From an uncultured Rickettsiales bacterium (GTDB lineage Bacteria > Myxococcota_A > UBA796 > UBA9615 > CAYRNR01): a stretch of 64,000 bases of DNA. The DNA is taken from contig CAZITQ010000003.1 in the NCBI GenBank assembly GCA_964542165.1, positions 12,451 through 76,450 on the forward strand. Direction: 5' to 3'. How positions within the stretch are numbered: the stretch's first letter is position 1; every line of letters starts with the position of its first letter. A model generated the notes under the pieces. The model saw only the letters and a list, made by a program, of their open reading frames with translations. It was not told the DNA's origin and made no database searches. Of this stretch, positions 1 through 64,000 are shown in pieces. A program made the translations under genes and the position numbers.

Positions 1-78
1 TACGAGAAGGAGCGGGTCGCCGGCGGCGGCGACGGCAAGCGCCGAGGTATGCGGGTGGTCGAGGGAGGGCCCAAGTGA
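1..78 (+). CDS. 3' end of an upstream CDS (partial, product unknown)
   Basis: Frame is open from the window edge (..RVVEGGPK) and ends at TGA 76-78, inside the GTGATG that starts the next gene. Too short to identify. Confidence 0.3.
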   Translation, partial: YEKERVAGGGDGKRRGMRVVEGGPK

Positions 79-602
79 TGCGCGCCACGTCCCTCGGACT
101 CGTCGTGATGCTGGTGCTCGTCGGTGGACCGCTGGGCGGCTGCGGAGACGACGTGGACCGCTACGTCACCGACCTGAGCAGCCGCAACCCCATGGTGCGC
201 CTCGAGGCCGCCAAGCTGGCCAAGCGGGTGAACGACCCGCGCCTGGCTGCCGCGCTGACACCCCTGCTGGACGACAGCAGCCAGGACATCCGCCTCAACG
301 CCGCCATCGCCCTGGCCTACATCGGCACGGCGGAGGAGGTGCCGGCGCTGATCGCGGCCCTCGGCGACCCGAGCCGGGACGTACGCCTGGCGGTCGTCGA
401 CGCCCTGGGCCGGATCCAGGACGAACGGGCCGTGCCCTCGCTGCTCGCCATGCTGGACACGGAGCCCGAGCCCTACTCGGTGATCTGGGCCCTGGGCAGC
501 ATCGGCAGCGACCAGTCCCTGGACGCGCTCACGCCGATGCTCGACGACGACAACCGCTACGTCCGCTACCAGTCCCGCCGAGCCCTGCTCAAGATCCGCT
601 GA
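75..602 (+). CDS. HEAT-repeat (PBS lyase-like) lipoprotein
   Basis: Signal peptide with lipobox (LGGCG). Followed by repeated ..VR..A..ALG.IG....vpaLi.aL.D motifs typical of HEAT_2/PBS-lyase repeats. Confidence 0.7.
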   Translation: MMRATSLGLVVMLVLVGGPLGGCGDDVDRYVTDLSSRNPMVRLEAAKLAKRVNDPRLAAALTPLLDDSSQDIRLNAAIALAYIGTAEEVPALIAALGDPSRDVRLAVVDALGRIQDERAVPSLLAMLDTEPEPYSVIWALGSIGSDQSLDALTPMLDDDNRYVRYQSRRALLKIR

Positions 603-610
603 TCCACCCC

Positions 611-2257
611 GTGTCCGAACGCGGACCGCGCCCCCTCGTACTCTCGGTCCTGGTGGCCCTCCTGCCCCTGCTGGTCGCGGCGACGGGGGCCGCCGCCCGG
701 GAGCCCGCTTCGGTGGACATCCCCCCGGACGATCCCCTGCAGCGGGATCTGCTGCGACTCTCGCTTCGCTACGGGGACCTGTCGCCCGGCGTCACCACCC
801 GACCGATCACCCGGCTGGAGGCGGCCCGGTTGCTGGACCGCATCGAGCGGCGCTACGGAGACCCCACGGATCCGGTGGATCGGGGACTGCGGCGGAGGCT
901 GGCGGTGGAGCTCGGGCCGGAGCGGGCCTGGATCGCCGGGGACCGCCGCTACGGCGAGGTCCTGTTCCGACCCCTGGCCGAGCTGCGATGCGAGGGTATG
1001 GTCACGGCGGGCGGGGATCCGTATCCGCTGCACGGGGGCGATGCGTCGGGGCCCTTCGCCGCTTGCTCGGCCACCGCGGAACTGGTCGCAGGTCCCCTGG
1101 CGGTAGTCCTCGAGCCGCGCTTCGCCTACGACCCGGTGGGGGGAGGCAATGCCCCGGCGGGTCCGCTCCGCCTGGGAGCCGGCGCGGTACTGGACATGCC
1201 CCGGGGCTACCTGAAGCTGGGCGGCGCCAACCTGGAGTTGCTGGCCGGCGTCGGCGGCATGGCCTGGGGCACCGGCCGCGCCGGGTTGTTGTGGAGCGGC
1301 AACGCCGCCGATCCGCTGATGGTCCGTTTCACCCAGCCCCGCCCGTGGCATCTGCCGTGGATCTTCCGCTACCTGGGGGACTTCCGGGTCACCTTGATGT
1401 GGAGCCACCTGCGGGGCCCCCGGGACGACGTGGCGAATCCCAACACCCTGGGCATGAAGATCGACTGGCGTCCCGTGGTGCCGTGGCTCGAGATCGGGCT
1501 GTCGCGACTGGCCATGTACGGAGGAGAGGGTCGCCCCACCGCAACCGCCACGGACATCTGGCAGCTGATCTGGGCCACCCACCCCCACGCGGACTACGAC
1601 CAGGACAAGACCCTGTTCGACGCCAACGAGCTGGCCGCCATCGAGGCGACGCTGCTGGTGCCGTACGCGGATCGAATCCCGGGCGTCCGCTTCGTGCAGC
1701 TGTACTGGACCAACGCGGGTGAGGACACCATCCGGACCTACCTGGGTCCCATCCCCCTCCCCGCCCTGACCGGCGCGGCCAACCTGGGCGGGTTCTATCT
1801 GGGGATCGGGCCGCTCACGGCGCGCCTGGAGTGGGTGCGGCTGATGGACGACCGCTTCCGCTGGTACACCCACCACCGTATCTACCACGATGGCTTCGTC
1901 CACCACGGCAGGATCACCGGCCACCCCATCGGCGGCGACGCGGAGGCCACCTACGTGGAGCTGGGGCTGGACGTCGGGGGACCGGTGGAGGCGTGGGTCT
2001 GGTTCGAGCGGGTGCACCACGAAGGGGTGGTCGACGTGTACGACGGCACGGTCCACACCCTGGGCACCGATCTCTACCGGACCCTCGTGGGCGCCCAGGT
2101 CCGCGCCCAGCTCCTGGGCACCGCCCGTCCCGGACGACCGCGGCTCCAGGCCCAGCTGCGATTCCAGCTGGAGCACCACCGCAACGCCGGGTACGTGCCC
2201 GGTGCGACCGCGGTCTACCCCCAGCTCTGGGCCGAGGTGCGCATCCCCTTCTATTGA
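611..2257 (+). CDS. wzi: Capsule assembly protein Wzi family (outer-membrane)
   Basis: Signal peptide. Recalled Wzi-like motifs are present: N-terminal D..L.RDLL.L, WGTG..GLL.S....P, RLAMYGGEGRP and YTHHRIYHDGF.H.G...G...GGD. Ends in an aromatic residue, as beta-barrels do. Confidence 0.65.
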   Translation: MSERGPRPLVLSVLVALLPLLVAATGAAAREPASVDIPPDDPLQRDLLRLSLRYGDLSPGVTTRPITRLEAARLLDRIERRYGDPTDPVDRGLRRRLAVELGPERAWIAGDRRYGEVLFRPLAELRCEGMVTAGGDPYPLHGGDASGPFAACSATAELVAGPLAVVLEPRFAYDPVGGGNAPAGPLRLGAGAVLDMPRGYLKLGGANLELLAGVGGMAWGTGRAGLLWSGNAADPLMVRFTQPRPWHLPWIFRYLGDFRVTLMWSHLRGPRDDVANPNTLGMKIDWRPVVPWLEIGLSRLAMYGGEGRPTATATDIWQLIWATHPHADYDQDKTLFDANELAAIEATLLVPYADRIPGVRFVQLYWTNAGEDTIRTYLGPIPLPALTGAANLGGFYLGIGPLTARLEWVRLMDDRFRWYTHHRIYHDGFVHHGRITGHPIGGDAEATYVELGLDVGGPVEAWVWFERVHHEGVVDVYDGTVHTLGTDLYRTLVGAQVRAQLLGTARPGRPRLQAQLRFQLEHHRNAGYVPGATAVYPQLWAEVRIPFY

Positions 2258-2363
2258 GGACGCGCGAGGGTAGACGTTTTCCACCGACGTGGTATGTTCC
2301 CCCGCGCTCCGGCGCCACGCAGGCGCCGTCGACACCGCGAAACTCCAGCGAAAGGACGCTGTC

Positions 2364-3515
2364 GTGAGACTCACCGCGCTTCTGCTGACCTCCATGCTCC
2401 TGCTCGCGTGCAACGGTGGCACCTCCACCGCCGGCGGGACCAACTCCGGCGGCGTGACCGCCACCTCCGGCATCGAGGGCCTCGAGACCGAGGGCGACCC
2501 GCTGGTCGCCACCTACGACGGGGTCGAGATCCGGCTCTCCGAGCTCGACGAGGACGCCAAGCCCCACATCATCAAGGCCATGGTGGAGATCGAGCGCGCC
2601 CGTAGCGGCCTGCTCGAGCGACGGATCTTCGAGGACCTGGTCGAGCGGGAGGCCACCGCCGCCGGCATGGAGTCCGAGGAATGGCTGAAGGAGGAGATCG
2701 AGGGCAAGGTCGCCGAGGTCACCGACGAGGAGGCCCAGGCCTTCTTCGACGCGAATCCGCCCCGGGGTCCCCAGACCTTCGAGCAGATGAAGCCTCAGGT
2801 GGTCCAGCACCTGAGCCGCCAGCGCCAGGCCGAGCGGGCCGCTGAGCTGACCAAGGACCTCAAGGCCAAGTACAACGTCGCCATCACGCTGGAGCCCTTC
2901 CGCCAGGAGGTCTCCGCGGACGACGATCCCTTCAAGGGCCCCGAGGACGCGGCGGTCACCATCGTCGAGTTCGCCGACTTCCAGTGTGGCTACTGCGCCC
3001 GCACCCGCGACACCACCGACGAGATCCTCGAGACCTACCCGGACCACGTGAAGTTCGTCTTCCGCGACTCGCCCATCGAGAAGCACCCGCGGGCGATCTT
3101 CATGGCCCAGGCCGCCAACTGCGCCATGGACCAGGGCAAGTACTGGGAGATGTACGACCTGCTGTTCGACAACATGCGGGCCACCAAGGACGAAGAGCTC
3201 AAGGCCCACGCGGTCACCCTGGAGCTGGATACCGCCGTCTTCGACGAGTGCTACGACAGTGGCAAGTACGCCGAAGAGGTGGAGAAGGACATGGCCGACA
3301 GCAAGTCCGTGGGCGTCAGCGGCACCCCCGCGTTCTTCGTCAACGGCCGGATGATTTCCGGCGCCCAGCCGTTCCAGGCATTCGCCGCCATCATCGACGA
3401 CGAGCTGGATCGCGCCGGCATCGAGCTGCCCGAGAAGGTCGAGGCCGAGGCCGACGAGAAGGCCGACGAGAAGGCCGACGAGAAGGCCGACGAGGCCGAG
3501 GAAGCCAAGGGCTAG
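2364..3515 (+). CDS. DsbA-like thioredoxin-fold lipoprotein with SurA-N-like chaperone segment
   Basis: GTG at 2364 follows AAAGGA. Lipoprotein signal LLLLAC. Thioredoxin CxxC motif FADFQCGYCAR plus GVSGTPAFFVNG. The ORF track starts it at 2289. Confidence 0.8.
   Translation: MRLTALLLTSMLLLACNGGTSTAGGTNSGGVTATSGIEGLETEGDPLVATYDGVEIRLSELDEDAKPHIIKAMVEIERARSGLLERRIFEDLVEREATAAGMESEEWLKEEIEGKVAEVTDEEAQAFFDANPPRGPQTFEQMKPQVVQHLSRQRQAERAAELTKDLKAKYNVAITLEPFRQEVSADDDPFKGPEDAAVTIVEFADFQCGYCARTRDTTDEILETYPDHVKFVFRDSPIEKHPRAIFMAQAANCAMDQGKYWEMYDLLFDNMRATKDEELKAHAVTLELDTAVFDECYDSGKYAEEVEKDMADSKSVGVSGTPAFFVNGRMISGAQPFQAFAAIIDDELDRAGIELPEKVEAEADEKADEKADEKADEAEEAKG
3450..3494 (+). repeat. 12-bp tandem repeat (gccgacgagaag x3.75) encoding (ADEK)n tail
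   Basis: Read directly from the sequence. Three perfect 12-bp units plus a partial unit at the 3' end of the DsbA-like gene. Confidence 0.9.
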
Positions 3516-3582
3516 TCCACCCAGGAGCCCGCTGACCGGGTCCGCCCTCCGCCGTCGAACCACATCCACCCTGGGGGGGGCC

Positions 3583-5784
3583 ATGCCACCCGACAAGACC
3601 GTTCTGGAACCCGTCTCCGGCGCGAGCGCCGGCTCGCCGAACCTCCCGGCCAACATCGGCGCCTACCGGATCCTCCGGGTCCTCGGACACGGGGGCATGG
3701 GCACGGTCTACCTGGCGCGTCACACCTCCGAACCCGTGGCCCAGCGCCAGGGCGGAGACGTGGCGCTGAAGGTCATGCACCCCCACCGGTCCCACGACGA
3801 GCAGTTCCGCAAGCGATTCGAGCGCGAGGCCCGGTTGGGGATCGACCTGACCCACCCCGGCATCGTGCGAGCCTTCGACCTGGTCGTGGACGGCGAGACC
3901 CTGGCCATCGCCATGGAGTACGCGCCGGGCAAGACGCTCGCCGAGCTGCTGGCGGAGCGCCAGGGAGCTCCGTTCCCGGTGGACTGGTCCCTGGCCATGT
4001 TCCGCCACCTGCTGGACGCCGTCGCCGCTGCCCATCGGGCGGGGGTGATCCACCGGGACATCAAGCCGGACAACATCGTGATCGGCGCGGACGGCAGCCC
4101 CAAGATCCTCGACTTCGGGATCGCCAAGGAGAGCGACTCCACCGACACCAAGACCGGCGCGGGCATGGGCACGGTCTGCTACATGGCCCCCGAGCAATAC
4201 GTGGATGCCAAGGCGGTGGACGCGCGGGCGGACGTGTACGCCCTGGGCATGACCCTGTACGAGATGCTGGCGGGCCGGCTGCCCTGGCCTGCGGAGACCA
4301 CGGATTTCCTGGCCATGAACCTCAAGGCCCAGGGCAAGGTGGAACCCCTGGCGGCGGTGAATCCCCAGATCCCAGCGGAGCTCTCCGACCAGGTCTCCGC
4401 GGCCATCGCCGCGGAAGCGGACGCCCGGATCCCGACGGTGGAGGCCCTGGCCAGCGCCCTGACGCCCTTCGAGCGGACCCCTGAGCAGGCCCAGACCGAG
4501 GCCCTGCTGGCCGAGGCGCGGCAGCAGGCAGAGCGGGAGCTGGCCGAGGCCCGACAGGAGATCGAACGACAGCTGGCCGAGGCGAAGCAGCAGGCCGATG
4601 CTCTGCTCGAGGCCGCCCGAGGCGAGGTGACGTCGAGACCGCCCGCGAGGTCGAAGCCGGGAGCTGGCCGTTGGGGCTGGCTCTGGGGAGTAGCAGGCGC
4701 GGTCATGGGAGCTGGGCTGACAGCGGTCATAGTGGTGCCCTTGTTGGTCTATCTGGAGAGCCGAAACGAGGTGCCTGAGACCGAGGCCGAGGCCGAGGCC
4801 GAGGCCGAGATCGAGACCGAGGCCGAGACCGAGACCGAGGCCGAGACCGATCCCGTCGCCGCCCGATACCGGGGAAAAACCATTCGCCGGTCCGAACTGG
4901 ACGAGGAAGTCAGATCCCACCTGGTCAAGGCCGAGCTCGACATCGAACGGGCACGTTCCGGCCTGCTGGAGAGAAAGATCTTCGAGGATCTGGTGGCGCG
5001 GGAGGCGGAGGCGGCCGGAACGGACTCGGAGACCTGGCTGAAGCGGGAGATCGAGGACAGGGTGCCCGACGTGACCACCGCGGAGGCCCGAGCGTTCTTC
5101 GACAAGAATCCGCCGCGGGGGAACCAGACGTTCGACCAGATGAAGGACCGGGTGAAGCAGCACCTCGCTCGTCAGCGGGAGGCAGAGCGAGCTGCCGAGG
5201 TGACCAAGGAACTCAAGGCCAAGTACGGCGTCGAGATACTGCTCGAGCCCTTCCGCCAGGAGGTCTCCGCGGACGACGATCCCTTCAGGGGCCCCGCCGA
5301 CGCGCCGGTCACGATCATCGAGTTCGCGGACTTCCAGTGCGGCTATTGCGCCCGAACCCGGACCACCACCGACCAGATCCTCGAGGAGTACGCCGGACTG
5401 GTGAAATTCGTCTTCCGCGACTCGCCCATCGAGAAGCACCCCCGCGCCATCTACATGGCCCAGGCCGCCAACTGTGCCAACGAGCAGGGCCAGTACTGGG
5501 AGATGTACGACCTGCTTTTCGACAACAACCGCGACACCAAGGACAGCGAGCTCAAGGCCCACGCCCGGACCCTGGGGCTGGACACGGCGGCATTCAACGA
5601 CTGCTACGACAGCGGGCGGTACGCGGAGGAGGTGGAGAAGGACATGGCCGATGGCAAGTCCGTCGGCGTGAGCGGCACACCGGCGTTCTTCGTCAACGGT
5701 CGAATGGTGTCCGGTGCCCAGCCCTTCCAGGCCTTCGCGGCCGTCATCGACGACGAGCTCGAGATCGCTGGCATCTCCCGCTGA
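3583..5784 (+). CDS. Ser/Thr protein kinase, single TM helix, periplasmic DsbA-like thioredoxin domain (fusion)
   Basis: Hanks kinase motifs: GHGGMGTVY, VALK, HRDIKPDN, DFGIAK, APE. TM helix WGWLWGVAGAVMGAGLTAVIVVPLLVYL. The C-terminal ~330 aa is highly similar to the preceding gene, including FADFQCGYCAR. Confidence 0.85.
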   Translation: MPPDKTVLEPVSGASAGSPNLPANIGAYRILRVLGHGGMGTVYLARHTSEPVAQRQGGDVALKVMHPHRSHDEQFRKRFEREARLGIDLTHPGIVRAFDLVVDGETLAIAMEYAPGKTLAELLAERQGAPFPVDWSLAMFRHLLDAVAAAHRAGVIHRDIKPDNIVIGADGSPKILDFGIAKESDSTDTKTGAGMGTVCYMAPEQYVDAKAVDARADVYALGMTLYEMLAGRLPWPAETTDFLAMNLKAQGKVEPLAAVNPQIPAELSDQVSAAIAAEADARIPTVEALASALTPFERTPEQAQTEALLAEARQQAERELAEARQEIERQLAEAKQQADALLEAARGEVTSRPPARSKPGAGRWGWLWGVAGAVMGAGLTAVIVVPLLVYLESRNEVPETEAEAEAEAEIETEAETETEAETDPVAARYRGKTIRRSELDEEVRSHLVKAELDIERARSGLLERKIFEDLVAREAEAAGTDSETWLKREIEDRVPDVTTAEARAFFDKNPPRGNQTFDQMKDRVKQHLARQREAERAAEVTKELKAKYGVEILLEPFRQEVSADDDPFRGPADAPVTIIEFADFQCGYCARTRTTTDQILEEYAGLVKFVFRDSPIEKHPRAIYMAQAANCANEQGQYWEMYDLLFDNNRDTKDSELKAHARTLGLDTAAFNDCYDSGRYAEEVEKDMADGKSVGVSGTPAFFVNGRMVSGAQPFQAFAAVIDDELEIAGISR
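4777..4850 (+). repeat. Imperfect hexanucleotide repeat (gaggcc/gagacc)n encoding an (EA/ET)n acidic linker
   Basis: Read directly from the sequence. Encodes ETEAEAEAEAEIETEAETETEAETD immediately after the TM helix of the kinase. Confidence 0.9.
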
Positions 5785-5843
5785 CAGTTCCGCCCTCGCC
5801 CCGCTCGGGGTAGGATGCCGCCCCGAGGACGTCACCGTACACC

Positions 5844-6623
5844 ATGCCCCCCCGCCCCCTCCCCGGACAGCGGACCGAGCTCCTGGGCCTGCCCGTGCAT
5901 GCCCACGACCTGTCCTCGCTGCTGGCCACCGTCGACCGGAGGGGGGGGGGGGGGGGGGGTAACAGGTGGCCCTACGCCAACGTCCACACGGTCAACACGG
6001 CCCTGGAACAGCCCGACGTGGCCCGGTTCATGCGCAGCGCGGACCTGATCTACTGCGACGGCAACGGCATCCGGCTGGGGGCCTGGCTGGGGGGGCAGCA
6101 GCTGCCGCCGCGGATGACGGGGGCCGACTGGATCGCCGACCTGGGGCGCCTGGCGGCGGACCGGGGATACCGCCTGTTCTGGCTCGGGGGAGCGGAGGGA
6201 GTGGCCGAGGCCGCGGCGCGGCGGCTGACCGAACTCGCGCCCGGGTTGGCTGTCGCGGGGACCCACCACGGCTACATCGACAAGCGAGGCCCGCAGACCG
6301 ACGCCGTCGTCGACCAGATCAACGAGTCCGGCGCCGACATCGTGCTGGTGGGCTTCGGCACGCCGCTGCAGGAGCGCTGGATCGCCGAGCACCGGGATCG
6401 ACTGGACGCGCCCGTGGTGTGGGCCCTGGGGGCCACCGCGGACTTCCTGTCGGGTCACGTCTCCCGGGGACCGGCCCTGTTGCACCAGCACGGCGCCGAG
6501 TGGCTGGCCCGACTGCTGGTGGACCCCAGGCGGCTGTGGCGCCGGTACCTGATCGGCAACACGCGCTACCTGACGCGGGTCGCGGCGGACCGCTGGGCGC
6601 ACCGGAGAGGGGGCCGACGGTGA
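5844..6623 (+). CDS. WecB/TagA/CpsF family glycosyltransferase
   Basis: Family-typical LLGLPVHA..L..LL, ANVHTVN, DLIYCDGNGIRLG, ADIVLVGFGTPLQERW and ALGATADFLSG. Contains the G19 tract. Confidence 0.8.
   Translation: MPPRPLPGQRTELLGLPVHAHDLSSLLATVDRRGGGGGGNRWPYANVHTVNTALEQPDVARFMRSADLIYCDGNGIRLGAWLGGQQLPPRMTGADWIADLGRLAADRGYRLFWLGGAEGVAEAAARRLTELAPGLAVAGTHHGYIDKRGPQTDAVVDQINESGADIVLVGFGTPLQERWIAEHRDRLDAPVVWALGATADFLSGHVSRGPALLHQHGAEWLARLLVDPRRLWRRYLIGNTRYLTRVAADRWAHRRGGRR
5941..5959 (+). repeat. Homopolymeric G19 tract inside the glycosyltransferase CDS (encodes RGGGGGG)
   Basis: 19 consecutive G counted in the sequence. In frame as given. Confidence 0.95.
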
Positions 6624-7336
6624 TCTTCCTGTTCGACATCGACGGCACGCTGCTGCTCAGCGGAGGGGCCGGCCGGACCGCCATGTCGGCCGCCTTCGAC
6701 GCCCACCTGCCCCGCCCGGGTGCCATGGACGGGGTGAGCTGCGCCGGCAAGACGGACCCCGTGATCCTCGAGGAGGCCTGCAGCAAGGTGCTGGGACACG
6801 GACCGGACGCGCCCCTGATCGAGCGCTTGCACGAGACCTACCTGGCACACTTGCCCGCGGCCCTGCGGGACAACCCCAACTTCCGGCTGATGCCCGGCGT
6901 ACCCGAGGTCCTGCAGACCCTGGCCCGCCGCAAGAACTGTCACCTGACGGTGGCCACGGGCAACATCGAGGCCGGGGCGCGGATGAAGCTGGCGCGGGCA
7001 GGGCTCGACCGCTGGCTGCCGCTGGGCGGATACGGCGACGGGGTCTTCCAGCGCGTGGAGATCCTCCACCGGGCGATCCGCGAGGTCCGCGACACCCACG
7101 GCGAGCAGGCGGCCGCGCCCCCCTGGATCGTGGTGGGCGACACGGTGCGCGACATCGAGGCCGCCCGCGAGCTGGGGGGACACGTGGCCGTGCTCGCCGA
7201 CACCACCACCTCCCGTGACCGGCTGGTGGAGGCGGGCCCCGACCTGGTGATGGACGACCTGCGGGAGCTGCTACCCTGGAGCCGCCGCCTGGCGCGCCGG
7301 GCGCGAACGGACGCCACAGGAGGGACCCATGCCTGA
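6620..7336 (+). CDS. HAD-superfamily hydrolase (phosphoglycolate phosphatase-like)
   Basis: GTG 6620 overlaps the upstream stop (GTGA). HAD motif I FLFDIDGTLL, motif II TVATGN and motif IV VVGDTVRDIEAA. The upstream part of ORF 5966..7336 looks non-coding. Confidence 0.75.
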   Translation: MIFLFDIDGTLLLSGGAGRTAMSAAFDAHLPRPGAMDGVSCAGKTDPVILEEACSKVLGHGPDAPLIERLHETYLAHLPAALRDNPNFRLMPGVPEVLQTLARRKNCHLTVATGNIEAGARMKLARAGLDRWLPLGGYGDGVFQRVEILHRAIREVRDTHGEQAAAPPWIVVGDTVRDIEAARELGGHVAVLADTTTSRDRLVEAGPDLVMDDLRELLPWSRRLARRARTDATGGTHA

Positions 7337-8048
7337 CCAGAATCAACTGGACGACGTGTACGGGGTAGACGACGAGCCCAGCGGCGGGCGGTGGAAGGGC
7401 TGCCTGCTGGGCGGCTGCATCGTCTCGCTGGTGCTGTGCGTCCTGGTCTGCTGCGGCGGCCTGATCGCGCTGCTCTTCATCTGGAAATACCTGGTGGCGC
7501 TCATCCTGGGCTACTTCGTGGCCGGCGATCCCCTCCCCGCCCCCACCGATCGCTGGGACGACGCCCAGGTGGCGGCCGTGGAACAGCGCGTCACCGAGGA
7601 GCTCGAGCAGAACCGGACCCTGACCCTCAGCGGCGAGGAGCTGGGCCAGTGGGCCGCCCACGAGATCGACGACCCCCAGCTCACGGTGTTCCACGTGCGC
7701 GTCGACGACCAGGACCGGGCCTCCCTGGACCTCTCCTACCAGCTCGATCCCACCCAGCAGCAGTGGATCAACATCCACGTCCAGGGCGAGGTCGAGATGG
7801 AGGACGGCTGGTTCACCGAGTTCGTGATCCACGAGATGGACCTCGGCGACATCGACCTGATCCAGCAGGCCTCGGGTCAGGACATGACCGCCGAGGCCAA
7901 CCAGAACCTGGCCCAGCAGCGGGCCCAGGACCCCAAGGTCGACCAGACCATGGACTGGATCGAGCACCTGGAGTTCGACGACGGCCAGATCCAGATCACC
8001 TTCACCGAGGAGGGGATCGAGGATCTGAAGTCCGAGGGGAAGCTGTAG
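7329..8048 (+). CDS. Hypothetical membrane-anchored acidic protein
   Basis: ATG overlaps the HAD stop by 8 nt. Has a Cys-rich TM segment (LLGGCIVSLVLCVLVCCGGLIALLFIW) and an acidic soluble domain. No family recognised. Confidence 0.5.
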   Translation: MPDQNQLDDVYGVDDEPSGGRWKGCLLGGCIVSLVLCVLVCCGGLIALLFIWKYLVALILGYFVAGDPLPAPTDRWDDAQVAAVEQRVTEELEQNRTLTLSGEELGQWAAHEIDDPQLTVFHVRVDDQDRASLDLSYQLDPTQQQWINIHVQGEVEMEDGWFTEFVIHEMDLGDIDLIQQASGQDMTAEANQNLAQQRAQDPKVDQTMDWIEHLEFDDGQIQITFTEEGIEDLKSEGKL

Positions 8049-8054
8049 GAACGA

Positions 8055-9680
8055 TCACCGGCGGCGGCGGATCCCAAGCAGGCCGAACAGGGCGAGCAGA
8101 GCGGTCGCTGCCGGAGCGCGACGACCGTCCATCCGACAGTCGCAGCCGGTGCCCTCCTCGTCGCCGGCGCCCCCGGTGTCGTCGTCGTCGTCATCGTCGT
8201 CGTCGTCGTCGTCATCGGCGATGGCGTCGCCGCATGAGGCCGAGTAGGTGTAGGGCACGCCGCCCTGTCCCGGGTCGGCCCCCGAGTCGCCGAGCACCGA
8301 GACCGCCAGGACCGCCTCGGTCACCGCGCCGCCGAAGTCCGCGACCTCGGCCGTGGCGATGCCGTTGGGGTCCACGGAGAGCTCCTCGAACCAGACCTGG
8401 CCCCCCTCGGTGGTCAGCAGGGTCACGCCCCAGGTGATGGCCTGGCCGGCGTTCTCCACCTCGCCGTCGAACATCAACTCCAGGGTGTCCGCCGTCGCCG
8501 GCGGCTGGAAGCGGATGAAATTGGAGCCGTATGCCTCGGGCAGGTACTGGTCCGGCGCGCCGTTGACCGGGTAGCTGTCGTGGGCCGTCATCCACACGTC
8601 GTCCAGCACGTCGGACTCCTCGAGACCCCCGCTGGCCAGGGCCACGGCGAACGCGGCGAAGGCCTGATCCAGGGAGCTGCCCACGCCGGTGAGGTAGAGG
8701 TCCATGGCCGCGAGGGTGTCGTCGTTGTACGCGCACTGTTCCCAGGTGGCGACCACCGCGGTGGCGCCACCGTAGTTCTCGGCCAGGAACATGGCCCACA
8801 GGACGTTGCCGTACTCGTGCCACCCGTCCTCGAACGCCAGCGCCTGCTCCGGGTAGTCCAGCCACCCGCCGTCGTTGGTGTACTCCAGGTAGCCGTTGAC
8901 GTCGTCGAAGACCAGATCCTCGGCCCAGGTCGCGGTCGCCTCCATCCAGAAGTCGCCGGCCCACCAGTTGTAGCCCGACTGGATCCCGTGCTGGAACTCG
9001 TGGGCCGCGGTGATCTGGGCCGACCCGGTGTGGTCACCGGTGAAGCTGTAGTCGGCGTGGACCACCACGTACGGGCAGTCCGTTTCGTAGTGATCCGCGT
9101 ACCCGTAGACGTCGTCCTCGATCTCGGGCACGTCGTCGCCGGTGCTGCCCATGTAGACGTCGAAGTAGTACTGATCCGTGCACGGGGGCATGGCGAAGCC
9201 GGTCTGGTCCACCTCCACGTCCCAGGCGGTCTCGAAGTAGCCCAGGTAGTCGTCGATGGTGCCCTGGGGCACGCCACCGTCGTTGCCCACGATCACCGAG
9301 AAGTTGTCCGATGAGTAGGTGTCGTAGCGCAACGGAGTCGGTTCGAGGAGGTCCTCGATCTGCGCCAGGTTGGCCTCGCTCAGCCACGGCGCGGCCTTGC
9401 GGGCCGCGCGCACCATCGGGGTGCCGCAGCGCACCGGTCGTTCCTCGTCCGCCGGTGCCACCAGCACCGAGGGGATCCGGGAGCGGTCCGTGACCCGGAA
9501 CAGCCGGTACATCACGTACTGCTCGTGATCGATGGCGCCGTCCTGGTAGGCCGCGTCGATTCGCTCCAGCGTGGTCGTGGGCCGCAGCGGGATCGCCGCC
9601 GCGCCGCCCGCGAGCCAGACGGATAGGACGGCCGCGCACAGGGCCAGCGTCAGGGTGCGATGGGTTCCAGCAGTGGCCAT
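8055..9680 (-). CDS. Secreted HExxH zinc-metalloprotease-like protein with MYXO-CTERM-like sorting tail
   Basis: ATG 9680 is preceded by GGAGGTGATC. Signal peptide LALCAAVLSVWLAGGAAA. AAHEFQHG (HExxH) motif. C-terminus is GTGCDCR..APAATALLALFGLLGIRRRR. Confidence 0.65.
   Translation of the reverse strand: MATAGTHRTLTLALCAAVLSVWLAGGAAAIPLRPTTTLERIDAAYQDGAIDHEQYVMYRLFRVTDRSRIPSVLVAPADEERPVRCGTPMVRAARKAAPWLSEANLAQIEDLLEPTPLRYDTYSSDNFSVIVGNDGGVPQGTIDDYLGYFETAWDVEVDQTGFAMPPCTDQYYFDVYMGSTGDDVPEIEDDVYGYADHYETDCPYVVVHADYSFTGDHTGSAQITAAHEFQHGIQSGYNWWAGDFWMEATATWAEDLVFDDVNGYLEYTNDGGWLDYPEQALAFEDGWHEYGNVLWAMFLAENYGGATAVVATWEQCAYNDDTLAAMDLYLTGVGSSLDQAFAAFAVALASGGLEESDVLDDVWMTAHDSYPVNGAPDQYLPEAYGSNFIRFQPPATADTLELMFDGEVENAGQAITWGVTLLTTEGGQVWFEELSVDPNGIATAEVADFGGAVTEAVLAVSVLGDSGADPGQGGVPYTYSASCGDAIADDDDDDDDDDDDDTGGAGDEEGTGCDCRMDGRRAPAATALLALFGLLGIRRRR
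8178..8216 (-). repeat. (GAC/GAT)13 trinucleotide repeat encoding Asp13
   Basis: The plus strand reads gtc x5, atc, gtc x6, atc. It lies just upstream of the C-terminal sorting signal. Confidence 0.9.
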
Positions 9681-9813
9681 GATCACCTCCCGGGTACGGA
9701 GGGCATGGTACCAGCGCCTGGCGAGATTGGGTGCAGAACGAGTGGGAGAGAGGGTGCGTGGCCTGCGAGAAACGCACCCTCTCTCCACTCTCAAAAAAAG
9801 ACGCTATCGAACA

Positions 9814-11022
9814 TCACCCCTGGGTAGACGATTGAACCCCAGGGGATCGGGACCTCTCTTCCAGCAGCTTGCGCAGCGTGCGCAGCCGTTTGCCGTTGCG
9901 GCGGTACCGCTCCACGACGACCTCGTGTGTCTCGTCGACAGACCCGAGCGCAGGCTCCTCCTCATCGATGTAGCGCGCGGCTACATCGCGGAACTCGGTC
10001 TGGACTCGCACGAAACCCTCGTACATGGTCGGATCGAAATGGGATCCCGCTCCCTCCTCGATGATGGCGCACGCCTTCTCGTGGGAGAACGGTTCCTTGT
10101 AGGGTCGCTTGGACGTCAGCGCGTCGTACACGTCGGCCAGGGCGACGATCCGCGCCGACAGCGGGATGTCGTCCTCCTTGAGGCCGAAGGGGTAGCCGTC
10201 GCCGTTCCACTTCTCGTGATGGCAGTAGGCGATGTCCCGCCCCATCTGCAGGAATGAACGGTAGTGCAAGCGGGACTCGATCTGCCGCAGCGTGTCCCCG
10301 CCGATGACGCTGTGGGTCTTCATCACGCGCCACTCTTCCGCATCCAGCTTGCCCGGCTTGAGCAGGATGTGGTCGGGCACGCCGACCTTGCCGATGTCGT
10401 GCAGCGGCGCCGAGCGCCACACATCCCACACGTATTCCTCGGTGATGTACCCGACGTACAGCGGATGGTCCGCGATCGCGGTCGCCAGCAGGCGGGAGTA
10501 CTCGGCCATCCGCTCCAGGTGATTGCCCGTATCCGAGTCGCGGGACTCCACGAGCTTGGCCAGGCCGAAGATCGCCACGTCCTGGGTCTCGCGGATCTGT
10601 TCGTCGGGGGCGTTGGCCGCCTGGAAGATGTGGTCCTCGAGGAAGCGGATTCTCCGCTGCAGGGTGGTGCGCTCACCGCTCCAGCGCAGGGCGTTGAGCA
10701 GGTCGCTGTCTCCTACCTCGAGCGAGGCCATCCCGCCCTTGCTGTCCGGCGCCAGGGGCGTGCCGTTGCGGCGGACCAGCAGGGACAGGTCGGGGTTGAT
10801 CTTGCGCAGGGTGACCCGCAGCTCCTCGGCCGTCCTCGGGTCGAGGCCGCTGGCCAGGACGACGTCGAGGGGGGGTTCGGTGCGCGCGAGCACCGAGCGG
10901 GCATCGTGACTGCTGCGGACCGTGGTGACCGTGTGACCCTCGGCTTCCAAGGACCGGACGAGTCCGTCGTCCTCGTGTCCCTTGGTCTGTACGAGCAGCA
11001 CCTGTTGGCGGCTCTGGGCCAT
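9814..11022 (-). CDS. Response-regulator receiver + HD-GYP domain protein (c-di-GMP phosphodiesterase type)
   Basis: N-terminal receiver-like domain (VLLVQT...DVVLAS). HD-GYP motifs HDIGKVGVPD and HHEKWNGDGYPFGL. RBS GGGAGGA. Confidence 0.85.
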   Translation of the reverse strand: MAQSRQQVLLVQTKGHEDDGLVRSLEAEGHTVTTVRSSHDARSVLARTEPPLDVVLASGLDPRTAEELRVTLRKINPDLSLLVRRNGTPLAPDSKGGMASLEVGDSDLLNALRWSGERTTLQRRIRFLEDHIFQAANAPDEQIRETQDVAIFGLAKLVESRDSDTGNHLERMAEYSRLLATAIADHPLYVGYITEEYVWDVWRSAPLHDIGKVGVPDHILLKPGKLDAEEWRVMKTHSVIGGDTLRQIESRLHYRSFLQMGRDIAYCHHEKWNGDGYPFGLKEDDIPLSARIVALADVYDALTSKRPYKEPFSHEKACAIIEEGAGSHFDPTMYEGFVRVQTEFRDVAARYIDEEEPALGSVDETHEVVVERYRRNGKRLRTLRKLLEERSRSPGVQSSTQG

Positions 11023-11075
11023 TGCTGTCCTCCCGCGCCCGCTTCTTGCGGCGCGTCAAGCGACTCACATAGGGG

Positions 11076-11102
11076 TTATCGTCGAGAAGCGATCGAACTT
11101 GA
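11076..11102 (-). promoter_or_regulatory. Candidate sigma-28 (FliA) promoter TCAA-N15-GACGATAA
   Basis: The minus strand reads TCAAGTTCGATCGCTTCTCGACGATAA. The -10 is identical to that of the flagellin-2 promoter. It lies about 50 nt upstream of the HD-GYP start. Confidence 0.4.
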
Positions 11103-11113
11103 TGGGAGGAATG

Positions 11114-11131
11114 AAAAAAACCCGGACGGGC
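11114..11131 (-). terminator. Weak intrinsic terminator after the OmpA-family gene
   Basis: The minus-strand RNA reads GCCCGUCCGGG followed by U7 directly after the stop. The stem is short, but a U7 run stands out in this GC-rich sequence. Confidence 0.35.
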
Positions 11132-12487
11132 TCAGGAGTCGGTCGTGCGGCGTGCCAGGATGAACGAGATGGTGTGGCGCTCGACCCGGCGACCCAGGGT
11201 GGAGACGAGGCCGTCCACCTCCCCCTCCTCGGGGATCTGGAGCAGGGCCGGTTCCACCCCGGCGTCGTCCGCCAGGAACTTGCGGGTCGCCACGGCGCGA
11301 CGGCGGGTCAGCTGGACGTTGTACTCCCGGCCTCCGCCGGGATCGCCGTGCCCCAGGACGACCACACGCCCGAGCTCGGGGTGGTCGTTGAGGTAGGCAC
11401 CCACCGCCCGGAGGATCTCCTCCGACTCGCCGGTGAGCTCGGTCTCACCCTCGCGGAAGGCGACGGGGGTCGCGAGCAGTACCTCGATGTAGTCGCCGTC
11501 ACCGCGGACCACCGCGCTCTGGGGCAGGACCACCACGGGTAGGGGGGCTCCGCCGGTCTCCACGTCCGGGAGCTCGGCCACCGCGGGCTGGGATTTCTTG
11601 AGCAGGCGGAACAGGTCGACCTGGAGGCCGAAACGCACGTCGGGGGTCCCGTACCCCGGCGCGGCGCCGAACCCCAGTAGAGCACCGACAGCGACGCCCT
11701 CGGCGGCCACGAAGTTCCCACCGAGACGCAGCTCCATGGGATTGTCCCAGCGCACGCCTTCCACCTCGCCGGCCCACGCGGCCGACACGCGCCAGCGCTC
11801 GTGCAGGCGTACTTCCACCCCCAGGCCGTAGGTGAACGCGGATCCCGCGGTCATGCCCGACCACTCGGCTGGAGGTCGGAATCGCGCCCCCAGGGAGGAC
11901 ACCACCCGCACCGGACCGGGCCGGGTCTCGATGCCGATGGAGGCCAGCCCTTCGACCACACCCGAGGAGGCGAAGGCCGCTCGCATGCCGGTCGGCACCT
12001 GCAGCGCCGGCCGCAGGACCATGCCCACCGGGAATCGGTCGGCGTCCAGGACGCGGAATGCGCCTCCGAACCGCAGGTCCCCGGGTCCCCAGGCTCCGAT
12101 GGGCGTGTCGGGATCGGGCCACCATCCGGACTGGTAGGCCACGAACGGCATCCCGGCCCACACCGAGATCCCCTTGCCCAGGGCCACCGCCAGGGTCGCC
12201 TCACCACCGATCCGGTCCCGGATCACCGGGTTCTCCCGTTCCGTGTCGGAGACCAGCAGGATCGGAGCGTGTTCTCCCTGGAACAGGAAGGAACCGCGGA
12301 GGGTCATCGCCGGATCGACGGTGGCTCCGCCGACCCCCAGGACGCCCCCGGGCAAGGGCTCCACCCGGTACCGCATGGAGTCCAGGGTCGGCCCGCTGGC
12401 GGCCCCGGCCGACCCGGCGATCGCCAGCGCCACCCCCAGGGCGAGGACCCACGGGAGCGCCCCGCTCCGCTCGCGTCGACGCATCAC
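11132..12487 (-). CDS. OmpA-family protein (N-terminal beta-barrel-like region + OmpA C-terminal peptidoglycan-binding domain)
   Basis: Signal peptide. The C-terminal region F..G...L..E....L...G.....VVLGHGD..G..EYN..L...RA......L is OmpA_C-like. The start overlaps the upstream stop. Confidence 0.8.
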   Translation of the reverse strand: MMRRRERSGALPWVLALGVALAIAGSAGAASGPTLDSMRYRVEPLPGGVLGVGGATVDPAMTLRGSFLFQGEHAPILLVSDTERENPVIRDRIGGEATLAVALGKGISVWAGMPFVAYQSGWWPDPDTPIGAWGPGDLRFGGAFRVLDADRFPVGMVLRPALQVPTGMRAAFASSGVVEGLASIGIETRPGPVRVVSSLGARFRPPAEWSGMTAGSAFTYGLGVEVRLHERWRVSAAWAGEVEGVRWDNPMELRLGGNFVAAEGVAVGALLGFGAAPGYGTPDVRFGLQVDLFRLLKKSQPAVAELPDVETGGAPLPVVVLPQSAVVRGDGDYIEVLLATPVAFREGETELTGESEEILRAVGAYLNDHPELGRVVVLGHGDPGGGREYNVQLTRRRAVATRKFLADDAGVEPALLQIPEEGEVDGLVSTLGRRVERHTISFILARRTTDS

Positions 12488-13461
12488 TTCATCTCCCCTC
12501 GTCCGCGGTGGGCGATGGGCCCGTCGTCGGACTCCTCGTGGGCCCCTGGGGACAGCTCCGGCAGGGGCACCGCGTCGAGCATCCGGATCGTCACGCTGTC
12601 CGTGTCGGTCACCGACTCGTCGGGCCAGGATGTGGTCGCCAGCACCAGGGACGGGTCAACGCCCACGATCTGGGCCACCAGCCTCCGCAAGCGCGCGGCT
12701 CGGCGCTGGGCCAGGGAGGCCTCCTCGGCGCTGCCGTGGACCTCGGCGCGGCCGATTCCGTCGGGCCCCTCGGTCCTCGCCAGCCGCTCCCGCGTGGCGG
12801 GCGACGCCCCGGCCGAGCCCCGACGCATGCCGGCGATGCCCACATCCACCCGAACGGAGCCGCCCACGGCGAAGCGGCTGAGCCACAGCCGGAGCACCTC
12901 CAGTCCGTCGTCCCGCAACTCGTGGCTGCCCTCGTGGAAGAGCAGGTCGTGGTCGAAGTGTCCCACCACCGACTCCGCCGCGGGTCCCACGGATCCCGAG
13001 TCCACGACCCGATCGCCGATGCAGATCCGGTCCCTGGGCAGGCCGTCGTCGTCCAGGGCCGGGAGCTCGAAGGGTGGCCCGGTCACCATGTGCCCGACGG
13101 CCCAGCCGTTTTCACCGAATCCGACCACCTTGACCCGTCCGGACTCCATCCAGACCGGATCGTCGCGGAAGGCCGCGTCACCGCGGACCGCGGGCACCCG
13201 ACGGTAGGCGATGAGGATGCTCCCCAGCTCCACCGCGTCGAGCCCCCGTACGTCCAGGTGGTAGACCGGATCCTCCCCGGCGTCGGGCGCCCCCGCCGGG
13301 GATCCGCGGGTGTAGACCCCCCCCCCCCCCCGCGCGGCCCCCGCGCCGCCGGCGAGGGGGTGGTGAGCCGCTACCGGGGGTGCGCCGCGGGGCCGGGCCG
13401 CTCTACCACGACCCGCGGCTCGGCCGCCGCTCCGATCGGGCAGGTGACGAGACAGAGCCAA
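12484..13461 (-). CDS. OmpA_C-like domain protein, apparently frameshifted at its 5' end (see findings)
   Basis: The body reads well from about GEDPVYHLDV. The C-terminus HGSAEEASLAQRRAARLRRLVAQIVGVDP resembles an OmpA-type PG-binding motif. A lipoprotein-type signal peptide with RBS sits in another frame at 13481. Confidence 0.5.
   Translation of the reverse strand: MALSRHLPDRSGGRAAGRGRAARPRGAPPVAAHHPLAGGAGAARGGGGVYTRGSPAGAPDAGEDPVYHLDVRGLDAVELGSILIAYRRVPAVRGDAAFRDDPVWMESGRVKVVGFGENGWAVGHMVTGPPFELPALDDDGLPRDRICIGDRVVDSGSVGPAAESVVGHFDHDLLFHEGSHELRDDGLEVLRLWLSRFAVGGSVRVDVGIAGMRRGSAGASPATRERLARTEGPDGIGRAEVHGSAEEASLAQRRAARLRRLVAQIVGVDPSLVLATTSWPDESVTDTDSVTIRMLDAVPLPELSPGAHEESDDGPIAHRGRGEMK
13317..13331 (-). 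repeat. Homopolymeric C15 tract (G15 on the coding strand, encodes RGGGG)
   Basis: 15 consecutive C counted on the plus strand. Confidence 0.95.
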
Positions 13462-13477
13462 CCCAGCAACAAGCGTC

Positions 13478-14053
13478 TCACCTGAACGCTACCTCCACTC
13501 CCCCGTGCACGTGCCAGCCCCCCAGGTCCATCCCCTCCTTCGTCCTCCACTTGGCCCAGCGGTGTCCCCCCTCCAGCGTGAGGTACAGCCCCTCGAAGCG
13601 TGGGTGGGGCGCCATGGAATACGTGGTCTCGGGCGTGAGCAGGATCGAGAGCCCCCCGCCGATCTGGGCCCCCGGTTTCACCCCGTGGACGAGCTCTCCG
13701 GCGGATTCGCGGTAGAAGGTCCACAGCGGTCCCGCCACCACATAGGGGATCACCGGTTGATGGAGCTCGACCTCCAGCCGCCCTTCGATCCGCAATCCGA
13801 AGGTACCCAGCTGCATGCGCGCGACATCCGTGGACGGCAGGGCATCCTCCTTGAGCAGGGCGGTACCCTTTCGCCAGCTGTACGAACCCTGGAGGCCGAT
13901 CCCCACGGCGGGGAGGGGCCGCACGACCACCTGGGCCCAGATCTGAGGGGCCCCGGGTTTCGTGTAGACCGTCTCGACCTCGGGGGACCGGGTGCCCGAC
14001 CAACCCCCGCTCAGGGTCAGGGCGACGCAGAGCAGCTCGGGCCAGCCACTCAT
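13478..14053 (-). CDS. Hypothetical small outer-membrane beta-barrel-like protein
   Basis: N-terminal hydrophobic signal. Alternating hydrophobic pattern. Terminal ..GGVEVAFR. ATGA and GTGA overlaps with both neighbours. Confidence 0.5.
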   Translation of the reverse strand: MSGWPELLCVALTLSGGWSGTRSPEVETVYTKPGAPQIWAQVVVRPLPAVGIGLQGSYSWRKGTALLKEDALPSTDVARMQLGTFGLRIEGRLEVELHQPVIPYVVAGPLWTFYRESAGELVHGVKPGAQIGGGLSILLTPETTYSMAPHPRFEGLYLTLEGGHRWAKWRTKEGMDLGGWHVHGGVEVAFR

Positions 14054-14595
14054 GCCTGACTCCTGGCCCTCAGCTGCTGGCGCTGGATCCGGAACACCAG
14101 GTCCACCAGCTGTCGCTTGACCGACTTGGGCGGGTCCACGAAGGTGAAGCCCAGGAACTGCCCGTCCTCGAGGTTCTGGCGACGCACCAGGCGCCCCTCC
14201 ACCTGGACCGGCCTCTGGCTCGGGTCATCGGTGCAGCGGATGATCAGGGGAACTTGCTCCCCGACCTCGCAGGGGGCCTGACCGTAGAATCCCACACCGC
14301 CCTCGGACAGGCTCACGTCACGCTCGGCAACCTGCTGCCGCTCGGCCAGCTGGCCCACCACCTCGAGCAGCGAACCCATGTACTCCACACAGCTGTCCAG
14401 AGCCTCGGTCAGGACCGGCTGGGCTTCGGGTCGGATCCTCAAGATGCTCTCCACCATGTCCGCGTGCCGCGTCCGGAGCGCGAACAGGGGATCCTCGTCC
14501 AGGGGGGTGTCGAACGGACCGACGGACACCCGGGCCTTGAGGCTCACCCGGAAATGCCTTCGCTTCTCGCTCGCGCTCTCTGTGTTCGAACTCAC
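14050..14595 (-). CDS. PilZ domain protein (c-di-GMP receptor type)
   Basis: GTG start after GGAGGAATTCC. RRHFR (RxxxR) motif near the N-terminus and a later DVSLSEGGVGF (xSxxG) motif. Confidence 0.7.
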   Translation of the reverse strand: MSSNTESASEKRRHFRVSLKARVSVGPFDTPLDEDPLFALRTRHADMVESILRIRPEAQPVLTEALDSCVEYMGSLLEVVGQLAERQQVAERDVSLSEGGVGFYGQAPCEVGEQVPLIIRCTDDPSQRPVQVEGRLVRRQNLEDGQFLGFTFVDPPKSVKRQLVDLVFRIQRQQLRARSQA

Positions 14596-14619
14596 GGAAT
14601 TCCTCCAGCGACAGCGCGC

Positions 14620-14635
14620 TGCAGGATTCGGGCCA
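14620..14635 (-). promoter_or_regulatory. Candidate sigma-54 promoter TGGCCC-N5-CTGCA upstream of the PilZ operon
   Basis: The minus strand reads TGGCCCGAATCCTGCA with correct GG-N10-GC spacing, about 25 nt upstream of the GTG start. Confidence 0.45.
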
Positions 14636-14687
14636 GAGAGAAACCAGCCCCCGTCACGGAAAACTGGCGTTCTACCGTCGAGAAATC

Positions 14688-14701
14688 GTCAGGGGTTTGA
14701 C
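14688..14701. promoter_or_regulatory. GTCA-N6-TGAC palindrome (candidate enhancer/UAS)
   Basis: gtcaggggtttgac lies about 55 nt upstream of the -24 element. The same palindrome type occurs upstream of the other two sigma-54 promoters. Confidence 0.45.
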
Positions 14702-14817
14702 GGGAACGTCAGGAGACCGTCCCGTGTCGGGACTCGCGGGAGCGGTTCTGCTGCGAGTGCGCAGCGCTCGTCTGCAGCAACCGCGACCTCTGACGCGGCG
14801 AGCGCAGCTCGTCCGCG

Positions 14818-15192
14818 TCAGAGCTTCTTCTGGAGGGTCTGGGCCTTGTGGTGCGCCTGTTGCCCGCCGTAGGCCCGCAGGGCCCGGTTGCACATGCGCA
14901 GGGAGTGGATGCGATCGTCGAGCTCCTCGAGGCGGCGGTGCGCCGTCTGACGGAAGAGCGCCGCTGCCTCTTTCCAGGCACGGAACGCCGCCTCCTCCGC
15001 GGGGGTCGGAGGGCCGTGCCTTCGCTCGGCTGCGGCTCGAATCGCGCGGTCGCTCAGGTGGAGCTCCGGGGCCATGCCCGCCAGGCTGTCGTCGTCCGCG
15101 ACGGCCACCGCCTGGGACAGGCGCTGGAGCTTGTGGGTCGCCGCCTTCAGCAGCTCTTGCAGGTCGCTGTCAGCTCGCGCGGGCAGCTCCAT
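14818..15192 (-). CDS. Hypothetical helical protein downstream of fliS (possible FliT-like chaperone, by position only)
   Basis: ATG 15192 is preceded by GGAGGACTCCT. All-helical, charged sequence. No motif recognised. The ORF track extends it to 15237. Confidence 0.4.
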   Translation of the reverse strand: MELPARADSDLQELLKAATHKLQRLSQAVAVADDDSLAGMAPELHLSDRAIRAAAERRHGPPTPAEEAAFRAWKEAAALFRQTAHRRLEELDDRIHSLRMCNRALRAYGGQQAHHKAQTLQKKL

Positions 15193-15577
15193 AGGAGTCC
15201 TCCTGGTAGATACGCACGGCCTCGTCCCAGGTGTCACGCAGCTCCACGAGCTTTTTGTGCAACACCTCGAGGTCGGCTTCCATGGGCCGTTGGTGGGCGT
15301 CGAGCATCACCCGCGACAGGTAGGTGTAGTGCCGGAACAGCTCCACGGCCACCGAACCGCCCGTCTCGATGCTCAGGCTCTCCTGGAGAGCGACCACGAT
15401 CCGGCGCGCCCGGAACAGCTCTTCCTTGCGCACCCGCGGATCGTCGCTCTCCATCGCCCGCTCCATCATGGAGACCGCTCCTTCGCACAGCTCCACCAGC
15501 AACTGCTGCGGACTGTGGGTCTCCAGTGTCGTGCGCTGATAACTCTGCAACTTCGATGCCATGGGGTTGGCGTACAT
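15170..15577 (-). CDS. fliS: Flagellar export chaperone FliS
   Basis: SPQQLLVELCEGAV, ..IVVALQESL..E.GG.VA.EL...Y.YL...L and LRDTW match the FliS pattern. Position after fliD. Confidence 0.85.
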   Translation of the reverse strand: MYANPMASKLQSYQRTTLETHSPQQLLVELCEGAVSMMERAMESDDPRVRKEELFRARRIVVALQESLSIETGGSVAVELFRHYTYLSRVMLDAHQRPMEADLEVLHKKLVELRDTWDEAVRIYQEDSYGAARAS

Positions 15578-15578
15578 C

Positions 15579-16925
15579 TCAGCTACTCCCGTTTCCCAGC
15601 GTGCTGGCGAACAGCGACGTCACGAAGCTGCTCATCGACTGCAGCTCGGCCAGCGTCATCTCAAGGTTGGTGAACTGCTGCCGTAGCGTGTCCTCGTACG
15701 ACTCGAGCCGCGACTCGTCCGCGGCGATCTGGTCCTCGAATGCCTCGATCTGGTCGTCCAGGCTCTCGGTGCGCAGGGCGATCGTCCCCTCGTCGGGATC
15801 CACGATCACGTCCAGCTTCCCGTCCAGGGACTGGAAGAGCCCGTCCTCACCCGCCAGCATCGTCATCACGTCCTGGGGGTGGTCGTTGATGGCAGCCAGG
15901 AACTTGTCCGTGTCCAGGGCGATGGACCCGTCCTGCTGCGTGGAGAAGCCCATCACCGACGTACCCACCAGGTCGCCGGCGGCGTAGGCCCCACCCATGG
16001 AGCTCTGCAGGGCCGCCTGCACCGAGCGCAGGACCGACTCGCCGGCCAGCGCAGATGCGTTGTCGTTGACGTCCAGGCCCGAGTAGGAGTCGATGAACGA
16101 CATGGCCTGGTTGTAGGAGTCCACGAAGGACTGCACCGCCTCCAGCACGCCGTCGGTGTCCGGCGCCACGGTCACCACCGAGCTGCCCTCGGACTTGGCC
16201 TCGAAGGTGAGACCGGGGATGACGTCCTCGAAGGTGTTGGTCTCCGAGTAGACCGGCAGGCCCGCGATGCTCAGCTCCGCGTCCTGGGCGCTGATCTGCT
16301 CGGTGAAGCTCAAGGCCGCCCCGGTGATCCCCGTGGCGTCCATCTCGATGGTCTGGGACGATCCCGTTTCCTCGCTGGTCACCACCAGGTGGTAGTTACC
16401 CGCGTCGGCCCCGTCGTCGAGCACGTAGGCCTGGACTCCATCGATGTTGTCGTTGATGTAGTCCGCCAGCCCCGAGAGCGAGGTGTTGCCGTTTGCGGCG
16501 TCGATGTCGATCACCGTCGCGGGGTTGGCCCCCGCCACGGAGATGGTCATCGAACCACCGGTGAACACATCGTCGGTCTGGGAGTCGAAGCCGTTGGAGA
16601 CCTCCAACTCGGACTGGGCCAGCGAGACCACGTCGATGTTGAAGGTCCCCGGCTGCCCTCCGGTTGCGGCGGTGACGGCCAGCACCTCTTCGTCGGTGCT
16701 GTTGGCCGTCACCATCCGCAGATCGGAGGGGTCGGAGTAGTCGGACACGACGGTCTGGATATCCTCCAGCAGCGAGTTGAAGGACTGCAGGAGGGACCGC
16801 CGGGTCTCCAGGTTGCTCTGCTGCTCGCGCAGGGTCTCGGTAGACGCCCCCGCCACGGCCACGTAGGCCTCGATGATGGAGGTGGTGTCGAGTCCGCTGA
16901 CCATCCCATCGACGGTGACGCCCAT
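15579..16925 (-). CDS. fliD: Flagellar filament cap protein FliD
   Basis: Starts MGVTVDGMVSGLDTTSIIEA (FliD_N). C-terminal RLESYEDTLRQQFTNLE (FliD_C). The ORF track extends it to 16982. Confidence 0.9.
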   Translation of the reverse strand: MGVTVDGMVSGLDTTSIIEAYVAVAGASTETLREQQSNLETRRSLLQSFNSLLEDIQTVVSDYSDPSDLRMVTANSTDEEVLAVTAATGGQPGTFNIDVVSLAQSELEVSNGFDSQTDDVFTGGSMTISVAGANPATVIDIDAANGNTSLSGLADYINDNIDGVQAYVLDDGADAGNYHLVVTSEETGSSQTIEMDATGITGAALSFTEQISAQDAELSIAGLPVYSETNTFEDVIPGLTFEAKSEGSSVVTVAPDTDGVLEAVQSFVDSYNQAMSFIDSYSGLDVNDNASALAGESVLRSVQAALQSSMGGAYAAGDLVGTSVMGFSTQQDGSIALDTDKFLAAINDHPQDVMTMLAGEDGLFQSLDGKLDVIVDPDEGTIALRTESLDDQIEAFEDQIAADESRLESYEDTLRQQFTNLEMTLAELQSMSSFVTSLFASTLGNGSS

Positions 16926-16932
16926 GACGACC

Positions 16933-17358
16933 TCAGATCTGTCCTTCCAGGAGGGTCCCACCCAGCTCCTCGAGCGCGGCAACCACGTCGAGATAGTCGG
17001 CAGGTGGGAACTCCCGGATGACTTCGCCGCTCTCGCCTTCGATGACCTTGACGATGTAGCGGCCGGTGGCTTCGTGAACCTCGGTGCTCACGCGGATTCC
17101 AGAGCGGTCTGCCTGGTCGGCAGCCGCGGCGATCTCATCCGCGATCGCCTTGCGGATGGCCTCGTGCGAACGCTCGGTGACGCCCGGCTGGGCCTTCGCC
17201 GGTCCCGGTTCGGGCTCGGGACTCGGTTTGTTCAGCACCACCTCCGGGCTCCCGCTCGCCCCGCTGGCGGGAGCCCGCCGGGTGGCCGCGTCCCCCTTGG
17301 CCGGTCGCATCGCTTCCGCGACCGTCCAGGGAACCTGAGTGGGGATGGTGTTACTCAC
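16933..17358 (-). CDS. flaG: FlaG family flagellar protein
   Basis: C-terminal VSTEVHEATGRYIVKVIEGESGEVIREFPP..YLDV is the FlaG signature. GTG start. Confidence 0.8.
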   Translation of the reverse strand: MSNTIPTQVPWTVAEAMRPAKGDAATRRAPASGASGSPEVVLNKPSPEPEPGPAKAQPGVTERSHEAIRKAIADEIAAAADQADRSGIRVSTEVHEATGRYIVKVIEGESGEVIREFPPADYLDVVAALEELGGTLLEGQI

Positions 17359-17388
17359 GTTACTTCCGTATCTCTTCTCTAGCGGCGC

Positions 17389-17410
17389 CCCCCCGGGTCA
17401 CCCCGGGGGG
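17389..17410 (-). terminator. 9-bp GC hairpin just downstream of flagellin 1 (putative terminator/RNA stabiliser)
   Basis: CCCCCCGGG-tcac-CCCGGGGGG, 14 nt after the stop codon. No U-tract on the minus strand. Confidence 0.4.
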
Positions 17411-17423
17411 ATACCGTTTTCCA

Positions 17424-18242
17424 CTAGCCGAGCAGACTCAGGGCCATCTGCGGAGCGAAGTTGGCCTGGGCCAGGACCGAGACTCCGGCCTGCGCCAGGA
17501 TCTGGTTCTTGGTCAGCTGCGCGGTCTCGCTGGCGAAGTCCACGTCGCGAATCTGGCTCTCGGCCGCCGTCATGTTCTCGACGCTGACCTCCAGATTGGA
17601 GTACGCGTGGCTCAGCCGGTTCTGCGCCGCACCCAGCGACGCGCGGTGGCTGGACACCGACGAGATGGCGGTGTCGATGCTGGCCAGGGCGCTCGAGGCG
17701 CCGGCGGCGGTCGACACGGTCAGGGTGTCGATGGCCAGATTGCCAGCGGACATGCCCTCGAGGGTGATCCCGATGGTGTGGCCATCGTGGATGCCGACCT
17801 GGACGTTCATCGCGGTGGTCGACCCGTCCAGCAGGTTGGTGCCGTTGAACTCGGTCACCTCGGCCAGCCGGCTGATCTCGTCCCGGATGGCGTCGAACTC
17901 GGTCTGCAGGTAGGCCCGCTCGTCGTCCCCCAGGGTCTCCGAGGCGGACTCCATCGCCAGCTCTCGCATACGCGTGAGGATGGAATGGGACTCGCCCAGG
18001 GCGCCCTCGGCGATCTGCACGACGCTGATGCCGTCGTTGGTGTTGCGCATCGCGACCTTGCTCGACGCGATATCCGCACGCAGGTTCTCACTCACGCCCA
18101 AGCCGGCGGCGTCATCGGCAGCGCGAGTGATCCGGAGGCCCGACGAAAGACGCGCGTAACTCTGCGTCATTGCCGAACTGCTACGATTCACGTTCTTCTG
18201 AGCCATCAGAGAAGCAACGTTGTGGTTGATCCTCATCGACAT
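17424..18242 (-). CDS. fliC: Flagellin (short, 272 aa)
   Basis: MSMRINHNVASLMAQ..., LSSGLRITRAADDAAGL and C-terminal ILAQAGVSVLAQANFAPQMALSLLG. Confidence 0.95.
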   Translation of the reverse strand: MSMRINHNVASLMAQKNVNRSSSAMTQSYARLSSGLRITRAADDAAGLGVSENLRADIASSKVAMRNTNDGISVVQIAEGALGESHSILTRMRELAMESASETLGDDERAYLQTEFDAIRDEISRLAEVTEFNGTNLLDGSTTAMNVQVGIHDGHTIGITLEGMSAGNLAIDTLTVSTAAGASSALASIDTAISSVSSHRASLGAAQNRLSHAYSNLEVSVENMTAAESQIRDVDFASETAQLTKNQILAQAGVSVLAQANFAPQMALSLLG

Positions 18243-18285
18243 TCCTTGTCTTCCTCTCCGCAGGCCGAATCGTCGTCTACACTGT

Positions 18286-18313
18286 TTATCGACCGGCCCG
18301 ACGGGATCTTTAG
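18286..18313 (-). promoter_or_regulatory. Sigma-28 promoter CTAAAG-N14-GTCGATAA for flagellin 1
   Basis: The minus strand reads TAAA-GATCCCGTCGGGCCG-GTCGATAA (TAAA-N15-GCCGATAA consensus), about 45 nt upstream of the ATG. Confidence 0.7.
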
Positions 18314-18331
18314 AGGAGGAATGCGACGTTC

Positions 18332-20026
18332 ATGAATCAACCCACCGAACCCCACCGGAGCCCGGCGTTCGAGCGCAACCTCAACGCGTTACATGGCTCC
18401 GATCCGGGCCTCGCCGAGCGCCTGTGTCTGCCCGTCGACGGATCCCATGTGAAGGCGGTGGAGGGCGGGCCGCCAGTCTACAAGGTGCACCGGTACTTCT
18501 ACCCCTTCGTGGTGCCGGCGGAGAGACAAGACACCGTTCTTTCGGGGCTGGATGGGTCCCGGCAGCTGTTGCTGTTCGGCGCGGGGGTGGGCGAGCTCCT
18601 CGAGGCGGCGCTGCAGCGGCATCCGGAGGTGCCGGTCGTCGTCTGGGATCGGGATCCCTGGCTCCTGCGCTGGGTCCTGGGGCGCCTCGATCTCACCGAT
18701 CGCATCGCGAACGGCCAGGTCCAGCTGAAGCTGGGGATCGATCTGCTGGACCTGCTCGAGGACCCGGGGGATCGGATTCGAATCGACCATCCGTTCCTGG
18801 GCGAGGTGTACCGGTTCGAGCGAACGTTGCTCGATCGGGGTCTGGGCGAGGGGCGCGCCCTGTTGCGCGCCGGAACCCTGTTCGTGGACGATCTGGCGCG
18901 GGCACTCGCGCACGAGAGCTATTCGATCTACACGCTGGACACCGACCGGCTGTCCCGCGAAGAGCTCGAGTACACGGTTCGTCGATTCCGGCCCGACCTG
19001 CTCGCCGCGATCAACTACAGCGAGGGGACGGCGGAATTCTGTCGTGACGTGGGGTGCGATCTGATGTGCTGGGAGATCGATCCCAGCACCTCCAGGATGC
19101 GTCCGCTGACCGGCCCATCCGAGCGCGCCCACGTGTTCACCTACCGAAGGGCCAACGTGGAGCTGTTCCGCAACGCCGGGTTCGGCCGCGTGGAGTACCT
19201 GCCCCTGGCCGCCGACACCCGTCACCGCCGCCCCCTGGACCTCGACCCAGAGGATCTCTCGGAGTACGGCGCGCCCGTCACCTACGTCGGGGCCAGCATG
19301 GTCGCGGAAGGCCTCGAATTTCGCGACAAGTTCCTGACCCGGTACGCGGCCTGGGCGACCGCACGCGGATCCGATCCCGCGGTCGGAGCAACGCTCCTGG
19401 GCCGGGTCCTCGGGATCCAGCGCCAGGATCTCTCCCGCTACCGCGTGGAGGAGTTGCTGGGCCAGCTCGGCGGGTCCTTCCTCGCCGACGAGAGAGGGTC
19501 CGACGACCCCGAGGATCCGGCGATGCTCGTCGCGGAGATCGCTGCCTCCGAGAAACGTCTGACGTACGTGGCCAACCTGGCCTCGTCCGGGATCGTGGTC
19601 TGGGGCGACAAGGGCTGGTCCCAGGTCGAGCGCTTCGGAGCTCGCTATTCCGGCAGGTACGCCCGTCACACGGACGAGCTGACCAAGGTCTACAACGCCT
19701 CGACCATCAACGTGGACATCGGACGGCTCTACCAGTCCGACATCGTGACCATGCGGGTGTTCGACGTCCTGGCCTGTGGGGGCTTCCTGCTCGCGGAGTA
19801 CAGCGAGGCTCTCGAGGAGGTCTTCGCCCTGGGCGAGGAGGTCGAATGCTACCAGACCCTCGACGAACTCCGCGCCAAGGTCTCGTATTATCTGCGACGC
19901 CCGGATGAGGCGGCGAGCATCGCCCGTCGTGGGCTCGAAGCAGTACGCGAACGGCACTCGATCGCCGCCCGCGTACGCCACATGCTCGACCGCATGGGCC
20001 GACCCCCCGGATCGGGGGGAAGCTAG
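18332..20026 (+). CDS. Putative flagellin-modification glycosyltransferase (Maf-like N-terminus + CgeB/GT1-like C-terminus)
   Basis: N-terminus F.RNL.AL...DP.LA..L and LLFGAGVGEL resemble motility-accessory-factor proteins. C-terminus INVDIGRLYQ..IVTMRVFDVLACGGFLLAEY......F..GEEV..Y...DEL is CgeB-family like. Sits between the two flagellin genes. Confidence 0.55.
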   Translation: MNQPTEPHRSPAFERNLNALHGSDPGLAERLCLPVDGSHVKAVEGGPPVYKVHRYFYPFVVPAERQDTVLSGLDGSRQLLLFGAGVGELLEAALQRHPEVPVVVWDRDPWLLRWVLGRLDLTDRIANGQVQLKLGIDLLDLLEDPGDRIRIDHPFLGEVYRFERTLLDRGLGEGRALLRAGTLFVDDLARALAHESYSIYTLDTDRLSREELEYTVRRFRPDLLAAINYSEGTAEFCRDVGCDLMCWEIDPSTSRMRPLTGPSERAHVFTYRRANVELFRNAGFGRVEYLPLAADTRHRRPLDLDPEDLSEYGAPVTYVGASMVAEGLEFRDKFLTRYAAWATARGSDPAVGATLLGRVLGIQRQDLSRYRVEELLGQLGGSFLADERGSDDPEDPAMLVAEIAASEKRLTYVANLASSGIVVWGDKGWSQVERFGARYSGRYARHTDELTKVYNASTINVDIGRLYQSDIVTMRVFDVLACGGFLLAEYSEALEEVFALGEEVECYQTLDELRAKVSYYLRRPDEAASIARRGLEAVRERHSIAARVRHMLDRMGRPPGSGGS

Positions 20027-20103
20027 GTTTTTTGGGTACACAGACTCCGCCCCCGCTCGGCGTTATCTGGGTTGTGTTCGTGGAGACTCGTCAGAGGTGA
20101 CCT

Positions 20104-20134
20104 GCGTCCCCGAGCCCCGACAGCCCGGGGACGC
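20104..20134 (-). terminator. 9-bp GC hairpin downstream of flagellin 2, in the convergent gap with the glycosyltransferase
   Basis: GCGTCCCCG-(13 nt)-CGGGGACGC, 10 nt after the flagellin stop. Confidence 0.4.
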
Positions 20135-20144
20135 TAGTGGTCAG

Positions 20145-20963
20145 CTATCCCAGGAGAGTCAGCGCCATCTGGGGCGCGAAGTTGGCCTGGGACAGTACGC
20201 TCACGCCGGCCTGGGCCAGGATCTGGTTCTTGGTGAGCTCCGCGGTCTCGTTGGCGAAGTCCACGTCCCGGATCTGGCTCTCGGCGGCGGTCATGTTCTC
20301 GAGACTGACCTCGAGGTTGGCGTAGGAGTGGGTGAGGCGGTTCTGGGACGCACCGAGGTCGGCGCGGTGGCTGCTCACCGAGGCGATGGCAGTGTCGATG
20401 CTCGCCAGGGCGCTGGAGGCGCCGGCGGCACTGGACACGGTCAGGGTGTCCAGGGCCAGGTCACCCGAGGACATGCCGTCCAGGTTGATGCCGATGGTGT
20501 GACCGCTGTGGATCCCCACCTGCACGTCCATGGAGGAGGTGGATCCGTCCAGCAGGCTCACGCCGTTGAACTCGGTGACCTCGGCCAGCCGGCTGATCTC
20601 GTCGCGGATGGCGTCGAACTCGGTCTGCAGATAGGCGCGCTCGTCGTCGCCCAGGGTCTCCGAGGCAGACTCCATGGCCAGCTCGCGCATGCGGGTCAGG
20701 ATGGAGTGGGTCTCGCCGAGGGCCCCCTCGGCGATCTGCACGACACTGATGCCGTCGTTGGTGTTCCGCATCGCGACCTTGGTGGACGCGATGTCGGCAC
20801 GCAGGTTCTCGCTGACTCCCAGGCCAGCCGCGTCGTCAGCCGCCCTGGTGATGCGCAGCCCCGACGACAGCCGAGCGTAGCTCTGGGTCATCGACGAGGT
20901 ACTGCGATTCACGTTCTTCTGCGCCATCAGGGACGCGATGTTGTGGTTGATTCGCATGGACAT
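20145..20963 (-). CDS. fliC: Flagellin paralog (272 aa)
   Basis: Co-linear and near-identical at both termini with 17424..18242. Differences are concentrated centrally. Confidence 0.95.
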   Translation of the reverse strand: MSMRINHNIASLMAQKNVNRSTSSMTQSYARLSSGLRITRAADDAAGLGVSENLRADIASTKVAMRNTNDGISVVQIAEGALGETHSILTRMRELAMESASETLGDDERAYLQTEFDAIRDEISRLAEVTEFNGVSLLDGSTSSMDVQVGIHSGHTIGINLDGMSSGDLALDTLTVSSAAGASSALASIDTAIASVSSHRADLGASQNRLTHSYANLEVSLENMTAAESQIRDVDFANETAELTKNQILAQAGVSVLSQANFAPQMALTLLG

Positions 20964-21022
20964 CTCGCAGGCTCCTTTTCCCTCGTGATTTCCTCTGGTT
21001 GCCCTTCCGTGGTCTGCTTGGG

Positions 21023-21049
21023 TTATCGTCCGTGGGGTACCCAGCTTTA
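21023..21049 (-). promoter_or_regulatory. Sigma-28 promoter TAAA-N15-GACGATAA for flagellin 2, with an A-rich UP-like tract
   Basis: The minus strand reads CCAAAAAAAAGATTGAAAAAAGTTAAAGCTGGGTACCCCACGGACGATAA. Confidence 0.7.
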
Positions 21050-21074
21050 ACTTTTTTCAATCTTTTTTTTGGTT

Positions 21075-21090
21075 AGGCATGCTCGTTGCA
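21075..21090 (+). promoter_or_regulatory. Orphan sigma-54-like element AGGCAT-N5-TTGCA on the plus strand
   Basis: aggcatgctcgttgca with GG-N10-GC spacing. No convincing downstream + strand gene. Confidence 0.3.
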
Positions 21091-21250
21091 GAAAAATGAA
21101 GCCAACCCCGAGAAAATGGCCTCTGAAGCCTCAAGTTCCTCGAAATCGGGTCGAAGGCCTCGCGCGTGAAGATCAATAGAAGTTGTCGGGAGCGGGAGCG
21201 GGTTCGGGTGCGAGAGAGGATGGACCTGGGGCGGTGTTCGGAACGGGTAT

Positions 21251-22129
21251 CTAGAGATACTGGAAGATGTTGGTCTGGAGGACCTGGGACATGGTCGTCG
21301 CGGCGGCCTGGTAGATGGTCTGGGCCTCGGAGAGCTTGGCGAAGGTCTCGATGGCGTCGAGCTCCTTGAGCGAGCCCAGGAACCCGTCCAGCGCGATGGC
21401 CGCGTCTTCGCTGACGGTGGTCAGGTCTTCCACCCTGACCTGGGCCGAACCGAACGCCGTACGCATCTCCACCAGGTGGTCGTAGGCCAGGTTCAGGGTG
21501 TCCAGCGCACCACCCACGGCCTCGGCGTCGTCGGCGACCAGGGCATCCTGGAGCTCCACCAGGGCGTCGAAGACGTCGGCCCCGCTGTCGTGGAACACCT
21601 CGTCACCCGTCTTGCCGATCTCCAGGGTGTCCTCCCCCAGGAGGGGCACGGTCCGTGCGTTGCTGCCGCCCACGTAGGTCCCATCGGCTTCGAAGGGTAC
21701 GGTCGTGGTCTGGGTTCCGGCGAAGATATAGACGTTGCCGAACTTGGCGTTGGCCACACCAGCCATGTCCGTGATGGTGTCTCCCACCGCCTCGGCGGCC
21801 TGGGACCGATCCTGGTCACCATAGGACTCGGTGGCCATCGCCACGGCGGTCTCGATGGCCCCCTGCAGCAGGGTCGCTGCCTGGGAGAGCGCGTCGTCGG
21901 CCGCCGCCAGCTCGGCGTGGGTCAGCTGCAGACGTTCGATGAGCGCCTGATGGTTGGCGAGTTCGGCGTCCAGCTGCACGGCCTGGCCGGTATCCGCCGG
22001 GTGATTCGATGGACGGGACAACCGGTCCAGGCTCATCGCGTCCAGCTGGTCGCGCTGCAGCTGGGCCGCAGCCTGCTGCATCAGGTAACCCACCTGATGG
22101 AAGCTCCCGTACGTGGATCGCGTGATCAT
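21251..22129 (-). CDS. flgL: Flagellar hook-associated protein 3, FlgL
   Basis: Starts MITRSTYGSF. Flagellin-like N and C termini (..MSQVLQTNIFQYL). The ATG shares one nt with the flgK stop (TGATG). Confidence 0.85.
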   Translation of the reverse strand: MITRSTYGSFHQVGYLMQQAAAQLQRDQLDAMSLDRLSRPSNHPADTGQAVQLDAELANHQALIERLQLTHAELAAADDALSQAATLLQGAIETAVAMATESYGDQDRSQAAEAVGDTITDMAGVANAKFGNVYIFAGTQTTTVPFEADGTYVGGSNARTVPLLGEDTLEIGKTGDEVFHDSGADVFDALVELQDALVADDAEAVGGALDTLNLAYDHLVEMRTAFGSAQVRVEDLTTVSEDAAIALDGFLGSLKELDAIETFAKLSEAQTIYQAAATTMSQVLQTNIFQYL

Positions 22130-23523
22130 CAGATCTCCATCAGGGTGTCGAGCATGTGCTGGGTGGTCTGGAGCACCTTCGCCATGGCGTCGTAGGAGTC
22201 CTGGAAGCGGATCAGGTTGATCGCCTCCTCCTCCAGGCTCACGGCAGAGCGCTGTTGCCACGTCGCCTCGACGGCCACGGTCACCGCGGCCTGTAGCGAA
22301 TAATTCGCCTCCACCGCGGCGGCATCCGCGCCGAAGTTGCTGATCCAGTTGGCTGCCTCCTCGGTGAACGTGCGGTTCCCGCTGCCCGCGAGGGTGGCCA
22401 CCGCCAGGTCACCCAGGGCGATGGCGTTCGTTCCATCCCCGGGCACCTCCGAGGGATCCGTGGCCGCGGCGAGGGCGTCCGGATTGCCCTCCACGTCCGA
22501 CGACAGGGTGATGGCCGCCGCGGCCCCCTCCACCGACGAGATGGGGGTGAACAGGTTCAGTCCCGTGTTGCCGTCCAGGTCGTAGCCCGCCGCGTGGACG
22601 TCGTTGACCCCGGTGAGGATGTCGTAGGCCAGCTGGTCCAGCCCTGCCTCGAGCTCCGGGACGACCGTGTCCCGGACCTGCACGTGGGCTGCGATCTCAC
22701 CGGCGCTGATCTGGTCCGTCAGATCGACGGACACGGTACCCACCGCCAGCGTGATCTTCTGGAGCCCCGAGTTGGCGTCCTCCTCGGTGGCCAGGGTGCG
22801 GGCGGTGGTGCCCTGCACGGCCGCGTGGCCCCCCAGGATCACCGTGAGCGACCCGTCGGACTCCTCGGTCAGCGACACGTTCATCAGCGACGACAGTCCG
22901 TCCACCAGCCTGCCCCGCTCGTCTCGCACGTCCGACGCGTTCTGTCCTCCGGACTCCAGCGCCACGATCTGACCGTTGAGGGAGGCGATATCCGCGAGGA
23001 TGCCGTTGGCCTGCGTCACCCCGGCCTCGATGGCCTGGTCCGAGGATTCGCTCAGGTCCGACAGGACGTCCGCCTGGCGGTTGAACTCGGACGCCAGCGC
23101 ATCGACCGTGGCCAGCACCTGATTGCGGGTGTTGGTGTCGTAGGGCATCGCAGCCAGGGCGTCGAACTGGACGAAGAGGTTCGAGATCCTCGCGGACAGC
23201 GAGTTCTCGTCCACCGAGCCCATCAGCGACTGCAACACCTCGTACGCGGCGTTCATCTGCCCGGCGTACCCGGAGTTGCTGTGCTCCTCGAACAGGCGGC
23301 TCTCGGTGAATCGGTCGTAGGCCGAGGAGACCTCGGCCGCGGTGACCCCGCCGCCCAGGAGCAGTCCCGAGGACCAGTAGCTCCCCGCGGTCCGGTAGTC
23401 CACCGCCTGGCGGTGGTACCCGTCCGTTCCGGCGTTGGCGATGTTGTTGGCGGTCGTCTGGAGTCCGGCCTGTTGCGCCTGCAGGGCGCTGCCGGACAGG
23501 TTGAGGATGCTGAACAGGGACAC
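22129..23523 (-). CDS. flgK: Flagellar hook-associated protein 1, FlgK
   Basis: MSLFSILNLSGSALQAQQAGLQTTANNIANAGTDGYHRQ. C-terminal NLIRFQDSYDAMAKVLQT. Confidence 0.9.
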   Translation of the reverse strand: MSLFSILNLSGSALQAQQAGLQTTANNIANAGTDGYHRQAVDYRTAGSYWSSGLLLGGGVTAAEVSSAYDRFTESRLFEEHSNSGYAGQMNAAYEVLQSLMGSVDENSLSARISNLFVQFDALAAMPYDTNTRNQVLATVDALASEFNRQADVLSDLSESSDQAIEAGVTQANGILADIASLNGQIVALESGGQNASDVRDERGRLVDGLSSLMNVSLTEESDGSLTVILGGHAAVQGTTARTLATEEDANSGLQKITLAVGTVSVDLTDQISAGEIAAHVQVRDTVVPELEAGLDQLAYDILTGVNDVHAAGYDLDGNTGLNLFTPISSVEGAAAAITLSSDVEGNPDALAAATDPSEVPGDGTNAIALGDLAVATLAGSGNRTFTEEAANWISNFGADAAAVEANYSLQAAVTVAVEATWQQRSAVSLEEEAINLIRFQDSYDAMAKVLQTTQHMLDTLMEI

Positions 23524-23536
23524 GGCTACCTCCGGT

Positions 23537-23914
23537 TCACACCGAGGTGCGGATCAGACGCCCCACCGATCCATCGGCTGTGGCGCGTCCATCGGGCGCG
23601 TACCCGTCCGCTTCCTTGTGCCCCAGGCGCTGCTGGAGCTGGGAGGCGAAGTCGAGTACGTGGGCGGCGACGACGCGGTTTCGCAGGAGCTTCCTGCGCA
23701 CGTCGCCGACCAGAGATCCGTCCATCCCGTCGCTTCCCGGCTCCGGCAGGGATCCGCCCAGTTCGTCGAGCAGTTCCTGCTGTTGTCGGGTGAGTTCGGC
23801 GACGCGGGGAAGGTCGAGACGCTGCAGGGGGCCGTGTGCCTCGTCCAGCAGGCTGGACAGTCGGCGCAACACCCCTTCGGCAGCTCGGGGATCTGGGCAG
23901 TGGCGTTCCGTCAT
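23537..23914 (-). CDS. flgN: FlgN-like export chaperone
   Basis: Helical ~125 aa protein in the conserved flgM-flgN-flgK position. Only weak sequence recognition. Confidence 0.5.
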   Translation of the reverse strand: MTERHCPDPRAAEGVLRRLSSLLDEAHGPLQRLDLPRVAELTRQQQELLDELGGSLPEPGSDGMDGSLVGDVRRKLLRNRVVAAHVLDFASQLQQRLGHKEADGYAPDGRATADGSVGRLIRTSV

Positions 23915-23920
23915 CTCCGG

Positions 23921-24250
23921 TTATCCACCGGAGTCGTTCGGCCATCCCAGGTCCTGGAGGATGCGTGCCGCCAGCAGGTCGAAATCGGTATCGAGTTCGC
24001 CCCGCGCCAGCTCCGCCTTCACCTCCGCGACCAGACCCTCTCGGATCTCCGGAGCCTCCCGGGCCGCCAGGGCGATGCGTCCCACCTCCTCCAGATCTTC
24101 GGAGAGGGTGAGCTTGGCTCCCGTGGCCTTGTCCTCTGCGCCCGCGCTTACGGGACGAATGGACTCGGTGGGGGCTGCATCCTTGGCCTTGTCGACCGGG
24201 GTGTTCGCGCCGGTGGTGACTTTCGCGATGTCGTTATTCGTAACTTTCAT
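23921..24250 (-). CDS. flgM: Anti-sigma-28 factor FlgM
   Basis: Small protein with a disordered N-terminus. C-terminal IREGLVAEVKAELARGELDTDFDLLAARIL matches the FlgM C-terminal helix pattern. Confidence 0.75.
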   Translation of the reverse strand: MKVTNNDIAKVTTGANTPVDKAKDAAPTESIRPVSAGAEDKATGAKLTLSEDLEEVGRIALAAREAPEIREGLVAEVKAELARGELDTDFDLLAARILQDLGWPNDSGG

Positions 24251-24370
24251 CTGGCTCTCCCGAGGTGGGGACGTCTTCCATGTCGTCCCGGTTCCTCAGC
24301 TAGCCGAACCCGGCGCGAGCCCTCATGGCTCGTGGCCTCCTCCGAGGCCGTGTTCCTCTTCTGAGTGTAT

Positions 24371-24398
24371 TCATCGGACACCCTCCAGGCGACTTTAG
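24371..24398 (-). promoter_or_regulatory. Candidate sigma-28 promoter CTAAAG-N14-TCCGATGA upstream of flgM
   Basis: The minus strand reads TAAA-GTCGCCTGGAGGGTG-TCCGATGA, in the 172-nt gap between flgJ and flgM. Confidence 0.5.
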
Positions 24399-24422
24399 AG
24401 TTTTTTTCGTTCTGCGCACCCA

Positions 24423-25160
24423 TCAGTCACGCTCCAACAGTGGCCTGGGATCGACGGCATCGCCGTCCCGGCGCACCTCCAGGTGCAGGTGGGGACCCGT
24501 GGAACGCCCGGTGGATCCCACCGAGCCCAGGGCCCGATCGATGCCGATCCGGTCGCCCACCTCCACGTCGACCTCGGACAGGTGAGCGTATCGGCTCTGC
24601 ACCCCGCTGCCGTGATCGACGTACACCACGTTTCCGTACCCACCGCGCTCGCCGGCGAACACCACCGTCCCGGGGCGCAGGGCGTGGACCGGGGTGCCCG
24701 TGGGCGCGCTCAGGTCCAATCCCTTGTGGAAGCGCTGCTCGTGGGTGAAGGGATCCGACCGCCAGCCGAATCCGCTGCCCATGGCCTCGCCCCCCATGTC
24801 GGGCAGGGGCCAGGCGAACCGCCCGGGCACCGACGCCACCGGCCCGTAGGCCTGGGTCGCGGCAGCCCCGGTGAGCGACCGGACCACCGCGTCGGCGAGA
24901 CCGATGCCGCCACCCTCGGCCACCTTCTCGATGATGGCCTGGTGGAACATGCCCTTCGCCACGTCCGATCCCACTCCGCCGTCCAGCAATCCGCTGCTCT
25001 GCTGCAGGGGCTTCATGATCTCGCCCAGGACCATCGCCTCGAACTGCTGCGCCGCCTTGCGAAGGGCGCCGGGGTCGTTCCCCAGGGCGCGCATCCGCTC
25101 GATCGCCTGCTCGGGATCGGGCTGGGGCGCGGCCTGCTGGGCGGTGATCGGGGCCTTCAT
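24423..25160 (-). CDS. flgJ: FlgJ-type rod-binding domain fused to an M23 (LytM-type) peptidase domain
   Basis: Rod-binding motif AAQQFEAMVLGEIMKPLQ. M23 motifs HKGLDLSAP.GTPV, GYGNVVYVDHG...S.YAHL and GSTGRSTGPHLHLEV. Confidence 0.8.
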   Translation of the reverse strand: MKAPITAQQAAPQPDPEQAIERMRALGNDPGALRKAAQQFEAMVLGEIMKPLQQSSGLLDGGVGSDVAKGMFHQAIIEKVAEGGGIGLADAVVRSLTGAAATQAYGPVASVPGRFAWPLPDMGGEAMGSGFGWRSDPFTHEQRFHKGLDLSAPTGTPVHALRPGTVVFAGERGGYGNVVYVDHGSGVQSRYAHLSEVDVEVGDRIGIDRALGSVGSTGRSTGPHLHLEVRRDGDAVDPRPLLERD

Positions 25161-26257
25161 CAGAGGATCTCCAGCTCCGCGTCCAGGGCGCCGGCCGCCT
25201 TCATGTCCTTGAAGATCGCCACCATGTCCTCGGGGCTGACGCCCATCTCGTTGAGGGCGGTCACCAGCTCCGAGAGGCTGACGCCTTCCACCACGCCCAT
25301 GGGTCGGTAGTCCTCCCGGACCTCGATGTCGGACTCCTCGAGGCGCTCGGTCCGTCCCACGTTGGAGAAGGCGGCAGGCTGACTGGCGGCGACCTGGGTA
25401 TCCACCCGGACCATCAACCCGCCCTTGGCGATGGCGACCTTGGCCACCCGGACCTCCTCGCCGACGATGACCGTCCCGGTCCGCTGGTCCACCACGACCT
25501 TGGCCTCGCGGTAGACCTGGATCGGGATCTGCTTGAGATCCGCGTAGAGCTCCGGCACCCGCCCCAGGTCCGGCTCGGGCACCTGGACCACGATCGTGCG
25601 ACCGTTGATGGCGTGGGCGAAGTCCCCGTACAGGTATCGATTGATCCCGCGCGCGGCGTTGGTGGCGGTGACCACCTCGTTGCGGTGCATGTTGATGGTG
25701 AACGCCTGGAACTTGTTGAGATTCACCGAGGCGTCCCGGACCACCGTGCCGCCGTTGGGCACCGCGCCCGCGGCCACATGCCCGATCTGGACCGACGAAC
25801 CCCGGGAGGCGGCCGACACCCCACCCACGATGACCGTGCCCTGGGCGATGGCGTACGTCTGGTCGTTGGCCGCCACCAGGGACGTGGCCACCAGCTGGCC
25901 ACCCCGCAGGCTGGAGGCATCCATCATCGACGAGACGGTGACGTCGAACTCGAGGCCGTCCTCGGCGTTGGCGGGCAGCTCGGCGGTGACGGCCACCACG
26001 GCCACGTTCTTGGACTTGATCGCGCGCGAGTCGACGACGATCTCCGCCTTGTCCACCATCGACTGCAACATCTGCTGGGTCAGCCCCGAGCTGGAGCTGT
26101 CGCCCGTTCCCGCCAGGCCGATGACGAGCCCCACGCCGAACAGGGTGTTCTCCCGCTCCGCCTGGAAGTCGGAGATGTCACCGAGACGGGCCGCCCGGGA
26201 GGCGGGGGCGATGGCCAGGGTGACGGCCAGCGACGCGATGCACAGGTGATGCCGCAT
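25160..26257 (-). CDS. flgI: Flagellar P-ring protein FlgI
   Basis: ATG 26257 after GGAGGAGGAGAGGC. Signal peptide, then RLGDISDFQAERENTLFGVGLVIGLAGTGD. The longer ORF-track call is an upstream extension. Confidence 0.9.
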   Translation of the reverse strand: MRHHLCIASLAVTLAIAPASRAARLGDISDFQAERENTLFGVGLVIGLAGTGDSSSSGLTQQMLQSMVDKAEIVVDSRAIKSKNVAVVAVTAELPANAEDGLEFDVTVSSMMDASSLRGGQLVATSLVAANDQTYAIAQGTVIVGGVSAASRGSSVQIGHVAAGAVPNGGTVVRDASVNLNKFQAFTINMHRNEVVTATNAARGINRYLYGDFAHAINGRTIVVQVPEPDLGRVPELYADLKQIPIQVYREAKVVVDQRTGTVIVGEEVRVAKVAIAKGGLMVRVDTQVAASQPAAFSNVGRTERLEESDIEVREDYRPMGVVEGVSLSELVTALNEMGVSPEDMVAIFKDMKAAGALDAELEIL

Positions 26258-26271
26258 GCCTCTCCTCCTCC

Positions 26272-27003
26272 CTACAGGGGTGCGACCCGGTCCAGCGCTC
26301 GCTGGAGCCAGGGAACGATCTGCTTGTCGCCGACCACCCCCTGGCCCACCAGGGCGATGTGGGGTTCGGCGAGGCGCCAGGACCAGACCATGTCCTCGGC
26401 CTGCACGTGCCGGGGATCCACGTAGCCGTGCAGCCGCAGGATCTGGACCTCGTTGTTGATCATGATGTGGCGACCGCCCTCGACCTCCAGCAGGCCGTTG
26501 TCCAGGACGTCGACGACCATCACGGTGAGGGTTCCGTCGAAGATGCCCTTGCGCGAGGTCCCGGCGGCGGCATCGCTGCCGGTGTCGCTGCCGCCCTCGA
26601 TGCCGAAGCCCGGCGAGACGCCCGCGGCCGCGGCCTCGCTGGCCCAGTTCGGGTTGGACGCGGCGAGCTCTCCGATCAGCCCCACCATCGCTCCGACGTG
26701 GGCCTTGGAGGAGGTCGTGCGCGCCACGTTGGTCTTGGCCTCCTCGGACGCCGTGGTCTCCTCGTCGATCATCACGGTGAGGGTCTGGCAGGCCTTGTAG
26801 GACCGGGAACGGTTGGTCAGCCGGGTGATGTTGGAGTTCGGCACGTAGAGCGCCCCGTTGTCGTCCGGTCCGCCGGAATCCGCGGATTCGGTGCAGGACG
26901 GTAGCCACCGGCCCCCGTCCGCCAGGGTCATGTTGCCGTACTTGCACCCCGCGAGGGTCAGGCCCAGCAAGGTCAGACTCGACAGCACCGCCACCGTTCT
27001 CAT
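26272..27003 (-). CDS. flgH: Flagellar L-ring lipoprotein FlgH
   Basis: Lipobox LTLAGC. GTLTVMVVDVL.NG.L.V.G......N.E......GYV.P. Confidence 0.9.
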   Translation of the reverse strand: MRTVAVLSSLTLLGLTLAGCKYGNMTLADGGRWLPSCTESADSGGPDDNGALYVPNSNITRLTNRSRSYKACQTLTVMIDEETTASEEAKTNVARTTSSKAHVGAMVGLIGELAASNPNWASEAAAAGVSPGFGIEGGSDTGSDAAAGTSRKGIFDGTLTVMVVDVLDNGLLEVEGGRHIMINNEVQILRLHGYVDPRHVQAEDMVWSWRLAEPHIALVGQGVVGDKQIVPWLQRALDRVAPL

Positions 27004-27761
27004 CGCTCGCCTCCCTGGAATCCGTGGAGCTCCGCCACCGGCGCCCCCGGAAGCTCGACGACCACATAGCCGCCGGACTGCAGCTCCCCGCTGATCACCT
27101 TCTGGGTCCGGCCGCAGCGGGCGCGCACGTAGTCGCCCAGATACCCGTCCTCCAGCATCTCGCCGGTGCAGGACACGGTGAGCACGCCGTTGGACATCAC
27201 GATCCGCGCCATCGCCCCGCGCTTTCGATCCGGAATTCGGTGCAACATGGAGAGGCAGAGCACCGAGCCGACGGACAGGGACCGGGCCGCCTCGACCCGG
27301 TCCAGGGTCTCGTCCCGCAGCACGGTGTCCGACGGCAGCGAGTCCAGGTCCCGCAGGTCCGCGGTGAGCACGCCCGCGTCCACCCGCTCGCCCCGGCGGA
27401 CCGGCACGGCCACGGTCCAGACCGCCACCTGGCCGCAGACCCGGAAGCTGATGTTGCGGGTCTGGACCGCCCGACTGCCCACGACCACGTCCATCACCAG
27501 CGTGGAACGCCCGATGAAGTCCTCGTTGGCCCGGGGCCGGAACCGCAGCTCGGCCTCCCCATCCACCGGGATCTCGTCGGTGAGGCTCAGGTCCTCGACG
27601 CTGACCTCGACCACGCTGGCCGGGAGTCGATCGCGCACGAACTGCTGCAGCTCGGTGCGCACGTCCTCGGGCGTCACGGTGACCGCCGAAGCCGGCGAAG
27701 CGGCTCCGGTGGCGACGAGCGCCAGGAGGACGAGGGAGAGCAACGGGCTTCGGGCGTTCAT
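27000..27761 (-). CDS. flgA: Flagellar P-ring assembly chaperone FlgA
   Basis: Signal peptide. C-terminal SAF-like RSLSVGSVL....L......KRG..A.IV.....L.V...G....DG..GD.VR. ATGA overlap with flgH. Confidence 0.8.
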   Translation of the reverse strand: MNARSPLLSLVLLALVATGAASPASAVTVTPEDVRTELQQFVRDRLPASVVEVSVEDLSLTDEIPVDGEAELRFRPRANEDFIGRSTLVMDVVVGSRAVQTRNISFRVCGQVAVWTVAVPVRRGERVDAGVLTADLRDLDSLPSDTVLRDETLDRVEAARSLSVGSVLCLSMLHRIPDRKRGAMARIVMSNGVLTVSCTGEMLEDGYLGDYVRARCGRTQKVISGELQSGGYVVVELPGAPVAELHGFQGGER

Positions 27762-27765
27762 CGAT

Positions 27766-28548
27766 TCACCGCTTGATCTGGTTGGTGGTCTGCAGCACCT
27801 CGTCGCTGGCCTCGATCACCTTGCTGACCAGTTCGTAGGAGCGCTGGGCGCGGATCAGGTTGACCAGCTCCTCGGCCACGTCCACGTTGGAGCTCTCCAA
27901 CGCCCCCTGCAGGATGCCGCCCAGGCCGGGGTCGCCGGGGATCCCGGACAGGGCGTCCCCGCTGGCCTCGGTGGCCCGGAACAGGTTGCGGCCCTCGGCC
28001 AGCATGCCGGCGGGGTTGGAGAAGTTGGCGACCAGGATCTGTCCCAGCTGGGTCTCCGACTCCTCGCCGTCCACCTTGGCCGTCACCGTGCCGTCCTGGC
28101 CCACCGTGATCATGGCCCCCTCGGGGATGGTGATGCCGGGACTGAGCATGGCCCCGTCGATGGTGACCAGGTTGCCCTCGGAGTCGAGACGGAACGAGCC
28201 GTCCCGGGTGTAGGCCTCGCTGCCGTCCGCCATCTGGACGACGAAGAAGCCCGGGCCGTCGATCATCAGGTCCGTGGCGTTGCCCGTCACCTCCGCCCCG
28301 CCCTGTTCGAAGGAGCGGCGCAGGGACGACAGCTGGACGCCGTGGCCCACCTGGACCCCCGTGGTGTCCTGGTTGCCGTCCGAGGTCTCGGTGCCGGGGT
28401 TCTGCAGCTGCTGGTAGTACAGGTCCTGGAAGCTCTCCCGGACCTTCTTGAACCCGGTGGTGCCCACGTTCGCCAGGTTGTTGGCGATGTTGTCCATCTT
28501 CACCTGCTGTGCGGACATCCCGCTGGCAGCGCTGTAGAGGGCTCGCAT
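27766..28548 (-). CDS. flgG: Flagellar distal rod protein FlgG
   Basis: MRALYSAASGMSAQQVKMDNIANNLANVGTTGFKK. C-terminal LESSNVDVAEELVNLIRAQRSYE. Confidence 0.95.
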   Translation of the reverse strand: MRALYSAASGMSAQQVKMDNIANNLANVGTTGFKKVRESFQDLYYQQLQNPGTETSDGNQDTTGVQVGHGVQLSSLRRSFEQGGAEVTGNATDLMIDGPGFFVVQMADGSEAYTRDGSFRLDSEGNLVTIDGAMLSPGITIPEGAMITVGQDGTVTAKVDGEESETQLGQILVANFSNPAGMLAEGRNLFRATEASGDALSGIPGDPGLGGILQGALESSNVDVAEELVNLIRAQRSYELVSKVIEASDEVLQTTNQIKR

Positions 28549-28560
28549 GTGTCGTCCTTC

Positions 28561-29313
28561 CTAACTCGCGGTCGCCTTGCCAACTCGGTTGTTGAGCTGC
28601 CCCTCGGTCTCGTCCACGCTCTCCAGGGCCTGGCTGTAGGCCTGGTAGAAGCGGCTGAGGCGGATGAGCTCTACCAGCTCCCGCATCGGATCCACGTTGG
28701 ATTGCTCCAGGGCGCCCTGGACCACCCGGGTCTCCTCGCCGGCCTGGGTCGACGCCGCACCGCCGGCCGAGAAGAGGTTCGATCCCTCCCGGCTCAGCAC
28801 CTGCGGGTCGGCGAAGGTGGCGATCTGGAGCTTCGCCATGGCCCCGCTCTCCTGGGTCAGCGTGCCGTCCTCGGCGATCTGGAACGCTCCGGCTCCGATG
28901 GCGATGGTGCCGCCACCCTCGTCCAGCACGTGCCCCCCGGACTGGTGGACCAGCAGGCCCTCGTCGCTCACCGCCAGGGTGCCGTCCCGGGTGTACAGGG
29001 TCTCTCCCCCCTCGACCTGGACGGCCAGAAACCCGGTACCGCGCAGGGCCACGTGGGCGGGATCGCCGGTGGTGACCACCGCCCCGGCGCTCATGTCGTG
29101 GCCGATCCCGTCCAGGGAGAGGTAGGTCTGGGCCAGGGACAGGGCGGCCTCGTTGTCCTCGCTGCCGGCGTCGTCCGGCGACACGGATCGGAACAGGGCC
29201 ACCTGGGCCTTGAATCCCGGGGTGTCGGCATTGGCCAGGTTGTTGGCCACCACGTCCAGGCCCTCGAAGGACCGGGTCCCGGCGGCCAGGGAGGTGTAGA
29301 TGGCGTGGCTCAC
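28561..29313 (-). CDS. flgF: Flagellar proximal rod protein FlgF
   Basis: VVANNLANADTPGFKA. C-terminal GALEQSNVDPMRELVELIRLSRFYQ. Confidence 0.85.
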   Translation of the reverse strand: MSHAIYTSLAAGTRSFEGLDVVANNLANADTPGFKAQVALFRSVSPDDAGSEDNEAALSLAQTYLSLDGIGHDMSAGAVVTTGDPAHVALRGTGFLAVQVEGGETLYTRDGTLAVSDEGLLVHQSGGHVLDEGGGTIAIGAGAFQIAEDGTLTQESGAMAKLQIATFADPQVLSREGSNLFSAGGAASTQAGEETRVVQGALEQSNVDPMRELVELIRLSRFYQAYSQALESVDETEGQLNNRVGKATAS

Positions 29314-30170
29314 GCGGTCCTCCTCGGTTGACTCCCGCTCGCAGATCGTCGGCCCCGCTGGGCGCTCGGACGCCCCCGCCGCGGCTTGGCCCGCCCGCGC
29401 TTGGGCGCTTCACCGGTCATGTGGGAGCGCAGTCGCAGGCAGGCTTCGGTGTGGATCTGGGACACCCGGGACTCGGTCACGCCGAGCACCGCGCCGATCT
29501 CCTTCAGGGTCAGGTCCTTCATGTAGTACAGGATGAGGACCGTCCGCTGCCGCTCGGTCAGGTGCTCCTGGATCGCCTTGCCCATGCTGGACAGGGTCTC
29601 CTTGAGAGCCACCTGCTCCTCCACGGTCGAGGAGTCGGGGTCGCCCAGCATCTCCGCCAGGGGCCGGGACTCCTCGGATCGCTTGTTCTCGTAGGAGACC
29701 AGCAGCACGTTTCGGCTGTCGTCGACCATCTTCCAGTACTGGTCCATGCCGACGCCCATGTCCTCGGCCACCTCCTCGGGCTTGGGGGTGCGGCCGAGCT
29801 GGCGCTCCAGGGACGAGATCACCACCTCGATCTGGTTGGCGGTCGCCCGCGCCTGGCGGGAGATGGGGTCCAGGCGGCGCAGCACGTCCAGCATCGCGCC
29901 GCGGATCCGGAAGTCGGCGAACGTGGAGAATTGGACGTGCCGGTTGGGGTCGTAGCGATTCATGGCGTCCAGCAGTCCGAGGGCACCCGAGTTGATCAGG
30001 TCCTCGAGCTCCAACGCCGCGTCGTCCGGGATTCGCGCCTTGAGCCGCCGGGCCATCGCGGCCACCCGCGGGGAGAATTTCTGCACGACCTCGTCCCGGG
30101 TCATCCCGTCGATCTGGGTCGCATCGCGGTAGGCCGCCGGGCCGTAGTTCATCGCGGGCGTACGCGTCAT
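29310..30170 (-). CDS. fliA: Flagellar sigma factor FliA (sigma-28) with an Arg-rich C-terminal tail
   Basis: Region 2 FSTFADFRIRGAMLD. Region 4 LTLKEIGAVLGVTESRVSQIH. ATGA overlaps on both sides. Confidence 0.9.
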   Translation of the reverse strand: MTRTPAMNYGPAAYRDATQIDGMTRDEVVQKFSPRVAAMARRLKARIPDDAALELEDLINSGALGLLDAMNRYDPNRHVQFSTFADFRIRGAMLDVLRRLDPISRQARATANQIEVVISSLERQLGRTPKPEEVAEDMGVGMDQYWKMVDDSRNVLLVSYENKRSEESRPLAEMLGDPDSSTVEEQVALKETLSSMGKAIQEHLTERQRTVLILYYMKDLTLKEIGAVLGVTESRVSQIHTEACLRLRSHMTGEAPKRGRAKPRRGRPSAQRGRRSASGSQPRRTA

Positions 30171-31219
30171 CGGACCGCACCCTCTCCGGTATTGGCCAGC
30201 AGCGACTCACCCGTCTCCGTAGGGGGCTCGTCCTCGCATCCCGACAGTCGCTCCACGAGTTCGGACCACCTCGCCAGTTCGATGCGGGGGATGTCGTTGG
30301 GCTCCTTGCCCTGAATCCCCAGCGGTCCGTTCGTGCCCAGGGCCAGGCCGACCACCGACCCCAGCTGCGTGTCGTCGTCCACTCCGGTCATCAACCAGCC
30401 GGTGTGGGTCTGCTTCGCGCACGCGCTCAGCAGGCCCACCGACTCCGATATGGGTCCCATCGCATCCACCACCGGTACCAGCGTCATCTCCGGGAACAGC
30501 CGCCACCACGACGACAGCCCCAGCCGTGGCTCGCCCAGGCACGGCGGCGGCAGATCGATCACCACCAGTCGCACGTCCGGGAGCCGGGAAACCGCGAGCG
30601 CGGCTTCGTCCGCGCTCTCGTAGCCGAAGACCTCGACCCCGTCGCCCGGCATCACCGGCGCCTGCGCCGTGAGCAGGGCGACCCGCTCGGGGATGATCTC
30701 GCTGGCCATCCGGCACAGCCCGCCGGCCACCGTGGACCGACCTGTGAAGGGGTGCCCCACGACTCCCAGGATCTGGAGCTGGGACAGGTCCAGCGCCGGA
30801 CTACACGGCGCCTTGTTGTCGAGAATGCGCTGCACGCTCTCCCAGGGCATGGCGTCCAGGGCGTCGTCCTGGTCCCAGGCCTGCCGGACCAGCAGGGTGG
30901 CCTGGTCTTCCCGCACGCCGGTCTGGCACAGGGTGCGCCACACTCGCTCGTAGCGCGTCGGCCAGCGCTCGGCGCCGCGGTTCGCCGGCTCCCGGGCCTC
31001 GGTCTTCTTCTCCAGAGGCCGCAGGAAGTCCACCAGGCTGGGGATGCCCACCTTGTCCATGGCCGAGACCACCAGCTCCGTTCGGGTCACGCCCTGCTCG
31101 TCGCGCACCGACCGCACGTCGACGATGACGATGTCCTCGCCCAGCTCGCGGAACGCGCGGCGGGCGGCGTCGCTGAGGGAGCGGCCGTGGAAGCGGAAAG
31201 TCTTCTTGCCCGGTGTCAT
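30167..31219 (-). CDS. flhF: FlhF-like protein with degenerate GTPase motifs
   Basis: FlhF-type N-terminus (KTFRFHGRSLSDAARRAFRELGEDIVIVDVRSV) in the flhA-flhF-fliA position. The P-loop reads GHPFTGRST where canonical FlhF has GPTGVGKTT. The expected DTAG site reads IDLPP. Confidence 0.6.
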   Translation of the reverse strand: MTPGKKTFRFHGRSLSDAARRAFRELGEDIVIVDVRSVRDEQGVTRTELVVSAMDKVGIPSLVDFLRPLEKKTEAREPANRGAERWPTRYERVWRTLCQTGVREDQATLLVRQAWDQDDALDAMPWESVQRILDNKAPCSPALDLSQLQILGVVGHPFTGRSTVAGGLCRMASEIIPERVALLTAQAPVMPGDGVEVFGYESADEAALAVSRLPDVRLVVIDLPPPCLGEPRLGLSSWWRLFPEMTLVPVVDAMGPISESVGLLSACAKQTHTGWLMTGVDDDTQLGSVVGLALGTNGPLGIQGKEPNDIPRIELARWSELVERLSGCEDEPPTETGESLLANTGEGAVR

Positions 31220-31222
31220 CCG

Positions 31223-33304
31223 CTACACCCCCACCATTCCCAGGTTCTCGACCCTCGCCGTCGCCGACACCTCGCCGCTGCTCATCACGCCGACGGTGGG
31301 CAGCACCCGCTCGAGCAACCGGCGAAGGGGCCTGCGCAGGACGGGGCTGGTGAGCAGAACCGGGAAGCTGTCGCCCCGGGCGTGCCGTTCCACCGCCTTG
31401 CCGATGCGCTTGACCAGCTCCCGGACCTGCACCGGTTCCAGGGTGATCTGGGCGCCGTCTTCGCCCGCTCGCAGCGATTCCCGCAGCCGCTCCTCGGTCT
31501 GTGGGTGCAGCACCAGGCAGCGCAGTCGCCCCTGGGTGTCCTCGAACTGATGGGTGATCTGCCGCGCCAGGCGCCGGCGGACCGCCTCGGTCAGCTCCGC
31601 GGTGTCCTTGGTGCGCTCGCCCTCGTCCGCGAGCGCCTCGAGGATGGTCAGCATGTCGCGCACCGAGATGTTCTCGGCCAGCAGCCGGCGGATCACGTGC
31701 AGTACGGTCCCCAGGGACAGGGTGTTGGGGATCAGGTCGTCGACCACCTTGGGGTGGGTCTTGGCCACGGTATCCAGGATCCGCTGCAGGTCCTGTCGGT
31801 TGATCAGCTCCGGCGAGTACCCCTTGATCACCTCGGCGATGTGCGTGCTGATGATGTTGGGCGGATCGACCACGGTGTAGCCAGCCCGCCGCGCCTCCTC
31901 CTGCTGCTCCGGCTTGATCCAGATCGCGTCCAGGCCGAAGGCGGGCTCCTTGCCCGGCGTGCCCTGGATCCTGCGGCGCGCGTTGCCCGGGTCGATGGCC
32001 ATCAGGTGACGCGGCAGCAGCTCGCCGGCGGCCACCTCGGTGCCCCTCAGGAGCACCTTGTACTCGCCGGGCTTGAGCCGGACGTTGTCCCGGATGTGGA
32101 TCGGCGGAACCACGATCCCCAGGGATCGGGCGAGCTGCCGGCGCAGTCGTTGCACCCGCTCCATGAGCTCGCCGCCCTTGCGCGGGTCCACCAGCGGCAC
32201 CAGGTCGAAGCCGACCTCCATCTCCAGGGTGTCCAGGGCCAGCAGATCCTCCATCGGGCCCTCGGTGTCTCCCACCGGGACCTCGTCCTCGGAGGGCTGG
32301 GACTGGTCGGTCCGCTGGCGCTTGGCGGCTCTCGCGGCGCGCCATCCCAGGAAGCCCACCGCCAGCGCGATCATCAGGAACGGGGTCCGGAAGCCGGGGA
32401 TGAGCATCATCAGGCCCATCAGCAGGGCGAGCGCCACCAGGACCTTGGGGTTGGACAGGAACTGCTTGCCGATCTGGCGATCCAGCCGCACGGCGCCCCC
32501 GACGCGGGTGACGATGATGCCGGCCGCGACGCTGATCACCAGCGCCGGGATCTGGCTCACCAGGCCGTCGCCCACGGTGAGGATCGTGTACACCGACGTG
32601 GCCTCGCCCAGGGAGAGGTCGTGTCGCGCCACCCCCACGATCAGGCCGCCGATGATGTTGATGCCGGTGATCAGGATGCCCGCGATGGCGTCCCCGCGGA
32701 TGAACTTGCTGGCGCCGTCCATGGCCCCGTAGAACTCGCTCTGCAGCGCCACCTCTTCGCGCCGCTTGCGTGCCTGTTCCTCGTTGATCAACCCCGACGA
32801 CAGGTCCGCGTCGATGGCCATCTGCTTGCCGGGCATCGCGTCGAGGGTGAAGCGCGCGGCCACCTCGGCGATGCGCCCCGATCCCTTGGTGATCACGAAG
32901 AAGTTGATGATCACCAGCAGGATGAAGATCACCAGCCCGACCACAAAGTCGCCGGACACCATCAGATGCCCGAAGGTCTCGATCAGGTTCCCCGCGGCGT
33001 CGCTGCCCTCGTGCCCGTGCACCAGGATCAACCGGGTCGAGGCCACGTTGAGGGAGAGCCGGAACAGGGTGGTGAACAGCAGCACGGTCGGGAAGACCGA
33101 GAATTCCAGGGTTTCCTTGACGTAGAAGGTGAGCAGGAACACCAGCAGGCTGACCCCGATGGAGGTGGCCAGCAGCATGTCCATGGTCCAGTCGCGGACC
33201 GGCACCACGATGGGAAGCAGGACGAAGACGAAGGCCGCCGGCCACAGCGACGCCAACGCGCTGAGCCCCGAGCTTCCTAGCTTCCTGCCGTTACCGTCCG
33301 CCAT
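31223..33304 (-). CDS. flhA: Flagellar type III export apparatus protein FlhA
   Basis: 693 aa. Contains FPTVLLFTTLFRLSLNVASTRLIL, the FHIPEP-type core and a C-terminal cytoplasmic domain. Confidence 0.95.
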   Translation of the reverse strand: MADGNGRKLGSSGLSALASLWPAAFVFVLLPIVVPVRDWTMDMLLATSIGVSLLVFLLTFYVKETLEFSVFPTVLLFTTLFRLSLNVASTRLILVHGHEGSDAAGNLIETFGHLMVSGDFVVGLVIFILLVIINFFVITKGSGRIAEVAARFTLDAMPGKQMAIDADLSSGLINEEQARKRREEVALQSEFYGAMDGASKFIRGDAIAGILITGINIIGGLIVGVARHDLSLGEATSVYTILTVGDGLVSQIPALVISVAAGIIVTRVGGAVRLDRQIGKQFLSNPKVLVALALLMGLMMLIPGFRTPFLMIALAVGFLGWRAARAAKRQRTDQSQPSEDEVPVGDTEGPMEDLLALDTLEMEVGFDLVPLVDPRKGGELMERVQRLRRQLARSLGIVVPPIHIRDNVRLKPGEYKVLLRGTEVAAGELLPRHLMAIDPGNARRRIQGTPGKEPAFGLDAIWIKPEQQEEARRAGYTVVDPPNIISTHIAEVIKGYSPELINRQDLQRILDTVAKTHPKVVDDLIPNTLSLGTVLHVIRRLLAENISVRDMLTILEALADEGERTKDTAELTEAVRRRLARQITHQFEDTQGRLRCLVLHPQTEERLRESLRAGEDGAQITLEPVQVRELVKRIGKAVERHARGDSFPVLLTSPVLRRPLRRLLERVLPTVGVMSSGEVSATARVENLGMVGV

Positions 33305-33333
33305 CCTGGAACCGTCCTATCCCTGACGCTGTG

Positions 33334-34440
33334 TCACCGCGTTGACGGCGACGGTTCATCCGCCTCCATGCCTCTCAAACCCCGGATTCGATGGACGAAG
33401 CTGAGGATCTCGGCCACCGGTCCGAACAACTCCTGCGGTATCGGGTCACCCACGTCACATTGTTTGTACAAGGTTCGTGCCAACGGTCGATTCTGCAGCT
33501 GGGGGATGCCGTGCTTGCGCGCTTCGGCGCGGATCCGCATCGCCAGGTGATCGGCCCCCATGGCCACGATCTCCGGGACCTCGGTGACCCCGTGGACGTA
33601 GCGCAGCGCCACGGCGATGTGCTCGGGGTTGTTGACCACCACGTCCGCGTCCCCGACCGCGGAGATCATCCGGTTGCTCGACAGCTCCTGGGCGACCTTG
33701 CGGCGCTTGGCCTTGACGTGGGGATCCCCCTCCTGCTCCTTCACGTCCCGCTTGAGCTCCTCCCGGGTCATCCGCATCTTCTTGGTGATCCGGTAGATCT
33801 GGATCCCGTAGTCGAGCACCGCGGGCGCCAGCAGGGCCACCGCCGTGGCCCCGGCCAGCCGCAGCGCCACCTCGCCCATCACCCCCACGGACCGGTGCAG
33901 ATCCGCCCGATGCAGGGACAGCAGCGAGCCGATGTCGGCCCTCAACACCAGGTAGGCCCCCGCCATCACTGCCGCCAGCTTGAGCAGGGACTTGAGCAGC
34001 TCGATCCAGGCCTGGGAGCCGACCAGCCGCTTGACCCCCTCCAGGGGATTGAGCTTGCTCAGGTCGGGCTTCATCGCCTTGAAGGTCACGTTCCCCTGGG
34101 TCTGGGCCAGCCCCACCACCAGAGCCACCAGGCAGATCGCCACCAGCACCGGCGCCAGAAACGAGATACAGCCCCCCAGCAGCGCCGGGATCCACAGCCG
34201 CCAGGTCTCGATGGAGTCGGCGGGAGCGGCGGCCAGCATCAGCGGCGCACGCATTGCCTCGCAGACCGCCTCGACGGCCTCCGGAGCCCCCACCACGACC
34301 AGGGGGATGATCACGAGCATCGAGAGGACGGAGATGAGGTCGCGGGAGACCGGGATGCGTCCCTGCTCCCGGAACTCCTTCCGACGTTGGTCGGTGGGTT
34401 CCTCTGTACGTTCTTGTGAGTCGGCCTGTTCTTCCGCCAT
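33334..34440 (-). CDS. flhB: Flagellar export switch protein FlhB
   Basis: ERTEEPT..R..EFREQG....SRDL. NPEH autocleavage-site region (VVVNNPEHIAVALRY). Confidence 0.95.
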   Translation of the reverse strand: MAEEQADSQERTEEPTDQRRKEFREQGRIPVSRDLISVLSMLVIIPLVVVGAPEAVEAVCEAMRAPLMLAAAPADSIETWRLWIPALLGGCISFLAPVLVAICLVALVVGLAQTQGNVTFKAMKPDLSKLNPLEGVKRLVGSQAWIELLKSLLKLAAVMAGAYLVLRADIGSLLSLHRADLHRSVGVMGEVALRLAGATAVALLAPAVLDYGIQIYRITKKMRMTREELKRDVKEQEGDPHVKAKRRKVAQELSSNRMISAVGDADVVVNNPEHIAVALRYVHGVTEVPEIVAMGADHLAMRIRAEARKHGIPQLQNRPLARTLYKQCDVGDPIPQELFGPVAEILSFVHRIRGLRGMEADEPSPSTR

Positions 34441-34446
34441 CTCGGC

Positions 34447-35211
34447 CTACCCGCGGATCGGCAACATGGCGGCGCGGAAGAGCATCTTGAGCAGCTCGTC
34501 GATCCCCCCGATGGGAGACCGGAGCACGAAGGACGCCACCGTCAGTCCGAGCACCAGGTTCAACAACATGCCGAAGGCGAAGTAGATGTTCAGCTGGGGA
34601 GTGGCCCGGACCGACAGGGCGATGGCGACGGTCGACAGCATGGTCACCGCCACCACCGGGACCGCCATCTCACAGCCGGCCAGCAGCATCCCGGCCAGCA
34701 GCTTCGACGCCATCAGGCCCAGGTCCGGATCCAGCCACTGCCCGCCGGCGGGGAGCTCCTGGAACGACATGAGCAGCCCGCGAACCATCAGGTTGTGGCC
34801 GCCGGCCACCACCACCGCCAGCCCCACCAGCGCCGTGATCAGCCTCCCCATCTCGCTGCTCGAGCTCCCCAGCTGGGGATCGAAGAGCTGGGACACCCCG
34901 GTCCCGATCTGGAAACCCATGACCGTTCCCGCCACGTGGACCGCGGTGTAGACCAGCAGCGCCATGAACCCCATGCTGATGCCCAGCATGAATTCGCCGG
35001 CGCCCAGGGTCAGCAGACCCAACATCGAGGGGGGCACCACCGCCTCGGAAGCCGCCGAGGGGGCGGCGACGAAGGCCAGCAGGCAGGCGAAGGCCATGCG
35101 GATCTTGACCGGGATCTGCTTGGCGATGATGGGCGCCGACGTGAAGAAGCCGAGACAGCGCGTCGCCACCGCGAGCCAGGTGGCCACCAGCTCCGGCTCG
35201 AGGGTCGGCAT
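34447..35211 (-). CDS. fliR: Flagellar export apparatus protein FliR
   Basis: Polytopic membrane protein. ATG 35211 shares one nt with the fliQ stop. The ORF track extends it to 35406. Confidence 0.9.
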   Translation of the reverse strand: MPTLEPELVATWLAVATRCLGFFTSAPIIAKQIPVKIRMAFACLLAFVAAPSAASEAVVPPSMLGLLTLGAGEFMLGISMGFMALLVYTAVHVAGTVMGFQIGTGVSQLFDPQLGSSSSEMGRLITALVGLAVVVAGGHNLMVRGLLMSFQELPAGGQWLDPDLGLMASKLLAGMLLAGCEMAVPVVAVTMLSTVAIALSVRATPQLNIYFAFGMLLNLVLGLTVASFVLRSPIGGIDELLKMLFRAAMLPIRG

Positions 35212-35483
35212 CACAGGGTGGGGCCCGCCGCGATCAGCGCGAAGATGCCCTCGGTGAACTCGATCACCATACGCAGCATGAACGACCCGAAGACCACCAT
35301 CCCGATCATCACCGCCGCGATCTTGGGCACGAAGACCAGGGTCATCTCGTGGACCTGCGTGGCGGCCTGGAAGATGGCAATCGTCAGCCCGACACACAGC
35401 GAGCACAGCAGCAGGGGCGCCGCGGTCAACAGCACCGTGGTTATCGCCTGCTGTCCGATCTCCAGGGCGTGCTGGGGGTCCAT
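35211..35483 (-). CDS. fliQ: Flagellar export apparatus protein FliQ
   Basis: 89 aa. ATG after GGGAGGAAGACC. Contains LLLCSLCVGLTIAIFQAATQVHEMTLVFVPKI. Confidence 0.9.
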   Translation of the reverse strand: MDPQHALEIGQQAITTVLLTAAPLLLCSLCVGLTIAIFQAATQVHEMTLVFVPKIAAVMIGMVVFGSFMLRMVIEFTEGIFALIAAGPTL

Positions 35484-35547
35484 GGTCTTCCTCCCGTCCT
35501 CGGGTTCGTCGCCGTCTTGGTCACTCGTCGCGCGCGCCACGCGCCCG

Positions 35548-36300
35548 TCAGCGGAAGCCCATCAACAACGACCCCACGAGCAGGTTCCAGCCATCCACGA
35601 GGACGAACAGCAGGATCTTGAAGGGCAGTGAGATCACCACCGGCGGCAGGACCATCATCCCCATGGCGAGCAGGATCGTGCTCACCAGCAGGTCGATGAT
35701 CAGGAAGGGGATGTACAGCAGAAAGCCGATCTCGAAGGCCGTCCTGAGCTCGGACAGCATGAACGCCGGGATCAACACGCCCATCTTGACGTCTGCCTTC
35801 GACGTCGGACGTGGTCCCGGGCTGTGGGCCACCATCAGCTCCAGATCGTTGAGCCGGGTCTGGCGGAACATGAAGTCCCGCAGGGGAACGGTGGCGATGG
35901 AGACGGCGGTCTCCGCGTCGATCTCACCCGCCTTGTAGGGCTCGTAGGCCTCGGTCTTCATGGTCTCGATGACCGGCGCCATGACGAAGAAGGTGAGGAA
36001 GAGCGACAGGCCGATCAGGACCTGGTTGGGCGGCGTGTTCTGGGTGCCCATGGCCTGGCGCAGGAAGGAAAAGACGATGATCAAGCGCGTGAAGCTCGTC
36101 AGCGTGATCAGCAGCGCCGGCGCCAGGGCCAGGACGGTGAGGATGCTCAGGGCGACCAGGGCGGTCTCGACCCAGCTCGATCCCTCGGGAACGTTGATCA
36201 GCCCGGCCCAGGCCGGGTCCGCCCCGGGCGCGGCCAGCGCAACGGACGGCAACGCGAGGATCGCGAGGCCGACCAGCAACCAGCGGGGGCTAGCCTTCAT
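35548..36300 (-). CDS. fliP: Flagellar export apparatus protein FliP
   Basis: Signal peptide, then LLITLTSFTRLIIVFSFLRQAMGTQNTPPNQVLIGLSLFLTFFVM. ATGA overlap with the upstream gene. Confidence 0.95.
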   Translation of the reverse strand: MKASPRWLLVGLAILALPSVALAAPGADPAWAGLINVPEGSSWVETALVALSILTVLALAPALLITLTSFTRLIIVFSFLRQAMGTQNTPPNQVLIGLSLFLTFFVMAPVIETMKTEAYEPYKAGEIDAETAVSIATVPLRDFMFRQTRLNDLELMVAHSPGPRPTSKADVKMGVLIPAFMLSELRTAFEIGFLLYIPFLIIDLLVSTILLAMGMMVLPPVVISLPFKILLFVLVDGWNLLVGSLLMGFR

Positions 36301-37619
36301 CGGGCTCCCCGGAGCTCGCGCACCTGGGCCAGCACCTGCTCGGCCAGGGTCTCGTGGTCGGGGTCGGAGGCTTCGTCGACGGCCGCGCCCGCCTGGAACA
36401 CACCCACGGTGCGTGGGGTGACCGAGGGACCGGCGGCGACCGGGGCCCGTCGCTCCACCGGCGTGGCCGGAGTCCGCACGTCGTCCTCCGCGGCAGTTCG
36501 CTTGTTCAGGGCCATCGCCGCCGCACGCCGCAGGGCGTCGGGGAAGCGCAGCTCCTTGACCGTGGGCGTGTCGCCGTCGTCCACCGTGATGGGGTCGTCG
36601 TCCCCGGCGTCGTCCGCCGAGGACTCGTTGTCGAACCACGAGTCGTAGGTCCCCACGTCGATCTGGACGTCCGCGACCCCGCTGGCCAGCGCGACCTCCT
36701 CGGAGGCCTCGTCCTCCCGCGCCGGCTCCGGTAGCGCCGCCATGACATCGGTCTCCGCCTCGTCGTCCTCGGTCATGCCCGCCCCGTCGGGGATCACAGC
36801 GACCTCGGGCTCGTCCGGCAGCTCGGCCACACCGGGCGCTCCCTGCGACAGCGTGGCCAGCCGCGCCATGCCCCCCGGCCAGCTGCCCACCACCAGGCGA
36901 AAGTCGTCCCCCTGGATCAGGTGGATCGCCTGCCCGTGGGACAGGCTGTGGGTGGCGACCACGTCCAGGTCGGGCGCCACGCGTGCAGCCCGGCTCGGGA
37001 GACGGGCGCGCTTGAGCCAGTGGGCCAGCTTGCCCTTCTTCATGCCGTAGACCGCGCCGCCCAGCATCACGGCCAGACACAGGTTGATGGCGATCCAGCG
37101 GCCCCAGGGAAAGCTCTGCTCGCCGGACTCGGCCTGGTCGAAGAGCAGGAGGGGCTCGGCGTCCGCGGTCCCCGGCGACGTCGACGCGCCCAGCAACGCC
37201 AGCGCCTCGTCCACGGCCTCGGGCCCCGGTGCGGCCGCCGCGGGCGCCTCGCTCGTCTCCGCCGACGCATCCTCGGCCTCGGCCGGCTCCTCGCTGGCGG
37301 CCTTCTCGGCTTCGGCCTTCTCCTTGGACGCCTCGCTGCGCCGGGATCGACGGGAGCGCTTGGATCGCTTGCCGTCCTCCTCTTCCCCGCGCGATTCCTT
37401 CTTCGCCTCGGCCTCGGCCTCGGCCTGGGTCGCCGCGGCCTCCTCGCCGGCGATGGGGCGATCGAACTCGGGATCGTCCAGGGCCTCGGGCACGTCGTCG
37501 GCGGCCGTGGACGCGAAGTAGGCCTCCCACGCCGCGTCGTCCTCGGCGTGGGCGCCCGGGCAGACCAGAAGCGCCGCGAGCAGGGAGCAGGGGAGCAGTA
37601 CGCGCGTTCGCATGGTCAC
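36297..37619 (-). CDS. fliO: Expanded FliO-like protein (440 aa)
   Basis: In the fliN-fliO-fliP position. Central TM helix WIAINLCLAVMLGGAVYGM followed by an L.VVATHSLSHGQAIHLIQGDDFRLVVGS core. Long acidic, low-complexity N- and C-terminal extensions. Confidence 0.55.
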   Translation of the reverse strand: MTMRTRVLLPCSLLAALLVCPGAHAEDDAAWEAYFASTAADDVPEALDDPEFDRPIAGEEAAATQAEAEAEAKKESRGEEEDGKRSKRSRRSRRSEASKEKAEAEKAASEEPAEAEDASAETSEAPAAAAPGPEAVDEALALLGASTSPGTADAEPLLLFDQAESGEQSFPWGRWIAINLCLAVMLGGAVYGMKKGKLAHWLKRARLPSRAARVAPDLDVVATHSLSHGQAIHLIQGDDFRLVVGSWPGGMARLATLSQGAPGVAELPDEPEVAVIPDGAGMTEDDEAETDVMAALPEPAREDEASEEVALASGVADVQIDVGTYDSWFDNESSADDAGDDDPITVDDGDTPTVKELRFPDALRRAAAMALNKRTAAEDDVRTPATPVERRAPVAAGPSVTPRTVGVFQAGAAVDEASDPDHETLAEQVLAQVRELRGAR

Positions 37620-37620
37620 C

Positions 37621-37926
37621 TCACGTCAACGACTGCAGCCGGTCCGCCGCAGCCACGATGTCCAGGATCCGGATGGCCAGCTTGTCGTCGTCGACCAGGA
37701 CCTCACCGCGGGCGATGACCCGGCCGCTGACCACCAGCTCCACCGGATCGTCCACGTTGCGGTCCAGCTCGAGGATCGCGTTGGGCTCGAGTCGCAGGAG
37801 GTCGCGGATACGCATGCGCCGCTGGCCCAGCCTCACGGTCATCTCGACCGGGATGTCGAGGATGCGCTGCCAGCCGTCGCCGGCCGGTTCGACCTTCGGG
37901 GGCGCTTCAGCCGTCTTGTCATCCAT
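37621..37926 (-). CDS. fliN: Flagellar motor switch protein FliN
   Basis: ATG after GGAAGGAGAGGACG. ILDIPVEMTVRLGQRRMRIRDLLRLEPNAILELDR..DDPVELVVSGRVIARGEVL. Confidence 0.9.
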   Translation of the reverse strand: MDDKTAEAPPKVEPAGDGWQRILDIPVEMTVRLGQRRMRIRDLLRLEPNAILELDRNVDDPVELVVSGRVIARGEVLVDDDKLAIRILDIVAAADRLQSLT

Positions 37927-38854
37927 CGTCCTCTCCTTCCGCGGGCGGCGCGATCGCCACCGCCCAGCGCCCTTCGATGCTCCCGGGGATCCCGATCGCG
38001 TAGGGGGTGTCCCCGGCCTGCACCACCGCCCTCGGCGGCGCCGGCAGGGCCAGCTCGTCACCGGCCTCGAGGGCCAGGATCTGGTTGAGGGTGAAGGTGC
38101 CCGCCTTCACGGCGACCTCCACGTCGACCTCCAGCGAGCCCAGGGCCTCGCGCATCTCGGGATTGCCCCGTCGCTGCTGGCCCGGGCCCTTGTTCTCCAC
38201 CCGGAGATCGCGCGCGATCCACCCGGGCATCCGGAACTCGATGCCGCCCAGGGGTTGGTCCACCAGCCCGATGCGGAATCGCGCGGCCATGGACGGAGGG
38301 GGCGCCGAGCCGCCGGGGAGCGCCGAAGGGTCTGCCGCCAGGGCCTGAACCTCGAAGACTCGCTCGGTCTCCCGCGGCCACGCCCGGGACAGGGCGCGCG
38401 CCAGCCCCTCGGCCGCGCGGCGCATCATCCGCAGGTCGATCTCGGTCAGCGTCCGGTTCGAGTCGGCCGCTCCGCTGGCGCTGACCGCCCCGCCGAGCAT
38501 CCCCGACACCAACGCGTCCACCAGCGCCCGATCCCACACGGAGAGCAGGGGGTCCTGGCCGCCGGAGCAGCCCAGCAGCGCCAGTCCGGCGGGTGGCGAG
38601 CCCAGCTGCCCGGCCCGGGGGACCAGCCCCGCGGAGGAGCAGCGCAGCGTGTCGGCCACGTGGATGACCATCCAGTTCTCGAGCCGCCGCGCCGCGTCCT
38701 CGAGCCACCGCTCCACGTCCCCCTGGACCGCGCCCAGGTCCACCTGTCGCGGCGGGTACAGCTGAGCCGGCCCCTCTTCCAGGTCCAGGGCGCCGTCGGC
38801 GACGAGCTCCAGCAGGCGGTCGACCTGCTCGCGGTTGAGAGAAGGCTCGGGCAT
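37919..38854 (-). CDS. fliM: Flagellar motor switch protein FliM
   Basis: N-terminal LNREQVDRLL (a relative of the LSQxEIDALL motif). C-terminal SpoA-like region. Position between fliL and fliN. Confidence 0.8.
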   Translation of the reverse strand: MPEPSLNREQVDRLLELVADGALDLEEGPAQLYPPRQVDLGAVQGDVERWLEDAARRLENWMVIHVADTLRCSSAGLVPRAGQLGSPPAGLALLGCSGGQDPLLSVWDRALVDALVSGMLGGAVSASGAADSNRTLTEIDLRMMRRAAEGLARALSRAWPRETERVFEVQALAADPSALPGGSAPPPSMAARFRIGLVDQPLGGIEFRMPGWIARDLRVENKGPGQQRRGNPEMREALGSLEVDVEVAVKAGTFTLNQILALEAGDELALPAPPRAVVQAGDTPYAIGIPGSIEGRWAVAIAPPAEGEDDG

Positions 38855-38857
38855 CGG

Positions 38858-39358
38858 CTACTGCACCACGAACTCTGTGAAGTAGATGCGGGTGATCTCA
38901 CCTTCGGTCAGCGACTGGTTCATGCGGCGCAGGAGTTCCTCCCGCAGCTGGGTCTTGCCCCGCACGCCCAGCAGCTCGCCGTAGGTGCGGTTGGACAGGA
39001 TCGCGTTGACCATGTCCCGCAGCTGGGGCTTGCGCAGCTCGATCTCCTCGACGACCTCCTGCGAGCTGAGTTCGACCTCCATCTTGACCTTGACGTAGCG
39101 GATGTTGGCCGCGTCCATCAGGTTGACGATGAAGGGTTCGAACGAATAGGTGCCCACAGGCTCCGGGGGCAACTCCACGTCCGCCCCGTCGGCCCCCGCC
39201 ACCGCCGCGGCCGGCTCGGCCTTGGACTGGTTGACGAACATGTAGCCCACGAAGCCGCCTACCCCCAGCGTCAGCAGCAGATTGCCGATGACCAGGATCG
39301 CCAGGAGCTTGGACGGGCCGCCGCTTGCGGCTTCCTCGTCATAGGATTCGGACTCCAT
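38858..39358 (-). CDS. fliL: Flagellar basal-body-associated protein FliL
   Basis: Single TM helix, then F.PFIVNL......RYVKV.MEVEL and ....P.LRD.V..IL......EL. Ends IYFTEFVVQ. Confidence 0.85.
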   Translation of the reverse strand: MESESYDEEAASGGPSKLLAILVIGNLLLTLGVGGFVGYMFVNQSKAEPAAAVAGADGADVELPPEPVGTYSFEPFIVNLMDAANIRYVKVKMEVELSSQEVVEEIELRKPQLRDMVNAILSNRTYGELLGVRGKTQLREELLRRMNQSLTEGEITRIYFTEFVVQ

Positions 39359-39370
39359 CGCCGTTCCTCT

Positions 39371-40132
39371 CTATCGGGTCCCCGTGGACCACGACATGCT
39401 CTCGACCGCGTCGACCGCGTGCTCGCTGGACGTGGTCATCACGATCTCGACTCGACGGTTGCGCCGCCGGTTGGCGGCCGAGTTGTTGGGGACCAGGGGG
39501 CGGGTCTCGCCGTAGCTGATCGCCCGCAACCGACCCGCTTCGATGTTCTTGGCCTTGCGCACGTACTCCAGGACCGAGATCGCCCGGCCCGCGCCCACCT
39601 CCCAGTTGAGTCGCGGATTGGACGAGCCCCGGTCGTCCGTGTGCCCGTGGAACTCCACCAGGCACTTGTTGTCCGCGATGACCAGGGAGAGGTCGTGGAG
39701 GAAGGGGAACGCGCCCGGAAGGATCTCGTCCGAGCCCTCGCCGAACAGCAGCCCCTCGTCCAGCACGATCCGCACGCTGTCCTTGGCGTGACCGATCTGG
39801 ATGTGGTGGTCGCTGGAGTACTTGGCGAGCTCTTCGTCCACCGCGCGGTTGATGTTGGTGGGGGTGGCCTTCACGTCCGCGTGCAGGTCCCGCAACGCCA
39901 CCAGCTCGGCACGGCCCTTGACCGTCTTGCCGCCGCCCTCCAGGACCCCCAACGCCCCCCGGAGGCTGCCCAGGGCGACCTTGATGCGCTCCTCCTGCAT
40001 GGTCGACATGGCCACGAGCATGATGAAGAAGGTCAGCAGCAGGGTCATGAGGTCCGCGAAGGTGACCATCCACCCCGGGGCGCCATCCGGCTTCTCCGGA
40101 GGTTCGGGCTTCTTGCGGAGCAGCTCGGCCAC
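39371..40132 (-). CDS. motB: Flagellar stator protein MotB
   Basis: GAPGWMVTFADLMTLLLTFFIMLVAMS (with the conserved Asp) and a C-terminal OmpA-like PG-binding domain. Confidence 0.9.
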   Translation of the reverse strand: MAELLRKKPEPPEKPDGAPGWMVTFADLMTLLLTFFIMLVAMSTMQEERIKVALGSLRGALGVLEGGGKTVKGRAELVALRDLHADVKATPTNINRAVDEELAKYSSDHHIQIGHAKDSVRIVLDEGLLFGEGSDEILPGAFPFLHDLSLVIADNKCLVEFHGHTDDRGSSNPRLNWEVGAGRAISVLEYVRKAKNIEAGRLRAISYGETRPLVPNNSAANRRRNRRVEIVMTTSSEHAVDAVESMSWSTGTR

Positions 40133-40135
40133 CGG

Positions 40136-40906
40136 CTAGGCCCCCTGCTCCTGCTCGGGACGGTCGTTGGGCCGCAGGACCGACGCCAGCTTCTCCCGCA
40201 TCACGTGGGGATCGTCGCCGGCCAGCAGCGCCAGGAAACCCTGGATCAACATCTCCTTGCGGAAGACCTCTTCCTTGGAGCGGACCTTGAGCTTTCCCGA
40301 GATGGGGATGAACACCACGTTGGCCACCAGGGCGCCGTAGAACGTGGTCACGAGGGCGACCGCCATGGAGGGGCCGATGGTGGCCGGATCGTCCATGGTC
40401 TGCAGCATCTGGATCAGACCGATGATGGTCCCCAGCATGCCGAATGCAGGCGCGTACATACCGAGCTTCTCGAAGACCTCGGCGCCGAGCTGGTGCCGCT
40501 CGGTCGTGGCGTCGATCTCGGTGGTCAAGATGGACTGGATCACGTCCGCCTCACGGCCGTCGACCACCAGGGCCAGGCCCTTGCGGAAGAAGTCGTCTTC
40601 CAGCTCCTCCTCGGCCGACTGCAGGCTCAGCAGTCCCTCGCGGCGAGCCTTGCGGGCCAGCTGCTCGAACAGGACGATGATCTGGGAGTTGTCCGGGCTC
40701 TTGCCCAAGAAGGCCTTGCGCACCACGGCGAAGACCTTGAACACCACCCCGGCGGGGTAGGTGACCAGGACGGCCCCGACGGTGCCCCCCAGGACGATCA
40801 TCGCCGACGGCACGTTGACGAAGATCGCCCCGCCTTCCCGTGTGAAGATCGCGAGGACGACCAGTCCGAAGCACGCCGCGATTCCAACTAGCGTGGTGAA
40901 GTCCAC
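40136..40906 (-). CDS. motA: Flagellar stator protein MotA
   Basis: GTG 40906 after GGAGCGGAGTGGAAC. Four-TM MotA/TolQ/ExbB pattern including YAPAFGMLGTIIGLIQML. The ORF track extends it to 41101. Confidence 0.9.
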   Translation of the reverse strand: MDFTTLVGIAACFGLVVLAIFTREGGAIFVNVPSAMIVLGGTVGAVLVTYPAGVVFKVFAVVRKAFLGKSPDNSQIIVLFEQLARKARREGLLSLQSAEEELEDDFFRKGLALVVDGREADVIQSILTTEIDATTERHQLGAEVFEKLGMYAPAFGMLGTIIGLIQMLQTMDDPATIGPSMAVALVTTFYGALVANVVFIPISGKLKVRSKEEVFRKEMLIQGFLALLAGDDPHVMREKLASVLRPNDRPEQEQGA

Positions 40907-40944
40907 GTTCCACTCCGCTCCAGAGTTTGCTCGACCGTTATCCG

Positions 40945-40961
40945 AGCAACGAACGTGCCAG
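40945..40961 (-). promoter_or_regulatory. Sigma-54 promoter CTGGCAC-N5-TTGCT upstream of motA
   Basis: The minus strand reads CTGGCACGTTCGTTGCT, a near-perfect TGGCAC-N5-TTGCW, about 40 nt upstream of the motA start. Confidence 0.65.
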
Positions 40962-41182
40962 TTCCGAACGGGGGATCTCGGGACCGGAAGTGGGGGGGCG
41001 AACGCCCCGTAGGCGCGGGCCTCGCTCACCGGTTCGAGCGGGCCGGAATCGACGACAGTCGTGGGATCTCGGGGGGGGACCAGCGAGGTGGGCGTCCCCA
41101 CGGCGGCCCTTCGGGGGGCGAGCCCAACGCGACGACCGCAGGTGTCGAGAATTCCTCACTTCCCGTCAGCTGCTTGTCGACC

Positions 41183-41196
41183 GTCAATGCCTTGAC
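41183..41196. promoter_or_regulatory. GTCA-N6-TGAC palindrome (candidate enhancer/UAS for the motA sigma-54 promoter)
   Basis: gtcaatgccttgac, about 225 nt upstream of the -24 element in a 343-nt intergenic region. Confidence 0.45.
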
Positions 41197-41249
41197 GCGC
41201 GACGGCGACGCTGGACGGAGGCTGGGTCCTGACCGACGGCTCTCCCCGG

Positions 41250-42077
41250 CTAGGCCACCGCCGCCCGGGGGGACAGGGCCATCATCACGCCGGCGAAGGT
41301 CGCCGCCGGCGCGTCCACCGCCGAGGCGAGGCGGTGGTCGTTGACCCCGCCGGAGACCATCGACTCGGCCCGGGCGACCAGCGCCGGGATCCCCCGGCGC
41401 GGTGGACGGCCCGCGCTCGAACCCACCGACTCCCGCAACGCCTTGGGCAGGGCCCAGCAGCGGGCGAGCTCGCGCCCCAGGCGGGATGCCACGGGGTGGT
41501 CCAGGTAGGGTTCGACTCCGCTGACCTCCAGGGCCGCCGCCACCTCGGGCAGACGGACCAGCCGCGACAGGGAGTGCAATACCAGGGCCCGACCCACGTC
41601 GTGGATCAGCCCGGCCGCGTAGGCCTCCTCCGGCGGCAGACCGGCGGCCCGCGCCAGGCGCCGCGCCAGACCTGCGACACACACGCTGTGGGCCGCCAGC
41701 CGTTCCGCGGGCTCCTCGAAGGGAGCGGGCAGGGGCATCGACGACGCGACGGACGCCTGCAGGAGGGCGCTGCACGCACCCTGCCCCAGCCGCTCCACCG
41801 CGTCGGGCAGCTCGGTCACCGGTTGGCCGGTGGGCTGCATGATGTTGGCTGCGGCCAGCGCCTGGCCCGCGAGCACCGGATCGGCGGCGAGCATCGAGAG
41901 CTCGGTCGCGTCGCCGGCCAATCCGTCCCCGGGCACCAGCATCGCGCCGATGCTGGGTCCAAGGGGCGGGAGCAGTCGGGTGAACGACTGTCGGGCCACG
42001 CCTGCGAGCATCCGCAGGACGGGTTCGGAGAGGCTTCGCGTATCGCCGGCGGCCAGATCGACCAGGGTGACGTCCAT
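41250..42077 (-). CDS. HDOD domain protein
   Basis: HD-related output domain pattern with GLIHDVGRALVLHSL. No catalytic HD..D or metal-ligand set recognised. Confidence 0.6.
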   Translation of the reverse strand: MDVTLVDLAAGDTRSLSEPVLRMLAGVARQSFTRLLPPLGPSIGAMLVPGDGLAGDATELSMLAADPVLAGQALAAANIMQPTGQPVTELPDAVERLGQGACSALLQASVASSMPLPAPFEEPAERLAAHSVCVAGLARRLARAAGLPPEEAYAAGLIHDVGRALVLHSLSRLVRLPEVAAALEVSGVEPYLDHPVASRLGRELARCWALPKALRESVGSSAGRPPRRGIPALVARAESMVSGGVNDHRLASAVDAPAATFAGVMMALSPRAAVA

Positions 42078-42233
42078 CAGTACCCCACTTCGACCCCAGT
42101 TGGAGTCAGAAGTGGTATCGGTCGAAGTCCACAGCTCTTGCGCCTTTTTTTCTGCGGCGGCGCGTTGCGGGCCCGTCCCGGGCGGGCGGCGCCCGCGCGC
42201 GGTGGGCCGCGCGCGAGCGCCCGGACGCCCTCG

Positions 42234-43538
42234 CTACATGATGTTCACGAGCTCCTGCAGCAGCTGGTCGGTCGTGCTCACAACCCGGGCCGCGGCCTGG
42301 TAGCCGCGCTGGGCGGTGATCATCGACACGAACTCGCTCTCGATGTCGACGTTCGATCCCTCGAGGGCGTACTGGTAGATGGAACCGCGACTCCCGCTCT
42401 CGGCGGCGCCCACCAGCGGTTCGCCGCTGGTCGAGGTGGCCAGCCAGAGGTTGTCCCCGGCCCGGTTCAGCCCCTCGGTACTGGTGAAGGTCGCCAGAGC
42501 GACCTGGCCCAGCAGCTGGGTCTGGCCGTTGGAGTACACCCCGGTGACCTCGCCGTCGGTGCCGACCTGCCAGTCGATCAGGTCCCCGTAGCCCCAGCCG
42601 TCCTGGCTCAGGCCGGAGACGGACGAGCCGTCGCCGTTGGCGTCGAATGCGCTGATCTCGCCCTCGGAGTCCGCGTCGGCCCCGAAGTCGAAGGCGATGG
42701 TCTGGGCCTCGGCCCCCGTGAAGGTCACCGCGGTCTGGGAGTCGACGGTGGCCGTCTCCAGCTCGCCGCTGCCGTCGAAGTCCAGGGTGCCGGCCTCGAG
42801 CGACACGATGTCCCCCTCGGTCCCGCCGGTCTCCCCGGCATCCACGGTCACGTGGTACTCCCAGGTGTTGGCCGCGTCGTCCGACTTCTGGAAGTAGACG
42901 ATGACGTCGTGCTCGCCGCCCTTGCTGTCGTAGACCGTCAGCGAGGTGGAGAAGTCGCACTGGGCGGCCGCCTCGGTGTGGGTCGCGGGGATGGTGCCGC
43001 CCCAGGGGTAGTCCTGCTCGCTGACCGGGTCGTCCCGATCCAGGTTCGCCGAGACGATCACGTTCTCGGTCGCGGACGGATCCAGGGCTGCCGGGCCGAT
43101 GTTGATGTCGCCCAGGCTACTGCCCAGCTCCCCGGTGGAGTCGGCGGTGTAGCCCTGCAGGGCGTAGCCACCCAGGGTCGTCAGGTTGTTGTCGGCGTCC
43201 ACCGAGAAGGAACCCGCGCGGGTGTAGAACTGTCCCTCGGACGACTTGACGATGAAGAAGCCCGAGCCGTCCACGGCGAAGTCCGCGGTCCGGCCGGTGG
43301 TGGAGATCGATCCCTGGGTGAAGGAGTTGCTGACGCCTCCCAGGAAGGCGCCCAGCCCCAGCTGCGAGCTGCGGCTGGCGCCTGCCACGTCCTGGATGAT
43401 CAGGTCCTGGAACTCGGCGCGGCTGCCCTTGAAGCCGATGGTGTTGAGGTTGGCCAGGTTGTCGCCGGACACCGCCAGCGAGGTGGAGTTGACACCCAGT
43501 CCCGTCACACCGGTATTGAGCGTACTGAACAGACCCAT
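42234..43538 (-). CDS. flgE: Flagellar hook protein FlgE
   Basis: MGLFSTLNTGVTGLGVNSTSLAVSGDNLANLNTIGFKGSRAEF. C-terminal LEGSNVDIESEFVSMITAQRGYQA. Confidence 0.95.
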   Translation of the reverse strand: MGLFSTLNTGVTGLGVNSTSLAVSGDNLANLNTIGFKGSRAEFQDLIIQDVAGASRSSQLGLGAFLGGVSNSFTQGSISTTGRTADFAVDGSGFFIVKSSEGQFYTRAGSFSVDADNNLTTLGGYALQGYTADSTGELGSSLGDINIGPAALDPSATENVIVSANLDRDDPVSEQDYPWGGTIPATHTEAAAQCDFSTSLTVYDSKGGEHDVIVYFQKSDDAANTWEYHVTVDAGETGGTEGDIVSLEAGTLDFDGSGELETATVDSQTAVTFTGAEAQTIAFDFGADADSEGEISAFDANGDGSSVSGLSQDGWGYGDLIDWQVGTDGEVTGVYSNGQTQLLGQVALATFTSTEGLNRAGDNLWLATSTSGEPLVGAAESGSRGSIYQYALEGSNVDIESEFVSMITAQRGYQAAARVVSTTDQLLQELVNIM

Positions 43539-43727
43539 GGGTTCCTCCGAACGGACCCCACGCAGGGCGCGCGGTCCTTCGTCTCAGGTGGCAGCGCTTC
43601 AGTCGGTCCGCGCCGCCTGGCCCTTCTGACGCCCCATGGCGTTCAGTCCGGACCGTGTTGTCTCGCCTTCGTCGGCTCCCCGCGAATCGCGCGGGGGACC
43701 CTTCCTAAGGAGGTCGAAATCCGACCT

Positions 43728-44102
43728 CTAGTCGTCCAACCCCAGCACGATGGTGGAGTCGATGTTGGTGTAGACGCGGTCACCGGCGCCCTTGTGTGCC
43801 GTGATCACCGTGCGATTCGGCACGCTGACCACGAAGGCCACGCCGTCCATCAGGATCAGGGTCTCCTGGGAGCCCCGCTCCGATGCCTCGTCCACCGCCG
43901 TACTCAACCGATCCATCTCCTGGGGTTGCAGGTCCACGCCACGGCTCTCCAGCCGCCGCGCGGCATGCCCGCTGATCCGGAGCTTGTCGTCCAGCTCCCG
44001 GGCGAATTCGGCACCGTCGGGTGCCTTGCCCGACCGACTCCCCTGGCGCACCGCGCCCGGGTTCACCGCCGGTTGGATCGCGCTGGCGCCGTACGCCATC
44101 AC
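43728..44102 (-). CDS. Flagellar operon protein of the flgD-flgE intervening family (TIGR02530-like)
   Basis: LRISGHAARRLESRGVDL........L..AV..A...G....L.LMDGVAFVVSVPNRTVITA matches my recollection of that family. Position between flgD and flgE. Confidence 0.6.
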   Translation of the reverse strand: MMAYGASAIQPAVNPGAVRQGSRSGKAPDGAEFARELDDKLRISGHAARRLESRGVDLQPQEMDRLSTAVDEASERGSQETLILMDGVAFVVSVPNRTVITAHKGAGDRVYTNIDSTIVLGLDD

Positions 44103-44836
44103 TCACTCTCCTCGGCAGGAGCGCCCGCGAACACGGGGTCGGCGTCACCTCCGGCCAGGGCATCGAGCACCTCGGCCTGGGCGGCGTTCGAGCCCGGCAG
44201 TACGGCCAGGACCTGGTCCAGGCCCAGCGTCAGGTCGCCGACGACCAGCTGGACGATGCCCTCGGAGAAGTCGAGGCCCGTGACCGTGCCGCTCACCGCG
44301 GCCTGGGCGGTCACCTCGGCGTCCTCGAAGGTCGCCTCGACCATGATCTGGTAGCTCTCGCCCGCCTCGGCACCATTCCAGGTGAAGCTGTTGAGCCCCG
44401 CCTGGGCATCGCTGGCCGTGATGGTGTCCACCACCTCGCCCGCGGTGTCGAGGATCGACACCGTCACCGAGTCCGCCTCGCCACCGAGCACGTACCCCAG
44501 CTCCACGGAGCTCGTCTCCGCCGTGAACTCGTCGCCCGCGACCATCACCGAACGATCGATGAGCTGGACCGCCGACGCGTTGTTCAGCGACGCCATGCCC
44601 AGGATCAGCGACTGCAGGTTGTCGTTGGCCGCCTGCAGCTGCTCCACCTGATTCAGGGACGAGATCTGTTGCATCATCTGCGTCCCCTCCATCGGGCTCA
44701 GGGGATCCTGGTGTTGCAGCTGGGTCATCAGCAGGTTCAGGAAGTCCTGCTCGTCCAGCTCCTGGGACGGCGTGTCCGGAGGACCCGCGCCCGGCAGCTC
44801 GTTGAGATAACTCGTGTTGACCGAACCGACGCTCAA
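44099..44836 (-). CDS. flgD: Flagellar hook capping/assembly protein FlgD
   Basis: TTG 44836 after GGAGAGGAGAGGGAA. DQDFLNLLMTQLQHQDPLSPM signature. FlgD Ig-like C-terminal region. The ORF track extends it to 45361. Confidence 0.85.
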   Translation of the reverse strand: MSVGSVNTSYLNELPGAGPPDTPSQELDEQDFLNLLMTQLQHQDPLSPMEGTQMMQQISSLNQVEQLQAANDNLQSLILGMASLNNASAVQLIDRSVMVAGDEFTAETSSVELGYVLGGEADSVTVSILDTAGEVVDTITASDAQAGLNSFTWNGAEAGESYQIMVEATFEDAEVTAQAAVSGTVTGLDFSEGIVQLVVGDLTLGLDQVLAVLPGSNAAQAEVLDALAGGDADPVFAGAPAEESE

Positions 44837-44870
44837 TTCCCTCTCCTCTCCCGGTGGTCCTGGATTCGAC

Positions 44871-46349
44871 CTAGAGGAACCAACCGGAGGCCACCGTCTC
44901 CTCCGGGCGTGCCGCGGCCGCGGCGGTTCCCTGTCCGGTGCGTTCACGCCCCATGCGCGAACGCGTCTCTGCTTCGTCCCTCGGATCGGGCTGGTCCGCG
45001 TCCCGCCCGCCGTCTCCGGCGAGCTGGGCCATGACCTCGTCCTCGAACCGCACGATGGCGCGCCCTTCGTGACGCACCACGAAGCTCTGCAGCTGGTACC
45101 CCTCCTCGGCCAGGCGAACCCTGAGGAGTTCGTGGGCCGAGGACATGGACTGGGCCGTGCCGCCTTCCTGGACGGCGAGGACCACCCGCACCGAGCGCGA
45201 GTCCGCATCCATGTACATGCGGCCCCGGACCGTCTCACCACCCGAGGTGGGGACGCGGATCCGGACCCCACCTGCCTCGGCTCCCGGATCGGCCTGGGCG
45301 AACCCCGTACCCGGGGAGGCGCCGGCGGCCGCCGTGGGCCCCGCGGGTGCTGCCGGCCCACTGGCCACCGTGCTCGCGGCGCCCGCGGGCGGCGCCGCCG
45401 CGCCGGCCACGGGGGTCACGACCTCGGCGGCCGCGGTGGTGGGGGCGGGGGCCTGGGTCGCGGGCGCGGCCTCGGTCCCCCCGGGTGCGCTCGCCGCCGC
45501 GAGCTGCTGGGGGGAACGGAGGGTTGCCGCCCAGCTCCTGGGCGCCTGGGTCTTCGCCGCCTCGCTCGCAGCCGCCCCCGTCGCACCCGCCAGCCCCTTG
45601 CCACTGGGCGCGCCCACGGCTCCGGGGGACGCCAAACCAGCGAGCTGTTGGCCGCCGCGAATCCGCCCCATGCGTTTGAGGTAGCTGCCCAGCGACTGGG
45701 GTCCCGCGTGCGCCGCCCCGGGTCCCTCGGTCGGCCCGTCCGCGCCGACCCCCGGCTCGCCGCTCGTCGAGCCGCTGGAGCCCTGCCACGCCCTCACCCA
45801 GGCTCGGATGCCCTCGCTGCCGCGGGTGGTCCGCCCCCGGAACGCGCCCGTGCGGATCGACTCGGCAAAGCTGTCCGGGTTTGCCGGCCCCTGGACCGCC
45901 CCCTGCGGGGACGCGCCGGGTCCGCCGGTGGCGGCCGGCGAGCCCTGGTCGGGTTGACCAGCGGCCGCCCGGACGGACGCCGCGCCAGCATCGGTGGGCG
46001 CCCGCTCCAAACGCCCCGTCAGCCGTGCCTGTCCATCCGGACGCCGCTGGCTCCGTGTCAGACCGTCGAGGACCGCGTCCACACCCCTGTGGCTCCTGGC
46101 GACCCTGTCCTCGCGCCCCGTCTCCATCGCGTTCGTCTTCCCGCAGTCGTCTGCCTGCCCCTGCTCGGTTTCCCGCGGAACGAAACGTTCCCGGGCCTGG
46201 TGTCCCTGCCCCTCGACACCCATCAGCTCCTGGAAGGCCGCCTCACCATTGGCGGGGGTCTCCTCACCGCGATCGACCGCGGCCGCGGTCCGGGTCGCCG
46301 CGGCACCGCTGGCCAGGGCGGAGGACAGCGCGTTGCGCACACGGCTCAT
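44871..46349 (-). CDS. fliK: Flagellar hook-length control protein FliK
   Basis: ATG 46349 after AGGAGG, with an ATGA overlap with the upstream gene. Ala/Pro/Gly-rich middle. C-terminal Flg_hook-like VRVVLAVQEGGTAQ....ELLRVRLAEEGYQL. Confidence 0.7.
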   Translation of the reverse strand: MSRVRNALSSALASGAAATRTAAAVDRGEETPANGEAAFQELMGVEGQGHQARERFVPRETEQGQADDCGKTNAMETGREDRVARSHRGVDAVLDGLTRSQRRPDGQARLTGRLERAPTDAGAASVRAAAGQPDQGSPAATGGPGASPQGAVQGPANPDSFAESIRTGAFRGRTTRGSEGIRAWVRAWQGSSGSTSGEPGVGADGPTEGPGAAHAGPQSLGSYLKRMGRIRGGQQLAGLASPGAVGAPSGKGLAGATGAAASEAAKTQAPRSWAATLRSPQQLAAASAPGGTEAAPATQAPAPTTAAAEVVTPVAGAAAPPAGAASTVASGPAAPAGPTAAAGASPGTGFAQADPGAEAGGVRIRVPTSGGETVRGRMYMDADSRSVRVVLAVQEGGTAQSMSSAHELLRVRLAEEGYQLQSFVVRHEGRAIVRFEDEVMAQLAGDGGRDADQPDPRDEAETRSRMGRERTGQGTAAAAARPEETVASGWFL

Positions 46350-46897
46350 GGAACCTCCTGACTCGACGGCTGGACCTCGATCGGGTCCACCGCCAGCGAC
46401 GCGGACAGCTTCGCCGCGATTCTCGGGTCCATCCCACCCAGGATGCGGCCGGCCTGCCGCGGAGAGAGGCGCTCGAGGACCGCGGCTGCCAGCACCGTGT
46501 CCATCTGGCTCAGCATCGCGGCGGCGTCGCTCGACCGCATGGAGTTGACCATCTGCACCAGCGCGTCCGCCCCCTCCGCGCGGGCCGCCGCCCGGGCGTC
46601 GATGAGCTTCTCGATCTCGTCCCGCAGCTCCTGCAGCCGCTCCATCTCCGCCTGGACCTCCTCCTGTCGGGCCATCAGGGCCTGCTCCTGGAGCAGCACC
46701 AGCTCCTCCCGCTGGTCCAGCTCCCTGGACCTCGAGGCCATCAACTCGATCACCGTCAGCTCCTCGGGGAGCAGGCAGGGGTTGTCCTGCCACTCCGACG
46801 AAGCCAGCGAGTCCTGGCCCAGGGCGCCGGGGGCCGGTAGGGCCCACAACACCGCCAGGGAGAGCAGGGTGAGGATCCAGCGTCCGCCGGCGTTCAT
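46346..46897 (-). CDS. MotE/YlxF-like flagellar protein (MgtE_N-like domain)
   Basis: Signal/TM segment, then a coiled coil, then MRSSDAAAMLSQMD...AAAVLERLSPRQAGRILGGMDP. In the fliJ-ylxF-fliK position. Confidence 0.6.
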   Translation of the reverse strand: MNAGGRWILTLLSLAVLWALPAPGALGQDSLASSEWQDNPCLLPEELTVIELMASRSRELDQREELVLLQEQALMARQEEVQAEMERLQELRDEIEKLIDARAAARAEGADALVQMVNSMRSSDAAAMLSQMDTVLAAAVLERLSPRQAGRILGGMDPRIAAKLSASLAVDPIEVQPSSQEVP

Positions 46898-47337
46898 GTG
46901 CGGTCCTCCCCCTGGCCCCGGTGCCAGCGCCCGGTGGCCAGGTCGTCGTGTTGCGCTTCCTCGCGACGGTCCGCCTCGCCCCGCCGCTCCCGCTCCGCGG
47001 AGTCGTGCAGGTTGACCATCTGCCGGTGCTGGATCACCCGCTGCTCCAGGGCCTCCCGGGAGTTCAACAGCTCCTGCCGCTTCTCCTCGCGCTCCCCCTG
47101 CACCTGTCCCAGGGTCGCCCGCAGCCCGTGGAGATAGGCCTCGGACAGATCCCGTTCGAAGGGATCCGCCACGGAGCTACGCGCCTCCATCTCGGCGCGG
47201 TCGATCTCGGCCCGCAGCTCCTCGGCCCGCCCTTCCAGCATCGCCAGCTGGGAGGCGACCTTCCGCACGCCCACCGCCTCCTCGTCCCGCTTGTGACGGG
47301 CCAGGTCCCGCAGCAGCGCCCGCGAGTCGCGCGTCAT
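46894..47337 (-). CDS. fliJ: Flagellar export protein FliJ
   Basis: 147-aa charged coiled-coil protein directly after fliI, with ATGA overlaps on both sides. Confidence 0.7.
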   Translation of the reverse strand: MTRDSRALLRDLARHKRDEEAVGVRKVASQLAMLEGRAEELRAEIDRAEMEARSSVADPFERDLSEAYLHGLRATLGQVQGEREEKRQELLNSREALEQRVIQHRQMVNLHDSAERERRGEADRREEAQHDDLATGRWHRGQGEDRT

Positions 47338-48695
47338 CGGGTCGCCCCCGAGAGCTGCTCGGTGTCGATCCGGGCGGCCAGCTCGGCCAGGGCCCGGAGG
47401 GTCTCGTCGAAGGTGGGCGTCTCGTCCATCCCCTGGGTGAGGAAGGCCTCGACCGTGGGCATCAGCTCGATGGCGTGGTCCACCGCGGGATTGCTACCCG
47501 CGCGGTAGGCGCCGATCTGGATCATCTCCTCCGCCTCGGCATACACCGCCAGCAACCTGCGCAGTGTCGCCGCGTCTCGCTGGTGGTCCGGATCCGCAAC
47601 GTCCCGCATGACCCGACTCACCGAGGCGAGCACGTCGATGGAGGGGTAGTGGCCCCGGGAGGCCAGCCGCCGGGAGAGCACCACGTGACCGTCGAGGATC
47701 GACCGGGCCGAGTCGGCGATGGGGTCGCGCATGTCGTCCCCCTCCACCAGCACGGTGAACAGGCCGGTGATCGACCCGCCGTTCTCCATGGCGCCGCAGC
47801 GCTCGAGGAGACGGGGCATCAGGCCGAAGACGCTCGGGGTGTACCCGCGGGCCGTCGGGGGCTCGCCAACCGCCAGGCCGATCTCCCGCTGGGCCATGGC
47901 GAAGCGGGTGAGCGAATCCATCATGAACACCACGTGCAGCCCCTGAGCCCGGAAATGCTCGGCGAAGGCCATGGCGACGAAGGCGCCCTTGACCCGGAGC
48001 ACGGGGGACTGGTCGGAGGTCACCGCCACCACCACCGAACGCTCCATGCCCGCGGGTCCCAGATCACGCTCGATGAACTCGCGCACCTCGCGACCGCGCT
48101 CGCCGATCAGCGCGATCACGTTCACGTCCGCGGAGACCTCGCGGGCGATGGTCCCCAGCAGGGTCGACTTGCCCACACCCGCGCCGCTGAAGATGCCCAG
48201 GCGCTGGCCCTGCCCGCAGGTCAGCAGGCCGTCCATGGCCTTCACCCCCAGCTCCAGGGAGGTGTCGATCCGCGCGCGCTTCATGGGCGACACGTTCTCC
48301 GCGTAGACCGAGATCGAGGTCTCGGGTTCCACCGGCTCGCCGTCGTCGATGGGGCGGCCGAGTCCGTCCACCACCCGACCCAGCAGCTCACCGCCCACCG
48401 GGATCCGGAACGCTGTCCCCAGCACCTCCAGCGAGGATCCGTGGTACACCCCGGCGAGCTCACCGTAGGGCATCACCAGCACCGAACGACCCCGGAATCC
48501 CACCACCTCGCCCAGCAGCGTCTCGCGTCCGCCGTCGGCCCCCACCGCACACAGGCTGCCCAGCACGGCGCCCGGCGCGTTGCCCTCGATGATCGTCCCC
48601 ACCACGTCGGACACCGAACCCTGGCGGCGGAACTGGGGGATCCCCGAGATGCGGTTCGCCACCCCCCTCAGCGGCCGTGCCATCGCGGGATTCAC
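47334..48695 (-). CDS. fliI: Flagellum-specific ATPase FliI
   Basis: GTG 48695 after GGAGGAG (GTGA overlap with fliH). Walker A GIFSGAGVGKST. Walker B HVVFMMDSLTR. Confidence 0.95.
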   Translation of the reverse strand: MNPAMARPLRGVANRISGIPQFRRQGSVSDVVGTIIEGNAPGAVLGSLCAVGADGGRETLLGEVVGFRGRSVLVMPYGELAGVYHGSSLEVLGTAFRIPVGGELLGRVVDGLGRPIDDGEPVEPETSISVYAENVSPMKRARIDTSLELGVKAMDGLLTCGQGQRLGIFSGAGVGKSTLLGTIAREVSADVNVIALIGERGREVREFIERDLGPAGMERSVVVAVTSDQSPVLRVKGAFVAMAFAEHFRAQGLHVVFMMDSLTRFAMAQREIGLAVGEPPTARGYTPSVFGLMPRLLERCGAMENGGSITGLFTVLVEGDDMRDPIADSARSILDGHVVLSRRLASRGHYPSIDVLASVSRVMRDVADPDHQRDAATLRRLLAVYAEAEEMIQIGAYRAGSNPAVDHAIELMPTVEAFLTQGMDETPTFDETLRALAELAARIDTEQLSGATR

Positions 48696-49375
48696 TGCGA
48701 CTCCTCCCCGTCGGCGTCCTCGTCGGCGCGCAGGGCGTCCAGCTCCTGCCCGAGCCGGTTCAGGCGGTCCTCGACGGTGGCGTCCACCGTGCCCTCGGGG
48801 GCCTGCAGGAGGCAGCCGCCGGGCTGAATGCTGGCGTCGGGCTGGATGGTCAGATCCCAGGTGGCCCAGGCCTTGCGGCCCAGGCTCAACTCCGCGGTGA
48901 GGGTCTCGTGGTCCGAGGGGTTGACCAGGATGGTGATGGAGTCGCCGCCCTGGAAGTCCTCGAGGATGCCGTCGACCACCCTCACGATGAGCTCCCGGTC
49001 GTGCTCCAGGGTCGCCATGTGCAGCCAATCCATACAGGAAGCCAGCACGTCGACCATGTCGTTGCGCGACGAGGTCATCATCTGTGCCCGGGTCGTCTCC
49101 AGCTCGTGGACCAGCTCCCGCGCCAGCCCCACCAGACCGTCCAGCTCCTCCCGGCCCCGGGTCAGGCCCTCGGCGTAGCCGGCCTCGTACCCCTCCTCGT
49201 TCCCCCGGGCCGTCTGTTCGGCGAGCAGCTCCTCGGGGGTCGGGCCCTGGGGTTCCTCGCGCCGCTCCGGCTCCGGCTGAACCTCTGGCTCGCCGGCGAG
49301 GGGCTGGAACGGCTGCTGGCGCTGGGACAGCGCCTGGAAGCCGGTTCCCACGGAGCGGAGCGGACGGAAACTCAC
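48692..49375 (-). CDS. fliH: Flagellar assembly protein FliH
   Basis: GTG 49375 (GTGA overlap with the fliG stop). Glu-rich coiled coil followed by a FliH C-terminal-like domain. The ORF track extends it to 50053. Confidence 0.8.
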   Translation of the reverse strand: MSFRPLRSVGTGFQALSQRQQPFQPLAGEPEVQPEPERREEPQGPTPEELLAEQTARGNEEGYEAGYAEGLTRGREELDGLVGLARELVHELETTRAQMMTSSRNDMVDVLASCMDWLHMATLEHDRELIVRVVDGILEDFQGGDSITILVNPSDHETLTAELSLGRKAWATWDLTIQPDASIQPGGCLLQAPEGTVDATVEDRLNRLGQELDALRADEDADGEESQ

Positions 49376-50403
49376 AGGATCATGTCCGCGTCGTCGGCGT
49401 TGACGAACATCAGCTTGGCCTGGCCCTCGAGCACCAGCGCCTGGGCCATGATCCGGCGCTGGGCCTCCTCGACGTCCTGCAGACGCATGGCGCCCAGGAC
49501 CTCCAGGTCCTCCTGAAGGAACTGCGCGGCCCGGGTGGACATGTTGCGGAAGAACTTCTCCTGAACGTTGGGTGGGCTGCCCTTGAGCGCCACCGTCAGG
49601 TCCTTGCGGTCGACCATCTTCAGCAGCGCCTGGATGCCCTGATCGTTGGCGTAGTACAGCGTGTCGAAACTGTACATGGAGCGCATGATGGCCTCGCCCA
49701 GCTCCTCGTCCTCGGCGCGGATCCGCTTCAGGCACTCCTCGCGCTCGGCGGGGGAGAGGCTCTTGAGCACCGCCGCGGCGCTCTCCACGCCCTCCAGATC
49801 GGTGCTCTCGGCGTCCGCCTGCAACGGCACCGCCTGCAGGAGGACCTCTTCCAGCTCCCCGAGCACCTCCGCGGACAGGTCGCCCAGCTGGGCCTGTCGC
49901 ATCAGCACCTGGTCCCGCAGCTCGTCGGGCAGCTGCTGGAGGATCCGGGCGGTGATCCGGGGCTCGGCCAGGGCACAGACCACGGCGATGGTCTGGGGGT
50001 GCTCGCGCCCGAGCACCGACGCCAGGGTCGCCGCCGGCATGGTGCTCAACCACGCTCGGATCGAACGGAGCTCCTTGCCGTCGATCTTGCGCACGATCTC
50101 CTGGGCCACCGAGGGGTCGGCGACCCTGGGGAAGACGTTTTGCAGATAGCGCCGTCCCTCGAGCCGCAGGGGCGCCGGCGAGACGATCCGGCCCACGAAC
50201 TCCAGGCAGACCGCTTCGACCGTCTCACGGGAGAGCTCGGGGAGGTTGGCCACCGTGGTCCCCACCGCCTTGACCTGGTCCGCGTCGAGCTGCGACAGCA
50301 GCTGCCGGACCACGTCCTCGGGCAAGTTCATGACCAGCACCGCGGCCTTCTGCAGCGCCGTCAACGACTCGGCGGTTTCCATCGGGTCGATCGCCACGTT
50401 CAC
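49372..50403 (-). CDS. fliG: Flagellar motor switch protein FliG
   Basis: LTALQKAAVLVMNL. C-terminal torque-helix region MSTRAAQFLQEDLE.LG..RL.DVEEAQ..I. GTG 50403 after GGAGGG. Confidence 0.95.
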   Translation of the reverse strand: MNVAIDPMETAESLTALQKAAVLVMNLPEDVVRQLLSQLDADQVKAVGTTVANLPELSRETVEAVCLEFVGRIVSPAPLRLEGRRYLQNVFPRVADPSVAQEIVRKIDGKELRSIRAWLSTMPAATLASVLGREHPQTIAVVCALAEPRITARILQQLPDELRDQVLMRQAQLGDLSAEVLGELEEVLLQAVPLQADAESTDLEGVESAAAVLKSLSPAEREECLKRIRAEDEELGEAIMRSMYSFDTLYYANDQGIQALLKMVDRKDLTVALKGSPPNVQEKFFRNMSTRAAQFLQEDLEVLGAMRLQDVEEAQRRIMAQALVLEGQAKLMFVNADDADMIL

Positions 50404-50404
50404 C

Positions 50405-52000
50405 TCAGCCCTCCTCGATCCAGTCGCGCAGGGCGCGAACCGAGACGGGGAGGTTGGTCTGCAGCACCGAGACCAGGGGATCGCCATCACCCTGGTGCCC
50501 CGTCAGCTGCACCAGCTGCCGCTGGAACTCGGGGCTCCGACCCTCGAGCAGGGCCAGGGGACTGTCCGGGTCGCCGAATTCATCCTCACGCACCGGCGTG
50601 ACCACCGACTGCATCACCGGTCGGGCCACGTAGCGGTAGGCGAGGATCAGCAGGGTGATGACCACCAGCCAGCGCCCCGCCTTGCCCCAGGGCACCAGGG
50701 CGAAGATCGGCATCCCGGCCTCGGTGACCTCGCCCTGCGCCGCATCCACGAACGGCATGTCCACCACGGTGAGCACGTCCCCGCGGTTCAGCTCCACGCC
50801 CACGGCGGCGACGATGGCGTCGGTGATCTTCTGGATCTCGTCCTCGGTGCGCGGGGTGTAGCTGACCTCTCCGGTCTCCTCGTCCAGCAGCCTCTCCTGG
50901 TCCACGAGCACCGCCACGCTCAGCCGTTCCACCCGGCCCGCAGGCTGGTGGCTGTCGGTCGTGCGTGTCGGGGTCAGGAAGGTGTTCTCCTCGGACATCG
51001 AGCTGGACTCGGCCACACCTTCGGCCCCTCCCGCACCCGCACGGGCCTCGATCTCGGGCAGGTTGGAGCCGCTCCCGGGAACCCCGGACGCGGACGCGTT
51101 GCCGCCGCTCTCGTTGCGCTCGGTGAACGAGGAGTTGGACGGGGTGGCCTTGGTGCCGTCGTAGTCCACCGCCGAGACCTGGCTGGTCGCGGTGTCGACC
51201 CTCAGGGTGACCTGGACGTCGGTCCGGTCCTCGGCGTAGAGCCGGTTCAAGGCGGCCTTGGCCTTGGCCTGCAGCTCCTTTTCCCGCTGCCGGACGATCT
51301 CCAGCATCCGGTCGACCGCCGCCACGCCGTCCTCTTCCTCGATGGGACGGGTGTAGAGGACCCCGGTGGTGTCGGTGACCACCACGTCTCCAGGCCTGAG
51401 GTTGGGAACCGACGCGGCCACCAGGTTGGTCACCGCCCTGACCTGGGAGCTGGTCAGGCGCTGGCCCGACGCCAGCTCCAGGTCCACGCTGGCCCGGGCG
51501 TCGATCCGGTCCTCCCGGAACAGGGCGCTCTCGGGCATCACCAGGCGCACGCTGGCCCGCTTGACCCCCTCCATCCGGGACAGGGTTCGCGCGAGCTCCC
51601 CCTGCAGCGCGACCTGGAAGGTCACCTTCTCCTCGAAGCGGGTGATGCTCTTGCTGCCGTTCTCCAGCAGGTAGTCCATGCCCGGCAGCGTCGAGCCGAG
51701 CTCGCTGCCGTAGGCCACCAGCCGGGCCTCTTCCACCTGGGAGGCGGGCACGAGCAGGCGGTCGCCCTGGACCTTCACCTGGAAGTCCTGGTCCCTCAGG
51801 GTGCCCACCAGCGTCTGGGCCGTGGCCGGCTCCAGGCCGGCGATCACGGGGGTCCACCGGGGTCGTCCGGCCCAGACCGCCACGACGACGATCAGCGCCA
51901 CGGAGACGCCGACGATCGCCAGCAGGGCCTGCCGCCGGCGGGGGCTCAGATCGGCATAGAACTCGCGCGTCCGGGCGTACAGCTGATTCAGGCCGTCCAT
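50405..52000 (-). CDS. fliF: Flagellar MS-ring protein FliF
   Basis: 531 aa. N-terminal TM helix. YscJ/FliF family core (..LVAYGSELG....GMDYL..). Second TM helix near the C-terminus. Confidence 0.95.
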   Translation of the reverse strand: MDGLNQLYARTREFYADLSPRRRQALLAIVGVSVALIVVVAVWAGRPRWTPVIAGLEPATAQTLVGTLRDQDFQVKVQGDRLLVPASQVEEARLVAYGSELGSTLPGMDYLLENGSKSITRFEEKVTFQVALQGELARTLSRMEGVKRASVRLVMPESALFREDRIDARASVDLELASGQRLTSSQVRAVTNLVAASVPNLRPGDVVVTDTTGVLYTRPIEEEDGVAAVDRMLEIVRQREKELQAKAKAALNRLYAEDRTDVQVTLRVDTATSQVSAVDYDGTKATPSNSSFTERNESGGNASASGVPGSGSNLPEIEARAGAGGAEGVAESSSMSEENTFLTPTRTTDSHQPAGRVERLSVAVLVDQERLLDEETGEVSYTPRTEDEIQKITDAIVAAVGVELNRGDVLTVVDMPFVDAAQGEVTEAGMPIFALVPWGKAGRWLVVITLLILAYRYVARPVMQSVVTPVREDEFGDPDSPLALLEGRSPEFQRQLVQLTGHQGDGDPLVSVLQTNLPVSVRALRDWIEEG

Positions 52001-52048
52001 TCGCGTCCTACCTCGTGGTCTCGAAAGGGTGGTGGGTCGTCATCCGTG

Positions 52049-52378
52049 TCACACCTGCAGTCGCATGATCTCTTCGTACGCCGAGACCGCGCGGTTGCGC
52101 AGCTGGACCACGAAGCGCATCCCCAGATCCGCCTCCTGGATCTTGACCATCGCCGTGTGCATGTCCGTCTCACCGCCGGTCATCAGGTCCACCACCGCGG
52201 AGTCCGCGGATCGTCCCGACTCCACGACCGAGCCGACCATCTCCTTGACCTTGCCGACGAATTCCGCCCCCCCGAGCTCCCCCGCGGCACCCACCCCGCC
52301 GGCTGCGGCGGTGGACAGGGTCTTCAACGCCTCCTGGGCGCCCTGGGTTCCGGCAGCGAACGACGTATCGACCTTCAT
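52049..52378 (-). CDS. fliE: Flagellar hook-basal body protein FliE
   Basis: C-terminal DMHTAMVKIQEADLGMRFVVQLRNRAVSAYEEIMRLQV. Confidence 0.85.
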   Translation of the reverse strand: MKVDTSFAAGTQGAQEALKTLSTAAAGGVGAAGELGGAEFVGKVKEMVGSVVESGRSADSAVVDLMTGGETDMHTAMVKIQEADLGMRFVVQLRNRAVSAYEEIMRLQV

Positions 52379-52388
52379 CTCCGCCTCC

Positions 52389-52823
52389 TCACTTGCCGAT
52401 CTCGAGGGCCTTGAGCAGCATCGAACGGGTGGTGGTGAGCGCCGAGACGTTGGCCTCGTACGAGCGCGAGGCGTTGATCAGGTCCACCATCTCCCGCATC
52501 ACGTCCACGTTGGGCATCAGCACGTATCCGGTGGGATCCGCGTCGGGGTGGCCGGGGTCGTAGACCCGCCGCGGGCCACTCGGGTCGTCCTGCACGTCCT
52601 GGACGATCACCTGTTGCATGTGCCGGTTGAGCTCGGAACGGAACTCGCCGCCCGCGCCGGGGACCTCGGTGGACAGAAACACCGGCTCCTTGCGGATGTA
52701 GGGTCCACCTTCCGCGGTGCGCGTGGCCGAGGCGTTGGCCAGGTTGGCCGAGATCACCTCGAGGCGCAGCTGCTGGGCCGACAACCCGCTGGCGCTGATC
52801 TGGAGCAGTCCGACGAGATCCAT
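52389..52823 (-). CDS. flgC: Flagellar proximal rod protein FlgC
   Basis: ISASGLSAQQLRLEVISANLANASATRT.EGGPY. C-terminal NVDVMREMVDLINASRSYEAN. Confidence 0.95.
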   Translation of the reverse strand: MDLVGLLQISASGLSAQQLRLEVISANLANASATRTAEGGPYIRKEPVFLSTEVPGAGGEFRSELNRHMQQVIVQDVQDDPSGPRRVYDPGHPDADPTGYVLMPNVDVMREMVDLINASRSYEANVSALTTTRSMLLKALEIGK

Positions 52824-52828
52824 CGTTC

Positions 52829-53209
52829 CTATCCCTTCCCCTCGGTGACCGCATAGCGCAGGAGACCGACGCGACGATTGAGGACCTCGACGGAGGCGCT
52901 GTACAGCATCTGGTTCTCCGTGAGGACCGCCATCTCCCGCTGTGGATCCACCGAGTTGCCGTCCGCGGCCCAGGCCGGGGGGTCCGCCAGCTTCACCTCC
53001 ACCGCCTCACCCAGGGATCCGGATGTCGGACCGCCCTCGGCGGACCGCAGCAGATTCGCCAGGGAGCGGCCGAAGTCGATGTGCCGCGCACGGAATCCCG
53101 GCGTGTCGCTGTTCGCCAGGTTCGTGACGGTCATCGCGTGCTGACGGGTTCGCAGGTCGAGCACCTTCTCGATGGCCGCGCTGATCGGGTCGAGTAGGGT
53201 CGAGCTCAT
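52829..53209 (-). CDS. flgB: Flagellar proximal rod protein FlgB
   Basis: ATG 53209 after CCGGAGGAACC. LDLRTRQHAMTVTNLANSDTPGFRARHIDF. Confidence 0.9.
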   Translation of the reverse strand: MSSTLLDPISAAIEKVLDLRTRQHAMTVTNLANSDTPGFRARHIDFGRSLANLLRSAEGGPTSGSLGEAVEVKLADPPAWAADGNSVDPQREMAVLTENQMLYSASVEVLNRRVGLLRYAVTEGKG

Positions 53210-53249
53210 GGTTCCTCCGGCCCCACCACGGGGCACCGGAGGTCACAGC

Positions 53250-53266
53250 TTGCAAGCTACGTGCCT
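53250..53266 (-). promoter_or_regulatory. Sigma-54 promoter AGGCAC-N5-TTGCA upstream of flgB
   Basis: The minus strand reads AGGCACGTAGCTTGCAA with GG-N10-GC spacing, about 42 nt upstream of the flgB ATG. Confidence 0.65.
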
Positions 53267-53329
53267 GACCGGAATCGGGGGACGTGAACGATGTGGGGGG
53301 TGGAGATTCGACGGGTGGCTGACGACGCC

Positions 53330-53343
53330 GTCAACGGTCTGAC
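53330..53343. promoter_or_regulatory. GTCA-N6-TGAC palindrome (candidate enhancer/UAS for the flgB sigma-54 promoter)
   Basis: gtcaacggtctgac overlaps the stop codon of the TPR gene, about 65 nt upstream of the -24 element. Confidence 0.45.
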
Positions 53344-55708
53344 GGATGGCTGGCGCCGGTGGCGTCGGAGTCGAAGGCGCTGGGCACACCGATGAGCTTG
53401 TCCATGCGGCGGTACCACAGCATCTCGGCCGCCTCCTCGGTGGCGAGGCCGTTCCAGAAGGCGGGCTCCCCGCCCCGGGACGGATCGTCGAGCAGGGCGT
53501 GGGCCTCGTCCAGTCGACCCTGATCGCGCAGGACCTTGGCCCGCAGGTACAGGGCGGCCTCCCGCGAGGTGGCGGGAAGGTCCCCCGCGACGAGGGCCGT
53601 CAACCGCTCGTCGGCGGCCTGCAGTCGTCCGGCCCGGTAGAGTGCCCACGACTCGAGGAGCTGGTCCTCGGCGACCGGCTCCGCACCGGTGGCCCTCGCC
53701 CGGCCCAGCGCGTCGGCGGCGTCGGCCCAGCGCTCCTGGCGCAGCGCCACGTGCCCGGCGAGCCGCTCGGCGCGTGCCCGGATGTCCGCGGGGGCAGACC
53801 GCGCCTCCAGTACACCGGCGACCCGCTCCCCCGCCTCGCCGACGCGTCCGGCGCTCAGCAGCAGATTCGCCTCGAGCACATCGGCCTGCAGCATCCGGGA
53901 GGAGGTCGTGGCGGACTTGCGGAAATAGGCCACGGTCTCCAGGCCCGCGTCGAGGCGGTCCAGGGCGTGGTACAGCTCCGCCAGACGCAGGAGCACCTCC
54001 TCGCGCTGGTCGACGGTGATTCGCTCGTCGGCGAGCATCGAGGTCAGAGCCCGGCGGGCCTCCTCGTGCAGCTGCAGCGCCCGCAGGTCTCCAGCCACCT
54101 CCCACAGCAACGCTGGATCCGTGCAGGTGGCGGCATCCCGGCGGTCGACGAATTCCAGGTAGAGCCCGGCTGCGAGGACCTGGTTGTCCTCCTCGCGCGC
54201 CATCTGCATCAGCTCCGCGGCGGCGGAGCACATCCGGCCCTCGACCTGCAGTCGACCCATGAACTCGCCGTGGAAGCGCAGGGTCTCCTTGTCCAGCCGG
54301 CATCCGTCGAGCAGCATCCCGTTGTGGTGCAGGAAGGCGGCCTCGGCCAGAGCGATCTCCAGGGCCGTCGTCGGCTCCACCTGGCTCAACACGCGCAGAT
54401 GGGCGATGGCGTCGGGGAATTCCAGCTCACCGCCGCCGGTGAGCAGATCCCACTCGAGCCGTCGCAGCCGCTCCATCAGGCTCGCGCGCCCCGTGGCGTC
54501 CGCCTTGAGCTCCCCGAGCCAGTAGCGCACGTCGGCCTCGTCGTCGCGCATCATCGCGCAGTCCACCAGTCGCACCAGGACCAGGTGCTGGCGCTCGGGG
54601 TCCTGGTCCAGGAGGCGAACGAGCAGGCTGGCGGCGTGCTTGGGTTCCGCCGCCCGGTACGCCAGCTCCGCTTCCAGCCAGGGATCGAACTCGATGTCCG
54701 GCCAGCCCCTCCGCAGGATCTCGACCGATGCGTTGGCCTCCTGCATCCGCTCCATGGCGGCAAACGTCGTCGCGAGCCCCGCCAGGGCGTTGCCCCGGGC
54801 CTCGTTCGGCAGCGCCTCCCCGGCCCGCTCCAGGTCGTCGATGGCCGAATCCAGCCGGCCCATCGCCTGGCGGGCCATCCCCTGGCCCAGCAGGTGCCAG
54901 CCCGCCCGCGGTGTGTAGGAGAACTGGCGCGCCGCTCTCTCGAAGTAGTAGGCCGCCTCGTCGTAGGCCCCGGCGAGGTAGAGACACTCGCCGGCCAGGG
55001 CCAGGGTCGACTCGTGGGTGAGATCGTCCTCCATCCGCGAGGCCACCAGCTGGAATCGTGCCCCGCACTCGTCCCACCAGGCCGGGTCCTCGCCGGCGTC
55101 CGCCTTGGCCCGCGCCTCCATCCCCGCCGCGAGGCTCGGGGTCACGATCAGCGAGGTGGTGGTCTCGATCTCCGCCGCGGCGGCGTCGTCGAGGGGGACC
55201 GTCGGCAGGATGACGCTGTCCCCCGCGGCCACGAAGGGACGCGAAACGAAGGACCAGGGGCTCGCCTCTCCCAGGGGCAGATAGCCCATGCCCTCGCCCG
55301 GGTGGGCGCGCCCTGGGTTGACCCCCTCGGCGAGCGATTCGCCCAACGCGGTGGGGTGCTCCCCCTCCTCCCGAGCACGCAGCTCCACCCGGAGCTCGCC
55401 GTCGGGCCCGAGACGGACGGTCGAACCGTCGACCACCTCGTCCAGGACCAGGACCACAACGGTGCTGCCGTCGTCCCGGATCTCGACCCTCGCGGCGTCC
55501 ACGCGGTCGTGGCGCAGCACCTCCACCTGACGGAGCAGGTCGGGATCGCCGCGCCAGATCTGGATCCGCAGTTCGCCCCAGACCGGGCAGGGGTCCCAGG
55601 TCGCGCGAGCGTCCTCTCCCAGATCGAGGGTCACCGGGCCGCTGCGGCTCCGGGCGGCCGCCGGCAGGGCGGTGGTGATCGTCAGCAGGACGATCGGGAG
55701 GAGGCTCC

Positions 55709-55712
<4 letters not shown>
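53331..55712 (-). CDS. Large periplasmic TPR-repeat protein (793 aa) in the flagellar operon
   Basis: ATG 55712 makes an ATGA overlap with the activator stop. Signal peptide MRSLLPIVLLTITTALPAAA. Multiple TPR-like A..YY..A......, L..G.A....G....A pairs throughout. Confidence 0.7.
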
Positions 55713-57124
<1,412 letters not shown>

Positions 57125-57287
57125 GGGGAACGCCGATGGCGGCGGCGTGCCCGGTGTCGCGTTGCCACGCCGGCTCTCAGGTCGGGGGATCGCCCTGCGA
57201 AGCCGTCATGGCTCCGCGCGGGCGTCCGAACAGAGTGCCGTCCTAGACTCCCAATTGTTGCATGCGCAGTAACTGGCTCTGATAACA

Positions 57288-57316
57288 AATGTACTGCAGG
57301 CGTGGGCAGGGGTCAA
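57288..57316 (-). promoter_or_regulatory. Candidate sigma-70 promoter TTGACC-N17-TACATT for the activator gene
   Basis: The minus strand reads CCAAAAAAAGCGATTGACC-(17 nt)-TACATT in a locally AT-richer gap. Confidence 0.4.
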
Positions 57317-57412
57317 TCGCTTTTTTTGGACCGCCAAGAAAATGGCTCCAACCCACGGAGATCGCTGGGGAAAGTCGATGGGCTGCGGCGAAGGGCGCTT
57401 CGCGCAGCCGCT

Positions 57413-58495
57413 TCAGGCGGGGCAGCAGACCTGGTTTCGACCGCTCTTCTTGGCCTGGTAGAGGGCCTGGTCCGCGCGCTTGAGGAGGTCCTCGGCCGCC
57501 TCCCCCGCCTTGGCCGAGGCGACGCCGAAGCTCGCGGTGCAGCGCAACGCGCCAGAGCCGGTGTCGACGGACAGGGCGGCGATGGCCTGACGGATCCGCT
57601 CGGCCACCGCGGCGCCGCCCGGCCCATCGGTGTCGGAAAGCAGGATCGCGAACTCCTCCCCGCCGAAGCGGGCGGCGTAGTCGGTCTTGCGCAGGACGTT
57701 CTCGGCCAGACACCGGCCGACGGTCGACAGCACCTTGTCCCCCACGTCGTGCCCGTAGGTGTCGTTGACGGACTTGAAGTGGTCCAGGTCGATCATGACC
57801 ATGCACAGGTGGTCGTCCTCGACCCCGGGCAGGCGCTCGGACATGAACTCGTCCAGCCATCGGCGGCTGCAGACCCCGGTCAGCGCGTCGATCTGCAGCT
57901 TCTGCTCCGCGCGGGAGAGCTTGCTGCGCATCTTGCCCAGCTCCTTGTGCAGGGCCTTCTCCCGCCCCTTCTCCTGCTCGCGCTGCTTCTCGACCGACTC
58001 CGAGAGGCTCTTGACCTTCTTGCGCACGGTGTCGACCACGGACTCCAGGTCACCGAGTTCGGTGGCCTGGCGGATCTCGCCGATGACCTTCTCCATCTCC
58101 TGACGGGAGTCCTCGGCCTCCTGGACGCCCTGGATGAAGGCCGAAGAGATGTCCTCGACCAGGGATCCCAGGAGCTGCTCCCGGGCCTTGTTGAGGTGCA
58201 GTAGCTCCTGGACGAGTCCGCCGACCGTGACCCGAGCCTCCTTCTCGGCCGGGGCCTTTCCGTCCTTGAGCGTGGTGTCCAGGTCATCCAGCGAGCGGCG
58301 GAACTTGGTGAGCTCCTTGTAGGGCGAGTGCACGGCAAGGTGGCGGAAGGCGACCACCAGCGTCCTCGCTGTCCGCGAGAGAGCCTTGACCGCGATCTGC
58401 TGCTCCTCCATCAAGGAGCGGGCGGCCTGGCGGCGGTCCGCGGCCCCCGCGGGGCGCCCGCCGCCTTTCTTGCCACCCTGCTGCCACCAGGACAT
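57413..58495 (-). CDS. GGDEF diguanylate cyclase with N-terminal coiled-coil region
   Basis: ATG 58495 (MSWWQQGGKKGG). GGEEF active site with an RKTD (RxxD) I-site 5 residues upstream. DLDHFKSVNDTYGH. Confidence 0.85.
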   Translation of the reverse strand: MSWWQQGGKKGGGRPAGAADRRQAARSLMEEQQIAVKALSRTARTLVVAFRHLAVHSPYKELTKFRRSLDDLDTTLKDGKAPAEKEARVTVGGLVQELLHLNKAREQLLGSLVEDISSAFIQGVQEAEDSRQEMEKVIGEIRQATELGDLESVVDTVRKKVKSLSESVEKQREQEKGREKALHKELGKMRSKLSRAEQKLQIDALTGVCSRRWLDEFMSERLPGVEDDHLCMVMIDLDHFKSVNDTYGHDVGDKVLSTVGRCLAENVLRKTDYAARFGGEEFAILLSDTDGPGGAAVAERIRQAIAALSVDTGSGALRCTASFGVASAKAGEAAEDLLKRADQALYQAKKSGRNQVCCPA

Positions 58496-58658
58496 GCGTG
58501 CCCCTCTCGCGCGACCCACATTCGACCGATGATTATAAAGCCGGTTTGATGGGACCACCAGCCATGGCCACTGCGGCGCTCCCCCTCGATCGCCCCGTCG
58601 CGAGCAAAAAACGAGCCCCGGGCTAAAGGACTCGTACCTTGCGTCCGATACCTCCCCC

Positions 58659-59069
58659 ATGGACCACCCCGACATCGATCACGCGCTCTGCCCCGACCTG
58701 CTGGTCTATGCCGGCCACGTCGACGACGTCGACGAGGACTCCGTCGTCGCCGCCCTCACCGAGACGGGGGTCCAGGTGAGGCGAGCGCGCACGGCACAGG
58801 AAGCGGCGGCGCTGGTGCGTTTTCTACCGGTGAGGCTGCTGGTGGTCGGCCTGGACGGCCCCGAGGATGTCTGGCGCCTGATCCGCGAGACGGCCAACGG
58901 CGAGCGACCGATCCCCGTGGCCTGCCTTTCCGCCACCGCGACCCGCAGCCGGGTCCTCGGCGCCGTGCGGCGGGGGGCCAGCAGCTATCTGGTGGGGCCG
59001 ATCGACGGTTCGGCGGTAGCCACCTCGCTGACCCCGCTACTCAACGGCCACGCCCCTCCCCAGGAGTAG
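58659..59069 (+). CDS. Receiver-like (CheY-fold) domain protein, truncated by a 50-bp duplication
   Basis: Weak REC-like pattern (LLVYAG..., RLLVVGLDGPED, ..PVACLSA). The stop TAG is created exactly at the duplication junction. Confidence 0.4.
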   Translation: MDHPDIDHALCPDLLVYAGHVDDVDEDSVVAALTETGVQVRRARTAQEAAALVRFLPVRLLVVGLDGPEDVWRLIRETANGERPIPVACLSATATRSRVLGAVRRGASSYLVGPIDGSAVATSLTPLLNGHAPPQE

Positions 59070-59115
59070 CCACCTCGCTGACCCCGCTACTCAACGGCCA
59101 CGCCCCTCCCCAGGA
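59016..59115 (+). repeat. Perfect 50-bp direct tandem duplication (2 copies)
   Basis: 59016-59065 and 59066-59115 are identical base for base. The flanking bases differ. Confidence 0.95.
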
Positions 59116-59171
59116 CGAGCCGTCGATCTCGCCCGGCGGCTCCCTCGAAGAACTCGCCTCCTGACCCGCGC

Positions 59172-60356
59172 TCACCCGACCAGCCACAGCTCCTTCTGGG
59201 GCGGTGACAGGAACCGGCAGCCGTCCGCTGTGACCACGACGATTTCCTCCACCGTCGCCACGCCATGGCCTTCGATGGGGAGCCTGGGCTCGATGGTGTA
59301 GACCTGGCCCTCGCGCACCTTCATGTGGGGGATGTCCCCGTACCGCTCCCACTCGGGCGCCAGGAGCCCGCCCCCGTCGTGGGCCTCGCGACCGATCTGG
59401 TGTCCCAGGGCATGGGGGTACTCCGGGTACCCTCGGTCGGTGATGTACCCGCGGGCGACGGCGTCGACCTCCTTGCCCGTCACACCGGGCCGGAGGAACT
59501 CGGCGGCGGCGTGGACCGCATCGACCACGGTGCGGAAACCGCGCTCCACCTCGGGAGGGGCAGTGTCCTCGCCGTCCCGGAGGAAGTACCAGGTCCGTTG
59601 CAGGTCGGAGCAGTAGTCGTCCACGCGGACGCCGAAATCGATGTTCAGGACGTGCCCCGGGTCCACCCGCCGGTCCGTGGGGCCCGCGTGGGCACCGGCC
59701 GAATCGGGTCCAGTGAACACGGCCGGGCAGTGCTCGGGATCCCAGGCCAGCCCCACCCCCTCACGCTCGACCTCGGCCAGCAGGAAGGCGGCGATCTCCT
59801 TCTCCGTCCGGCCCGCTCTCATGAAAGAAGACGCGCGCGCGAACAGATCGATCGTGAGGTCCACGGCGGCGCGAATCCTCGCCAGCTCGGTGGGCGTCTT
59901 GAGACCCCGGAGGTCCGCCAGCAGGGCCTCGGACGAGACGAACCGCTCCGGGTAGGGGGTGCCCTCCAGCAAATCCACCAGCTGCAAGTAGAGCCCGTGG
60001 CGAAGGCCGTCCGCCATGGGTGAGTTGCGCGAGTAGTTGAGGCCGACCCGGATCGGATCCAGCCGCGTGAGCTGCTCCCGCAGCGGATCCCGTACCGAGT
60101 TCACGTAGCCGGTGACCTCCGGGAAGGTGCCGGCCCCCTCCACGTTGGCGACGTCCAGGCTTCCCACCAGGGCGAACGTGTGCCCCGAACGGTGGATGCC
60201 GAAGGCCGACGACCAGGTCACGTTCGCCCCCAGGATCAGGTCCAGGGAGGGATCGGGGAGGCTGGCGCTCTCGGACACGAAGGTCAGCCACAGGTCCAGG
60301 CCGTGCTCGGAGAGCAGGGACACGGCCTGGTCGATCTTCTCGGTCCGGAGGCTCAC
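59172..60356 (-). CDS. M24-family Xaa-Pro aminopeptidase/creatinase-like metallopeptidase
   Basis: GTG 60356 makes a GTGA overlap with the pepT stop. Pita-bread motifs DFGVRVDDYCSDLQRT, HALGHQIGREAHD and VYTIEP. Confidence 0.85.
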   Translation of the reverse strand: MSLRTEKIDQAVSLLSEHGLDLWLTFVSESASLPDPSLDLILGANVTWSSAFGIHRSGHTFALVGSLDVANVEGAGTFPEVTGYVNSVRDPLREQLTRLDPIRVGLNYSRNSPMADGLRHGLYLQLVDLLEGTPYPERFVSSEALLADLRGLKTPTELARIRAAVDLTIDLFARASSFMRAGRTEKEIAAFLLAEVEREGVGLAWDPEHCPAVFTGPDSAGAHAGPTDRRVDPGHVLNIDFGVRVDDYCSDLQRTWYFLRDGEDTAPPEVERGFRTVVDAVHAAAEFLRPGVTGKEVDAVARGYITDRGYPEYPHALGHQIGREAHDGGGLLAPEWERYGDIPHMKVREGQVYTIEPRLPIEGHGVATVEEIVVVTADGCRFLSPPQKELWLVG

Positions 60357-61591
60357 GCCCGCTCCTCCCACAGCCGGATCAGGTGGACGCCCACGTCCAC
60401 GGCTCGCTTCATGGTCTCGATCCCGACGTACTCGCGCAGGGAGTGGAAGTTGAGGCCGCCGGCGAAGATGTTGGGGGTCGGCAGACCCTCGTTGGTCAGC
60501 CGGGAGCCGTCGGTCCCACCGCGGATGGACGCGACCACCGGGTCGAGGCCCGCTCGCCGGATGGCCTCCTCCGCCCGTTCGTGCACCTCGGGGTGCTTCT
60601 CCAGCTCGTCTCGCATGTTTCGGTACTGCGTCTTGACCTCGATCTGAACCGCGCTCCCCGGGACCTGGGCCTCGGCCTGGCGCGCCAGGTCGTTGAGGTA
60701 GGCCTCCTGCTCCCGCAGGTCCTGGGTCACGAAGGAACGCAGCAGCACCTTGACGGTGACCTTGTCCACACCGCCCTCGATGGCGTAGGGGTGCACGTAC
60801 TGTTCCATCCCCGCGGTGGTCTCCGGGCTCAGCCGGTCCTTGGGCAGACGATCCACGAAGGCGGCGGCCACCTTCACCGCGTTGATCATCTTGTCCTTGG
60901 CGAACCCCGGGTGAACGTTGACCCCGTTGCAGGTGACCACGGCCAGGTCGGCAGAGAAGGTCTCGATCTCCATCTGGCCCGCGGTGGTGCCGTCGAAGGT
61001 GTAGGCGGCCACGGCGCCCACCTTGTCCTTGTTCAGCTTGTCCACGCCGCGGCCGATCTCCTCGTCCACGGTGAACACGACCCGGACGGGTCCGCGCTTG
61101 ATCTCCGGGTGACGGGCGAGGTGGGCCACTGCGTCCATGATCTCGGCGATGCCGGCCTTGTCGTCTGCACCCAGCAGGGTCGTTCCGTCGCTGGTGATCA
61201 CCTGGGTCCCGACCAGGTCGTTCAGATGGGGGTTGTCCGCCACCGCGATGACCATGTCCGGTGCGCCCGGCAGGACGAGGTCACCGCCCTCGTAATCGTG
61301 GATGATGGGGTTGACGTTCACCCCCGGAGCGTCCGGGGAGGTGTCCTGGTGGGCGAGCAGGGCGATGGTGGGGACGTCCTTGTCGCTGTTGGAGGGGAGC
61401 AGTCCGTAGACGTAGCCGTTGTCGTCCAGCTCGGCCTCCAGGCCCAGCTCGTTGAGCTCCTGGACCAGGAGCCGGCCCAGCACCTTCTGCTTCTCGGTGC
61501 TGGGGCAGGTCGGGGAACTCTCGTCAGCCTGGGTGTCGATCTGGACGTAGCGCAGGAATCGGTCCACCACGGTGTAATCGATCTCGCTCAT
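60353..61591 (-). CDS. pepT: Peptidase T (tripeptide aminopeptidase, M20B)
   Basis: Starts MSEIDYTVVDRFLRYVQIDTQADE..PTCPSTEKQ. Also LLAHQDTSPD, GADDKAGIAEIM and IRGGTDGS. Confidence 0.9.
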   Translation of the reverse strand: MSEIDYTVVDRFLRYVQIDTQADESSPTCPSTEKQKVLGRLLVQELNELGLEAELDDNGYVYGLLPSNSDKDVPTIALLAHQDTSPDAPGVNVNPIIHDYEGGDLVLPGAPDMVIAVADNPHLNDLVGTQVITSDGTTLLGADDKAGIAEIMDAVAHLARHPEIKRGPVRVVFTVDEEIGRGVDKLNKDKVGAVAAYTFDGTTAGQMEIETFSADLAVVTCNGVNVHPGFAKDKMINAVKVAAAFVDRLPKDRLSPETTAGMEQYVHPYAIEGGVDKVTVKVLLRSFVTQDLREQEAYLNDLARQAEAQVPGSAVQIEVKTQYRNMRDELEKHPEVHERAEEAIRRAGLDPVVASIRGGTDGSRLTNEGLPTPNIFAGGLNFHSLREYVGIETMKRAVDVGVHLIRLWEERA

Positions 61592-61744
61592 GGGACGGCC
61601 TTCCGGGTTGGGGTTGCGGCAGCCCCACGCCGGGCAGCGGGCAGCGGGGCGGGGGGCAGAGACTATCGGAACGCGGGAGGGCCGGCAAGCGGTCCGCCGG
61701 CGTCCTCCCACGCCGATCCGATATACTCCGTTGACGAGGTCCAC

Positions 61745-61924
61745 ATGCGCGACGGATTCCTTTGGCTGGCACTCGCACTCGCCCTCGGATCACTGTTCGG
61801 GGCAGCCTGCGATCCCCCCCCCTGGGAGATGCCCTGCCCGGAGGGCTGGGTGATGGACGCCGATCAGAACTGCTACGACCCCGCGGGGGACGACGATTCG
61901 GCTTCGGACGAGGCCGAGGAGTGA
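61745..61924 (+). CDS. Small Cys-containing acidic lipoprotein (59 aa, hypothetical)
   Basis: ATG 61745. Lipoprotein signal LALALALGSLFGAAC. Mature part CDPPPWEMPCPEGWVMDADQNCYDP then an acidic tail. Confidence 0.35.
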   Translation: MRDGFLWLALALALGSLFGAACDPPPWEMPCPEGWVMDADQNCYDPAGDDDSASDEAEE

Positions 61925-62119
61925 TCCCACGCCGCTCCCGTTCGGGAAACGGCGGCGAAAACGTGGACCCGGACGTCATCGTTTCGCTACACTGCTAGGA
62001 ACCCGAGGCATGAGGCCGCGGATCGTTTTGCGCGCACAGGCACGCAGGACGTGGACGTGGACGCATGCAGGCGAGAATAAAAGGGGCTCTCGAACGACCC
62101 GTTCTCGAGGGAGGACCAC

Positions 62120-63859
62120 GTGGCAAACAAGCGTAGAGGTTGGATTCATCAGGTCGCTCAGTTCGCGCTGGCCAGCTGGCTCGTGACGATGCTGATCTCG
62201 ACCGGCTGCTCCGAGCAGGTCGTGACCGGCCTCAAGGGCAGGCTCACCGTCAATCCGGGGGCCGTGCACTTCGGCATGGTGGCCATCGGAGCGACCGCCG
62301 AGTTCCCGCTCAAACTCGACAACGTGGGCAGCGCGGAGATGTCGGTGACCTCGATCTCCCTGGCCGAATCCAGCGACGTGTTCGCCCTGGCCACCGAGTT
62401 CACCGGAGTGATCCCCAAGGGCCAGAGCGAGACGATCTCGGTGACGTACACGCCCACCGAGGACCGCGAGGACGAGGCCACACTGGTCATCACCACCGAT
62501 GGCTCGATCGAGAAGGTCAACGTGGCCCTGGTCGGTAGCGGCCGCGAGGGCACCATCACGGCCTATCCCTACGTGGTCGACTTCGGTCCGGTGGACGCCG
62601 GGGACGAAGAAGAGCGCGCGGTCGTCGTCCGCAACGACGGGGTCGTGGCCTTCGCCGTGACGGGCCTGACGGTCGAGGCGGACAGCGGCGCGTTCACCGC
62701 CGAAGCGGACGAAGAAGACCTCCCCACCACCCTCCTGGCGGGTCAGGAGATGGCGGTGGTGGTGACCTTCGTCGCTGCGGACGAGGAGCCGGACTTCGGG
62801 ACCCTCCACGTGGAGACCGACGCGGGTGCCCTGCTCAACACGACGGTGGACCTGTACGCCAACGACTGCGACGCCACCTGGTCGTTCGAGTACGACGGGG
62901 ACGAGGACGGACACGCCGTCTGCGCCGACGACTGCGACGACGGGGACGAGACCGTCTTCCCGGGCAACCCGGAGGTGGAGGACGGCGCCGACAACGACTG
63001 CAACGGCATCGTCGACGACAACACCAACGCGTACGACGACGACGGCGACGGCTACAGCGAGAACGACGGCGACTGCAACGACGGCGACGCGGACGTGAAC
63101 CCCGACCAGAGCGAGCTGCCCAACGGCGTGGATGACAACTGCGACGGCATCATCGACGAGGGCACCATCTCCACGGACGACGACGGCGACGGCTACGCCG
63201 AGCAGGGCGGAGACTGCGACGACGACAACCCGGTGATCTACCCCCACGGCCCCGAGACCGCCGACGGCCTCGACAACGACTGCGACGGCATCGTCGACGA
63301 GGGCACCGACTACTACGACGACGACGGCGATGGCTTCGCGGAGATCGACGGCGACTGCAACGACGGCGACGATCAGGTCTACCCCGACGCGCCGGATCAG
63401 GGCCCGGGCGTGGACTGGGACTGCACGGGTCTGGGCGCCGACATCACCGACGAGGACTCGGACGGGTACGGCGGCGACTTCGGCGACTGTGACGACTTCG
63501 ACGACACGGTCTTCCCGGGCGCGCCGGAGATCGAGGACGGCATCGACAACGACTGCGACGGCATCGTCGACGAGGAGACCAACGCCTTCGACGACGACGG
63601 CGACGGTTTCAGCGAGAACGAAGGCGACTGCAACGACGGCGACGCCGGCGCCTACCCCGGCGCCACCGAGACCGCCGACTGGGTGGACAACGACTGCGAC
63701 ACCATGGTCGACGAGGGCACCATCTACGCCGACGACGACAACGACGGTGCCACCGAGATGGGCGGCGACTGCGACGACGGCGACCCCGACATCGGTCCGC
63801 ACATGCTCGAGGTCCCGGCCAACGGCATCGACGACGACTGCGACGGCTTCACCGACTGA
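62120..63859 (+). CDS. Secreted protein: two Ig-like (choice-of-anchor-D/ASH-like) domains + 7 Cys/Asp-rich putative metal-binding repeats
   Basis: TM/signal segment. LTVNPGAVHFGMVAIGATAEFPLKLDNVG...MSVTSISL type domains x2. Then 7 copies of DCxDxDxxxxPGxxExxDGxDNDCDGxxDE separated by DDDGDGY.E spacers. Confidence 0.75.
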   Translation: MANKRRGWIHQVAQFALASWLVTMLISTGCSEQVVTGLKGRLTVNPGAVHFGMVAIGATAEFPLKLDNVGSAEMSVTSISLAESSDVFALATEFTGVIPKGQSETISVTYTPTEDREDEATLVITTDGSIEKVNVALVGSGREGTITAYPYVVDFGPVDAGDEEERAVVVRNDGVVAFAVTGLTVEADSGAFTAEADEEDLPTTLLAGQEMAVVVTFVAADEEPDFGTLHVETDAGALLNTTVDLYANDCDATWSFEYDGDEDGHAVCADDCDDGDETVFPGNPEVEDGADNDCNGIVDDNTNAYDDDGDGYSENDGDCNDGDADVNPDQSELPNGVDDNCDGIIDEGTISTDDDGDGYAEQGGDCDDDNPVIYPHGPETADGLDNDCDGIVDEGTDYYDDDGDGFAEIDGDCNDGDDQVYPDAPDQGPGVDWDCTGLGADITDEDSDGYGGDFGDCDDFDDTVFPGAPEIEDGIDNDCDGIVDEETNAFDDDGDGFSENEGDCNDGDAGAYPGATETADWVDNDCDTMVDEGTIYADDDNDGATEMGGDCDDGDPDIGPHMLEVPANGIDDDCDGFTD

Positions 63860-63927
63860 TCGGACGTCGACGCATTCCCCCCCCTCCCCTTCCCTTCCCA
63901 CGCCCTGACGGCCACAATCCTCGGCGA

Positions 63928-64000
63928 TGCTCCGGACCCTCGCCACCGTCCTGTGCTCGCTGACGACCTTCTACTGGTGGGTGCACCTCGCCGCTGCGGC
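63928..64000 (+). CDS. 5' end of a membrane protein CDS (partial)
   Basis: ATG 63928, MLRTLATVLCSLTTFYWWVHLAAA.., running off the window. Too short to identify. Confidence 0.25.

Follow-up and report, generated by a model that had tools for sequence, protein, structure and literature searches.

A rare cassette of PilZ, predicted barrel and OmpA-like genes beside the flagellar genes of uncultured marine bacteria: a possible flagellar motor accessory module

Introduction

In the polar flagellar motors of Vibrio and Pseudomonas, the T-ring protein MotY secures the stators on their periplasmic side, and in Vibrio the motY gene is a late sigma-28 gene. The H-ring (FlgO, FlgP and FlgT) and the basal-disk/Pfl scaffolds of Vibrio and Campylobacter are expressed through sigma-54 together with the basal-body genes. 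In Campylobacter, the tetrameric PilZ protein FlgX is a structural partner of the stator (PMC11725899), and PA2989, which carries a serine variant of the second PilZ motif, binds c-di-GMP (bioRxiv 10.1101/814665).

Here we analyze a cassette of four genes (g1 to g4) in a 64-kb stretch of DNA, hereafter the window. Its carriers are uncultured marine bacteria of high GC content that form one clade, probably within the Myxococcota.

Results

The four genes are located on the minus strand (14595 to 11132) with successive stop and start codons overlapping (Table 1). The ATG of g2 overlaps the stop codon of g1 (ATGA), the GTG start of g3 overlaps the stop codon of g2 (GTGA), and the ATG of g4 overlaps that of g3 (GTGATG, a TGA/ATG junction). 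Reading these junctions from the sequence confirmed the overlaps given in a preliminary description of this DNA, and g1 to g4 constitute a single translationally coupled unit. It begins with a ribosome-binding site, GGAGGA, 5 nt before the GTG start of g1, and a hairpin with a T7 run marks its end. The genes lie downstream of fliD and fliS, as stated earlier, but not immediately so, with one small open reading frame, x, in between. The HD-GYP gene beyond the hairpin is a separate transcription unit; it directly follows g4 in the majority of four-gene loci, namely the window, L002, L006, L008/9 and L017, and other genes take this place in L004/L018, L020, L021 and the P0008 contig. Genes for HD-GYP, GGDEF and HDOD proteins, all related to c-di-GMP, surround the flagellar cluster. 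Capsule and glycosyltransferase genes are also found near the cassette.

Table 1. Coordinates of the cassette, its flanking genes and the sigma-54-related sites in the window.
Feature	Position	Strand	Description
HD-GYP gene	9814..11022	minus	c-di-GMP phosphodiesterase-like; Pfam HD_5 1e-27, HHEKWNGDGYP
Hairpin, then T7 run	11118..11133	minus	terminator-like, directly after g4 stop
g4	11132-12484/7	minus	450-aa protein
g3	12484-13481	minus	secreted protein, about 303 aa
Insert within g3	13320..13405	minus	86 nt; 15-G homopolymer and in-frame stop codon
g2	13478-14053	minus	191-aa exported protein
g1	14050-14595	minus	181-aa stand-alone PilZ protein
g1 promoter	14621..14635	minus	sigma-54-type, TGGCCCGAATCCTGC (-24 GG / -12 GC)
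Palindrome	14688-14701		GTCA-N6-TGAC, part of the triple half-site UAS
g1 UAS	14688..14711	minus	three alternating half-sites, TGACgttcccGTCAaaccccTGAC
x	14818-15237		conserved ORF, 139 aa, between fliS and g1
fliS	15170-15577		g1 to g4 downstream
fliD	15579-16982		g1 to g4 downstream
motA-side promoter	40946..40960	minus	perfect sigma-54 consensus, TGGCACGTTCGTTGC, 0 mismatches
Palindrome	41183..41196	plus	GTCA-N6-TGAC, long intergenic region upstream of motA
flgB	52829-53236	minus	
flgB-flgC-fliE... promoter	53252..53266	minus	sigma-54-type, AGGCACGTAGCTTGC, 1 mismatch
flgB UAS	53320..53343	plus	second exact triple half-site, upstream of flgB

The order fliC-flaG-fliD-fliS-x-g1-g2-g3-g4 was recovered in every relative with enough flanking sequence, and the synteny of the four genes extends over about nine distinct lineages with 41-93% identity. 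A survey of gene neighborhoods had been set beforehand as a test, and the operon was found to stay beside flagellar genes in the relatives. A second, much more distant lineage has a three-gene form (PilZ, barrel and g3-like) directly after fliS-x, without g4, and one of these loci abuts a motB/motA-like pair. The cassette is rare: it was identified in 6 of 185,579 species genomes, and 1.84 billion representatives, searched exhaustively with a profile, yielded just 13 clusters of g3 relatives. Homologs of g2 fall into just nine clusters, and the approximately 15 members of the g4 family are all located in the cassette beside flagellar genes. Metatranscriptomes from the same study contained none of the sequence.

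As given in the window, g3 is interrupted by an insert of 86 nt, which is missing from Ga0115649_1000206, a JGI contig of this organism, and from independent assemblies; the contigs of runs X2 and X3 skip from 13319 to 13406. Read depth drops to zero over 13360-13383 and stays near zero up to 13407, with poly-G junk of thousands-fold depth at 13312-13359, and an intact g3 ortholog (P0018) comes from the same organism. The insert is an assembly artifact, not biology. We give almost no credence to the idea that the four open reading frames represent an arrangement that arose by chance or is decaying, or annotation noise from a GC-rich genome, with coincidental promoter and palindrome matches. 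The broken frame of g3 would have spoken for it, as does the count of sigma-54 consensus matches with two mismatches, which at 44 against 50 expected in the whole window shows no excess over chance. However, the frame break is artifactual, GC3 of g1 to g4 is 0.87-0.88 in the ORF and codon-bias analysis, and dN/dS across the cassette genes is 0.10-0.42 (0.10-0.24 for g2), comparable with 0.16-0.18 for fliS. Moreover, lineages whose proteins are as little as 41-55% identical still share gene order, overlaps, promoter and upstream activating site (UAS), and these comparative data refute the idea.

The sigma-54-type promoter is located 43 nt ahead of the g1 start codon, and phylogenetic footprinting demonstrated that it is conserved: TGGyCCGnnTCCTGCA is invariant in five loci (the window, L006, L009, L002 and L004) with diverged flanks, and GGCACGGAnCTnGCT occupies the equivalent place in the distant lineage. 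The UAS follows the pattern TGAC-N6-GTCA-N6-TGAC, with half-sites that are invariant in five diverged loci. The spacing between the centers of the UAS and the promoter is fixed at 71.5-72.5 bp (~72) across five loci, and the sequence between them is not conserved. Exact triple half-sites occur twice in the 64-kb window, before g1 and before flgB, against 0 expected, and once per locus in the relatives, in each case upstream of the PilZ gene. The center of the flgB site likewise lies about 72 bp upstream of the center of the flgB promoter. The shorter GTCA-N6-TGAC palindrome is present five times in the window against 1.1 expected, and three of these copies lie upstream of g1, motA and flgB, in agreement with the preliminary description. 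The perfect consensus on the motA side lies about 40 nt ahead of what is likely the true start of motA; the MotA Pfam domains start at residue 72 of the longest motA reading frame. A sigma-54 activator gene is present within the flagellar cluster. The cassette had been described as having a promoter of its own and as wired into the flagellar sigma-54 circuit, for which the conserved promoter, the flgB-type triple half-site and the identical spacing provide stronger support than was claimed. Since g1 to g4 combine their own sigma-54 promoter with an enhancer-type site and spacing like those of flgB, the same sigma-54 activator probably switches on the cassette and the flgB rod operon, at the basal-body stage.

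The assignment of g1 as a PilZ protein of the c-di-GMP-receptor type holds, as judged from sequence, with a Pfam PilZ match of 2.8e-10 and intact c-di-GMP motifs. Only residues 87-169 align, to profile positions 21-102. The conserved motifs are RxxxR (residues 12-16) and [S/N/D]hSxxG (SLSEGG at 95-100), with R12, R16, S97 and G100 invariant in eight orthologs. Between beta1 and the remainder of the barrel lies an insert of about 60 residues, at the position seen in tetrameric PilZ proteins; it matches helical-bundle chains only, weakly, and is probably a pair of helices. Members of the g1 family matching the tPilZ profile (Pfam PF16823) numbered zero, the interlocking motif [DENH]x[KR]h[DEN] is absent from g1, and the single PilZ domain is not preceded by a PilZN/YcgR N-terminal domain. 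We infer that g1 is cytoplasmic. PilZ proteins commonly gate envelope export machines, which, together with the flanking HD-GYP or GGDEF genes and the capsule and glycosyltransferase genes close by, could point to a c-di-GMP-controlled surface module for the transition from motile to attached cells. Such a module might export or anchor an adhesin or polysaccharide at the outer membrane, its place in the flagellar regulon making it ready at the flagellated pole and its gating by PilZ being post-translational. We consider this improbable: the cassette encodes no synthase, inner-membrane platform, secretin, ATPase or candidate cargo and no membrane partner for the soluble, stand-alone g1, and both its strictly kept place behind fliS and the enhancer in common with flgB point to the basal-body program.

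The other three products are predicted envelope proteins. For g2, the length of 191 aa agrees with the beta-barrel-like protein of about 190 aa described earlier, but all barrel matches are below threshold: the outer-membrane barrel family MXAN_2562 of NCBIfam at 1.1e-7, under the curated cut-off, and Pfam OMP_b-brl in 3 of 10 orthologs (best 5e-4). By its sequence, g2 is probably a small outer-membrane beta-barrel of about eight strands. In g3, a signal peptide bearing an AxA site precedes a beta-rich N domain; the C domain is OmpA/MotB-like but divergent and contains a disordered insert of about 35 aa. The protein had no Pfam family match and no PDB sequence match. In the AF2 model, which is of mediocre confidence (pLDDT 61.5), the C domain is beta-alpha-beta-alpha-beta-beta. 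Nearly all top Foldseek matches are OmpA-like peptidoglycan-binding domains (OprF, OmpA, MotS, MotB and PomB), as are all four matches below E 0.001 (from 5e-4, Foldseek probability 1.0), and MotY is absent among the top fold matches. Hence, the OmpA-like part of the earlier label "OmpA-like lipoprotein" is upheld, but not the lipoprotein part: the lipobox cysteine is not conserved, and the conserved feature is the AxA site of signal-peptidase-I type. Peptidoglycan binding by g3 is doubtful, because the canonical Asp is missing.

The g4 protein has a signal peptide, a beta-rich region of about 265 aa, a Pro/Ala-rich linker and, as proposed, a canonical OmpA_C domain at its end (Pfam OmpA 3.3e-10; PDB profile matches to Pal, OprF and OmpA, to 2.6e-9). 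This domain retains the peptidoglycan-binding Asp and Arg, and GHGD and RRRA are invariant in 15 orthologs. The AF2 model is of low confidence (pLDDT 54.3) and all-beta for residues 33-294, and Foldseek matched the OmpA domain alone. Judging by predicted secondary structure, the beta-rich region is probably an outer-membrane barrel of 12-14 strands, the last ending in ...QVDLF.

The ordinary OmpA/OprF-type architecture of g4 and the resemblance of g2 to generic small outer-membrane barrels raise the question of whether g1 is the only motor protein, acting by itself as a c-di-GMP brake or clutch in the manner of MotL, FlgZ and YcgR. In that case g2 to g4 would be general envelope proteins, barrels and OmpA/Pal-type tethers made with the swimming-cell program, for example to reinforce the envelope or pole. 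It would also fit that no homology of the cassette to known motor rings was found, and that flagellar clusters often contain a PilZ gene by itself (PMC11725899). We regard this as a serious yet rather unlikely explanation, which leaves unaccounted for the restriction of g2 and g3 to a flagellated clade, their constant translational coupling to a PilZ gene directly after fliS, and the fact that a second lineage, devoid of g4, has kept the PilZ-barrel-g3 trio together.

Discussion

Its constant place beside flagellar genes and the switch that it shares with those of the motor make the cassette a probable motor accessory of an undescribed kind. Considering synteny, co-regulation and folds, we tentatively favor, as plausible though far from assured, a lineage-specific module that combines an envelope scaffold with a c-di-GMP-sensing partner of the stator or rotor. 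According to this model, g2, g3 and g4 would assemble around the LP-ring/stator zone into a scaffold anchored to the outer membrane and the peptidoglycan, which may hold the stators or brace the bushing, like the T and H rings and basal disks elsewhere. The g1 protein could act at the cytoplasmic face of the same motor, on MotA or FliG, either as a c-di-GMP-dependent brake or clutch or as a stator stabilizer like FlgX. Against the model, nothing requires a cytoplasmic PilZ protein to work jointly with three envelope proteins, and operon membership by itself does not show a complex. Pfam searches with the four products gave no match to MotY_N, FlgT, FlgO/P or Pfl, and no component has sequence or fold homology to a known motor accessory protein, including MotY, FlgT, FlgO/P and YcgR.

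In layout, g3 is close to MotY (PDB 2ZF8, 8Z5N), which likewise has a non-OmpA N domain followed by an OmpA/MotB-like C domain. Both are secreted proteins of about 300 aa encoded with flagellar genes. However, g3 matches neither MotY nor MotY_N in sequence, its OmpA-like domain differs by the insert and the lost Asp, and the cassette encodes no MotX-like partner and is, by its predicted promoter, sigma-54 dependent.

Similarly, g1 resembles the tPilZ proteins FlgX, XCC6012 and PA2989 (PMC11725899; bioRxiv 10.1101/814665) in that it is about 180 aa long, stands alone as a PilZ protein, carries its insert between beta1 and beta2 and ends in a basic helix. RxxxR is retained and Ser replaces D/N in the second motif, as in PA2989, and the g1 gene lies beside flagellar genes, as does flgX. 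The family profile match and the interlocking motif are missing; a g1 tetramer and MotA binding by g1 are hypothetical. FlgX no longer binds c-di-GMP, but g1 retains the motifs for it. Like the brakes and clutches YcgR, MotI and FlgZ, g1 is a predicted PilZ c-di-GMP receptor genetically tied to flagella, with turnover genes nearby, but it has an internal helical insert instead of their N domain.

The g4 protein is built like the OmpA, OprF and Pal tethers, its barrel-like N part being joined by a Pro/Ala linker to an OmpA_C domain in which the conserved Asp and Arg are kept. Its N region is much larger than the eight-strand OmpA barrel and matched no barrel family, and its small family is confined to the flagellum-side cassette. 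Finally, the cassette has no sequence similarity to the H-ring and basal-disk/Pfl scaffolds, and it differs in composition, combining two predicted barrels with a protein of MotY-like layout and a PilZ protein. Like them, it would represent a lineage-specific outer-membrane and periplasmic addition to the core motor, encoded within flagellar clusters.

Gene Organization and Conservation of the Cassette

The cassette consists of four minus-strand genes, which encode a PilZ protein (g1), a probable small barrel protein (g2), a secreted OmpA/MotB-like protein (g3) and a protein composed of a predicted barrel and an OmpA_C domain (g4). The stop/start overlaps that the preliminary description had reported for these genes can be read from the sequence as ATGA, GTGA and GTGATG at the junctions, and a hairpin with a T7 run is located 3' of g4. 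Its placement of the operon beside flagellar genes is borne out in the relatives, since the order fliC-flaG-fliD-fliS-x-g1-g2-g3-g4, where x is a conserved open reading frame, was recovered in every locus with enough flank. The link to the flagellar genes is therefore real. In the window, which has an overall GC content of ~69%, codon-position GC marks a continuous row of minus-strand genes across this region.

Coordinates of the cassette genes, their flagellar neighbors and the regulatory genes of the flagellar cluster in the window
Feature	Position	Strand	Remark
flagellin	17424-18242	-	
flaG	16933-17358	-	
fliD	15579-16982	-	
fliS	15170-15577	-	
x, conserved 139-aa ORF	14818-15237	-	overlapping with the end of fliS; located before the cassette in all relatives
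g1	14050-14595	-	
g2	13478-14053	-	
g3	12484-13481	-	
g4	11132-12484	-	
sigma-54 activator gene	55709-57124	-	head of flagellar cluster
GGDEF diguanylate cyclase gene	57413-58675	-	head of flagellar cluster
HDOD protein gene	41250-42077	-	directly upstream of motA

In the most distant four-gene relatives, the cassette proteins retain 41-55% identity, which is about the same divergence as for FliD and FliS, and the dN/dS ratios are 0.10-0.42 for the cassette versus 0.16-0.18 for fliS. The cassette is under purifying selection, and these comparative data exclude the explanation that it reflects chance or decay, an idea that we find scarcely credible.

Searches among 5.8 billion protein clusters identified 17 relatives of g4, 12 of g3 and 9 of g2, and an exhaustive profile search of 1.84 billion representatives found 13 relatives of g3. 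When species genomes were scanned with the close g3 alignment as the query (the combined alignment with a second, more diverged lineage had no sufficiently conserved stretch), g3 was found in 6 of 185,579. For nine of the 13 g3 relatives, the profile match is confined to ~170-190 N-terminal residues, which span a beta-rich N domain and the beginning of the C domain. Each of the three that we examined out of these nine resides in a three-gene cassette without g4, which encodes a PilZ protein, a barrel-like protein of 217-235 aa and a g3-like protein of 361-423 aa. The three-gene form directly follows fliS-x where the contig is long enough (loci L013 and L014/15), and in L013 (11324-12992) it is succeeded by a convergent pair of a motB-like gene (342 aa, OmpA domain) and a motA-like gene.

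The GC content of 66-69%, MXAN/TraB-type best hits and kinase-DsbA fusions favor an origin in the Myxococcota, and the Rickettsiales label is implausible because of this GC content and the gene content. The same contigs (records L016-L021; P0021) have been labeled both “uncultured Rickettsiales” (TPA MAGs) and “Myxococcota bacterium” (MDP7110323.1). A fusion of a Ser/Thr kinase with a DsbA-like thioredoxin domain and a second DsbA-like protein are encoded in the window at 3583-5784 and 2289-3515 (+), and the product of 62120-63859 (+) combines six MopE-type Cu-binding repeats with ASH/Ig domains. All of these represent unusual architectures.

The Surrounding Flagellar Cluster

The remainder of the window contains a complete Gram-negative flagellar cluster (flgB-C-fliE-F-G-I-J, flgD-E, motA-motB-fliL-M-N, flhB-A, fliA, flgF-G-A-H-I-J and flgK-L). 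The positions of the HDOD, sigma-54 activator and GGDEF genes indicate that genes for c-di-GMP and sigma-54 control are interleaved with the motor genes. Control of motility by c-di-GMP is consistent with the HD-GYP, GGDEF and HDOD genes that surround the cluster. The cassette could alternatively be a c-di-GMP-gated surface or adhesion module, an explanation that we consider quite improbable.

Several other genes in the cluster also deserve mention. The 139-aa product of x matched no family and has a strongly conserved C terminus, ending in ...RAYGGQQAHHKAQTLQKKL; a role as a FliT-like or other type of export chaperone is conceivable. A 564-aa gene on the opposite strand between two flagellin genes (18332-20026, +) has orthologs in the relatives that carry the Pfam domain Glyco_trans_1_2, which makes its product a candidate flagellin glycosyltransferase. 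A 183-aa protein encoded at 46346-46897 (-), in the interval from fliJ to the hook genes, has an MgtE_N-type domain and is consistent with membership of the FlgY/MotE/FlbB E-ring family (for a review, see PMC13023049). Finally, the FlgJ-like protein (24423-25160, -) has a rod-binding and an M23 peptidase domain, and not a muramidase domain.

Assembly Artifacts in the Window

As it stands in the window, g3 has a signal-peptide frame that runs from the GTG at 13481 to a stop at 13371, and the body of the protein follows in a different frame after a run of 15 G. A JGI contig of the same organism (145,926 nt) encodes an intact g3 (P0018), and its alignment to the window showed that exactly 86 nt (window 13320-13405) are absent from that contig. 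Independent assemblies of two runs likewise skip from 13319 to 13406, and the read depth is 0 at 13360-13383 and near zero up to 13407, while poly-G junk contigs of very high depth stack at 13312-13359. The 86-nt insert is therefore an assembly artifact, and the real g3 protein is about 303 aa long. We also considered the possibility that the poly-G tract is a phase-variation switch, and rejected it on two grounds: the in-frame stop comes before the tract, and the whole 86-nt segment is absent from the independent assemblies and has no read support.

A second artifact of the same kind is a 19-G run (5941-5959) in a WecG-like glycosyltransferase gene (5844-6623), which overwrites about 30 nt (affected stretch 5941-5972). 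Independent contigs read TGGTCGCCGCGGGGGGGCGGTACACGTTGG at this site, which restores the similarity to the ortholog in the related locus L006. Further G/C homopolymers at 3573, 41071, 61814 and 63877 may deserve the same suspicion.

A Shared Enhancer-Promoter Architecture

It had been proposed that the operon has its own sigma-54-type promoter and has a GTCA-N6-TGAC palindrome in common with flgB and motA. Both elements were found at the three genes, and those of g1 proved invariant across five loci. In the alignment of the region upstream of g1 from these loci, only three blocks are invariant: an upstream site, TGACG-N5-GTCAA-N5-TGACG; a -24/-12 sigma-54 promoter, TGGyCCGnnTCCTGCA; and the ribosome-binding site. 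The centers of the upstream activating site and of the promoter are 71.5-72.5 bp apart in each of the five loci, and the sequence in between shows no conservation among them.

The exact triple half-site TGAC-N6-GTCA-N6-TGAC occurs twice in the window, compared with no occurrence in 100 shuffles. One copy precedes g1 and the other precedes flgB, where it lies in the opposite orientation, with a sigma-54-type promoter (AGGCACGTAGCTTGC) again at a distance of about 72 bp. It is also present exactly once, upstream of the PilZ gene, in each of 12 of the retrieved loci, which come from about seven distinct lineages and are all of the four-gene type; no exact copy was found in L021, a locus that has the four-gene order. 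The motA gene has the simple palindrome and a perfect promoter, TGGCACGTTCGTTGC. In the distant lineage with the three-gene cassette, the half-sites are absent before the PilZ gene, which is preceded by GGCACGGAnCTnGCT. Two additional GTCA-N6-TGAC palindromes, a fourth and a fifth, are located exactly at the flhB/flhA junction (33333-33346) and inside fliF (51429-51442).

This architecture suggests that the same sigma-54 activator drives the cassette and the rod operon, in which case the cassette would belong to the basal-body stage of assembly rather than to the late FliA stage. In the metatranscriptome runs of the same study, the fraction of sequence words present was 0.00. The conserved TGAC-N6-GTCA-N6-TGAC at 72 bp from sigma-54 promoters is a finding that stands on its own, and the triple half-site represents a putative site, open to testing, at which the clade's flagellar sigma-54 activator would bind.

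The Predicted Envelope Proteins

The OmpA_C domain of g4 is canonical (PF00691, 40.6 bits, cut-off 27.2). The residues that bind diaminopimelate in such domains are the Asp of GHxD and the Arg of RRA, and the corresponding GHGD and RRRA motifs are invariant in 15 g4 orthologs. Matches to Pal, OprF and OmpA in the PDB had E-values down to 2.6e-9. An all-beta region of ~265 residues and a Pro/Ala linker lie ahead of the OmpA_C domain. We predict that the beta region forms a barrel; the AF2 model (pLDDT 54) was too poor for the N-terminal fold, and its Foldseek match was to the OmpA domain alone.

The preliminary description had attributed OmpA_C-type ends to two proteins and had called g3 an OmpA-like lipoprotein. 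For g4 the assignment stands, and for g3 it holds at the level of the fold. In the AF2 model of g3 (pLDDT 61.5), the N domain is rich in beta structure and the C domain has a beta-alpha-beta-alpha-beta-beta arrangement, and the secondary structure of residues 143-277 agrees with the OmpA-like fold with moderate confidence (core pLDDT 70-87). Most of the top 50 Foldseek matches to the C domain in the PDB are OmpA-like domains, including OprF, OmpA and the stator proteins MotB, MotS and PomB (probability 1.0, E from 4.9e-4, TM to target up to 0.64). At the sequence level, g3 had no match in Pfam or NCBIfam, PF00691 included, and a PDB sequence search returned nothing meaningful. An hhalign comparison of its C domain with the OmpA_C domain of g4 aligned the expected motifs, but not significantly (E 0.2, probability below 1%). 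The Arg of LAQRRA is conserved. A Gly (V-D-V-G-I-x-G) stands at the position of the peptidoglycan-binding Asp, and an insert of ~35 aa comes after it. The signal peptide has an AxA-type site. Lipoprotein status was rejected as a feature of the family, because the Cys is not conserved.

The probable small barrel protein g2 has a signal peptide, which is clear in the distant orthologs, and is exported. It gave a sub-threshold match to NF040596 (the MXAN_2562 family; 31.7 bits, cut-off 100, E 1.1e-7), three of ten orthologs had a sub-threshold match to PF13505 (OMP_b-brl, E 5e-4), and the alignment shows about eight amphipathic strand segments; a PDB sequence search gave nothing meaningful. There was no significant similarity between g2 and the barrel of g4, and hence no evidence for paralogy of the two.

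Neither g2, g3 nor g4 matched the Pfam families of FlgT, FlgO, FlgP or PflA/B at E <= 0.1. A different explanation is that g1 alone is a motor protein and that g2, g3 and g4 are general envelope proteins made together with the swimming programme. We think this is unlikely.

The PilZ Protein

The designation of g1 as a PilZ protein of the c-di-GMP-receptor type was upheld by the family match and by binding motifs in eight orthologs. The g1 protein matches PF07238 (40.9 bits, cut-off 22.5, E 2.8e-10), as do all eight orthologs, and RxxxR is invariant among them. The second motif is [S/N/D]hSxxG, as compared to the family criterion [D/N]hSxxG, and reads SLSEGG in the lineage of the window and NLSESG, DLSAGG, NISVSG or DISVGG elsewhere. 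PA2989, which has a Ser variant of this motif, binds c-di-GMP (bioRxiv 10.1101/814665).

The Pfam match begins at profile position 21 (g1 residue 87), whereas RxxxR-beta1 is located at residues 12-27. The ~60 residues between beta1 and the rest of the barrel correspond by size and position to the two-helix insert of about 60 aa that tPilZ proteins have between beta1 and beta2 of an otherwise canonical PilZ protein. This insert is predicted to be helical: it contains two stretches nearly free of Pro and Gly, with a Pro-containing turn (PEAQP) between the stretches and a single Gly in the insert, and it matches helical bundles only, weakly. A PDB sequence search with g1 gave weak PilZ and helical-bundle matches only, among them XCC6012 (3PH1, E 0.24) with near-identical residue offsets, which is the sole link to the tPilZ family at the sequence level. 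The domain layout is similar to that of the tPilZ proteins, but PF16823 (tPilZ) was not matched at E <= 1 by any of the eight orthologs and the interlocking motif [DENH]x[KR]h[DEN] is absent from the insert in all of them. This motif is also absent from FlgX, a tetrameric PilZ protein located under each stator unit in Campylobacter (PMC11725899). We therefore regard g1 as probably tPilZ-like rather than a member of the tPilZ family. With 181 aa, it has no second domain and lacks the N-terminal PilZN (YcgR) domain that comes before the PilZ domain in the YcgR/MotI/FlgZ brake family.

Discussion

Flagellar motors have repeatedly gained lineage-specific periplasmic or outer-membrane scaffolds that raise torque or stabilize the stators. 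To our knowledge, the parts lists of such scaffolds are known only for a few cultured groups, namely Vibrio, Campylobacter, Helicobacter and the spirochaetes. The Myxococcota are known for gliding motility rather than swimming, and flagellar genes have already been noted in marine Myxococcota MAGs (PMC11937823). The cassette provides a candidate parts list for unstudied, uncultured flagellated marine bacteria, probably Myxococcota, and we found no description of this gene combination in the papers searched.

The explanation that we favor, tentatively and without going so far as to call it probable, is that the cassette is a lineage-specific accessory module of the flagellar motor, with an envelope part and a cytoplasmic c-di-GMP receptor. 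The g2, g3 and g4 proteins would make up the envelope part, fixed to the outer membrane and to the peptidoglycan, and g1 would be the receptor, with the stator or the rotor as its target. The organisms are uncultured, and the place of these proteins in the motor is a prediction. Both the comparative and the regulatory lines of evidence are clean, and the hypothesis can be tested. One operon here unites a putative envelope scaffold with a predicted c-di-GMP receptor under the enhancer shared with the rod genes.

A bolder and rather doubtful proposal is that the cassette is a trans-envelope system for stator retention. The g2, g3 and g4 proteins would then assemble into a periplasmic ring, anchored to the outer membrane and the peptidoglycan, that holds MotB from the outside, while an oligomer of the tPilZ-like, c-di-GMP-binding g1 would hold or release MotA from the inside. 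In this manner, flagellated marine Myxococcota could adjust the stator occupancy of their motors to the level of the second messenger. If true, such a system would be previously unseen, having evolved independently as an equivalent of the T/H rings together with FlgX.

The comparison with MotY is instructive, in that g3 has the same domain layout but no detectable homology: MotY_N had no match in g3, MotY chains were not among the top fold matches, and the cassette contains no SEL1/MotX-like gene. If confirmed, the module would show that a MotY-like anchor for stators arose independently, and would add a relative of the structural PilZ proteins of the FlgX type that is competent for c-di-GMP; both points bear on the control of stator occupancy by a second messenger. 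The module resembles the periplasmic stator scaffolds and PilZ motor effectors of other bacteria, and is assembled from parts that are either unrelated to theirs or highly diverged.

Follow-up and report, generated by a model that had tools for sequence, protein, structure and literature searches.

The 64,000-nucleotide stretch of DNA analysed here (the window) carries three operons that each begin with a sigma-54-type promoter element and, further upstream, a GTCA-N6-TGAC palindrome. The question raised by this locus is which protein, if any, reads these palindromes. A sequence-only reading of the window had proposed that the three pairs form a candidate enhancer code for the FleQ-like sigma-54 activator (bEBP) encoded in the same stretch. 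We examined the promoter elements, the palindromes (boxes), their conservation in relatives and the activator itself, and compared the result with the characterised systems.

Genomic setting

The window has a G+C content of 69% and is taken up almost entirely by a flagellar supercluster on the minus strand. Read from high to low coordinates, genes for M20 and M24 peptidases are followed by a GGDEF gene (57413–58675, minus strand), the sigma-54 activator and a TPR protein, and then by flgB-flgC-fliE-fliF-fliG-fliH-fliI-fliJ ... flgD-flgE and a gene for an HDOD protein (41250–42077, minus strand), which lies upstream of motA. The order continues with motA-motB-fliL-fliM-fliN-fliO-fliP-fliQ-fliR-flhB-flhA, an ORF in the flhF position whose match to FlhF is weak and confined to the N-terminus, and fliA. 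Rod, ring and hook-associated genes come after fliA, followed by two flagellin genes and flaG-fliD-fliS. At the low end are a four-gene operon that runs from a PilZ gene (14050–14595, minus strand) to an OmpA-like gene, and an HD-GYP gene (9814–11022). The ORF at 14818–15237 is the upstream neighbour of the box of the PilZ operon. Within the 64 kb, no MinD-like FleN/FlhG gene was seen, the second-tier FleS/FleR pair is absent, rpoN is not among the genes, and no DNA-binding regulators were found other than the bEBP and FliA.

The two closest genome records carry the label "uncultured Rickettsiales". This label is a poor fit with the composition, with the Myxococcus-type family matches (MXAN_2562 family, TraB) and with the Myxococcota names borne by the closest named homologs of the activator.

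Sigma-54-type promoter elements

In our own scan, GG-N10-GC elements were scored against TGGCACG-N4-TTGCW. The window contains a single 12/12 match (approximately 0 expected), located 38 nt before the motA GTG start codon at 40906 (TGGCACGTTCGTTGCT; 40945–40960, minus strand), and a single 11/12 match (0.26 expected), located 41 nt before the flgB ATG at 53209 (AGGCACGTAGCTTGCA; 53251–53266, minus strand). There are five 10/12 matches, compared to 3.3 expected, one of which is the element 24 nt before the PilZ GTG at 14595 (TGGCCCGAATCCTGCA; 14620–14635, minus strand). All three start codons are preceded by a ribosome-binding site. The motA element is followed by motA-motB-fliL through flhA and on to fliA, the flgB element by flgB-flgC-fliE through flgD-flgE, and the PilZ element by genes for the PilZ protein, a beta-barrel protein, a protein of unknown type and the OmpA-like protein.

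Based on these chance expectations, the motA and flgB promoters hold up by themselves and the PilZ element does not. The three sigma-54-type elements of the sequence-only reading are all present at their positions, two of them as strong matches, but the third is weak when taken by itself; it becomes credible because it is conserved in two relatives (L011 and L012, see below). The remaining 10/12 matches (8807, 15546, 21075 and 58603) were rejected as promoters, since they are intragenic or on the wrong strand and are as many as chance predicts. The element at 15546 is identical in L011, yet it lies within fliS codons. A scan of the 64 kb with the full consensus, allowing at most one mismatch, returned only 40945, 53251 and 33467, each of which adjoins a box.

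GTCA-N6-TGAC boxes

The palindromes reported by the sequence-only reading were all found in place. On the minus strand, the motA box (41183–41196) reads cGTCAAGGCATTGACg, the flgB box (53330–53343) reads cGTCAGACCGTTGACg and the PilZ box (14688–14701) reads cGTCAAACCCCTGACg, with their centres 231, 72 and 61 nt upstream of the respective −24 GG. The pattern GTCA-N6-TGAC occurs five times in the window, compared to 1.10 expected, and this number was reached by 2 of 100 dinucleotide-preserving shuffles. The earlier estimate of about 0.5 chance occurrences in 64 kb was therefore somewhat low. The extended pattern CGTCA-N6-TGACG occurs three times, compared to 0.14 expected (reached by 0 of 100 shuffles), and its three matches are exactly the motA, flgB and PilZ boxes. 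This exhaustive scan of the window, together with the conservation of the pairs in relatives, bears out the claim that their co-occurrence goes beyond coincidence.

A matrix built from 15 sites has the consensus c-GTCA-(A/G)-N4-(T/C)-TGAC-g. The base before GTCA is C at 12 of the 15 sites and T at three, and the base after TGAC is G at 11 and A at four. Position 5 of the box is A or G, position 10 is T or C, and positions 6–9 are mostly G/C. This 14-bp inverted repeat with y/r flanks is present at four sites in the window (for the fourth, see below). The fifth occurrence of the short pattern, at 51429–51442 in fliF, was rejected as a site: it is coding sequence (GTC ACC GCC/GCG GTG ACC, encoding VTAVT, in the peptide VTAVTN), the flanking c/g are missing, and its score with the site matrix is 4.9 bits, compared to 18–24 bits at the real sites. 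It recurs in the relative L003 only because the peptide is conserved. The next-best matrix match (11055–11068) was also rejected, as it is not kept in L011, and a conserved sigma-28-type promoter lies in that region. No boxes were found upstream of the bEBP or GGDEF genes.

Every primary box is accompanied by added half-sites roughly in helical register. At motA, a second, imperfect box (GACAAGCAGCTGAC; 41165–41178) with a matrix score of 11.0 lies 18 bp centre-to-centre from the first, and its right half, CTGACGG, is conserved. At flgB, the half-sites CGTCAG...CGTCG (53309–53324, minus strand) are located ∼20 and 31 bp past the first half-site in a conserved block. At PilZ, the window (14707–14711, minus strand), L011 and L012 share an extra TGACG, placed 5 nt upstream of the box. 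The distance between the motA box and its promoter is unusually long, and no IHF-like site was detected between the two, even with 2 mismatches allowed. Helical phasing of box against promoter was considered and dropped because the distances (61–236 nt) leave no consistent remainder modulo 10.5.

Conservation of the box–promoter pairs

Relatives were gathered at graded distance via FliG, the activator, MotA and the PilZ protein, and metagenome loci via FlgC; L003 and L008 come from marine samples. Because orthologous sites were found by exact-pattern search, the eight core bases are invariant partly by construction. Both the box and the −24/−12 element are kept at the orthologous flgB, motA and PilZ positions of relatives with 44–90% protein identity. 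At all three positions the intervening DNA has diverged, and at flgB and motA its length varies as well. Across ∼290 kb of loci from the clade, 18 of 23 perfect palindromes fall at the four orthologous regulatory positions.

The flgB pair, with its 11/12 element, is retained in six relatives. The start-to-start distance from box to promoter is 76 nt in L001, L002 and L013, 97 nt in L003, 110 nt in L004 and 112 nt in L005, the last of which has TTGGA at −12. Compared with the activator of the window, those of L003, L004 and L005 show 59, 58 and 49% identity, and the synteny GGDEF–bEBP–TPR–flgB operon is kept in all three loci. In the window and in L003, the TPR gene upstream ends with the TGA in the right half-site of the flgB box; the box of L001 and L002 borders on TPR coding sequence in the way seen in the window. 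Since the box is wholly intergenic in L004 and L005, coding constraint is not its cause.

The motA box and its 12/12 element are kept in L001, L002, L008 and L009, at 237, 237, 241 and 133 nt from each other, with poor conservation of the spacer in a three-way alignment. No box was found upstream of motA in the more distant L010 (54% identity in MotA). The PilZ box and element are both present in L011 (PilZ 77% identical, TGGCCCGGATCCTGCA) and L012 (44%, TGGTCCGGTTCGTGCA), and their start-to-start distance is 66–67 nt in the window and in these two loci.

The association extends to more distant bacteria. In 79 distant metagenome loci (FlgC 45–57% identical), the 280 nt preceding flgB make up 4.2% of the surveyed sequence and contain 8 of the 18 perfect palindromes (binomial P = 3e-7). 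These palindromes are usually 110–116 nt before the sigma-54 promoter and often occur as tandems 17 bp apart; in low-GC loci the box centres are A/T-rich. The activators adjacent to flgB have an HTH that is either FleQ-like (NRTTLVEK) or FlrC-like (IRTLRNKL), and both types are present in L030 and L034. L084 has a FleQ-like HTH beside flgB, yet no box. Among these distant loci, few of which are informative, there is no firm correlation between HTH type and the presence of a box.

A fourth box and a candidate promoter within flhB

The list of three box sites in the sequence-only reading, although confirmed in each of its entries, was incomplete. A fourth conserved box (33333–33346; minus strand, cGTCAACGCGGTGACa) spans the stop codon of flhB, and flhA starts 29 nt further on. 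The half-site CGTCAG comes next to the box (33328–33314), and both box and half-site are kept in L008 and L009. The codons under this box vary (STR*, SSS*, SSA*), and a TCA serine codon is retained, a codon used for 1.1% of the serines in the window.

The third match of the full-consensus scan is a sigma-54-like element inside flhB (TGGCACGAACCTTGTA; 33467–33482, minus strand), which encodes LARTLY, has at most one mismatch to the consensus, and has its start 136 nt upstream of that of the fourth box. The element spells a conserved FlhB peptide, LAR(T/S)LY, and GC at −12 would be impossible without loss of the tyrosine. The codons GCA (3.5% of alanine codons) and TTG (5% of leucine codons) are kept in the window, L008 and L009, and it is these retained rare codons that spell the hidden element as TGGCAC...TTGTA; the adjoining synonymous positions differ among the same three sequences. 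The rare codons provide moderate evidence for a predicted internal promoter of flhA, whose putative box would be located ∼110 nt downstream of the start site.

Two boxes supply the TGA stop of the upstream gene and the fliF match, which recurs in a relative, is clearly just codons. Both observations would suit an association that arose by chance, together with coding constraint wherever the end of a gene and a box overlap. We attach next to no probability to this explanation, given the three CGTCA-N6-TGACG matches against 0.14 expected (and none of 100 shuffles), the fully intergenic flgB boxes of L004 and L005, the rare TCA kept at the end of flhB while the adjoining codons change, and the enrichment upstream of flgB in the distant loci.

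The palindromes might also act in RNA: the transcripts of the upstream genes (HDOD, TPR, flhB and the ORF at 14818–15237) would carry small 3′-terminal hairpins that serve as terminators, processing sites or stabilisers. All four boxes are located at or just past a stop codon, and their folding energies range from −5.7 to −14.5 kcal/mol, with z-scores of −2.2 and −2.7 for two of them. Against this, no U-run follows any box and the stems are only 4–6 bp long. In addition, the 18 orthologous sites show no covariation in the stem, which is always GTCA/TGAC, whereas the loop bases vary freely. An invariant stem with a free loop points to base-specific recognition by a protein rather than to structure. 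The distant taxa also carry the motif upstream of sigma-54 promoters, including as 17-bp-spaced tandems. We therefore consider a role as RNA hairpins very improbable.

The resident activator

The bEBP (55709–57091, minus strand) is a protein of 460 residues consisting of a degenerate REC-like N-terminus, an AAA+ domain with a GAFTGA motif and a Fis-type HTH. As the sequence-only reading had stated, the window contains no second bEBP; tblastn and a GAFTGA scan, with its single GAFTGA at 56455, agree on this. The start given in that reading (57124) is replaced by an ATG at 57091. Pfam identifies Sigma54_activat (PF00158, E = 2.4e-69), the lid and HTH_8 (E = 1.5e-9), and no model of NCBIfam, which has none for FleQ, scored above its cut-off. 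The best sequence match in the PDB is FleQ of P. aeruginosa (8p53, single-sequence E = 4.8e-76). A profile of 24 orthologs matches FleQ with E = 1.7e-116 over residues 43–456, compared to about 1e-104 for the first non-FleQ entries (NifA, ZraR). The C-terminal 69 residues alone also have FleQ (8p53_C) as the best PDB match (E = 4.5e-6), above Fis and NtrC. Thus, full-length and HTH comparisons both favor the FleQ-like assignment made earlier. In the HTH alignment, RAASLLRMNRTTLVERLKRLGMS of the bEBP is matched against RAAERLRIRRTTLVEKMRKYGMS of FleQ; the recognition helices are near-identical, and RTTLVE is identical. The segment MNRTTLVE is invariant in the 24 orthologs (42–100% identity), in keeping with a box that persists as far as L005.

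The N-terminal region is less typical. The AlphaFold (AF2) model (mean pLDDT 82) has a (beta-alpha)5 REC-like fold at residues 1–113 (pLDDT about 80–90). The acidic pair after beta-1 is absent, the sequence there being VVISGRT. The Pfam families FleQ and Response_reg gave no match to the N-terminus even at E = 10, and in this region the profile gives a weak alignment with FleQ that begins at residue 43. Foldseek finds REC-AAA+-HTH activators generally and does not discriminate between NtrX, NtrC1, LuxO and FleQ. As for the c-di-GMP/ATP pocket of FleQ, R185 is kept, and R144 and N186 are replaced by Gly and Ala in an ungapped alignment. E330/R334 correspond to Y/D in the HMM alignment and to D/R in the pairwise alignment, so that their placement is ambiguous. 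The R467-R468 pair of FleQ is equivalent to N438-R439.

The start of the 793-residue TPR protein (53331–55712, minus strand) overlaps the bEBP stop codon, such that the two genes are translationally coupled, and the pair is conserved. A large coupled TPR protein comes after the activator in every case, including L006 and L007, whose surroundings have no flagellar genes. Upstream of the bEBP is a sigma-70-like sequence, TTGACC-N17-TACATT (57316–57288). Sigma-28-type promoters are present at 21050–21022, 18313–18284 and 11102–11075, in front of the two flagellin genes and the HD-GYP gene.

Predicted regulatory circuit

The boxes could instead be operators of another dimeric factor encoded elsewhere, such as a repressor or a c-di-GMP-responsive protein, that also controls motility. 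Genes related to c-di-GMP are numerous in this locus (GGDEF, HDOD, PilZ and HD-GYP), and the position of the flhA box, 29 nt from the start codon, would also suit a repressor. Nevertheless, the box agrees with the site determined by experiment for the nearest characterised homolog of the bEBP, the recognition helix of the bEBP is near-identical to that of FleQ, and independent work has attributed the same motif to FleQ/FlrA-like EBPs of Desulfovibrio and Vibrio (PMC4641369). Besides FliA, no further DNA-binding regulator was found in the window. A different factor is thus an unlikely reader of the boxes.

The boxes are likely upstream activating sequences for the resident FleQ/FlrA-type bEBP, driving the sigma-54 flagellar promoters. 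This prediction from sequence is supported by the agreement of three lines of evidence, namely the footprinting across relatives, the similarity of the activator to FleQ and the published FleQ-type boxes. The presence, statistics and conservation of the sites and the resemblance of the protein and its HTH to FleQ are shown here, and the binding of the boxes by the bEBP, the need for sigma-54 and the sequence of steps in the cascade are inferred. In our best model, at least three sigma-54 promoters, and probably a fourth, would be under a predicted FleQ/FlrA-type enhancer system.

A mechanism can be proposed along these lines. A dimer of the Fis-type HTH would bind each 14-bp inverted repeat, and the half-sites 10–20 bp away would aid assembly of the AAA+ ring. 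Several dimer sites per promoter are what a ring-forming activator would need. The ring may then contact the sigma-54 holoenzyme, closed at the −24/−12 elements 60–230 bp downstream, and use ATP to open the promoter. The operons switched on in this way would be flgB...flgE, motA...flhA...fliA and the flagellum-linked PilZ/OmpA-like operon. At the top of the cascade, the sigma-70-like promoter would drive the bEBP; the bEBP and sigma-54 would, in turn, drive the structural and export genes together with fliA; and FliA would finally act on the sigma-28-type promoters in front of both flagellin genes and the HD-GYP gene.

A more specific version of this circuit, for this uncultured high-GC lineage, is a stripped-down, two-tier FleQ-type cascade, lacking FleN/FlhG and FleS/FleR, with an altered c-di-GMP pocket, an activator paired with a TPR protein, and a promoter hidden in flhB with a downstream box in the ribosome-binding region of flhA. 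We put this version forward tentatively, as a possibility on the doubtful side. If it is true, and taken together with the boxes upstream of flgB in many distant metagenomic lineages, the pair of GTCA-N6-TGAC and RTTLVE would be an ancient module across several phyla, and the "downstream enhancer" of Pseudomonas flhA would be ancestral and not a curiosity.

Comparison with known systems

The FleQ box of Pseudomonas is about 22 bp long with a 14-bp core pseudopalindrome, GTCAAT-N2-ATTGAC (Baraquet & Harwood 2016, summarised in PMC10723142), which agrees with the GTCA...TGAC type named in the sequence-only reading. It has been modelled as the site of an HTH dimer, in which R467-R468 are proposed to read the GxC ends, and many FleQ-controlled promoters have more than one box (PMC10723142). 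The boxes of the window resemble it as 14-bp inverted repeats with the same GTCA...TGAC outer half-sites and A/T preferences at positions 5 and 10, occur several to a promoter, and are associated, as in Pseudomonas, with class II flagellar promoters of the sigma-54 type (for flhA and, through its operon, fliA). The bEBP shares the REC-like/AAA+/Fis-HTH architecture of FleQ and is 45% identical to it over 315 aligned residues (AAA+ plus HTH). The differences lie in the centre of the box, which is GC-rich here and A/T-rich in Pseudomonas; in the replacement of R467 by Asn, R144 by Gly and N186 by Ala; in the N-terminus, which lacks a match to the Pfam FleQ domain; and in the gene content, since the window has a coupled 793-residue TPR protein instead of a FleN/FlhG-like gene and is without a FleS/FleR pair.

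Some FleQ sites are located downstream of the RpoN site, according to the title of Jyot et al. (2002), and some flagellar enhancer sites are downstream of their promoters (PMC4641369). The flhA box, which is possibly downstream of its RpoN site, would echo both the Pseudomonas FleQ arrangement and these Desulfovibrio downstream sites.

The closest match to the consensus, including the y/r flanks (c...g here), is yGTCA-N6-TGACr, predicted for the FlrA/FleQ-like EBP DVU2894 of Desulfovibrio vulgaris (Kazakov et al. 2015, PMC4641369). Both motifs come from comparative genomics, and both systems comprise a flagellar regulon, a single-component EBP and a flagellar cluster of the "delta-proteobacterial" type. 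In DVU2894 the motif of the AAA+ domain is GAFTHA, compared to GAFTGA in the window, and its gene is preceded by the repeat (autoregulation), in contrast to the bEBP gene, which has no box upstream. In V. cholerae, GTCA-N6-TGGC has been noted in the binding region of FlrA at the flrBC promoter (PMC4641369), so that here too a master regulator of the FleQ family is associated with a repeat of this kind. Vibrio uses a second tier, FlrBC, for the rod and hook genes, whereas in the window flgB and the hook genes are apparently under the first-tier activator.

The boxes are the known FleQ/FlrA box, of the kind already described in Pseudomonas, Vibrio and Desulfovibrio, and involve no new mechanism. 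The enhancer role that the sequence-only reading predicted for them thus gains support from these comparisons, but its "code" is not a new one. The pair of motif and reader is widespread and already described; the window adds a lineage rather than a principle. It provides a testable regulon model for a flagellated uncultured lineage, in which one motif is linked to four targets and a cascade. Conservation of the FleQ/FlrA box and of its reading head extends far outside the Gammaproteobacteria, and the same matrix can therefore serve for the annotation of flagellar regulons in metagenome-assembled genomes.

Conservation of the flgB box in distant lineages

The GTCA-N6-TGAC palindrome upstream of flgB is also found in seven metagenome loci from distant lineages (L015, L019, L023, L025, L029, L033 and L044). 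The G+C content of these loci is 43–52%, and the centres of their flgB boxes are A/T-rich. A sigma-54 promoter follows the box by 110–295 nt in five of the seven (L015, L019, L025, L029 and L033), and in L019, L023, L029 and L033 the box is present in tandem at a 17-bp spacing. The gene upstream of the box has a TPR-like tail end in L019 and L033.

The two closest genomes, L001 and L002, have a G+C content of ∼70% and were deposited as “uncultured Rickettsiales bacterium”. MXAN_2562-family, TraB-like and MopE-repeat proteins are present. Together with the nearest named homologs, this protein complement and base composition point to placement in Myxococcota or a neighbouring phylum, among whose members flagella would be unusual.

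Predicted promoters and other elements within the cluster

Minus-strand promoters of the sigma-28 (FliA) type, reading TAAAG/TCAAG-N15-16-xxCGATAA, precede the two flagellin genes (21050–21022 and 18313–18284) and an HD-GYP gene (promoter 11102–11075; gene 9814–11022), the last being kept in L011 and L012, two relatives collected with the PilZ protein. The HD-GYP gene is one of four c-di-GMP-related genes interspersed among the flagellar operons of the window, the others encoding GGDEF (57413–58675), HDOD (41250–42077) and PilZ (14050–14595) proteins; each adjoins one predicted promoter.

A sigma-54-like element, TGGCACGAACCTTGTA (33467–33482, minus strand), falls inside flhB, where the same bases code for LARTLY; the rare codons GCA and TTG are used here in three genomes. 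A conserved box at the flhB stop/flhA start (33333–33346, minus strand) begins 136 nt downstream of the start of this element. The two may constitute an flhA promoter internal to flhB and an enhancer located downstream of it. Another minus-strand element, TGGCATCGAAGTTGCA (15546–15561), is identical in L011 (position 5117); it falls within the 5′ end of fliS, and coding conservation, not promoter function, is the most likely explanation. In the flgE leader (43539–43727, minus strand), which has no recognisable promoter, there are two hairpins rich in G+C, GAGGTCGGATTTCGACCTC and CCCCGCGCGATTCGCGGGG.

The usual flhF/flhG position, between flhA and fliA, is occupied by a 350-residue ORF (30167–31219) that has no Pfam match and resembles the FlhF model only weakly, over its first ∼56 positions. 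The window showed no MinD-like FlhG/FleN gene.

The activator gene and its candidate TPR partner

The stop codon of the FleQ-like activator (55709–57091) overlaps the start of a gene for a 793-residue TPR protein (53331–55712) as ATGA. The two genes stay together in all relatives (L003–L007), even in L006 and L007, which lack flagellar genes nearby. The TPR protein may act with the activator as a partner or oppose it as an antagonist. A sigma-70-like TTGACC-N17-TACATT (57316–57288, minus strand) lies upstream of the activator gene in the window. No FleQ-type box is located there, and thus there is no sign of activator autoregulation, in contrast to DVU2894, the FleQ/FlrA-like protein of Desulfovibrio vulgaris, for which autoregulation through the same motif is predicted.
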